Shown: piece after piece, positions 1 through 49,815 of the stretch
Position numbering within the stretch: position 1 is the first letter of the stretch
How the letters are laid out: each line of letters opens with the position of its first letter
Assembly (NCBI GenBank): GCA_032718475.1
Contig: JAUCBJ010006377.1
Location: 1-49,815, forward strand
Source: Nemertoderma westbladi
Taxonomy: Eukaryota; Animalia; Xenacoelomorpha
Direction of reading: 5' to 3'
Length of the DNA stretch: 49,815 nt
Notes under the pieces: model-generated
The model's input: the letters and a program-made list of their open reading frames with translations, nothing else
The model's database searches: none
What the model was told of the DNA's origin: nothing
Made by a program: the position numbers and the translations under genes

Positions 1-1150
1 GGGGGGGGGGGGGGGTAGGTATAGTAATTTTACTACAATTTGATAAATCTCAAAGTTCCAAATATTTTTGACCTGATTGTTGGGCTTAAAGTTACAAATA
101 TCTTTTGAACTGTTTTCAACCTGGCAATGGTGATATATTGTTTATAATGAATGAGTATATTGGTCCTATAGCCTTCGTTAATCTGCAGAGTGCAGCGACC
201 GGATTGTCTGTATCTTTTAGATCTTTTTATTTCTTATTTTTTAATGGTCAGTTTTAATGAGTATATTGGTCACATAGCCCTCGTTGTTAATCAGCTGAGT
301 GCAGTGACCTGATTATCTGTATATATTAATTAGTTTGATGTTGCTATAGATATATATATTCCGAGTCGACTTTAAACATGTGCGTTTTATATGTCCGTAT
401 TTTATTTGAAATTTTATCATTATATTATATTAAATGCCAGCCTGTCTGGTGCTGTGCCACTGTGCACGCGACTAATAAAATATATGTGGTAGTAAGCTTT
501 TTTGCACTATTCACGATTATTTTTAAGAAAATTGGATAAAATATTCCACGTTTTTTTCACCATGTAATACGTAATTTTATTGTTAAATTTGTACCTTTTA
601 GTTGCTTAATATTCATTATTCAAAAACTGCTATTCCAATTATTGTCTTCAACCATCAAATCCTGATGCTGTCTTATTCAATGTTAAATAATTGAATGTTC
701 CCGATAAAAAATTTAATATAATAATAATTACAACACATATAACAAGTTCATATAAAAATTATAAATTATAATTATTTATTATTCTTCAGGGCCGATAAGA
801 AGTCACGGAACCCATATTTTCTACAAATCCTTTTCGTATTGCCTGAAATTTGAAACTCAACTATTCAACTCAAATATTTCTTTGGACATTGAAGATTCCA
901 AAACCTGTTGGGTCGTTCGGGAGCCTAAAGGCAAACCGATGGATGTTGACATTCACAGCAGCATAATAATCAACGGCTGCAATATTATGCGGGGTCGACA
1001 CATGACCTTGGGATAAAAATCTTTGGCTAAGACAATGATATTGTTTGCGATATTCGCCAAGAACTATTACTCCTCTCAAGTTTATTTTATAGGAAGGGTT
1101 GGACAACAAGGTGGTGGTAAGCATAGATACCATAGCTACACTGTGGAGCT

Positions 1151-2295
1151 GTGGCTGAGCCTCGGCTACTCTTCTTTACCCGCCTTGTAATGGGCTCGAT
1201 TTCTAGTTCTGAACGGGAGTCCATTGATGCCTTGCATCGGCGTGTCCTCAGACGCTTATTGCATGTCGGCAGCTATGTTAGTAACTACGCAATCTATGAC
1301 CTTCTGGGGGTGCGACCCTTGCCACAGGAATCCGTTCGGGCCTCTGTGGGATTACTCTTTAGAATAAAGAACTGTCCTAACACAAGACTTCAATCGGCCT
1401 TGATTGTAGCTTTGTGTTTAAATGACAATGGTGTAAAGTACAGTGGCATTGGTAGTACACTCCGGGTCTGCGGTACCATGTTAAACACAACTAACTCTTT
1501 TTTATTGAACTTTAGTTATCATTTTAAATCTCTCATGTCTCGGCTGGAAATGGGGACACCACTCATAGCAAGCAAAGCAAACAGTCGGCCGAAGCCGGAG
1601 GCGACCCGAAGGCTCCTCTTTCAATAGCTTCTACCCGAGGGTAGGGGTGGGCGCTACTCCTATCCCAAGATTTGCTCCCAGTAATTTAACTGGTACTCAT
1701 TTCATCGACCCCAGTGGATGAAAGGCTGAGTGGACCCTGGCGGGGCTGAACCTACAACCAATAGATTGCAGGCCCGGCGCTCAACCAACTGAGCTACCCC
1801 GCCTGACCTGAACTGAGCTACCACTCATAGAGGATATCTTAAATATTGAATCAGAATGACTTATGACCTTGTTGGTATCACTTTCTCTGGAAAACATGAC
1901 AGGATTTTACGATATTTTAATCGAGTCTAATTTTATTTCAATTTAATTTTTAATAGCCCTACTGGAATATTATTATGGATTATTTTGTTTGATAAGACAC
2001 CCCATTTGTTAAATTGCACTATTGCTTCACTACAAATGGTTACACAACTTTCAAATATGTAATATTTAACAACTGTTTATTGTGCTTAAATGCCATTTTT
2101 ATGGGTTGTGATTGGTACTGTACCATTTAATTAAGTGTGTATTTTGAATCTTGTTTGTTGTGATACTCTACAACAATTATTGTTCTATAAATAGTAGCTA
2201 CATTTATGTGCATAGTGTTTTTAACGATTTTTTACTTATATTGATGATATTATTAAATGCCGGCGTGACCGTGCGTGCACGAATGAAATGAAATT
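1151..2295 (+). mobile_element. 3' fragment of a decayed non-LTR retrotransposon (ORF2 C-terminus plus 3' UTR), interrupted by a SINE
   Basis: ORF 1151..1627 resembles the post-RT region of LINE ORF2 (LHRRVLRRLLHV...SNYAIYDLLGVRPL). The host sequence rejoins across the SINE TSD. It ends in a GC-rich stretch plus a GAAATGAAAT tail near 2260-2295; a similar end lies at about 430-480. Confidence 0.55.
1569..1819 (-). mobile_element. tRNA-derived SINE (Cys-like head, Meta/MESC-like central domain), copy 1
   Basis: The minus strand reads GGGGTAGCTCAGTTGGTTGAGCG..CTGCAAT..GGTTCAGCCC, then CCACTCAGCCTTTCATCC..GGGGTCGATGAAATGAGTACC, then a (TTGC)n tail. 11-bp TSD ACCACTCATAG at 1558-1568 and 1820-1830. 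A second copy is at 28499-28744. The domain name is from recall of published SINE superfamilies. Confidence 0.85.
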
Positions 2296-2417
2296 AACTA
2301 GTTAAGAGTAAGACGGCCATATTTATAGATATGTTCCATTTAACATTTTTCATTTAAATGTTTCACAAAGTGTCTTTTGTGAAAATTCACCCTTCGTATC
2401 GCGGCCATTCTTCACAC

Positions 2418-4019
2418 TAGTGTTGCAACGAGATCCCGATCCCGAAAATCGGGATCCCGATAGAAAATCCCGCTCCCGATGTATCGGGATTTGCTAAATA
2501 CGAATTTATATAGCTTAAAACTTGTAAAATTGTATAAAAATGTACAATTTTTGCCAATAAAAAAATAATATATTTATCAAAAACAAATATTTTGGAGGAC
2601 TTTCATTGGATGATTGATAAGATGATAGAGTCAGGAAATGTAAGGTAATATCCTAGACATTTATCCGGGAATTTCCTATTTTATTAATTTATTATATAAA
2701 GTTTAGTTTTAATAGTAGGCCTAAATATTTACATAAAATATACTCATATTAATTACATAAAATAGTAATAATAATAAGATTTCAACTGAAAAAAAGATAA
2801 GGACTTAGTGTTTTGTCAATTTCATTATTACTGTAACTATATAGGAAAACTCAATTAGAGTTAACACTAGAAACAACTGATTCCTGCTTAGTGGTGTTGA
2901 AGTGGTTCGGTGACTTGGATCTTGTGGTCGTAACTCGTAACTACGGGTGAAGTATACTTTTCCGGGAATTTCCTCGAAAAAACATATTTCCGTAAAACTC
3001 ACATCCCTAATGATTAGGGATGTTGCGAATGTCATATTTTTAATTAATATTAATATTATAAATTATAATAAATTAATATTATTTTTAACATCCGCGGATG
3101 CAGATGTCTGAGGTGACATCCACACGGGATGTCTATTATCGGATGTCTATTAAAACATGTATATTTTTGCCTGGCCTTCCTTTTACATCAAGGTTATACC
3201 AGCATTATAATATTATATTATAATCTTAAATTAATAAACTAACAAGAGTCTAAGGTTAAAAAACAGAATTGGACATAATATAACAAAACAATAATACAAC
3301 AAACATTTTTTTATATTTTTCCCGTCGAGTGTTAGTGTAATTTTAAGATAAAATAAAAAAAATTTCATAAGGGAAAAAGTAATTATTATTGAAAATATAA
3401 TTGAGTGGTTGCTGGGCCTTCCGACAGGATACTTGAATAGTGCATGTAACATCCGCATGCCATGGGTGATGCGGAAATCATGCGGATGCGGATATTCGCC
3501 ACATCCCTACTAATGATTAATGAAGGATAGATTAATTCACATGATTTATAACTGATTTCTGAATCTGAATTTATATCTGAAGTTCATTCATTAAATATAT
3601 TAAAATTATGATAGTATATTAAAGTCATTGAGATAATTGAAATTGACTATATATATTATAAATAATAGAAACACTGCTTGTTGCTGTTTATTGAATATGA
3701 TAAAACATTTTTATAAGTCAGACTGCTGTAGATATATTAAAAATGTTGCAGAAATTATATTAAACACGTACAGACGTATGTGAAATGAAATACACACCTG
3801 CGATTACTGTCTGTGAACCATTTGAAAAACGTCAGTGGACATGTTTATACATCTTATCTACGCATTTTGAGAACTTGAGATTTCTCAAAAGTTTTTTTAC
3901 TCATATAAAGATGGCAGGGGAGATAGCTAGTTTAAGTTTTGGATGAGTGTGGTCGCAATAAAATAATAAATCCCGATCTCGAATCCCGAAAATTGGATCC
4001 CGATCCCGTTACAACACTA
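2418..4019. mobile_element. Non-autonomous hAT-like DNA transposon
   Basis: TIRs TAGTGTTGCAACGAGATC / GATCCCGTTACAACACTA, subterminal TCCCGA repeats, and an 8-bp TSD CTTCACAC (2410-2417) / GTTCACAC (4020-4027). Confidence 0.8.
3015..3509. mobile_element. hAT-like MITE nested in the 2418-4019 element
   Basis: TIRs TAGGGATGTTGCGAAT / ATTCGCCACATCCCTA; perfect 8-bp TSD CTAATGAT at 3007-3014 and 3510-3517. Confidence 0.85.
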
Positions 4020-4435
4020 GTTCACACCACTTACCAACATAAGATAAAAAATGGTTACATTGGAATAGTGTGGAATCGTACAATTATATAAGAACTTAGG
4101 CATTTTGACAAGACAATTATTGATTATTTTACAAAAATATACTAAATTATAGATATCAATCAGGCTAAAATACTTTTGGGAAATAAGAAAAATACTTTTG
4201 GGAAATAAGATTCTCCCTGCCCTCCACAATAATATTTCTCAATGTTCAATCAATCTAAAATATCTGCATTTGGGTGGAGTTCAGAAGTCAGAGACCTTGA
4301 AAATAAACTCATATTAATCAGCTGAACAATTATTGGAAAAATGTTGTTTTGAGTTTTACTGTATTCTACGCGAGGAAATCCCGAATATGTCAATAATGCT
4401 AGGGAGGGGGGGGGGGGGTGTAAAAGGTAACCTAC

Positions 4436-5152
4436 CACGTTATCCATCCCGTGTACCAACTGCTGCGCCTCTACGTCGGTGCCGCGATCCCCCAACCCAT
4501 CCGGAATCTCGCACGATCCTTCCTTCAACGACTTGTACTCCGACTTCCCGATACTCGTCGGATAAACCTCGAACCCGACGACGCGAAACTTCCCGTCCTC
4601 TAGGGGATGGAACCGCAAGGAGAAGTCCAAGTGGTTGTTCAGGTAATACTTGTCGTCGTCGCTATAGTAACCCAATCGATAGCCCATCTCGTATTCACTT
4701 CGTTCCGATTCCAGAATACGGAAGGGTGTCGCTACTGGCAGGTTATCCGCGATCAGATGAACGTAGTATTCGAATTTAATTCGGTTGATAAACAACATTG
4801 TCTGAGAGTCGCTTAAAGTTACCGTGCCAGATTTACAAGCTGTCGCGCAAGAAACGCTTTTGGCCATGTTTATCTTAAAGGGCGTGTTTACTATGCGATC
4901 GCCACGTAATATTTCGCCTAGATTCTCAGAAATGTATTCTAGGTCGTTCTCGGGTTGACAGAAGCCCAAAGAGTAGTACTCGTAAGGGAGTTGGGTTTTA
5001 GAGCTGGTCATTTTAACTGCCTTTACTTTAACTTCTTCATCGTCAGTGTAGTCGTAAGGGGCAACGCCAGGGACATAGAATGATGTCACAGAATATATGT
5101 TGCAGGAAATGATAAGTAGCAAAACCACGGGAACATGAAATATTATTGACAT
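4436..5152 (-). CDS. TM9SF4: Transmembrane 9 superfamily member 4 (nonaspanin), first coding exon; the rest of the gene lies to the left, probably outside the window
   Basis: Signal peptide followed by FYVPGVAP..VKAVKMTSSKTQLPYEYYSLGFCQP..ENLGEILRGDRIVNTPF, typical of the TM9SF4 luminal domain. Phase-0 donor GTG|GTAGGT at 4436/4435; the ORF continuation to 4250 is intron read-through. Confidence 0.9.
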
Positions 5153-5309
5153 TTTCGAGGAAATCTGGTTCTCTCTTGTTACTGCAGTACTGGTTACTGC
5201 TGGACTGATTATTTAGCTGTTTAGAGTTTAGCACTACCGTAGGTCGGTAGGCGTAGGCCTATCAATTGAGCTATTGCTGTATTGCTGTATTGCTTCCGTT
5301 TCTATTGTT

Positions 5310-6890
5310 GTGAAGTTGAAGTTGAAGTTTTTTATTTACACCAAAGACTCATTAAAATATAACTGATACTGGAGTAAAATACACAATAATACGTAAGAAG
5401 ATCACATAGATACAGTATCAACGATCGCATACATCACAAGGCACAATAAGTAAAGATACAGAGATATGCACAATTGATCCGATTAGATATTTACAGTACC
5501 GGTAGGCGATATATGAAGTAAAAACATTAGGTACGTGATATTTACAAGTTTAAAAATTTGTCAAGCTACTACTTGGTGTAGAGGATAGCCTCATGAGGTA
5601 TAACCTCGTTTCCATGAGGGTCCCCTTGTAGGTCTGGTTTTTTTAAAGCAAAGAAATCCGTCACTAACAAGTCTGTCTAACATGATAAAATAAAATAATT
5701 GGTCGGCATAAGATATAAGTAGTAGGATAAAATTAATGAAATAAAAAAGAAAAACTATAGGTTTTTATTACTGGGCGGTTAAAAGTTAAAAATACGTTTA
5801 TTATTTAATACTATTTGCCAAATTTATATTTAAAAATATTTTCTTTAAAATCATAGTACTGTGTAGTGTACTGTTAATACTGTTTAAATAGAGTTTTGTT
5901 TAAATTATTATGTTTTGAAAATATAGTTTCGTATTACATTCCTGAAGTATTATAGTATTTCAAGATGACAATAAAGGGAATAGTACGAAATAAAATATAC
6001 GTTTACAAAATGAATCAAATGCCTTTCAATATTGCCATACCACTTCTTCGTTCCGAGTTAATTTACCCATAAAATGTGTTTTCACTTGGTGTTTGAAGGA
6101 CTCTATGGAGACCGCGTTGCGCAAGTCTGGAGGTAGTGAGTTCCATATCGTTGGCCCCATGAATGAAAAACATTCGCAACCCGTTGCTGTGCGCCGCAAC
6201 GGGACGACTGCGCGTGTATTGCCGCCTCGGAGGTTAATAGATACGGAATTAAATTGTACTAGGGAGGAGAGATACGGTGGTGAGAGCGATTTCGTGATGC
6301 GGAACACGTGCGTTGCAATTAGTTGGTTGATGCGCCATTCTACTGGTAGCCAAGACAGTTGATTGTAATGTTCTTGTGATATATGCTGTCTGCTAGGGAG
6401 ACGGAGGCAGAAGCGAATACTTTTCCTTTGCAATGCTTGAAGTTGGGTCCTTAGACTTTTCGCTGTGCTAGGATACCAGCATGAAGCTACGAAATCCAGA
6501 TGCGGTTGGATTAAGGTATTGCATAGCTGCCTTCTCAATTGGGTGTCTAGGACCCCGCCTTGTCTGTATAAAAAACGAAGGTTTTTATTACCTTTCTTTA
6601 TTACATGTGATGCCATCGAGTTTCCTGACAAATCCATATCTAGATGACAGCCCAGATACTTTATGGTTTTCCTTTGTTCTATTTGCAGACCATTGCATGT
6701 AACCTTCAATTCATTATTTCCCGCCAGTCTACTTTGTGTTCCAAAAACAACAGCAGTAGTCTTTTTGAAGTTCAGACTCAATCTGTTATCAGTCGCCCAG
6801 TTGAATACGTTGGTCAGAGTTGTTGACAGAGCTATAGACAGTTTCCCGACGTTGTCGTGCGCAGCCAGGATATTGGAGTCATCGGCGAGT
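5310..6890 (-). mobile_element. 5'-truncated CR1/L2-group LINE (RT C-terminus plus 3' UTR)
   Basis: Begins at LADDSNIL (RT core). ORF 6026..6781 contains IKYLGCHLD..LIQPHLDFVASCW..FSFMGPTIWNSLP. The 3' UTR has a stem-loop near 5580-5625 and a terminal AATAAA plus (CTTCAA)n tail near 5310-5337. Confidence 0.85.
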
Positions 6891-6923
6891 TGTATAGGCC
6901 TAGCTGTATAGGCCTATGAGATT

Positions 6924-7220
6924 CAGATAGGGGGGAAACTGGACGCAATAAAAATGCATCCCTCTTCAGGCAGTCAGGGGAAATTCGACGCAAATAATTG
7001 AATAACAGCTGATTACTCTCAAAAATAAAACTGTAACCTGTTCTATTGTCAGATTGTGTTTAGTTTATTGCTGTATTGTTTTGGTTAAAATAACGTGACA
7101 TGACTGTAACCTGCTCCTTTCCCTAAATTGAGAATTTAACTAAATTGAGAATTTAACTGACATTGAGGCGGGATATTAATTCGCCAAGGCCGGTTTTGCG
7201 TCCAGTTTCCCCCCTGTCTC
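6924..7220. mobile_element. MITE with 8-bp TSD (hAT/P-like)
   Basis: TIRs CAGATAGGGGGGAAACTGGACGCAA / TTGCGTCCAGTTTCCCCCCTGTCTC; TSD ATGAGATT at 6916-6923 and 7221-7228. Confidence 0.75.
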
Positions 7221-7817
7221 ATGAGATTAGAATATAACTAAGCTGTTAAGTACTGAAGTATAAGTCAGTAAGTACCTACCTAGGTCAGTACAGCAGTAGG
7301 AGTAGGTAATTAGCAATTTACAGAACTGGAGAAAAATACAGTACAGGTACGGTATATAGGTCATGTAGGTAATACTGTAATAGCCTATTACTGTATTAGG
7401 CCTACTGCAGTACTGTAGCTGTAGTACAGTAGTACAACAGTACAAGCAAGGATGAAGGACTACTGCTGTACTGCAGTACTGTGTACTGCTGTACTGAAGA
7501 AAGGACTGTCACGTTGGCACACAGTAAACTGGTAAATCCAGACTTCGCTAGCGTAAGCCATGTCAGCATGTTGTTAATGTTTAATGTTAATGATAGCATA
7601 GCATACAGGCATAGCTGTAACCAGAACGGATAAACATGCACCCCATGTGGGGAAAAAACGTTGGCGAATATATTTATGATATTAGTTTTTCAATTATCTG
7701 TGGCTTTCATGTATCGGTGTATTGTTTTCTATATTTTAATGTTTCTTAATTGATACCGGTAATGTAGACTAGCTCATACTTTCATATCTATATTAATCTG
7801 TAGCTGTAGGCCCTAGC

Positions 7818-7922
7818 ACCTGGCTTTGTTGGGGTAATGATAATAAAAGCGCGTTGAGTATGCTGAGCGTAGAAAATCGCTATATAAATAACCAATATTA
7901 ATTATTATTATTAATATTATAA
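7818..7922 (+). mobile_element. SINE 3' fragment with L2-type tail
   Basis: AAAGCGCGTTGAG..AGAAAATCGCTATATAAATAACCAATATT(ATT)n; near-identical to the reverse complement of 28198-28291. Confidence 0.7.
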
Positions 7923-8899
7923 TTAGTAGGGTTGTTTGCTGGGATCGACTCATGGGTTCCTGACTGGAATACTTACAAAGATCGCCTTGGTGGGCCACGA
8001 CCCGGTTGGGCCGGGGGGGGGGGGGGGGGGTCTAGGATTGGGACGCTCTGATTGGCCGAAACTGAAACTCGATAAATCTCAACTAGAATTAAACGAAACT
8101 AGTCTACACTCGCTAGGAACATCCCTCACCTTAGTCTTAACACCATGGGCGGGCCACGACCCTGTTGGAGCGGGGGTCTAGGATTGGGATTAGGAATCAG
8201 ACTCAATAACTAAATAAATCTCGACTAGAATTAAACTAAACTTGTTATTTCTCGATAGTGTAAAATATTGCTGTTAAGTTGGGGTAGTGTAGAGGTAGAC
8301 CCTCCTTTACTGCTATCAAGGACGCGTTTTTCGACAGAGCCTCGTCCAAGCCAAAACAATGAACCAGAAACACTATCATTAACATGGGCTAGCTAGAGGG
8401 ACATATAACATTGAAGTAAATCACAAGTAGTAAACACATTTTTTTTTTATTTTTCGTGAACCCTCTTGTGTGGCAATCTCATAAATACAGAATGTTAAAA
8501 AACATCTACTCCTCCCGCACAATTTCTTGAAATTAGCTTCAGAGGATTGGATTCATTCAGCACTTTTTTTTACATAAATCTTGTGAATCAAAATTTTAAA
8601 TTGTGGCTTTGGAATGAAACTTCTGCAGCTTAAAAACGTTTTGGCAGAAAAATTCCAAATTTGGTACAGTACCTCCAAACAGTGAAAAGGAAACGTTTTG
8701 AATGCTTTACCTTAAGAAATTCAAAATTCTGATCCACAAGTTTTGTAGTCAACACTTTAACCAAATAAATAAAAAAGTTTTTGTAACAGCTTCAAAATTG
8801 ATTACTTTTAGTTGGCCTTTGGTTGTCCACGCGGTTCATTCACTAGCCCCTTTTATAGTTACGTTATTGCCAAATAAATGATACTACTGTATATTAATA

Positions 8900-10318
8900 G
8901 GGTGTAAACGTTATGCCCATGCCCTAAACCCATGCCCAAAACCAAGACCCATGCCCAAACCCCATGCCAATGCCCAAAGCCCAAGCCCAAAACCCATGCC
9001 CAAAACTCATGCCCAAAACCCACGCTTATAATTATAAATATACATTGCATTCTTAAAAATGCAGCTGCAATGCAGCATGCCGATCCTAGAATAATTATAA
9101 AACTATGTTTATTACATGGTATTATTTATTACAAAACCATTTTGTTTATTGTTCATATGGTTGCGCACATCAGAATAGAACGTACAATAACAGAAATAGC
9201 TGCTTTATTGGCGATATCTGGATGGGGCATCAAGATTACAGATATACAGTATCTGTTACACATTACTGATACATCGTGCCCGGCAATCGCCCAATGTCCT
9301 AACGCCCACCTAGCACAGCACATGTACCACTGACGGTTCATGTGTTTCCTGTTTCTATACATAGAAAAAGTTATTCTGTTTAGTGACAGTATATTTCCAA
9401 GGTGATTGGAAGAAAAAGGATGCTGGAATGACGCAGAGCAGCGGAGAAAATAATGATCAACCATTCGTTGCCTTGGGGGAAACTCGTCTAGGTTATGAGA
9501 CTCTCGGCTCGGCTTAGGGCTGACGGAATTCACCGCAACGACGACCATCTAGTACTGTATTATAGATGGTAGCGTTATCAGTTACTGAATACTGAGTGCC
9601 CGATCGGTGAATGTGGTAGGTGCGTAGCCACATCCGAATTGACGGATTCGTGAGAAGTTGAATCCTTCACAACAACCCATACTCGGTCGAACGAGTATCC
9701 CACTCTTCCCACAAAGTATCACCAACACGAGTAAATAATTTTATCCCGCCTGTTGGCTGGAGCTGTTCTGGTCTCGATCACTCGATCTAGCAATTCCTTT
9801 TGGGGCTGTTCATAGAGTCTTATCTTAATCTATGATTGTCTCGTATGGTATCCGATTCTAATCACCACACAATAGAGTACTCATTAGAGAATACCCTACA
9901 GTAATTAGCTTAAATAGAATATTTACGTAATACAGTAATAGAGTAGGCCAATTAAAGTCAACCGGATATTGCTGAGAAGCTACAGTATATTGGCTCATAA
10001 CAGCATAAGCCACTGTACTGTACCAGATCTGTTTAAAAGTATTTTTGGAGTATTTATTTGTCACTATTAAAAAAATTAATAAAACACTAACAACAGTACA
10101 GCAGTACTAAATACTTGGCCTTCTAAGCGGGGAAGCCTCCAGTTATTTTATGGCCATAAACATGGGCTATAAGCTAACTTGGGTTGGGTATGGTTTTGGG
10201 CTGGGCATGGGTTTTGGGCATGGGTTTTGAGCATGGGCTTTGGGCATGGGTCTTGGGTTTTGAGCATGCGTTTTGGGTTTGAGCATGGGTTTTAGGCATG
10301 GGCGTAACGTTTACACCC
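8900..10318. mobile_element. Non-autonomous Mutator-like (MULE) element
   Basis: TIRs GGGTGTAAACGTTA(T/C)GCCCATGCC with subterminal CCCATG/CCCAAA arrays at both ends; perfect 9-bp TSD ATATTAATA at 8891-8899 and 10319-10327. Confidence 0.9.
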
Positions 10319-10564
10319 ATATTAATATTGTATATAAATTTTGAGTTAGTTTGTATTTAATCATAATAAAACTATAATATATTAAACATGTGGTCAATTA
10401 GAACACAATCAGAAAATAACCACTGAATTATAAATAGTCTATTAGCACACACAACCTGCGTCAGTTCACATTTTGGCATTCTGATCTTCTTACTGTCCAA
10501 TCAACTAACTCGATCTGTTTCTATGAGTCTACAATTCTTCTTCAGAACTTCTATGAAGGATGAT

Positions 10565-10752
10565 CTAACGTGATTGGTAGAGTTCCTGCATCCTTTGTTT
10601 GGCCTTGATGTATGGCGCGAGAAAGGAAAGGTATGGCAACAACGGCCATGGGGATATATAATGTTTATTTCCCTTTAAACTCAACCGTATTAACTTCAGT
10701 TGTACTGAGTAGTAGTCGCGCATCCTAGTCCACGTTACTTTGAAACATTTAA
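10565..10752 (-). CDS. Multi-MADF gene exon 6 (C-terminal half of MADF-like domain 5); lies downstream of premature stops
   Basis: Acceptor TTTATTTCAG, phase 1; KCFKVTWTRMRDYY...SPWPLLPYLSFLAPYI matches the MADF C-terminal half; ends in TAG. Confidence 0.65.
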
Positions 10753-11159
10753 CTGAAATAAACAACAGAGTTTCCAGTTACTACCAACTGCGTTTATAAT
10801 AATTAATGATACTACGCCTTTTACCAACGGTTAGTGTTCAAAGGAACAAACGCACTAAAAACAGTACAGAAAAGGTATCAGGGCTAAGGAAAATAAAGCA
10901 AAAAACATCACCAATAAAATAATTACAGGCAATTACAATGTTACCTATTTATATAAAATAAAAATTTCAAAAATTTAAATGAAAAAATAAAATTATTAAT
11001 AATTAATTTAAAAAGTAATTAACAATTATTAATAATTCGTTAAAACGTAGATTAATAACTCAATATTGGAGAGCTACAAAACTTAGAGTGATTATTGTAT
11101 TTATAAGCAATATATTGAAATCCTCAACTAAAATGAAATTGTATGGTAAACTAAAACCG

Positions 11160-11585
11160 TCCATGCTAACTTTATATTATTTATTCTGCGACCATGCTAA
11201 CTTTATATTATTTATTCTGCGACCATGCTAACTTTATATTATTTATTCTGCGACCATGCTAACTTTATATTATTTATTCTGCGACCATGCTAACTTTATA
11301 TTATTTATCCTGCGACCATGCTAACTTTATATTATTTTTTGTGCGACCATGCTAACTTTATCACATTTATTGTATGACCGCATGCTAACTTTATCTTGTT
11401 TATTGCACAACCATGCTAATTTTATCACATATCACATTTATTGTGCATCCATGCTAATTTTATCACATTTATTGTGCAACCATGCTAACTTTATCTTGTT
11501 TATTGTGTCACCATGCTAACTTTATATTTGTTATTGCGCGATTATGCTATATCTTATTTATTATGAGACCATGCTAACTTTATTT
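11160..11585. repeat. Intronic 31-bp minisatellite
   Basis: CCATGCTAACTTTATATTATTTATTCTGCGA repeated about 13 times, degenerating to the right. Confidence 0.9.
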
Positions 11586-11640
11586 TGTTTGTTGTCAATC
11601 TGTATAGTTGCGTGACTTTGTGTGCAACGCAACAACTTAC

Positions 11641-12783
11641 CTAATATGTTCAGCTTGGCTGTGGCTTTCAATGTCGCTGAAAAACGTGACAACATTGTCT
11701 TCCGTTGTAAAGATCTTGGAAGTCATATCGACGGATAACTGCGAACCACATTGGCAAATCTAACAAGTTTGTTATAGGTGGAACTACCCTTCTCTAGAAA
11801 CTTGGACATCGAAAAAGGGAAATGAGACACAATTTTGGAGCCGTCCAAATGCCAATCTGACTTCATTTCAGAGCTTTCAAATTGGGAATCAGATACAATG
11901 TCGGAGCTGTCCAATTGGGAATCAGATACAATGTCGGAGCTGTCCAATTGGGAATCAGATACAATGTCGGAGCTGCCCTATAGGGAATCAGATACAATGT
12001 CGGAGCTGTCCAATTGGGAATCAGATACAATGTCGGAGCTGTCCAATTGGGAATCAGATACAATGTCGGAGCTGTCCTATAGGGAATCAGATACAATGTC
12101 GGAGCTATCCAATTGGGAATCAGATACAATGTCGGAGCTGTCCAATTGGGAATCAGATACAATGTTGGAGCTGTCCAATTGGGAATCAGAAACAATGTCG
12201 GAGCTGTCCAATTGGGAATCAGAAATAATTTCGCCAATATCTGAATTAGATGTATCCGTTGAAAAACTTATATCTGAGTTAGTTGTATCTGGAGACCAAG
12301 ATTTATCTGAGTAATTTTCCTCTGATGACGAGCTGAAAATATCTTCATTGACTTCAGGTAACGTGTTTATATATTGTTGGGTTAGTTTCGGTGCCACGCT
12401 TTCCGCTAGATGGGGTGATATTGTTGACTCGGATGGCATTGATGACACCCGTTGGTTTATTAACATTTCTTCTTTGATATCAATTCTTGTCAACTGAACA
12501 GAGACAGGTTTGATACGGTTATCTTCTAATGTTAGACGCAGAGAAAGTTTATTATTGCCAAACAAGTGCGATTTGTATCTTCGTAACTGTTTGTTATATC
12601 TACAGGAGCGGCTTTTGGAAAGCGAATGGGAAGAATGGGAAGAAGGATTGGAATAGGAGATTAGCGATCGCATCCATTCTGTGTAAGGCCAAGATGCCTC
12701 TGGTAACAAAGGTGAATTTTCTTTTACTAATTCGGAGAGGAAATATGTCTTCAGTTCTAGCCAAAGTGCCTGAAAACGTACAC
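11641..12783 (-). CDS. Multi-MADF gene exon 5; contains in-frame stops at 12077-12079, 11978-11980 and 11723-11725
   Basis: Acceptor TTCGTTTTAG, donor G|GTAAGT, phases 1-1, 1143 bp. Starts VRFQALWLELKTYF..ASWPYTEWMRSL and ends FANVVRSYPSI*LPRS..AKLNIL. Confidence 0.7.
11868..12226. repeat. 33-bp coding minisatellite (DSSDIVSDSQL on the - strand), about 11 copies
   Basis: TCGGAGCTGTCCAATTGGGAATCAGATACAATG units; two variant units contain CCTATAGG. Confidence 0.95.
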
Positions 12784-13080
12784 CTAAAACGAAATGTGCC
12801 CAAATAGAATGGAAAACGAAAGACAAATTATGAATTACTAAGAACGTAATGGAATGTGTCTAAATGATACTGCAATGTCTAAAAAAGCACAGCTGTGGAT
12901 GACTTTAATACGGAGCAATATTCATTACTTCTTTGCCTTACAGGCTTGCACTCGGCAGGCACAAAAGATTTGCCATACTGCACGCACTTGTACACTCCTG
13001 ACCTACGAAAAGATTAAGCGGTATGTCCGCGCCATGGCGCAGTGGTCTACTATGAAACATAACGGGCGGGTGTTGAATAA

Positions 13081-13307
13081 CAACGAAATATAGGGTTTAA
13101 CATCGGCAAGGTACATTATATTAAATTCAAAACAAACGTTATCGCCCTACCGGGCTGCTATTTTAAAATTAGTACGTACGTTTTTAATTAAACCTGAGGG
13201 CGATAACGTTTGTTTGAAATTTAATATAATTAAATATTTTTTTTAATATTAATGATTTTAATTTAATATAATTTTCCGTGCTGGTGTTTAGACACTATAT
13301 TTCGTTG
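13081..13307. mobile_element. Fold-back (palindromic) MITE-like element in an intron
   Basis: CAACGAAATATAG..AAACAAACGTTATCGCCCT is inverted against AGGGCGATAACGTTTGTTT..CTATATTTCGTTG. Confidence 0.6.
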
Positions 13308-13463
13308 CTAGACATTGTTAGAACATCGTATGATTAACAATATTATCTTTATCTAATAACAAACAATATAGCATATTTATAAACTACAGTAGATAAATAC
13401 TTATATATATATATATACTTACATCCTATATATACACTATATCCATATACTGTATATACTTAC

Positions 13464-13826
13464 AAGTTATGCCAAGGATTGATGAAGCTTTGTTAATGGC
13501 ACATTCTTTGAGACGCTTGGAGCTGCTTTTCCATATTGCAGGATATTTTTGAGCGATATTAATGAACCTTTGCCAACGTTTATCCAGGGTTCTTGATCTT
13601 AAAGAACACGAAAGTGGTGGCACTGATTCTAGATTGACGACATTGGAGACAGAGTTTGGGGAAGTAGGAATGGGCGGTTTACCACGATGTATTACATGGG
13701 GTTCGAGGAATCTCATTGGATCCATATATGGCCAATCAGATTGGAATCCAGGCTCGAAACGTTCCTGCTTTAACTCTTTAACGAAAGATTTGCGCATCAT
13801 CTTCCACAGCCTGAAGAAGCATTTCT
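13464..13826 (-). CDS. Multi-MADF gene exon 4
   Basis: Acceptor TTATTTTAG, donor T|GTAAGT, 363 bp, phases 1-1; KCFFRLWKMMRKSF..SDWPYMDPMRFL ... FINIAQKYPAIWKSS..ASSILGIT. Confidence 0.8.
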
Positions 13827-14689
13827 CTAAAATAATAAATTACGTTTGTTTTGTTTGAATATATTAATTATTATATTAAGTCTGAGTAATAATTAACTTG
13901 AGGCACACATGATCAGTGATCATCCCTTTAAATACACAGTAGTAACTGTCAACAATTAACCAATAGAGCAACTGCTCAACTTCATTTTGCCATGGTACTT
14001 AATAGATCATAGAATTCTGTAAATTCAAACGAAGACAAACAATTAATAAAGAACTTGGTTGATATTAATAGGCCTAGTTGTTATGCTTCAATACATATTT
14101 TAATAAATAAATTTGCATAATAAAGACATCCTACTAATATATTAGCTCAAAAGTACTGCGACGACTACTACTACTCCAAAGTTGCAAAATTGGTAATAAT
14201 ATCTCCCTTTTATTTCTAATTCACAATGTTAATCAAAGGTCAAGCACATTATTATGATTGTTGAGTTGGAAATCAATTGCTAATTAAACCGTGCCGCCTT
14301 TGGGGGTATGATGTAGTAATATAGTTATCCTCTTTATATAAAAATCTCTGGTACGATAAGAAAATAAACCTTGGTCCGATCAAATTCATTTTTTGGTCCT
14401 TGGGAGAAAAAAATTATGTAATTTTTCTTTGCGAAGGGTTAGAGTTGTTTTCATCCAACCCCTAATAAACGGATTACATTTAATTTATTACAAGGATCAA
14501 ACACGTACTCTATGAATATAAGTCACTGCAAACAAATATTGTACTTTTCGGTTTCGGTGGCCTTTCTGCAGTACAGTTGATCGTTGGATCAACTAGAAAA
14601 CTAGAAAGCCATTGGCCGAAGGCCTCGGGTTCGGCGTCGGGCTTCCACACGCTCAAACATAAATGATCGTATGTTCTACTAAACCGTAC

Positions 14690-16813
14690 CTCCTATTCCA
14701 ATATGTCTCGCTGCATCAGCAATTGCCTTACGCCTTCGTATTTGATCAACAATATGGTTCCGTCGTTGACACCTGGTCCATATAGCAGGCCTTTCCTTCA
14801 CAGTTTCCAAAAAATGAAGCCAATTTCCTTGAATCTCCATTGGGCACCTTTCCACTTCGAACCACTTTGATGATGCCACCTCACCATCATTTATCCCCAC
14901 ATTTGGTTCACTACAATTGTTTGGCAAAGCGGTGCATGGATTATAGCTTACTGGAGGAGTCCTGTGAATATGGTATAAATCATCAACATCGCAGTCATCA
15001 CCAAAATCTCCGAAAGCTTTAAAAAATCCTGAAAGCCGCATTTTATTGTCATCAGAAGCGAATGAATCACTAAAAGCAGCATGATTGCTTTCAGATGAAA
15101 CTGGCTGTGATTGATGTTTGAGAGTGTCAATAGTTGCTACATAATTATTTGTAAGTTTGAGTAAATCTCTTGGTTTAACATCAGCAGAATCATTTAGTTC
15201 CTTCGTTATTTGATGAAGCTGGTAATCTTCTTCAATGTAGCATTCTCTATTATGGCAATCATGATTAGACATAGACGTGATACAATTTTCTGTATGGATG
15301 AGTAAATCTCTTGGTTTAATATCAGCATATCGATTAAGTATTTTCGTTATTTTATGTAGGTGGTAATCTTCTTCACAGTGGCATTCTTTGGGAACTATAC
15401 TTCTCATGGAAAAATTTGTAAATTCGCAAGTATTATTATCACATTGTATTGGACATTCAGTTTCTTCACAATGTAGCAAAATATCATCCAGAGATACCTG
15501 TTGTGAATCAGTCCTCTTGTACTTAGAGTCATAATTTGTATCTGATCCCTGAACTTCATTTTCATTCAGTTTTGATAGTTGAACATTGAGGTGTTGAAGT
15601 TCCATTAGTTGACGACTAATTGCCTTGGATTGTGTTTTCATTCTTAGGTGATTATTATTAGTTTCTGTTTGTTGCTGTTTATTTATTGTTGTATTCCTTA
15701 CCGGTACCATTGTATGTTGGTCTATCATAGTAATTTGTGGCAATGGTATACTGTTGTCAATGGTTGGTTGTACTTGTGGAAATTGTATAGTGTTGTTAAT
15801 GGTTGGTTGTACTTGTTGCGATGGTATAGTGTTGTTAATGGTTGGTTGTGTTTGTGGCAATGGCATGTTGTTAATGGTGGGTTGTATTTGTGGCAATGGT
15901 ATACTGTTGTCAAGGGTTAGTTGTACTTGTTGCGATGGTATAGTGTTGTTAATGGTTGGTTGTACTTGTGGAAATGGTATAGTATTGTTAATGGTTGGTT
16001 GTGTTTGTGGCAATGGTATGTTGTTAATGGTGGGTTGTACTTGTGGCAATGGTATACTGTTGCCAATGGTTGGTTGTACTTGTGGAAATGGTATACTGTT
16101 GTCAATGGTTGGTTGTACTTGTGGAAATGGTATAGTGTTGTTAATGGTTGGTTGTACTTGTGGAAATGGTATAGTGTTGTTAATGGTTGGTTGTATTAGT
16201 GGCAATGGTATAATGATTGGTTGCAGTTGTGGCAATGGTATATCGTTGTTACTAGCTGGTTGAATTTGCAAGAACGGGATGTGGTTGTTACTAGCTGGTT
16301 GTATTGGCAACAATGGTATATTGCTGTATCTGATTGGTTTTGTTTGTAACAATTTGATATTAGTGTTAGTGATTGGTTGCTTTTCTATCAATGGGATAAT
16401 GTTGTTATTGATTCGTTGTGTCTTAGGCAGCTTTTCTATCAATGGGATAATGTTGTTATTGATTGGTTGTGTCTTAGGCAATGTGATAATGTTGTTACTG
16501 ATTGGTTGCCTCTGTGGAATTTCCATCAATGGGATAATGCTGTTACTCATTGGTTTCATCTGTGGCAATGTGGTAATGTTGTTACTGACTGGTTGGACTG
16601 GAATACTCGATTGAGTCAAAGGCATGTAGTGATTACTTGGTAATTGAGTTGTCAAACGATTGTTGCCAGGTGGATATATATCGGGATCCAAGGGAATATG
16701 CATCATCTCTAACATTAGGGCCCAAGTGGAAGATTGATTGGTTTCATTCATTTTATTTAACTCCATGCGATAGCGCTGTTGTAAAGCAGTCCACACATCT
16801 GTAAATTGTTTTC
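14690..16813 (-). CDS. Multi-MADF gene exon 3 (long Q/P/I/N-rich repetitive linker)
   Basis: Acceptor GTCTTTCAG, donor G|GTACGG, 2124 bp, phases 1-1; KQFTDVWTALQQRYRMEL ... FLETVKERPAIW..AARHIGIG; contains 36-39-bp coding repeats (QVQPTINNTIPFP). Confidence 0.8.
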
Positions 16814-16879
16814 CTGAAAGACAAAATAACCATTTTTAACAATCAAGCAAAATGTGAATTAAATAACCTCAGTGGAAGC

Positions 16880-18400
16880 AAGAAGACTATATCGCACCTA
16901 TGGGGACAATGATAAATGTAGACATATCAGTGTAAACCTTTACAACCACATGCAGTACAATGGCTGCAATGCAATCCGGGTCCATATACAGGGTCATCTC
17001 AAAGGCTGGCTTTAGCACTCACAGATTACACAGTCTAAGATAAACCAAATTAAGCCACTTGGCACTTTCGCCTAGGTCAGATTCGCCATGTCCCACCACT
17101 CTGATCCAACCGAAGGAATATATTGGGCTAACTGGGATAATCCTTGACCACTTGAGGTCACATCAGCTGATCTATTTGTCCGAGATAGAAAACAGCTTAT
17201 ATATTGGCTGGAAGTCCACCAGTTTTCTTCATTTCCCAGTCCTGACAACACCAAAAGATCTAACCAATGTATTTATGCAGTTTGGTATACCCACCCATAC
17301 ATGGCAAATTTTGTTGAATAGTGGAATACTGTTCATCACAGCTAATTTCACCAATGTCTCTTAAATCCAAGGGATGCCACATCACACCAGTGATATCAAT
17401 CATCACCATAATAGCCCCAAAGTAACAGCCGCATCTAGGTTAACTCACATAGCCAGGTGTACAACCTCAAACCTCCTTAACAGCGCCCTTTCTACTTTGT
17501 TCAGTACAAGTTGTGCATCAGCAAGCGTATTAGAAAGCAAGTGTCTTGTAACTGAATGAACGAGATCTGATGCATTTATATTTTTTGGAGTGGGAACCCA
17601 AGATTTTCAGCTGTTGTGGCCTCATGGTGTAATCCAATAAAATTATTAATTTGACTTCTATGGGCTTTTATAGACTTTATAATTCCAGGAACAGCTCCTT
17701 TAGCTGAGTAATGCCACACCCGCAAATGGAATATCACCAGCTTGAAATGTGTTTGGAAACCTCACCTGCACACTAGTGTCAAGTGTGACCACATCATTGT
17801 GCTTTCTCATACTCCATACTATCAATGAAGCACCTCCCAAGCTGTACAAGGTGGAGCCCTATGTAAAACAATGGCAATTGCATTGGCACAATGCAAACAT
17901 GGTGCCTCCTTCCATCCCTCATTAAGTGAGTACACCAACCAACATTCCACCACAAGTCAAGGTGATGAAAACCCTGGGCAACCAGAAATATTATGCTAGA
18001 CATCGCCTGAACATACATATGGCCTAATCTCACTAATGTCATCACCCTCATGTCATGTGACCTAACAGACCCACCATACCAAATATGCTCACATCCTGCC
18101 AGCTGGAAAGGGGGTATGGTGATAGCTCAAGCTCATCCCATATTAAACCATATGACTGACGGGCAGCAGGACTACTAATTAGATATTGTACCATCTGATT
18201 CTTTTGCACTTTTGTGAAAATGTTTATTGTCTGGAAGTGCAACAGAACTGTAAGCCATCATCATTAGTGAACAGAGAAGTCTAGATATTCTTCAGCTTCT
18301 GACAATTAGGCGTTCCACCACACACACCATGCCACACAAAAGCACGAGATTTGGAAAATGGTCTAGTAAAATTATAAGCATTCACTGATGGCTTACAGAT
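16880..18400 (-). mobile_element. Possible highly decayed retroelement remnant in an intron
   Basis: Higher GC than the flanks with broken frames. One minus frame near 17830-17910 gives PCLHCANAIAIVLHRAPPC, a CCHC-like motif as found in LINE ORF2 C-termini. Nothing else is recognisable. Confidence 0.3.
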
Positions 18401-18505
18401 TTAATTCAAGCAAATGCAGTGCAAGTACAGTAATATCAAAGTAAACATACCCCATAGCATGACCTACTATATTTTAAGAGTTAAATAAACCATTAATTTA
18501 CTTAC

Positions 18506-19432
18506 CAGTCATTCCAAGAGCCGATGCCGCAGCTCTTACTGCCGCTTTCCTGCGTTTATTATAATGGGATAATTGCCATAGAGCAGGGTAGCGTTTAACA
18601 ACTGGGAAATAAGAGTTAATTAAATACAAATTTGAGGAAATTTCTACATCATTACAGGTTGTAAGTCCATTAGAAATCGCACTTATCAAATTCAATTGAT
18701 TGCTGTAACTGTTCATCCATGGCATATGTGATTCATTGGCAACCGCCTGGTGTACAGTACTGGTTCCCTTAGTACCGGATTGTGAAGAACAAGTTGATTC
18801 AATTTCAAACTGTTTCTGAGATGAAATGTCAGCTCTGAGTTGGTTGCTATTAGAATAGCTAAGGTCCCCAGTACTGCCTTCATCATGGAATATATATTGA
18901 GATAAATTCAAACTGCCATAAGGGTCAACTTCATTACCATTGGTTGAACTGCAAGTGCGGGGGTTGGTTGGTTCCTCCGTATGTATCTCATAATTCGCAT
19001 TTTTGGGGACAATGCTTTCAATATAACAATCATTCTCTTCAAATTGTCCATTTTTGGGGACAATACTTTCAATATAACAATCATTATCTTCAAATTCAGT
19101 ACTTGGTTCAACAACAAATGCATCACCTATTTCATTAGCTTCAATTATTTCAACATCATTAGTGGTTTCATGTAGGTCTCCATTATTGCAAACTGAATAT
19201 GGGTTTAAATAATTGGATGTAGTAGATCCACCTAAATCATTTGTGGATGAAGATTTTCGTATTTGAGAGCTTTTAGTTATGATGTAAGGATCCAAGAATT
19301 TCATGCGGATATTTTTTGGATTATGTAGATATTGTTGGACATCATCTTCTGTTGCTTTACTTCTGCGAAGGATATGGAGTACACGGGTATACCTTTTTCG
19401 TAGTCTTTTCCACCTTAATTTAATGTCGCTAC
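18506..19432 (-). CDS. Multi-MADF gene exon 2
   Basis: Acceptor TTTTTTAG, donor G|GTAAGT, 927 bp, phases 1-1; SDIKLRWKRLRKRYTR..MKFLDPYI ... FPVVKRYPALWQLS..AASALGMT. Confidence 0.8.
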
Positions 19433-20094
19433 CTAAAAAAGGAAAACAAGGTTACCTTTTAAAATTAATCGAAGACAGTCATTGATCCTCTGAGGGAAAA
19501 GCATCAGCTATTTTCTAAACCGTAATGAAATGAGATACATAATTTACCTTAAAGTAGCCTTACTAAGATTTCAATGTTTGAAAATATAAAATATGTCTTA
19601 AAACAGACACTATCCAGGTATTCTTGGATCCAGAGGTTCCAGAACCTTTACGAAATTTATTTTTCTAAATTGTATACCAAATTGTAATTGCTTTATTAAT
19701 CTTGTTCTGGTTCCTTGTATATCAGCAAAATATCAGTAAATGTAAAACTAGATAGTAATAAAACACTAGCTACCATAACAGAATATCAGTAAGGTTCTAG
19801 AACATTCACCAATATAAAAAAAACACTCAAAAACAATATTACTTTTTTTTTCATAAAATACTACCTACTGTAGTAAAGAAACACCAGGTACCATAAAAAA
19901 AATAGCTATACTAAGATTGTAAAACATTCACTGATATCAAAAAATCATTCATTAGGCACTACTTGGCAAGGAACTAGGACTAGAAGATTCATCTAGAACA
20001 TTCACTAATATAAAAAAAAAACTCTCAAATACACAAAAAAATATCAATTTTCAAAAATGTTCATACAAGCTATACTAGTGCCAAAATTAGAAAT

Positions 20095-20560
20095 TTTTTT
20101 TTTTTCACTATCTAATAGAATGTACTAGCTAAAACAAAATCAAAATGACTAGCTACCTACCATCTTACTGTCAGAAGATCATTTGCTCTTCTTAGTCAAA
20201 TGTTTATAATGTGCCCGGGGCATAGTAAGGCATTACTATACCTTGGGTGGGTACCCATAGTTTGACCAATTTTTTTTAATGAAAAAGGCTTTTATCATGA
20301 GGGTTTTTTTCTAGAAGAAATATTTCACCTTCTGACAGTAGGATGGTAGCTAGTGATTATGATTTGTGTTATCTAGTACTATTTTTTAGCTAGTGAAAAA
20401 AAAATTGAATTTTTTTGGATAATTTTATCTTATGAAAATGGCTATTATCATGAGTTATTTTGTTCTGGAACAATTATTTTACCGTCTGCCAGTAAGATGG
20501 TAGCTAGTAAATTTGATTTTGTGTTAGCTAGTACTTTTTATAAGATATTAAAAAAAAATA
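20095..20560. repeat. Inverted/fold-back repeat, MITE-like
   Basis: ACTAGCTACC..CCATCTTACTGTCAGAAG (about 20148-20177) is inverted against CTTCTGACAGTAGGATGGTAGCTAGT (about 20329-20354), with a further copy at about 20483-20508. Confidence 0.55.
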
Positions 20561-21097
20561 AAAAGCATGCAGACAATTAAGATTCAATAGTCTATTGTAT
20601 TAATTGGTAGCTAATTAATTATTTTTGTAAAAAAATTATTATTATAATAATAATAATTTAAAAATTATTTTTAAAAAAATGAATAGGCAATATATTCTAG
20701 AACATTTAAAAAAAGTAACAAAAACTAGCCACCATAAAAAATTTCGCGGGGTGTGTGCCCAAAACACAGTACTGCAACACTTTAGATTCTATAATTTTAC
20801 TGATTTTACTATAATATATTTAATATTTATTTTTTATATAATTTTTACTAGCTTTATTATATAATGTTATTTATATACATATTATATGTACATTATATAT
20901 ATATCATCAGTAAAACTAGAGCTCTTTGGTAATACTGTGTTTGGTATTTCCTACACAATTTTACTCAGCCAACCTGATTTTCATATACATTTTTTTTATT
21001 TCCGGTATTGTTCTACAGTAAAAACCAACATAAGATGACGCAAGTCAAGATTGTAACTTATTTAGCTACTCGAGATCAATAAAATTATTATTAAATA

Positions 21098-22237
21098 ATG
21101 GCATTGTTATCAGTGTCCGTATTCTGTCGACATGGTGCAAGGACACCAATAAACTATTTTGAATGCATTGGCGAAAAACAAATTCCCTGGGACTTTCATT
21201 CATTATTTACAAACTGTGACTATTACACATCACAATGTCATGTGGTGGAAATAGACCCAAGGGAGTACAAGAGCACAGCAATGAGAGAAAACAAAGTGGT
21301 ACTTGACTGTATTTCTGTGGCAGCGCCTTATGACATTGTCAATGAATCTAAGCCTTTACCATGTGGAGCCTACTGCGGTCAGCTCACACGTATAGGGCAC
21401 AAGATGGCCTACAAACTCGGAAAGCGTTTACGAGCGGATTACACTGTTGACATGGGTAAAGCATTGCGACCCCAACGAATGTATGTGCGATCAACACACT
21501 ATGCGAGAAATATTTCATCAGCTTCCTGCATTGTAGCAGGTTTATTAGGATGCGACACCTCAATCCCGATTTATGTTGCATCACCAAATTTTGATGGATT
21601 CCATAACAATAATAATTCCTATGTATCCTCATTTCCATCATTTCATTCCGCGAAACACAAGAAGGAATACGAAAGTGATTATGCTCGGATTGTCCCACAA
21701 TTGTTTTGCCGGGAAGCATTAAAAGACAACGAAGACATTTTCTCCCAGCTCAGAGATCTTATGTCATGTAGGATGATACATAATCTCCCTATTCCTACGA
21801 TATTACGTGACAACCAATCAGTCGTTGAGAGATGGGCCTTACACTCTTATCTCGCAGATGAATCAATGGGAACTAAATACCGAGATTACTTACGGTATAG
21901 TGCTGGGCGTATATTGCATGAACTTATGTTCAACTTAACCAATCAAGAAGATACAAGTGTATATAATTTTTACATTTACGTTACCCATGACACAACACTT
22001 ATACCAATGATGCAGGCCATAGGTATTCCTTGCAATCAGTGGCCAAGGTATTGTGAAAGTATTATCGTAGAATTATATGAGAATACAGATGGTAAAAGAT
22101 TTGTTCTCATTCGTCATAATATGTCATATATTTGCCTAAAAGGTCAATCGAAAACAGAAATTCCACTTAAAACATTTGTTGACATTTTAAAAAGATACAA
22201 AGCATCCCATTCAGATTGGATAGAATTGAAAACTTAA
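21098..22237 (+). CDS. Histidine acid phosphatase (branch 2), ACP6/lysophosphatidic acid phosphatase-like; intronless CDS
   Basis: 379-aa ORF with RHGARTP, GQLTRIG..LGKRLR..Y, YVRST..RNISSA, THDTTL and WPRY motifs. Confidence 0.9.
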   Translation: MALLSVSVFCRHGARTPINYFECIGEKQIPWDFHSLFTNCDYYTSQCHVVEIDPREYKSTAMRENKVVLDCISVAAPYDIVNESKPLPCGAYCGQLTRIGHKMAYKLGKRLRADYTVDMGKALRPQRMYVRSTHYARNISSASCIVAGLLGCDTSIPIYVASPNFDGFHNNNNSYVSSFPSFHSAKHKKEYESDYARIVPQLFCREALKDNEDIFSQLRDLMSCRMIHNLPIPTILRDNQSVVERWALHSYLADESMGTKYRDYLRYSAGRILHELMFNLTNQEDTSVYNFYIYVTHDTTLIPMMQAIGIPCNQWPRYCESIIVELYENTDGKRFVLIRHNMSYICLKGQSKTEIPLKTFVDILKRYKASHSDWIELKT

Positions 22238-22567
22238 CTCTTTACTATGATAATCACTAGATAATTGATAATTGTATTTTAAATATATTAATTGATTATG
22301 AGCTGAACCAAGAACTACAAAGTACCAAAAAGTCCAATTGCAAAATTGTTAAGAAATAATACATACAGTGTATTTTTCCCATCTACCGTTCTTTTCTTTT
22401 ATACTTTTATTTTCTTTTATACTTTTAGAGGGATTTTTCCCTCTACAGTTCTAGTAAATAACTTTATTGAATCCAAATGTTGGGATGACAACCACTCAAG
22501 CACCTCTAGCTCTAACAGCCAACAGATTCATAAACAAATGTAATCAATTTTATCTGAATGATGAACA

Positions 22568-23333
22568 TTTTGGGTGAGCTAGTGTGGGGCGAGCGTCGAG
22601 CGACGAAAGTAAGCGAGCTTAGCATACAGGTACCACTAACTCAATCGGTGTGTCTGTTTCTCTGTTGCTCTGTTGTGTCCAATTTTAAACGTTAATAACT
22701 CGGCCAAATCTCGAGAAAATATATCCAAACTTGGTACATATGTAGTAATATAAGTTTAGAAATTTTCCAAGTTATATTTGCGCGTTGTCTTCGTGCAGCA
22801 TCTGTGTAACTGTCTTGCAGTTATAATAAATTTATCTATCGAAAAATTATTAGGGTTGGCATCTGCTGGTTGCTAGGAGACTGCAGGATATATCAGGTGG
22901 GTTTGAAATTCAGCAATACCGCTACAATGCAGCAATAATGTGGCCTTGGGAAGTGTGGTAGGCCTATTTCACTTTCAGCCATCATTTCCAGATTGCAGAG
23001 TCCAATACTGCAATACCCAGCAACGTTTTGGAATTGTACCAGTACTCAAACTCGCTATCAAGGCCACCGCCTCTGTCTGTCACAGTGTCGTTGGCGACCT
23101 CGACTTTTGGTATCGCTACTGCTATAGCGCTATGGGCAAACTGGACTAACCAATGCGCGAGACCCGAGGACTGAAGAATGCATTGAATTTTTTGAGTAGT
23201 TGGACTGTGGACTTCTACGACATCGATGCCAAGCTGCCATGCCAATGCGAAAGTATTTTTTAAAGTAAAAGTTTGGTTAAATTTCTTAATAATTTATTTA
23301 AATTTCTTATGTGTACCGATTTTGGGATAGAAT
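22568..23333 (+). mobile_element. Interspersed repeat, Helentron/HINE-like, copy A
   Basis: Highly similar to the reverse complement of 36087-37349. Starts in a T-run, then GAGC..ACGAAAGTAAGCGAGC and a TCTGT-rich stretch, as in DINE-1/HINE-type elements. The family assignment is tentative. Confidence 0.65.
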
Positions 23334-24721
23334 TGCTCAATTTTAATCTGTATCTAATAACTGACCCTCGTCCTGCGCGATGGCCCCATGAACCAAGTGT
23401 GTTGTTATAGTGCATTGTTTTGTATTTATTTGTTAAGAAAGAAAAACGTCATCGTCTGTGAAATTCAAAGCTTGAGATCGAGTCATGTTGTGTAAAGCAG
23501 TAAGCAGATATGTAAGATATGAAATTGCATTGCTAAATATCACGCAGTCTGACAGCAATGCATGATGCTGATAATGATAATGTACTGATAAGGAAACCGT
23601 ATCACCACACCACAGTAATAGAGTATGTAAGCCTAAACCTAGCCTAAGTTGCAGTCCAACAGTCCCCCATTGAGGCCAAGTCCCCAATATGGGACGAGCT
23701 ACTGTATTACCACACCCACCCTTTCATGCTCGGATTAGCCATCTAAGGCAGTGTTGCGCAGACAATGGTTCTATCCTAAAGTCTGTCCGGTGGCTGGTGT
23801 GTGCGCCTTGTAACCTTGAAACATGTATACCAGTACTTTGAAACTTGAAGGTTTTCAGCTGGCATTGAAAAATAAAAAAGGTTAGAAATAAAATAAGAAA
23901 GCTTATTGAAAAAAAAAATAAATATCAAATATTCTGAGACATTTATTCCCTTTACTCACTTAGCAAATCTCAAGAACAGAATCCCTCATCATCTTTAATT
24001 GCAAATGCTCAAAATTTAAACTTTTCACCTTGACAACAACAATATAAAAATTCCAGAAAGACATTTTATTACATTTCTATGAACCCTAGTCAACAATCAT
24101 CATATCCACCGAACAAAAGTAGCATATAAGATGTTTCTAAGGAAATATTATGAAAATAGTGCCATAAATAGGGAAAAGATCGGCCTCCACTAATTTCAGC
24201 AATCTGCTCTATGCATGACATGTTATTTAGTATACCTTGTACGAACTATATTTTGTAACTACAAATAACAAGAATAGCAAGGATCGAATCGAATTCATCA
24301 CACTGGATGCTAAAATGAGCGACACAGTAAACTCAACAAGGAACTGTAGCTATCGTAGCAGATGAGAGATGATTCAACACAGGAAATGAAGAGGCTTTGT
24401 GCCTGTCGATAGAAAAAGACTGCGGCTCCAGTCATTCTCTGGATATCTAATCCCACTGAGTAAACCACAAACTATGCCATAACCCTTAACCAGACTGGCC
24501 ATGAAGATAAGAGATGACTAGGAGATGATCCTAAGGAACTTAAACCATGAGATCTAGACGAGATGTTTCGGAATTCAACAACCCTTACAACAAGGAAAGC
24601 TAAGCAATTCTCTCAGTTGTATAAGCTATAATTTATATGAACTGGATCAATTAGGTGAAACTAGTAGCTAGCCAAACTAAAGTGACCATATTTTTGGGAA
24701 AGTCGTGGGAGTGGACTCTAA

Positions 24722-25347
24722 AATTTACAGTATTGGCCTACTGTCACACAGTCCTTTAAAGGTAGAATCCAAGGGATTGAATCCTAAGGATTCTATCAGT
24801 CAAATGAGTGAGGGAGGTGTTATGAGTATAAAATCCATACCATCCTTGGTTATAACTCGGAGAAATAGGTCCATAGAGATGAGAGAGAGAGAGAGAGTTA
24901 TAAATGACAAGAGTGAAAGTTCACAAAGAAATAGAGAAAGATAAAGATGAGAAACAAGAGAAACTGAAGCATAAGAGAGCAGAGTTGGGTGTAAGTAATT
25001 TTATACGGTAGTAAGAAAAAGAGGATAAGATAGAATTTACAGTATTGGCCTACTGTCACACAGTCCTTTAAAGGTAGAATCCAAGGGATTGAATCCTAAG
25101 GATTCTATCAGTCAAGTGAGTGAGGGAAGTGTTATGAGTATAAAATCCATACCATCCTTGGTTATAACTCGGAGAAATAGGTCCATAGAGATGAGAGAGA
25201 GACAGAGTTATAAATGACAAGAGTGAAAGTTCACAAAGAAATAGAGAAAGATAAAGATGAGAAACAAGAGAAACTGAAGCATAAGAGAACAGAGTTGGGT
25301 GTAAGTAATTTTATATGGGAGTAAGAAAAAGAGGATAAGATAGAATT
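24722..25347. repeat. Direct tandem duplication, 2 x 312 bp, purine-rich
   Basis: AATTTACAGTATTGGCCTACTGTC begins at 24722 and 25034; the copies are near-identical. Confidence 0.9.
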
Positions 25348-25739
25348 CAAAAGAAAGTGAGAGAGAGGAGCATTACCAGAGGAGAGAGAAACAGGAGCAG
25401 AAATGACGCGAGCAGGGAGAGCATGAGTGCAAACAGAGTGAGCATGAGCAGGAGCAGCATGAGTATAAGTACGAAGAGTATAAGTGATGTATGCGCGAAC
25501 AGAGTAGGCAGCATGAGCATGAAGAATAAAGTGAACAAGAGTGACTAAATATAGAGTACAAATTAAAACTGAGAAAATAAAGAGAATGAGGAGATGGAAT
25601 TAAGAGAGAATACAAAATTAATACAAGAGAAATTGAATAAAGTGAATGAGAAAAAGTATGTTACACAGGAAGAGATACTGAGAGAAGAGATAATTATTAG
25701 TATTAGAGGAACAGCAGTATGTGCTAAATAATATTGGAG

Positions 25740-27830
25740 ATATGTTCAATGAAATAAGGAAACTAAGAGGCAATTTAACTGGGTTGAGTCACATTGTTGA
25801 TGGGGAAACATCGGGAGAAGGTATATCAAATAAATAATATATGTGTATAAATATATGCGGATTTGTATAACCAGGGATATACTACGGATTTCATAATTTA
25901 GAGTCTCGGATTAAGAATGGCATTGAAAACCTCCCCATGGGTGAAAGTCAGTGGGTAACTCCAGGTCTCGTTGCAGCAGCTATCGCCAAATTGAAAACTG
26001 GTAAATTGGATGTCTCTGGACAGTTCATTTTGGATTGTATTATAAATGCGCCTCTGAAGTTTGCGCAATTTCTTTCAGTTCTCTTTAATGCCAGTCTGGT
26101 CCACGGGTCGGTTCCTAAATTTATTTTAATTACATCACTAGTTTCGCTGGTTAAGGACAGTTTAGGTGATATCTCCAGGTCATCAAACTACAGAGTGATT
26201 GCCATTTCGTCGTTAATTCTGAAGGTCTTTGAGTGGATCATGGTTCTCTCGCAACATGATTCCTTACAAGTAGACGAAATGCAATTTTTCTTCCTGAAGG
26301 ATTCGAGTACATCAATGTGTACATGGGCCGCAAGTGAAGTTGTCTTGTTTTATTCGAGGTTCTCCACTCCTGTTTATGGATGTTTTATGGACTTGTCGAA
26401 GGCATTTGATATGGTTGACTGGGTTTCACTATTCCTACAACTATTAAAAAAAGGTTTCCCACCATTATTTATTAGAACTCTATTGTCTATATATAGGGGG
26501 CAATCATGTAGGGTGAAGTGGGGAGTCATGTCTCTGACATTTTTGGGATATCTAATGGAGTCCAGCAAGGTTCAGTCACCAGCCCTGTCCTCTTCTGCGT
26601 TATACTAAATTTGCTAGTACAGAAACTTCGAGACTCACAGGTGAGGTGTCATATTGGTTCTAGAGATACTTCGGTATTTTTATATAGATTAATTTAAAAC
26701 TTACACAGCATTGGGTAAAATATTAATATGATATATATAAAAAATAATAAAATAAATAAATAAATATCAGTAGGCTAAAAGTAAGTGGAGTCATCTAATA
26801 ATTATCTCAGAGGTCGAGACCACGCAGACCCGCCCCGTTGCCAAAGCCGAGAGATCGCCATGGACGACGACCACCCCTTAGGCAGAGCGAGCTGGACCTG
26901 AGGGCGAATTGGTGCCTCTTACGGACTCCTCCAAGTACCCCAACAAAGCCACACTCCCGCATTCCTTCACTCCGAGTCACCAGTGAGTCCGTGAGGTGCC
27001 GGATAAAAATCTCCATCTCTCTATGCCAGATGCTGTCAGTGGTACCAACAAGGGGTGTAAAGGACATCCTTCTTGCTCCGCACACGCTGTTGTAGTGCTG
27101 TTTCTTTGCGCAGACCCGTTGTTCAAGCAGGGAGGTCACTGATCGATAGGTTTGAGCATAAGAGCGGACGTCAGCGTTAATAACAGCGATGTCAAAAGAT
27201 GCCACCCTCTGATTGACCCAAATCCCCCGAGCGACCAGGTCCGCACGAATTTCTCCAACAGCTACTCCTTGGTGATCAAGGTGACCTGTCTCTAGTCACC
27301 TCCCTCTCTACTGCTGATCCACCAACAACAGCAGCTATCATATTTATATATATTATATGATATATGATATTATATTATATATATTTTTATATATGCTGAT
27401 GATATTTTATTATTGTGCCCATCTATAATTAGTTCATGGTTCATTTATGCACAGTTTTTGTGAAGGAATATAATATGACGTTTAGTACTAATAGGCCTAC
27501 TGATCCAAATAAAAGTAAAACTAAATGCATTCCTTTTGGGTTTATTTGGAAGCCTCCAATGGATAATATTTCGTTAAATAATGCAGATTTACCTTGGGTG
27601 CAACAGATATTAATAATTGGGCAACACTTTTCATTATACTGGTTTGTTTTCATGTAGTATTTTAATAAAAATGGGTCAATTTATTTGTAAACTAAGTAGT
27701 TTAAGACAAGAATTTCATTAGCTACATCCTAGCTCTTTGTCAGAATTACAATGTATCTATGCAATATCATTTTATGCTAGTTGTCTTTGGGATAAAGAAT
27801 GTACTCGTTGTTTACATCCTGCAAATTGTA
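25740..27830 (+). mobile_element. Decayed APE-type LINE reverse transcriptase, split by an insertion
   Basis: ORF 25937..26608 has SNYRVIAISSLILKVFE and GCFMDLSKAFDMV; a frameshifted NGVQQGSVTSP follows; GIFI|YADDILLLCP rejoins across 26687-27381; NKSKTKCI lies downstream. Confidence 0.85.
26687..27381 (-). mobile_element. 5'-truncated restriction-like-endonuclease (CRE-like) non-LTR retrotransposon
   Basis: RADLVARGIW..RVASFDIAVINAD..SY..AKKQHY..FTPLV motif of RLE domains; 12-bp TSD TATTTTTATATA at 26675-26686 and 27382-27393. Confidence 0.75.
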
Positions 27831-28197
27831 GATACAATTATAATGAGGTTCCTGGATTTTCTATGAATGAGTTAAATACTATACTAAACTTTGTTTGTAT
27901 GAGTTGATTTCGTTTATATGGTGCAGTCTACAATTTTACGGTACTTACTTAAATAGTTATTCTGTGCTGTGTAAAATTTAATTCTTATGTACTTACTCTG
28001 TGCTGTGTACAACTTAATTCACTCTTACTTATTCTGTACTGTATACAACTTAACTCATATGCATGAAATTAATAAATAATAATAATAATTAGTGGTGAGA
28101 AAGACAGTGAGCTACAAAGGAAATTACCAATAAGGGTGAGATATTAGTTAGGGATAATTACCTAACAGGTAGAGAAGACATTATCTGGAGAACCCCA

Positions 28198-28356
28198 TAT
28201 TAATAATAATAATATTGGTTATTTATATAGCGCTTTTCTACGCTCAGCATACTCAAAGCGCTTTTATTATCATTACCCCAGCAAAGCCAGGTTCCCATTA
28301 TACCGCTGGGTTGACGTAGGCACTAATGTCTAAAGTGTCTTGCCTAGGGACACAAC
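28198..28356 (-). mobile_element. 5'-truncated SINE (V/CORE-like centre, L2-type tail)
   Basis: The minus strand reads GTTGTGTCCCTAGGCAAGACACTTTA..AAAGCGCTTTGAG..AAAAGCGCTATATAAATAACCAATATT(ATT)n. Confidence 0.7.
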
Positions 28357-28498
28357 AGTGCGATAATGACAGTAAGGCCATGAATATTAGTGACCACATT
28401 ATATCCAACTATAATAATCATTATAATCGTAATAATATGCATAGTAGGAATAATAAAATAAATAATTGTACAAGTAGTAGTGTGGTTGTCACCTGTAT

Positions 28499-28744
28499 CA
28501 AGCAAGCAAACAGTCGGCTGAGGCTGGAGGCCACCCGAAGGCTCCTCTTTCGATAGCTGCTACCTGAGGGTAGGGGTGGGTGCTACTCCTATCCCAAGAT
28601 TTGCTCCCAGTAATTTACTGGTACTAATTTTATCGACCCCAGTGGATGAAAGGCTGAGTAGATCCTGGTGGGTCTGAACCTATAACCATTAGATTGCAGG
28701 CCCAGTGCTCAACCAACAGAGCTACCCCGCCCTACTATTAAACA
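28499..28744 (-). mobile_element. tRNA-derived SINE, copy 2 of the 1569-1819 family
   Basis: Aligns over its whole length with copy 1; 11-bp TSD GTCACCTGTAT at 28488-28498 and 28745-28755. Confidence 0.85.
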
Positions 28745-28824
28745 GTCACCTGTATAGTAGGAGAGATATATGCAAACTAGCGCAGCCCCTCTACTGACAT
28801 AGCAGTATGGCAGTAGTAATACAA

Positions 28825-29070
28825 GTACTCTTATACGTGAGTCCATGCTGTGCTCTAACTGCAAGGATACCAAATCTCTGGATGGCACTTTCACGAGAAT
28901 GCTGTGCCGGGTACACTGTGTCAAGTACAATGAACACATCTCCAACCAGACTCTATACAACATTGGAGTTGTTTCATGGAACCGCCTCTGCTTTGCAGGA
29001 CATTGCTTTCGCCATATGGACCAGCCAGTGCATAACCTTGTGCTTTGGTGCCCTCATGGAGCAAGCATGC
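28825..29070 (+). mobile_element. RTE-like LINE fragment
   Basis: TKSLDGTFTRMLCRVHCVK..RLCFAGHCFR..PVHNLVLW; same family as 33300-34025. Confidence 0.75.
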
Positions 29071-29140
29071 CGATCGTACTAGTAGTAGTAGTGCCTGCCA
29101 TGCTAATAATACTAAATTTATAAAATGCAGAGTAACTCAC

Positions 29141-29267
29141 CTGATAGTCCAAGATCAACATCTGATGCTATTTTATCATATATTTTGCTTTTATCTTCAG
29201 CAGAAGTTATTGACTTATTCCATAGAATAGGATATTGTGACACTTGGAAAGTTATTATTTCATCCAT
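29141..29267 (-). CDS. Multi-MADF gene first coding exon (N-terminal half of MADF-like domain 1); not in the supplied ORF track
   Basis: MDEIITFQVSQYPILWNKSITSAEDKSKIYDKIASDVDLGLS-G|GTGAGT, phase 1, which joins exon 2 in frame. An in-frame TAA lies upstream of the ATG. A probable acceptor at 29331/29330 implies a further 5' UTR exon. Confidence 0.75.
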
Positions 29268-30557
29268 TACCCAAGGACTAGGAGGGTACACTCCATTACT
29301 TTATTCAGGACAGTATCTTATTCCTAGAACCTACAATCATAACATATGAAATATGCTCTAATAACATATTTTACAATTATTATTACCTTACTACTGTATA
29401 AAGGAATATTGACACAAATAAATTATGTTTTTAATGCAGGGATAGTATACAATTATTAAACAATTTATTCATCTTATGGCCATAAATACAATAAGAATGA
29501 ATATAAACCAATATTTCTTGTATATAGAATATAATATATCATGCACCTAATACACCTAGCAAATAGCAAGCCAAATATTGAGACATGCTGTGGGCCTGTG
29601 AAGGGTACGCTATCATTATTGCCTGGCCTGAGAGCATTATTTGTCCGGGTAAAGGATTGATTGGGTGTGTATAGTAGATTGGATCACCAGGCATGATATA
29701 ATCAACTGTGATTGGTTACTTGGCTTATGATTAAACATCAATGGTTTTGATAGTGCCGCCCGTATTACCAATGTCCATTGAGCAGGGGTAGGGGAACCTT
29801 TATATTATTATATACATGCCAGCAGGCTTACCTTGGCAGTAGTGTTAGTAACAGTAGTGATGGGAATAAGTGATTGGTCAATAAAGGGGCCCACATGCAC
29901 ATATAGGTGCATTGTGGCTTTGTTTGGATGGCTCTGGTGATCCAGTAGTTAAAAATACATTACTCTGTTAATATTGCGTTATTATTAATGAATAACTTTT
30001 TAAAACAAAGGTGCTAAAGATAATGCCAGAGGTGTGGCAGATAATTGTTTCAAGAGATGCTGGCTATGCGCCGTAGAAGCAGGGCTGGCAAAGTAGGATT
30101 TTTAGCACCTAGGTATTTTAAATCAACTCTTAAGAAAATTTTATCAAAAATGTTTTTTAGGTTAGGTTTTTTAGTTAATGTACCATTATTAAATGGGGCT
30201 ACATTGCCCTGTGGGGCAAGTTTGCCCGATCTTTTCTTGGTCAACATAACACTGTTTGTCAGTAATTAATTAATTAATTAATAATTAAATTTTGTACTAC
30301 TGTGTAGAGCTATCATTTGGAGATTCTAACAGTATACAGTTATAGCTAATTATACCCAGTAATTTATTTATAATCGGCTTTGTGTTACTTATTATAATAT
30401 ACCCTCCCAAACGTAACCTCCCTGTTGACGAAACGCGACAGTTGCCGAAATGACGACGACACCAATCATATAGGTTCAAATCATACGTTATATAATAACA
30501 AACAATAAAAAACCTTTAGGATTTGTTAAAAAACCTAAGCATAATAACCTAAACCTA

Positions 30558-30731
30558 CGGTGGCTGATCTTTGCCAATTAATTAATTAATTTTTTTTCAG
30601 AAGTGTCGTCATAATTTATGGTCAAACATAAATTAATTTGATCGACCAAAAATTAATTTATGGTCGACTTTAAATTATGACGTCATGGAGAACTTCCGAC
30701 AAAAAAATTAATTGGCAAAGATCAGCCACTG
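30558..30731. mobile_element. Tc1/mariner-like MITE
   Basis: TIRs CGGTGGCTGATCTTTGCCAATTAA / TTAATTGGCAAAGATCAGCCACTG flanked by TA; a partial related copy is at about 37880-37966. Confidence 0.8.
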
Positions 30732-31049
30732 TATAATACTATTTTTTTCTTAAGAAAAACCTATGATTTGCCACCCCTGCCCTGTCTAGAAGTCATCAGC
30801 CTGCCTAGCAGTTCAATTTATGGCGTAATAAACAGACTATATGATTTAAATAAAAACACTTTACTCCAGCACTCCAGGTACCATGGTATGTAAAGTACTG
30901 GGCCTGTATTCATGAAATAGTGCCAAGTTGCTGATTCACTACATACTTATTAGTTGTGTATAATAATATTATTCAATGGTAGGCCAGTCTGCCATGTTGT
31001 GGAATACAATGGACATTGCCATTAACATCCCTGCTGCTGAGACTCCTGG

Positions 31050-31300
31050 TACTTAGTTCCAATTTGAGCCTCATTACATGTGAATTTAGTTCCAATGTAA
31101 ACGAATTTAGTTCCAATTTTGGCGAACTTAGTTCCAATATCTAGAGAAAGACGAAAACGAATTTAGTTCCAATGCATGCGAATTTAATTCCAATGGATGC
31201 GAACTTAGTTCCAATGGATGCGAACTTAGTTCCATGCTAACGAATTTAGTTCCAATGCAAGCGAATTTAATTCCAATGGAAGCGAATTTAGTTCCAATGT
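31050..31300. repeat. Array of GAATTTAGTTCCAAT motifs, probably transposon subterminal repeats
   Basis: About ten copies with variable spacers; inverted related motifs (TTGGAACTAA) at about 37718-37818 end in GACACCC. Confidence 0.6.
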
Positions 31301-31467
31301 TTAAGGTGTGGGGCGAGCCACGTAGTTGACGAAGAATCTGATACCACTGTTAGGTGGACGGTTAAATAATAATTGTAAATAACTAAACCAAACAACGCCC
31401 AACCTCCTAACCAAAACAATCTTATCCCAAACAACGCCCAACCTCTTAACCCACACAATTCAATTAA

Positions 31468-32692
31468 GGGGAGATGGTACCCCAGGCTACCCCCATACAT
31501 TTTACTATTAACACATATTACCATTACGCTGGTTCTACAAGATGGAATTTCATGAAAATTTCCAGAAAGGCGAAGTAACTATCGAGACACACCTGGAACC
31601 TAAAAAAAATTTGAAATTTTTATTTGTTTGAGGGTCACTTAATTGCACCAAAAACCCAAAAATGACACAGTTTCGAAATGTATAATAGAAATACATTTGA
31701 TAAATGGTTTCAAACACATGTTTTTAGAGGTTCCACAATTGTGTATGAGAACAATAAACCTGCTGCGAAAATTTCAGCCAATTCCATCAAGCCGTTTTCG
31801 AGAAAAGGTACATATAGGCCTATCTCTAAATTTAAAAAAAAAGTAAAATACTGAGAAAAACGCATTTAAAGTTTTCAAACCTTCCTTCTAATTTTATATA
31901 AATCGCGGTAAATTTCAAAAATAAGTCAAAATATAATAAAATACTACAGCGAACCAAAATTTACGATTTAGGGGTTTTCGTAGTCGCGGAGTTCATTTCT
32001 GATATCTGTTTTAATGTTTGATGATGTCTGGACTGTCTGTTTGTCTGTTTTTCTGTCTGTCTGTCTGACTATCAATCTCACAGACGATAAATAAGTAAGC
32101 ACACCACTATAATATAATTTATGATATGGGGATTTTCCTAGTCGCTGATTCCATTTCCGATGCCGATTTTAATATTTGACTGAACCTAGAATGTCTGTTT
32201 GTCTGTTATTATGTATGTCTGTCTGTCAGTCAAAATATAAGGAGGCATATCACCTGAACAAAATTTCTGATGTGGGGGTTTTCCTAGTCACTGATTTCAT
32301 TTCTAATAACTGTTTTAATGTTTGATGAAATCTGGACTGTCTGTATGTCTATCTGTCTGTCTGGTTGACTGACAGTCTCACAGACAAAATATATGTAAAC
32401 ACATCACTTTACTATAATTTCTGATATGGGGGTTTTCCTAGTCGCTGATTTCATTTCCGATGTAATTTTTAATAATTGGATGAACCTAGACTGTCTGTTT
32501 AATTCTGTCTGCATGTCTTTGCTTGTCTGTCCTTGGAAAAACAGACAACTTAAGCTTACTGTATCTGTATGATATGATGTTAGGATTTCGATTTCTGAAA
32601 TCTACGTTAAATTCTGATTTAGAATTAATAGAAAAAAAATTTCGAAAAGTTTTTTGAAAATTTTTTGAAAAGTTCTGGGGTACCATCTCCTC
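31468..32692. mobile_element. Non-autonomous TTAA-targeting DNA transposon (Kolobok-like)
   Basis: TTAA|GGGGAGATGGTACCCCAG ... CTGGGGTACCATCTCCTC|TTAA; four internal repeats of about 150 bp (GGGGTTTTCCTAGTCGCTGATTTCATTTC). Confidence 0.8.
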
Positions 32693-33017
32693 TTAATTTA
32701 ATCATTTAAAATTATATTCATAGTAAAATACAACACCCAAGCTCTTAACCCAAACTATGCCCAACCTCCTAACTCTGAACAACGCCCATCCACCTAACCC
32801 TGCTATTGTATTTGGAGTGAAAATGGCACAATGTGCATGACTTGAGTATAATACTACAGACTCAGTCAGTATCAGTATCAGTATACACGTGATTAATATA
32901 TATTTCAATATGTGTCATTATACTTTTAATTCATTAATAATAATTTGCTTTTAAAAAATGACAGAAAGGTTTTACAATTATTTACTACAATTATTGTTGA
33001 TCCTGACCCATCACAAA

Positions 33018-33070
33018 TGGTGGCAATACGTACGTTTCAGCCTATCAGGCCTCATCAGTAGCGCTAACCA
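33018..33070 (-). ncRNA. Type I hammerhead ribozyme, minimal, with an imperfect stem I
   Basis: The minus strand reads GCTA-CTGATGA-GGCCT gat AGGCT-GAAA-CGTACG-TA^TTGC. The core is intact with a GUA site and a palindromic stem III; there is one mismatch in proximal stem I and distal TGGT/ACCA pairing. Confidence 0.7.
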
Positions 33071-33299
33071 GTTCAGCCACTTGTCCCTGACATTCACTCT
33101 CTCACCTAATCCACTTCTATTGAACAGGCAGTCTTAAGTTGCATATCCTATCTCTAACAGCGGACCTACCGGCCTCAAGTATGTTAGAGTGAAACAGGAG
33201 GGAAGTACAAATAAATCAAAATTCAGCTCGAGTATTGCTGCCAGGTGATATTAAATAAATAAATTGGAGTTGAGCTGTTAATGCAACTGTAATTAAAGA

Positions 33300-34025
33300 T
33301 CACCCAGCTAGATCATCCACATCTTCAAGGCCAGTGTCCTTTAAGAAGCGTCTCAAGAAAGTCATGGGCTGTCCACCATGCTTATTCACTCCATGAGGCT
33401 GCCAAAGCACAAGATTATGCACTGGCTGGTCCTCACGGCGAAAGCAATGTCCTGCAAAGCGGAGGCGATTTTGTTCTAGTGTCAAGCTTGGGGGAACCAA
33501 TGAGACACCTCCAATGTTATATAGTGTCTGGTTGGAGATGTGTGCATTCTACTTGACACAATGAACCCGGCATAGCATTCTTGTGAATGTGCCATCCAGA
33601 GATTTGGTCTCCTCAGCAGGTAGAGCCCAGCATGGACTCCCATAGAAGAGTACTGGAACTTCTGCTGCTCTAAATAATCGGACGTTAAGTTTCCGATTAA
33701 TTCTCGGTGACTTCCAAATCCTGGAAAGCCCATTCAAGGCTGCCCATGCCTTTCCCTTACGTATTCGAAGGTCCTCACCTGACTTCCGGATCCATGATAC
33801 CAGGTAACAGAAGTCGTCCACATGTTCAAGCATACCATCCTTTGAGCTTATGCTCATCTGATCAGAGACTTGCTGAGGACTTTGAAAGTTAACTGTCAAA
33901 CTTTTGGTCTTTCTAGAGTTAATAAAACACTAGACGCAGCATGTTCAACGAGCTGAAGAGCCGTTGGCGTCCCTCTAGTGGTTCTGAGAGTACTCCTAAG
34001 TCATCAGCAAACTCTAGATCAGTTA
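33300..34025 (-). mobile_element. RTE-like LINE fragment (RT C-terminal part)
   Basis: DLEFADDLGVLS near 33990-34020; LEHVDDFCYLVSWI..KAWAALNGLSRIWKS..RLRFAGHCFR. Confidence 0.85.
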
Positions 34026-34027
34026 TC

Positions 34028-36060
34028 CTACCTATCCTTCTTATGTCCTCCCACCGCGCATCTGTGGCATAACCCAAATCTCCCTGTATAGGCTAATCGA
34101 TCTTCTTTCAGCAGTGCCTGCCACTGGTTGCAATCAATGGTCTTATGCGTCATATCCCATATATGCACATGCTTTCTATGTAGCTGGCACCTGTGGTTTG
34201 GATTATAACGCTCTCTGTATAGCGTCTTGCGTATTTTGTCCAGGTCCAAGTCGGATGGTTTGTTGTTTTGGTTGCACATACCCTCGTCAGGGGTGTTGTT
34301 TCCTCCATAGCCACCACAGTTGTTCTGTGGACTAGAAATCCCCACAACGGTTGCATATGGCAACGATTGCCTCACCCTCGGAAGTGCATCTGCAGCTCTG
34401 TGTTCCAGTTTAGGTCAGCTATATTCCACTTTCGGTACCTTGCCCAGACTCTCCTCGCTGTACACTGGATCCGTTATCAACTCGGCTTCGTAGTTAAGGA
34501 AGTTTGACATCTCTTCCAACCCTGGCTCTGCACTCTTCTTTTCTCAAGTGGTGAAAGCGATCTTCCTCCATTTATTCCTCAACCATATCGGTAGTGCCTG
34601 CGCTATGCTTGTGATATTACTTGAAGCATTAAGCTCGTATGGTGCTTCTAGCATTTTTAAAACTATTAATGCCTTTTCTACTTTGTTGGAAAAGGCTTTG
34701 ATACTAACAGAGTTATCCGCGAGTCCGCCTGATGTTATTCCCTTTAAGGTTTGTCGGATAATCTTCGCTGGATGGCCAAATTCCCTATCCAGAGCTCTCC
34801 ATGCTGTTGTAAATCCTCCTTCGATTCCCTGATATTGCCTCACAATATCATAGCAGCTCTATTCTAGTTTTTAGCGCGTCGATGAGTGTTGCCATTCCCA
34901 TTGCTTGAATTTCCAGCGCGCTCAACGGTACGGATGCAGGCTCCTTTGGTGTTGACTGTGCTTCACCTCTCAGGTTCGTCGACTTTCCCTGTGTGGGATA
35001 TATCATTGGGGGCAATATGGTCCCCTCCATATCTCGGTGTCGCATGATTTGTAGTTCAACTAGATTTGTTGCGATTTTTATTTTTGGTCGTGCGTATTGC
35101 GGATACAGTAATGGGGGAATGTCACCCTGCCCCCCCCCCCCCCCCCCACTGGTGTTATATTCTGCACTGGGGTAGATGTCATTATATTGGGGCCCATACA
35201 CTTATCTGCAATACCCCCCCCCCCCCCTCCCCTGGGTAGATATTATATCCTTGCATATTATAGTCATACTGGTGTGCAGGTACCAGTATTGGCCTAGCAG
35301 GTTCCTGCCTACTCACCAGTATGTAAGCCGCGACCTCCGGGTTTAATCCTGGCATTCATGCTCCTATCACCTACACTATCTCTCCCAGCATGGCCTATAG
35401 TATGTTCAGTAAGACCTACAGTATGTCCTGTGGTCTGAATGTGCTCCTCGCGATCGAAGTTTAATCTTCTCGAATATTCCGAGAACTTCCATATCGTGAC
35501 TACCATATCGTCGATTGGCAGCTACATTCTGACGGGAAGTTTCCCTTCGATCCCTTCTTCTACCTTCCTCCCCGTTCCGGTATCCCTGTACCTGTAACCT
35601 GTAACCTGTCTCTGTACCCCTCTCCCGGTGTGTGATATATTTCACCAGGTTGTTTTTCTCCGGGGCGATGGCAATTTCCCGAAGTACAACCCCACCGGCC
35701 ATCTCTCTCTACTTCGACTATCAACGGTGCACTGTCTGGCCTATCTCAATATCTCCAGTTGCCCGTAGCAACATTTCCTCGCTCATCTCTATCGTCCTCC
35801 TCGCGTCCTCCACTCCCGGTGTTATACCTACGTTCATGAGATTTAGTGTTGACCTCCTGGATGAACTCTACCATTCTTCTTCCGTTTTCCAAATGGGTTC
35901 GATGTTCCTTCGTTTGGCCGCTTGCGGTGTGAACGTTTTTCCCTTTACCCGGATGTACGGCCTCGTAGATATTCGCTGCCCTTCTACTCTCCTCTGTCGT
36001 CGGGTGCCACGGTTCACTTGACTCACCGCGCGCATTTCCCACCAACGCTTGCTGGGCATC
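34028..36060 (-). mobile_element. BEL/Pao LTR retrotransposon gag remnant
   Basis: GFTTAWRALDREFGHPAKIIRQTL..LPIWLRNKW (DUF1759-like) followed by zinc knuckles CQLH..HKTIDC and LCHRCAVGGH; frameshifted; no LTRs recognised. Confidence 0.7.
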
Positions 36061-36086
36061 TGTTGTCTCCCTCCTTTTCCCCCCGT

Positions 36087-37349
36087 ATTCTATCCCAAAA
36101 TCGGTACTTTAAGAAATTTAAATAAATAATTAAGAAAACTTACCCAAACTTTTATTAAAAAAAAAAACTTTCACATAATTAGCAGCTTGGCATCGATGTC
36201 ATAGAAGTCCACAGTCAAACTACTCAAAAAATTCAATGCATTCTTCAGTCCTCGGGTCTCACTCATCAGTTCGTCCAGTTTGCCCGTAGCGCTAGCGCAG
36301 TAGCGATATCAAAAGTCGAGGTCGCCAATGACACTGCGACAGACAGAGGCCTTGATGGCGAGTTGTTTGAGTACTGGTACAATTCCAAAACGTTGCTGGG
36401 TATTGCAGTATTGGGCTGTTGGGGTACCTAGTGCAGTAGTGGATACCGGAACATAGAATAAAGGTCAGCTGGTACGACCTGACAATATGTCAGTCTGTCT
36501 TAAGTCCTCATAATTTCACAACTTCCATGGCTGCATGGTTGCCGTTGCCGAGCCGATTGGTGGTAACAGTACCAGTACTGTACTGTAAAACATATGCTTA
36601 ATAAGATTAAATAAGGTACCGTACCGTACCGGTACATGATATGGCTTAATATAGTCGCGATATCGCAATTCAGACATCACTCAGGCAATTGCAGCAGTGG
36701 CAGGACTCCCTACCGCACACTCCCTACCGCACACTCCCTACCGCACACTCCCTACCCTACCATACCTACCATACTCAGATAATGCAGTAGCAGTACCACA
36801 CTGACAGACTGACAACCTAGAAAGCTAGGCCTATACCACATACAGCAACAGCAGTGAACAGTACCGGTACTGAGTACAGGCATCTCATGGTGGTACCGGT
36901 GTCGTACTCTGAACTCTTCCATCTGGAAATGCTGGAATGGCTGAAAGTGAAATAGCCTACCACACTTCCCAAGGCCACATTATTGCTGCATTGTACCGGT
37001 ATTGCTGAATTTCAAACTCACCTGATATATCCTGCAGTCCCCTAGCAACCAGCTGATGCCAAGCCTATTAATTTTTGGATAATTAAATTTATTATAACTG
37101 CAAGACAGTTACACAGATGCTGCACGAAGAAGCCACGCAAATTCAACTTGGAAAATTTCTAAAATTTTGCCAGACTACATTTGTACCAAGTTTGGATATA
37201 TTTTATCGAGATTTGGCTGAGTTATTAACGTTTAAAATTGGACACAAGGACACAACAGAACAACAGATCAACAGAACAACACACACACCGATTGAGTTAG
37301 TGGTACCTGTATGCTAAGCTCGCTTACTTTCGTTGCTAGCTCCACAAAA
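36087..37349 (-). mobile_element. Interspersed repeat copy B (inverted relative to 22568-23333), with about 500 bp extra internal sequence
   Basis: 36087-36415 and about 36915-37349 match copy A in reverse complement. The intervening 36416-36915 is absent from copy A and includes ACTCCCTACCGCAC repeats. Confidence 0.7.
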
Positions 37350-39055
37350 GCTTTTACTTGACTCGTACTGTCTCCTACGACTTGCTTCACGGGCCTCTAG
37401 GCCCGTCTCTAGTGTAAACATAAATATTCAGTTGAACAAATATGCTCAGTACTTCACAGATTATTGGTTGAGACCTGCGTTTATCCCTACATAGAACAAC
37501 TGGGATAATGAGGGCCCACGTACGACCAATAATGCAGTGGGATGGCATATGTAATTCTCCGAAACATCGATTTTCTCATCGTCACCCAGAACTTGGTGTT
37601 GATTACCGGTACTTAAATATCATCTCGGCGAAATAATATCACGTTTCGGCGAATTAACAATGATAATTATAATTAACAATAATAACTGACGCGTGATTAA
37701 GTCCGTATGCTATTAAATTGGAACTAATGACATTCACAATTAGGACTACTGACGCTTTGATTAGAACTATTGACGTATCCTGTTTGGAACTAAAGTACTT
37801 TAGAACTAACGACACCCAATCCTAATGAATGGCTTGCCCAAATCTCGCCCTACAAGGAGCCGGGAAATTCAAACTTCTAGAAATTAATTTATGGTCTATT
37901 TGTCATCCATAAATTATGACGTCATGGAGAACTTCTAAAAAAATTAATCACTTGGCAAAGATCAGCAAAAAATTCAATTAAAAATTCCAGCTTCATGGGG
38001 ACATCGACGGTGAGTGGAACTAGTTGTGTTTCAAATGTCAAGCAATATGATAAAGATTTGGAGAAAAAGATGGGGGGGGGGGGGGGGGTGTGTGTTCGTG
38101 TCATCAGAAAATGGCACTACAGTATATTACGGGTCATGGTGTAGGCCTACTATTTTGGAATAGTTTATATTTGTTTGGTGAGTTGTCTAGCAACCGCGTA
38201 CTTTTATTACCGGTACGCATAATTACAGTAAATTTGGAATGCAATAGAAGTTGATTTAATTTTGGAGCGCCGGTAGTTTGGTCGATTGCAAAGGTCAACA
38301 CACGATTCGCGATTTCCAACGTTGTTTTTATGATTTCTAAAAATACCCTCGATTTTTTTTTTGCAAGAGATCTTCAAGAACGGAGCAAAAATCACAACAT
38401 AAGCAACCGGATTATAAATTATTCTGGAACATCACCAATTTGCTACTTACTCTTCCCTACTATTGCTTTTGTTTGGCTTGTGTTATGCAAATTTACGCAG
38501 AATTTCCATGAATAAACATACAGTATAATCCGCAAAATAATATTTTATGTGTTTTTTTTGGGTATTAACAAGGTAATATAGAATCCAAAATATGTGGTTC
38601 GGATTGATTACGAAATACTTATGGGTTTTTTGCTAGAAATTTTGCATGGATTTAATTTGGCCAAAATTCAATACGGTAGTAATTAGTTTTATCAAAAACC
38701 AAATCATTCAACATTAAATAAATAAATAATAATAATAATGTAAAATAAATTCCATATGGAATTGGCAACGGCGAAATTAACCCCAAATCATACAGTAGCT
38801 CTGTGTTTTAGTTACAGAGCCAGGCCTACACTCACTTATATCAATTCCTTTCGTGCCATATACAGTATTTCCAGCTGATAATCAATTAAACAGTCATTGT
38901 CAGCGTGTCGTCTTAACGAGAAACAAACTGTACAACAATTTTGGGGAAGAAGAACCCCAAATAATGTAAATAATTGTACGGCTGTACGGTACTTTTTATT
39001 TTCACAATAATTTTTATAAGGTTTTTACTATTGTTTTGCTAGGTTTATTTTGATT

Positions 39056-39250
39056 ATGAACAGTAGCCTACGTCGTTTGGTTGTCTTGCAGTCTCGTTTG
39101 CTGCTGCATAGGCCTACTAGATTTACTCGCGGCGTCTCCAAAGCAGCGGATTTCAATCGCAATACTACCGGTACCGGTACCGATAGGCATACTGGTTTAC
39201 AACTGAAAATACAACCGTTAGGCGTCGGATTGTCAACGTTTGCGGCAAAG
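39056..39250 (+). CDS. HINT gene exon 1, putative mitochondrial presequence
   Basis: MNSSLRRLVVLQSRLLLHRPTRFTRG: R/L/S-rich with no acidic residues in the first 30 aa. Strong donor AAG|GTAAGC, phase 0, in frame with exon 2. Confidence 0.6.
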
Positions 39251-39625
39251 GTAAGCAAAATAAATCCGTTAAGGTAACGTCTGAACGTACTCCGGTACTC
39301 GTCTGTTTGCTCTGCTGGCGCGGTCCACGGTAACAAGAACGCGACTTTGCCTTTTTGTCTCAAGCACATCGTGTTAGCTTCAAGAGTAATTTTGTTAAAA
39401 TATCTCCCGTATGTAGTCGTACTGAAGTACCTACCGAAAATATGTTTACTGTAGAGCTGTAGAGTGTCATACTGTCATATTTTTGCCTATCCTTGTCACA
39501 TTTCTGAATTTTACTTTTGCTGTTTGACGGTTTTATAAAAACCGTAGCAGGCTATATATTCGCTGCATTCCCAATTCCTTCTATCGTTGGAACATAAATC
39601 TCTTCATAATTAACTTACTCCCCAG

Positions 39626-39766
39626 ATGTCGGACGAGGTCAGTAAATCGGCGTCAGCGGTTCCCGGTGGCGACACGATATTCGGAAAGATTATCCGTAAG
39701 GAAATTCCAGCTGATATAATCCACGAGGACGATAAATGTTTGGCGTTCAACGATGTTAGCCCACAA
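39626..39766 (+). CDS. HINT1: Histidine triad nucleotide-binding protein (HINT1/HINT2 family), exon 2
   Basis: [41 protein letters not shown]; acceptor CCCCAG immediately before the ATG; donor CAA|GTTAGT. HINT1 versus HINT2 orthology is not resolved. Confidence 0.9.
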
Positions 39767-42718
39767 GTTAGTAGATTTATATCAACGATGTTAGCCCACA
39801 AGTTAGTAGATTTATATCAACGAAGTTAGCTCACAAGTTAGTAGATTTATATCAACGATGTTAGCCCACAAGTTAGTAGATTTATATCAACGGTGTTAGC
39901 CCACAAGTTAGTAGATTTATATCAACGATGTTAGCCCACAAGTTAGTAGATTTATATCAACGGTGTTAGCCCACAAGTTAGTAGATTTATATCAACGATG
40001 TTAGCCCACAAGTTAGTAGATTTATATCAACGATGTTAGCCCACAAGTTAGTAGATTTATATCAACGATGTTAGCCCACAAGTTAGTAGATTTATATCAA
40101 CGATGTTAGCCCACAAGTTAGTAGATTTATATCAACGATGTTAGCCCACAAGTTAGTAGATTTATATCAACGATGTTAGCCCACAAGTTTGTAGATTTAT
40201 ATCAACGGTGTTAGCCCACAAGTTGGTAGATTTATATCAACGGTGTTAGCCCACAAGTTAGTAGATTTATATCAACGATGTTAGCCCACAAGTTAGTAGA
40301 TTTATATCAACGATGTTAACCCACAAGTTAGTAGATTTATATCAACGATGTTAGCCCACAAGTTAGTAGATTTATATCAACGATGTTAGCCCACAAGTTA
40401 GTAGATTTATATCAACGATGTTAGCCCACAAGTTAGTAGATTTATATCAACGATGTTAGCCCACAAGTTAGTAGATTTATATCAACGATGTTAGCCCACA
40501 AGTTAGTAGATTTATATCAACGATGTTAGCCCACAAGTTAGTAGATTTATATCAACGATGTTAGCCCACAAGTTAGTAGATTTATATCAACGATGTTAAC
40601 CCACAAGTTAGTAGATTTATATCAACGATGTTAGCCCACAAGTTAGTAGATTTATATCAACGATGTTAACCCACAAGTTAGTAGATTTATATCAACGATG
40701 TTAGCCCACAAGTTAGTAGATTTATATCAACGATGTTAACCCACAAGTTAGTAGATTTATATCAACGATGTTAACCCACAAGTTAGTAGATTTATATCAA
40801 CGATGTTAGCCCACAAGTTAGTAGATTTATATCAACGATGTTAGCCCACAAGTTAGTAGATTTATATCAACGATGTTAGCCCACAAGTTAGTAGATTTAT
40901 ATCAACGATGTTAGCCCACAAGTTAGTAGATTTATATCAACGATGTTAGCCCACAAGTTAGTAGATTTATATCAACGATCTTTGCCCACAAGTTAGTAGT
41001 TTTATATCAACGATGTTAGCCCACAAGTTAGTAGATTTATATCAACGATGTTAGCCCACAAGTTAGTAGATTTATATCAACGATGTTAGCCCACAAGTTA
41101 GTAGATTTATATCAACGATGTTAGCCCACAAGTTAGTAGATTTATATCAACGATGTTAGCCCACAAGTTAGTAGATTTATATCAACGATCTTTGCCCACA
41201 AGTTAGTAGTTTTATATCAACGATGTTAGCCCACAAGTTAGTAGATTTATATCAACGATGTTAGCCCACAAGTTAGTAGATTTATATCAACGATGTTAGC
41301 TCACAAGTTAGTAGATTTATATCAACGGTGTTAGCCCACAAGTTAGTAGATTTATATCAACGATGTTAACCCACAAGTTAGTAGATTTATATCAACGATG
41401 TTAGCCCACAAGTTAGTAGATTTATATCAACGATGTTAGCCCACAAGTTAGTAGATTTATATCAACGATCTTTGCCCACAAGTTAGTAGTTTTATATCAA
41501 CGATGTTAGCCCACAAGTTAGTAGATTTATATCAACGATGTTAGCCCACAAGTTAGTAGATTTATATCAACGATGTTAGCCCACAAGTTAGTAGATTTAT
41601 ATCAACGATGTTAGCCCACAAGTTAGTAGATTTATATCAACGATGTTAGCCCACAAGTTAGTAGATTTATATCAACGATGTTAGCCCACAAGTTAGTAGA
41701 TTTATATCAACGATGTTAGCCCACAAGTTAGTAGATTTATATCAACGATGTTAGCCCACAAGTTAGTAGATTTATATCAACGATGTTAGCCCACAAGTTA
41801 GTAGATTTATATCAACGATGTTAGCCCACAAGTTAGTAGATTTATATCAACGATGTTAGCCCACAAGTTAGTAGATTTATATCAACGATGTTAACCCACA
41901 AGTTAGTAGATTTATATCAACGATGTTAGCCCACAAGTTAGTAGATTTATATCAACGATGTTAGCCCACAAGTTAGTAGATTTATATCAACGATCTTTGC
42001 CCACAAGTTAGTAGTTTTATATCAACGATGTTAGCCCACAAGTTAGTAGATTTATATCAACGATGTTAGCCCACAAGTTAGTAGATTTATATCAACGATG
42101 TTAGCCCACAAGTTAGTAGATTTATATCAACGATGTTAGCCCACAAGTTAGTAGATTTATATCAACGATGTTAGCCCACAAGTTAGTAGATTTATATCAA
42201 CGATCTTTGCCCACAAGTTAGTAGTTTTATATCAACGATGTTAGCCCACAAGTTAGTAGATTTATATCAACGATGTTAGCCCACAAGTTAGTAGATTTAT
42301 ATCAACGATGTTAGCTCACAAGTTAGTAGATTTATATCAACGGTGTTAGCCCACAAGTTAGTAGATTTATATCAACGATGTTAGCCCACAAGTTAGTAGA
42401 TTTATATCAACGATCTTTGCCCACAAGTTAGTAGATTTATATCAACGATCTTTGCCCACAAGTTAGTAGATTTATATCAACGATGTTAGCCCACAAGTTA
42501 GTAGATTTATATCAACGATCTTTGCCCACAAGTTAGTAGATTTATATCAACGATGTTAGCCCACAAGTTAGTAGATTTATATCAACGATCTTTGCCCACA
42601 AGTTAGTAGATTTATATCAACGATCTTTGCCCACAAGTTAGTAGATTTATATCAACGATGTTAGCCCACAAGTTAGTAGATTTATATCAACGATCTTTGC
42701 CCACAAGTTAGTCGATTT
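39747..42718. repeat. 35-bp tandem array, about 85 copies, spanning the HINT exon2/intron2 junction
   Basis: Unit TCAACGATGTTAGCCCACAA|GTTAGTAGATTTATA. Confidence 0.97.
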
Positions 42719-42848
42719 CGTATTAGTTAGTCGTCAAGATAGTAGAAGTTACGTTTATTGACGTTAAAGGCAACGGATTAAACCATTTTTGTTTCTTGAT
42801 TCCTCAATTTAATTAGTTAGTAAAAAACGCATTCGGCGACTTATATAA

Positions 42849-45004
<2,156 letters not shown>

Positions 45005-46011
45005 GTAGAGACAGCTAGGGTTTCTGTCAGGCTGTCGAGTTTCTTCTAGATTATTGGTTGTTGTACACAATATTACTTAGGTACTAATTTACATTGCTGA
45101 TCGCCATTTTAGTAACTATTTACATCACTGTGTAAAAGTTAATAGTTTGCGTTATCACCCGACAGAATTTATGTACTGAACGAACGTAGTGAGGAAGGTT
45201 TACAGAAATATATTTTAATGGTCTTTAACGCTTCATTGTGACCTTGTATATATTTTTGTTACATTGTCATCTTATCCGCGCTCAAGTGTTATCCTCGTAC
45301 AGTTGCTTCGGTAACTGTAATTTATTGCATAAAAAGCATTATACATTATAAATAAATGCATTATAATATTAATTCAATTTTATTAATTAAGAGTATTAAT
45401 TTGAGTTTTAACTAAATGACCTACATCATTCTATGCAATGCAAATGACAAAGACTACACACCGTTAAAGACCCTTGTTTATCTATGTAAACCCCCCTCGC
45501 TGCGCTCTATGTTCGGGTAGCATATATCTGTCTTACAGGTAATATCCAAGAGAGGAGAGCCTTCGGGTTACCTCTGGTCCGGTGTGTCGTGTTTGACACG
45601 TTCACCAATCACTTTTACTTACGCTGAATGTGCTACAAATAATATTGTGCGGAATACAGATACTTTGGCTTCAATTCCGAATAAATATATATATTTCCAT
45701 TAAGATTAGATGTGCAATCCATTTTGGATTTTATCCAAAATTCTACACTAAATAATGACATAGTACTCACGTCTATGGGGGAGTGAGATACCGGATACCG
45801 GTAGTTATTTTTCTCACCTTCACTTCTTTCATCTTTGTTTTTTGGTACTTGTGGTTTAATAATCAGAATTAAATACATTTAAAAAATGTGTAAATATAAT
45901 GGTTAATAGCGTATTATTATTTAATTGGAATCATAATTAATGATTGTAGATGTAGCTGATAATTAATTATGTTTGGTAATTATAATAATAGGGATTTCAC
46001 TCATCAATTTT

Positions 46012-47340
46012 TTACGATACCGAGAATTTCCTGTCATTTAGGAACTCGAATGAGACAACATTTGATTTGGCTTTTATTTTCGGCATGAGTTTCATATTTC
46101 TCAAATCGTTGTTGGTTTGAGGTTGGAGTCCCTTGTTGAGCATATTGTCTGAGACGGGTAGATCAGCTGGCAGTTCGTCTACTTCGAGGTCTGGGGTCCC
46201 CAACGCCTGGAACGGGGCGATCCGTTTACCCAATCGTCGAGCGATCGCCGCGTTAAGATCGTTGTAGACATCCCGACGTCGTTGTCTCGTACCGAGTCGG
46301 CGGGTGAACGTGGAATCGGTACGCTGACCCAGAACCGATTTTTCGCGTCCCAACGCCGCCAACATAACTGGAGCTTTCTTATTGGCTGAACCCTCATTAT
46401 CTCCTTGGTAATCTTGCGAGCTCATTTTTGATTGGTTATTGCCCTCCTGTTCAATTCTGTCAATCTCAGTATTGTGGTCGTCTTTTATTAATTCAGAATT
46501 ATTTTCTTCTGTTTGCCCGGACGTTTTTGTTTGCCATTTTTCTTGTTGCCCAAATGTTCCTATATATTCTCCGGAAGTGGTCCACAGACGCGCCGTGCAA
46601 TCAGTCGACGATGACGCAAAGTGACTTCCGTTTCCTACCCATGCGAGCCCTGATATGGCGTTGCTGTGCGCTTTCCATCCGGCTAACCTCGGCGGTTGCT
46701 TGGTAACCCGCCACGCCAGCGGAGCCACGCAGTACTCCGATATGTCCCAGACGTAGATCCATCCGGCTGTGTCCCCGACGACCAACACACTGTCGTCCTG
46801 GGTCGTAAAAACCGCGAGAATCGACTGATCCATAAAGTCGCTCCCGTAGAATCCACCGATCAGATGGCGTCGGTTAGTCACGCTCCAGAAGTTTAAATAT
46901 CCCGCGCTGCTGGACAACAGGATCGCGGATTTAGTGAATTTATTGGCGGCGCGGTGCGAGAGAAAGACGAGAACATCGACGGCGAATTGGGAGGCGTCGG
47001 CGGGGAAGGTTGGACGGGAGTAGCGGGAGACTGGGCGACTGGGAGGGCGGTCCTGGTGGCGGGAGTTGGGGCGGGAGGAACTACGGGAGTCCCGACGGAA
47101 TCCGGAACCATTCCGGTTCGCGGAACCGTTCCGCTCCCCTGTCGGATATCCGGAGCCTCTCGTACTCCCACCCATGTCGTCCGTCGACGTTCGTTCCGAA
47201 ATGTTATCGCCCGACTTTAGATTTATCTTTTTGATTGGCAGCTGCGTGTCGGTTTTCCAGACGATTATTTGTCCGTCGTAACTCCCCGTCGCGATGTACT
47301 GGTCGCATCCCGCCATACTCAGTATATCGTCTTCGTGAAG
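46012..47340 (-). CDS. WD40-repeat protein (WDR49-like), last exon
   Basis: Acceptor ATTATTTCAG, phase 0; LHEDDILSMA..IATGSYDGQIIVW, VVGDTAGWIYVWDI, WKAHSNAISGL..SSSTDCTARLWT..GEYIGTFGQ; ends in TAA. Confidence 0.85.
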   Translation of the reverse strand, partial: LHEDDILSMAGCDQYIATGSYDGQIIVWKTDTQLPIKKINLKSGDNISERTSTDDMGGSTRGSGYPTGERNGSANRNGSGFRRDSRSSSRPNSRHQDRPPSRPVSRYSRPTFPADASQFAVDVLVFLSHRAANKFTKSAILLSSSAGYLNFWSVTNRRHLIGGFYGSDFMDQSILAVFTTQDDSVLVVGDTAGWIYVWDISEYCVAPLAWRVTKQPPRLAGWKAHSNAISGLAWVGNGSHFASSSTDCTARLWTTSGEYIGTFGQQEKWQTKTSGQTEENNSELIKDDHNTEIDRIEQEGNNQSKMSSQDYQGDNEGSANKKAPVMLAALGREKSVLGQRTDSTFTRRLGTRQRRRDVYNDLNAAIARRLGKRIAPFQALGTPDLEVDELPADLPVSDNMLNKGLQPQTNNDLRNMKLMPKIKAKSNVVSFEFLNDRKFSVS

Positions 47341-47846
47341 CTGAAATAATTAATTATTATTTTTATTATTTAGGATCTTTTACGAATAATTTCAGTATCA
47401 ATAAACAGCTCTTCCAATTTCGTTCTGTGGTGTGTCACCGAATAACCTAACAACATAACCCTTTTCACCGGGACATGACAAACAGGAATCAAATCAAGGG
47501 AAATGAAACTTCCTAAAAGTCACTACATTTATTATAGGAAGAGATCTATGAGATATTAATTTCAAGAAAAATTACGCGTTTCCTAAATTTGTACACTACC
47601 CGGTTAAAAAGTACGCATGTGACGGGATTAGTCCTACAATTGCGACAATAAAAGATAAGTTATTTTCGGTAAAATAAACTTATTCGAGGTTAAGACCCCA
47701 AGATCCCTTCCTATATAATAAATGTATAATAACAAACACCTCGAAAAATACAGCTTGCCAACACATTGTTACTATCAATAATATAAATCAGGGGCTAATA
47801 AAATGGCAGCTGGCTTTGATAATAATATCCATATCTCAATAACATG

Positions 47847-47899
47847 TGGCCTAGTGGTTGTAGTCTCGACTTCCACCTCGAGGTCTCAGGTTCGAATCC
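47847..47899 (+). promoter_or_regulatory. tRNA-like internal Pol III promoter (second copy at 48256-48308)
   Basis: A box TGGCCTAGTGG (47847-47857), anticodon-like hairpin CTCGA-CTTCCACC-TCGAG, B box GGTTCGAATCC (47889-47899). Confidence 0.8.
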
Positions 47900-47950
47900 G
47901 ACACCACGCTGATGAGACCCAGTAAGGTCGAAACGCGTACGTGGTTTGGA
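47897..47950 (+). ncRNA. Type I hammerhead ribozyme, copy 1
   Basis: ACCACG-CTGATGA-GACC cagtaa GGTC-GAAA-CGCG-TA^CGTGGT, extended by TCCGA/TTGGA pairing; predicted cleavage after A47939. Confidence 0.92.
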
Positions 47951-48305
47951 GAGATATGAGATATTAATTTCAAGAAAAGTTACGCGATTCCTAAAATTTG
48001 TACACTACCCGGTTAAAAAGTACGCATGTGACGGGATTAGTCCTACAATTGCGACAATAAAAGATAAGTTATTTTCGGTAAAATAAACTTATTCGAGGTT
48101 AAGACCCCAAGATCCCTTCCTATATAATAAATGTATAATAACAAACACCTCGAAAAATACAGCTTGCCAACACATTGTTACTATCAATAATATAAATCAG
48201 GGGCTAATAAAATGGCAGCTGGCTTTGATAATAATATCCATATCTCAATAACATGTGGCCTAGTGGTTGTAGTCTCGACTTCCACCTCGAGGTCTCAGGT
48301 TCGAA

Positions 48306-48359
48306 TCCGACACCACGCTGATGAGACCCAGTAAGGTCGAAACGCGTACGTGGTTTGGA
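48306..48359 (+). ncRNA. Type I hammerhead ribozyme, copy 2
   Basis: Identical to copy 1; predicted cleavage after A48348, 409 nt downstream of the first site. Confidence 0.92.
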
Positions 48360-48787
48360 GAGATATGAGATATTAATTTCAAGAAAAGTTACGCGATTCC
48401 TAAAATTTGTACACTACCCGGTTAAAAAGTACGCATGTGATGGGATTAGTCCTACAATTGCGACAATAAAAGATAAGTTATTTTCGGTAAAATAAACTTA
48501 TTCGAGGTTAAGACCCCTAGATCCCTTCATATAATAAATGTATAATATCAAACACCTCGAAAAATACAGCTTGCCAACACATTGTTACTATCAATAAAAG
48601 TCACTAATGATTTGGAGTCTTTATATTACTAAAACTAAAAAGATTTGCATTTTTGGCACATTTATGTTAGAGAATCAAACTTTTCAGATGAATTATTTAT
48701 CAAACCTTGTTTGAAATCGGTATGTGTTTGTTATTTTGGAATGAGTTGCACCATTACAACTCTCCGAAAAGTAAAGTTAAAGTAATT

Positions 48788-48818
<31 letters not shown>

Positions 48819-48834
48819 TCCATTAACTACACTC

Positions 48835-49018
48835 CCCTGTGAAAACTTATGACTCATTTTGCTTTAAGGATGCATGCTGAGATGTGCACTTGTTACTCCC
48901 TTTAAAGCATTCGTGTCGAAACAAAAACTACCCTGTCTCCCCATGCAGGGATCGAACCCTCGACCTCCAGAGAAATGTGAATTCAAGGCAACGGATTTAA
49001 CCACAACACCACGAAGCT
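48835..49018 (-). mobile_element. tRNA-derived SINE-like element
   Basis: Minus-strand A box TGGTGTTGTGG and B box GGTTCGATCCC, followed by a T5 run; does not fold as a full tRNA. Confidence 0.55.
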
Positions 49019-49099
49019 CAGAAAATATGTAAATCTACATGTTTTACTAAATACAAATAACAAAATAATTTCGGGGGTTTATGATTATACCATGATTAC

Positions 49100-49230
49100 C
49101 TGTAGACCTTTCCAATGCAGCGACGGTTTTATAGACAACATCTCTGGGTGGTCTTCGTACTGGACTATGGTTCTATTCCAACCAACAACGGCAAGGACAC
49201 GTCTACCATCGTGGAAGAGGTCAAGAATAC
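49100..49230 (-). CDS. WDR49-like gene internal exon; not in the supplied ORF track
   Basis: CTACAG acceptor and CAG|GTAATC donor, phases 1-0; ILDLFHDGRRVLAVVGWNRTIVQYEDHPEMLSIKPSLHWKGLQ joins both neighbouring exons in frame. Confidence 0.8.
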
Positions 49231-49548
49231 CTGTAGATGGATAAATAATCTGACCCTGAGAAATATTGAAATATTTAGTTTAATTACTACTACAGAAAAT
49301 CGGAATGCTGCAGCATTGCAGCTGCATTATATATATATACTGTATTATGAATGGTGTGCCGACTTTTCGACACAATTGCGCCGCCACAACTCACTATCAC
49401 CCATGACATTTACTGGAACATCCGCAACTTCAGGGACAGTGTAATTATACCTTTTAATTTGCCTACTGTATTCCTGTTTCCAATCCTAATACACATAATA
49501 GAATTTCTAGAACTTTATGTTTTATTTTAAAATGAAGTTCTCTTCGAC

Positions 49549-49780
49549 CTGTTACTTCGCTGTTCCCAAATGGATGTAACGTCTGTAGATGTAGACCAGA
49601 ATAAGCGTGCCACACGTACAAACTACCGTCACGGGCGCCGCTAATTATCCGTCGCTTTTTATCGTCCAAAGTGATGCAAGTAATCTCTTCGTTTCCGTGA
49701 GCTTGAACGAATCGCGTGTGAATCTGTCCGGTGTCCACGTCCCATAAAGCGATCTCAGAACCGTCGCATGCTGTGACCAC
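49549..49780 (-). CDS. WDR49-like gene internal exon
   Basis: VVTACDGSEIALWDVDTG..AHGNEEITCITLD..RRIISGARDGSLYVW; acceptor TTGTCTAG, donor G|GTCGAA in phase 1. Confidence 0.8.
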
Positions 49781-49815
49781 CTAGACAAAGTCGGTTATAT
49801 TATGTATAATCCGTG

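Follow-up and report, generated by a model that had tools for sequence, protein, structure and literature searches.

The DNA analysed here contains a short tandem array of an abundant 409-nt repeat, in which a tRNA-derived head with Pol III boxes is directly followed by a type I hammerhead motif, as in the Sm-alpha design. With a probability of roughly 0.6, this array was inserted by the enzyme of a Penelope-like element (PLE) as ~1.6 units with a short 5' inversion, and was later enlarged by duplication of a unit. Judged from its sequence, the repeat probably adds a member to the Sm-alpha-type / animal non-LTR retrozyme class, and is likely mobilised by PLEs. The locus bears on the question of how animal retrozymes return to DNA, and whether circular RNAs are the templates. 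The window is the whole stretch of DNA that was analysed (49,815 nt), and positions are those of the window unless they are given as unit positions.

Structure of the tandem array

A tandem array with a period of 409 nt, 2.6 copies and 98% matches is detected by TRF at 47547-48597, in agreement with the ~2.6 near-identical tandem units described in an earlier note on this DNA. The array is bracketed by a 12-mer target-site duplication (TSD) at 47514-47525 and 48595-48606. This 12-mer occurs exactly twice in the window, which bears out the 12-bp TSD of the earlier note, and the chance of such a TSD is ~7e-5 (i.i.d., 300 placements). The first 22 nt after the left TSD belong to an inverted piece of the unit and are not forward unit sequence. 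The order at the locus is TSD, inversion, unit 16-409, (full unit), unit 1-251 and TSD, as follows.

47514..47525, unstranded: left TSD, 12 bp; its last 2 nt are common to the inverted piece
47524..47548, minus strand: inverted piece, 25 nt, unit positions ~170-196; PLE-type 5' inversion by its layout, with 2-nt microhomology at each end
47547..47939, plus strand: copy 1, unit positions 16-409; begins 15 nt past the equivalent of the hammerhead cut
47940..48348, plus strand: copy 2, full 409-nt unit between both predicted cuts
48349..48597, plus strand: copy 3, unit positions 1-251; its last 3 nt are common to the TSD
48595..48606, unstranded: right TSD, 12 bp

The sequence at 47524-47548 is identical at 23 of 25 positions, ungapped, to the reverse complement of 48518-48542 (BLAST E 0.005). 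Its local score is 36, against a maximum of 31 among 1,896 background 25-mers (0/1,896 as high), and it overlaps the TSD and the forward copy by 2 nt each. By its form and position, a 25-nt inversion that abuts the 5' TSD is a PLE hallmark. A partial tandem with an inverted 5'-truncated copy at its 5' end, which is a mark of PLE derivatives, is present at the locus. Besides the inverted piece, no further copy of the unit is found within the window. The unit has a GC content of 0.38 (38%), and its longest ATG-started frame, when the unit is read as a circle, is 40 codons, so that the unit is non-coding, as the earlier note had it.

tRNA-derived head and hammerhead motif

Each of the two complete modules consists of a head with an A box and a B box and of a hammerhead that follows it.

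47839..47908, plus strand: head of copy 1, containing an A box (47847-47857), a hairpin like an anticodon arm and a B box (47889-47899)
47897..47950, plus strand: type I hammerhead 1, predicted to cut after 47939; helix Ib/Ia pairs 47897-47908 with 47940-47950, the core spans 47909-47915, helix II 47916-47929 and the palindromic helix III 47933-47938
48256..48359, plus strand: second head and hammerhead 2, predicted to cut after 48348; A box 48256-48266 and B box 48298-48308, core starting at 48318
48072..48075, plus strand: T4 run, the sole one per unit (unit positions 133-136), possible Pol III terminator, with counterparts in copies 1 and 3

The spacing between the A box and the B box is 31 nt in both modules, and the modules are identical. 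The head aligns end to end with 22 reference tRNAs, with a z of at least 4 for 8 of the 22 and a best z of 5.5. The top alignment scores are those of Pro, His and Ser tRNAs, and Gly tRNAs are mid-table, so that the isotype is ambiguous. ARAGORN calls no complete tRNA at the head (0 genes), and the head alone gives no Rfam tRNA match. These alignments suggest that the head is tRNA-derived, though not a whole tRNA. Thus, the tRNA head of the earlier note stands as a derived head with A and B boxes, but not as a tRNA called by either program. The note had also placed the B box no more than 4 nt before the hammerhead. The B box indeed ends 3 nt ahead of helix Ia, and it also overlaps the outer part of helix I (47897-47901). 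A T4 run acts as a Pol III terminator. Because each unit contains such a run, a Pol III transcript must read through it to give a 409-nt monomer or circle. The box motifs make the unit a candidate for Pol III transcription.

The hammerhead cores start at 47909 and 48318 and the GUA sites end at 47939 and 48348, which confirms that the predicted cuts are 409 nt apart, as calculated before. Helix I has 6 bp and is extended by 5 bp that overlap the B box; helix II has 4 bp and a 6-nt loop, and helix III has 2 bp around a 2-nt loop, inside a 6-nt palindrome. A pattern of B box plus hammerhead matches 2 places in the window and none in any of 100 shuffles, and a type I structural descriptor finds just these 2 sites on either strand of the window and 0 in 100 shuffles. 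The best Rfam score is that of HH9, with 26.6 bits against a gathering score of 52 (E 6e-4), and the number of Rfam matches at gathering level in the whole window is 0. The hammerhead had been called perfect. This holds for the type I core, which is intact at two sites, but not for helix III of the monomer, with just 2 bp, nor for the Rfam score.

The minimum free energy (MFE) of the hammerhead is -12.3 kcal/mol. Helices I and II are predicted at a probability of 0.73-1.0 in two dimer-length RNA contexts, and at 0.22-0.38 in a short RNA of Pol III length (head to T4 run). The circular monomer is not predicted to be more stable than its shuffles (z -1.3; 9/100 as stable). No hammerhead core is found on the antisense strand of the element, so that no cut in the host pre-mRNA is predicted. 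With helix III being a 6-nt palindrome, cutting would occur mainly in dimers, and cleavage would hence be partial. In the available text on metazoan hammerheads, this is described as the usual type I form, which is weak in cleavage on its own and, within tandem repeats, probably works as a dimer (PMC4209133). In vitro cleavage is reported for 1/9 of the Xenopus retrozyme dimers in the accessible part of another study (10.64898/2026.07.22.740005), so that an intact motif is no guarantee of activity. The hammerhead of the 409-nt unit is predicted to be of the dimer-acting type, and self-cutting and any RNA circle are likewise predicted.

The family in public sequencing runs

The family was surveyed by aligning contigs of public sequencing runs to 47100-47955. 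X1 and X3 are DNA runs. None of the runs listed as containing the sequence is catalogued as RNA, and X6 is taken as RNA from a single spliced contig of 3,761 nt, which joins 47340 to 49100 and 49228 to 49547 with GT..AG ends; this contig indicates that X6 is RNA and that the intron is removed by splicing. The contigs that align number 2,711 in X1 and 1,089 in X3. At the listed unit places, the depths added up over all contigs, which do not equal copy numbers, are 0.7-6.7e5 in X1 (flank 23.3) and 0.5-4.2e5 in X3 (flank 5.8). The family is thus ~10^4-fold above single-copy depth in the public DNA runs, and the hammerhead is the majority state of the family at every listed place.

One unbroken contig each in X1 and X3 runs without differences from the flank through the TSD and the inversion to 47574-47576, and no empty allele is found in these two samples. 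In the 18 of 359 loose-end rows considered, the unit is left by 10 contigs of X3 behind 47782 and by 16 behind 47715, and the departing flanks are long and mutually unlike (agreement 0.44 and 0.47). Single X6 contigs leave the unit at 47783 and 47731. These loose ends map to unit positions 252-253 and about 185-201, of which the latter is an estimate of the true end, since an indel truncates the alignment of the 47715 group, whose unaligned letters start with unit sequence. The two end clusters match the forward end of the locus (251) and the outer end of the inversion (196), and the distance between the two family ends is ~55 nt among the same 18 of 359 rows. Neither cluster is found among the X1 loose ends listed. 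The departure of contigs into unlike flanks and the ~10^4-fold depth agree with the dispersed, multi-copy family that the earlier note had proposed to look for. The note had regarded the ends as permuted, but among the rows listed other copies end near unit positions ~196 and ~252, as at this locus, so that the ends look fixed. The lower depth at unit positions ~253-310 was considered as a sign that most copies lack the linker, and this reading was dropped, because alignment loss at the mismatches of the locus explains it equally.

The depth of the family in X6 is 670-15,450, against 181 for the host mRNA. The ratio of X6 depth to X1 depth is 0.003-0.03 for the family and 0.002-0.09 for neighbouring repeats, at different likeness cut-offs. 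Because this ratio is no higher for the family than for its neighbours, passive inclusion in other transcripts suffices to account for it. X6 contigs inform on neither the strand, the ends nor circles. One X6 contig of 1,831 nt spans the head and hammerhead region of the family. A loose end behind 47931 in an X6 contig reveals a transcribed sister form, in which helix III has 4 bp with a 9-nt loop and monomer cutting would be expected. X4, a run labelled as another organism (B), contains one 441-nt contig (depth 13.8) with majority alleles, no flank and a 24-nt internal duplication at 47692-47715; it was considered as a circular unitig, which was rejected, and is treated as trace material. The sediment run X7 (share 0.07) has 0 contigs on the flank stretch and gives no habitat evidence.

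Origin of the middle unit

Seven sites within unit positions 16-251 distinguish the three copies. Along these sites the odd copy is copy 1 three times and then copy 3 four times, and it is never copy 2. Copy 2 is identical to copy 3 at unit positions 40, 48 and 54 and to copy 1 at 93, 170, 181-182 and 202, and copies 1 and 2 are identical over 252-409 (0 differences). The outer copies, 1 and 3, differ at 7 sites in 236 nt. If three equal copies had mutated independently, the three chimera features would have probabilities of 0.059, 0.057 and 0.044. At position 93, the base common to copies 1 and 2 accounts for ~0.1% or less of the family depth in reads. Position 40 is not listed as differing from copy 1 in the family, which makes the base of copies 2 and 3 the minority state. 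At position 115, all three copies carry an allele below 0.1% of the family depth, and this shared rare allele suggests that the original 1.6 units came from one template. The alleles of copy 1 at 170 and 182 are also minority states in the family, so that some of the divergence between copies 1 and 3 may predate the insertion.

The best reading of this pattern is that copy 2 is a recombinant with its junction between positions 55 and 92, made once copies 1 and 3 had diverged. The insert probably consisted of ~1.6 units, with the middle unit arising later as a local duplication. A non-integer copy number can arise by such a duplication, and is not to be read as a number of rolling-circle turns. 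The earlier note had read the 2.6 copies in that way, and this reading is not supported, given the nature of copy 2, a chimera without a private change, and the clustering of the listed family ends at two positions. Its term young insertion holds in part only, given 7 differences in 236 nt between the outer copies and no empty allele in two samples.

Two other readings concern the middle unit. It may be an assembly artefact, with a real locus of 1.6 units and all else unchanged. Copy 2 has no private base and short-read contigs cannot bridge the middle unit, as an artefact would have it; the depth in X3 of the allele of copies 1 and 2 at 47623, however, is 11.7, twice the 5.82 of the flank, although the depths at other sites (0 to 30) are inconsistent. 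An artefact is considered very unlikely. The least probable reading is a single insertion of the whole array of 2.6 units, through 2.6 rolling-circle turns or from the transcript of an already diverged source array. It would explain why one pair of TSDs surrounds the whole array and why the copies are 98-100% alike. One circle, however, would give identical copies that then mutate independently, whereas non-majority states are common to copies 1 and 2 (at 93) or to copies 2 and 3 (at 40), copy 2 has no change of its own and the switch between its two partners is ordered. The source-array version retains some likelihood.

Mechanism of insertion

According to the accessible text of two studies, PLE insertions consist of partial tandems, often with an inverted 5'-truncated copy, and have an optional 30-40-bp tail (PMC8557442, PMC8969392). 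One purified PLE enzyme cuts both strands at AT-rich DNA; it starts reverse transcription at two internal RNA sites, which determine the tail, and works mainly on uncleaved RNA (PMC11167929). At the locus, the AT-rich 12-bp TSD, the passage over one uncut hammerhead and the stop 15 nt from the upstream cut position fit a PLE model. Against this model, the gap of ~55 nt between the ends exceeds the published PLE tail of 30-40 nt, and no autonomous PLE partner is found in the 16 of 49 window frames scanned. A Penelope-like helper, which the earlier note had suggested, remains the best candidate and is now backed by the 5' inversion at the locus.

The insertion may have proceeded as follows. Tandem copies would be transcribed from the Pol III boxes of the upstream unit or by read-through, with the T4 run being passed. 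The hammerheads are predicted to cut mainly as dimers, and the 6-nt palindromic helix III would leave cleavage partial. The template would most likely be a linear RNA, the 5' end of which comes from the upstream cut and which retains one uncut hammerhead. By analogy with the PLE literature, a PLE enzyme would nick AT-rich DNA on both strands, 12 nt apart, and internal starts at two preferred RNA sites would give a long forward copy from ~251 and a short inverted copy from ~196. The layout expected from these steps is TSD, inversion, 16-409, 1-251 and TSD, as is seen in the sequence. After a drift of ~1.5% per copy, an unequal crossover between 55 and 92 would have produced the middle unit.

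The partly cut linear RNA is favoured as the template over a circle. A ligated circular monomer of ~410 nt in the same family, with the same PLE helper, could be copied for 1.6 turns from a fixed internal start and the middle unit be added later, and 1.6 turns on a circle from a fixed start would give the same DNA as the linear template. Animal retrozyme RNAs accumulate as circles and a circular template is the published model, as far as the accessible portions of two papers go (PMC7229834, PMC4209133); the insert also extends across the hammerhead junction, and a rare allele is common to both outer copies. The forward part, however, stops 15 nt from the cut position, as it would at the 5' end of a cleaved linear RNA, and a random drop-off there has a chance of ~4%. 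PAc uses unprocessed linear RNA in vitro (PMC11167929), the circular monomer folds no better than its shuffles, and contig data cannot reveal circles. A circular template is on balance unlikely, while deserving serious consideration. An ordinary tRNA-derived SINE moved by a LINE, with the inversion due to twin priming and the tandem secondary, would account for the tRNA-derived head and the 12-bp TSD, and non-LTR-type reverse transcriptase fragments are present in the window as weak RVT_1 matches. Twin priming on one RNA gives an inverted piece that is contiguous with the start of the forward part. At the locus, in contrast, the inverted piece (170-196) is not contiguous with the forward start (16); moreover, the element begins elsewhere than at the head, it carries neither an A-rich nor a simple-repeat tail, and the hammerhead, as the family majority at every listed place, is foreign to this reading, which is highly improbable. 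Copying of a partly cut linear RNA by a PLE enzyme is thus retained as the preferred reading.

Relation to known elements

The assignment by the earlier note to Sm-alpha-like animal non-LTR retrozymes agrees with the sequence characteristics of the family. It has a 409-bp period, two consecutive hammerheads at -12.3 kcal/mol (below -5), no coding capacity, a GC content of 0.38 (<50%), a 12-bp TSD (>4 bp) and dispersed multiple copies, all of which characterize animal non-LTR retrozymes, and it has the tRNA-derived A and B boxes immediately ahead of the hammerhead that characterize the Sm-alpha type.

In Sm-alpha and Sj-alpha of Schistosoma, tandem repeats likewise combine a Pol III promoter with a hammerhead behind it, and Sm-alpha is present in over 10,000 copies in S. 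mansoni, according to the available text of two studies (PMC6765202, PMC2770079). The family resembles these repeats in its Pol III-type promoter and hammerhead, its tandem arrangement, its tRNA-derived origin and the location of the promoter at the 3' end of the cut monomer. It differs in that its host is another animal (the proteins of the window are at most 40% identical to named proteins), and in that the available text of the same studies does not tie Sm-alpha to PLE-type inversions or fixed internal ends.

Animal non-LTR retrozymes, as described in the accessible parts of two reports, share with the family tandem units of 150-450 bp with a type I hammerhead each, a GC content below 50%, the lack of an ORF, a TSD of more than 4 bp, at least two consecutive complete hammerheads and PLEs as proposed helpers (PMC7229834, 10.64898/2026.07.22.740005). 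They have already been proposed as PLE derivatives in the accessible part of the latter (10.64898/2026.07.22.740005). In contrast to the family, an internal tRNA-type promoter lies outside their definition, and neither 'Pol III' nor 'SINE' is mentioned in the main text of the former (PMC7229834). Cleavage and circular RNA are demonstrated in the portions available on these retrozymes, whereas both are predictions from sequence for the 409-bp family.

EN+ PLEs resemble the family, as far as the available texts describe them, in partial tandem pseudo-LTRs, an inverted 5'-truncated copy, an AT-rich target, a hammerhead in the repeat and, tentatively, two preferred ends (PMC8557442, PMC11167929, PMC4209133). 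They differ from it in that the 409-bp unit has no RT/GIY-YIG ORF and an end-to-end gap of ~55 nt rather than a tail of 30-40 nt, and in that the unit has the 'canonical' metazoan hammerhead, whereas most PLEs have the minimal form with a long helix II in the accessible text (PMC4209133).

The locus puts PLE fingerprints, namely a 5' inversion, apparently fixed internal ends and a 12-bp TSD, on an element of Sm-alpha design. No title on this family, or one that links the Sm-alpha design with PLE inversions, is found in the literature covered, which consists mostly of the main texts of open papers. The tandem design of promoter and hammerhead has been in print since Sm-alpha, and the surprise for specialists is modest. 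As a tentative generalization, which is somewhat more doubtful than not, Sm-alpha-type elements may be widespread 'Penelope-SINEs', in which a tRNA promoter is fused to a PLE-style terminal repeat; a PLE enzyme would copy them from partly cut linear RNA by starting internally, and no circle would be needed. If this is true, a ~10^4-copy family whose sister subfamilies have a short or a long helix III would offer a convenient way to test whether circles are transposition intermediates. The family is large enough for a census of its ends to test a circular against a linear template.

Host gene and neighbourhood

The array lies antisense in an intron of a WD40 gene, and the window contains a few other genes and retroelement fragments.

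47341..49099, minus strand: host intron, 1,759 nt, GT..AG, with the element antisense inside; CFAP337/WDY/EFCAB8-like WD40 gene
46012-47340, 49100-49228 and 49547-49782, minus strand: exons of the WD40 gene, borne out by the spliced X6 contig; the last exon of the gene is longer than 1.3 kb
4250-5212 (minus), 21095-22237 (plus), 13426-13839 (minus) and 18498-19451 (minus): long uninterrupted coding stretches; EMP70/TM9SF, ACP6-like phosphatase and two MADF-domain frames
6026-6913 (minus), 25871-26608 (plus) and 34544-34858 (minus): retroelement fragments; two weak RVT_1 matches and one DUF1759

The best matches of the WD40 gene are CFAP337-like, WDY-like and EFCAB8 proteins of marine invertebrates and chordates, with at most 40% identity for full-length matches. 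The ACP6-like gene has ~30% identity to ACP6. These low identities mark the host as an animal whose close relatives are not annotated. The genome looks intron-poor. The GIY-YIG family is represented in none of the 16 of 49 long window frames scanned, which contain two weak RVT_1 matches. Scans of the collection for a B box with a hammerhead give 6 metagenome loci and 1 viral locus, which are unrelated to the unit beyond the B box. Among them, hammerhead-like motifs lie directly behind a tRNA at L002:397-480 (Thr) and L003:1220-1343 (minus strand; Gln), both in tRNA clusters, and behind a B-box-like hairpin at L007:1470-1550 (minus strand) in a viral contig; all three motifs are unrelated to the element.

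A hammerhead-like core with a palindromic helix III and an A-box-like motif at 33079 is present at ~33005-33090 on the minus strand of the window, and possibly represents a decayed second family. This core (~33058, minus strand) was considered as a relative of the 409-bp unit and was rejected, because it fails the helix I test and is unrelated. A second tRNA-SINE-like repeat lies in the same intron as the array at ~48897-49015 on the minus strand, with an A-box-like motif at 49011 and a B box at 48958; its X1 depth is 7.7e4 at 48901-48933, and it adjoins a 28-nt C run at 48788-48815. Short repeats of very high copy number are located in the next intron at 49297-49428, with depths of up to 6.4e5 in X1 and up to 2.2e4 in X6. 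Large minisatellites occupy 39747-42718 (35 bp x 85 at 97%) and 43113-45005 (41 bp x 46 at 91%).
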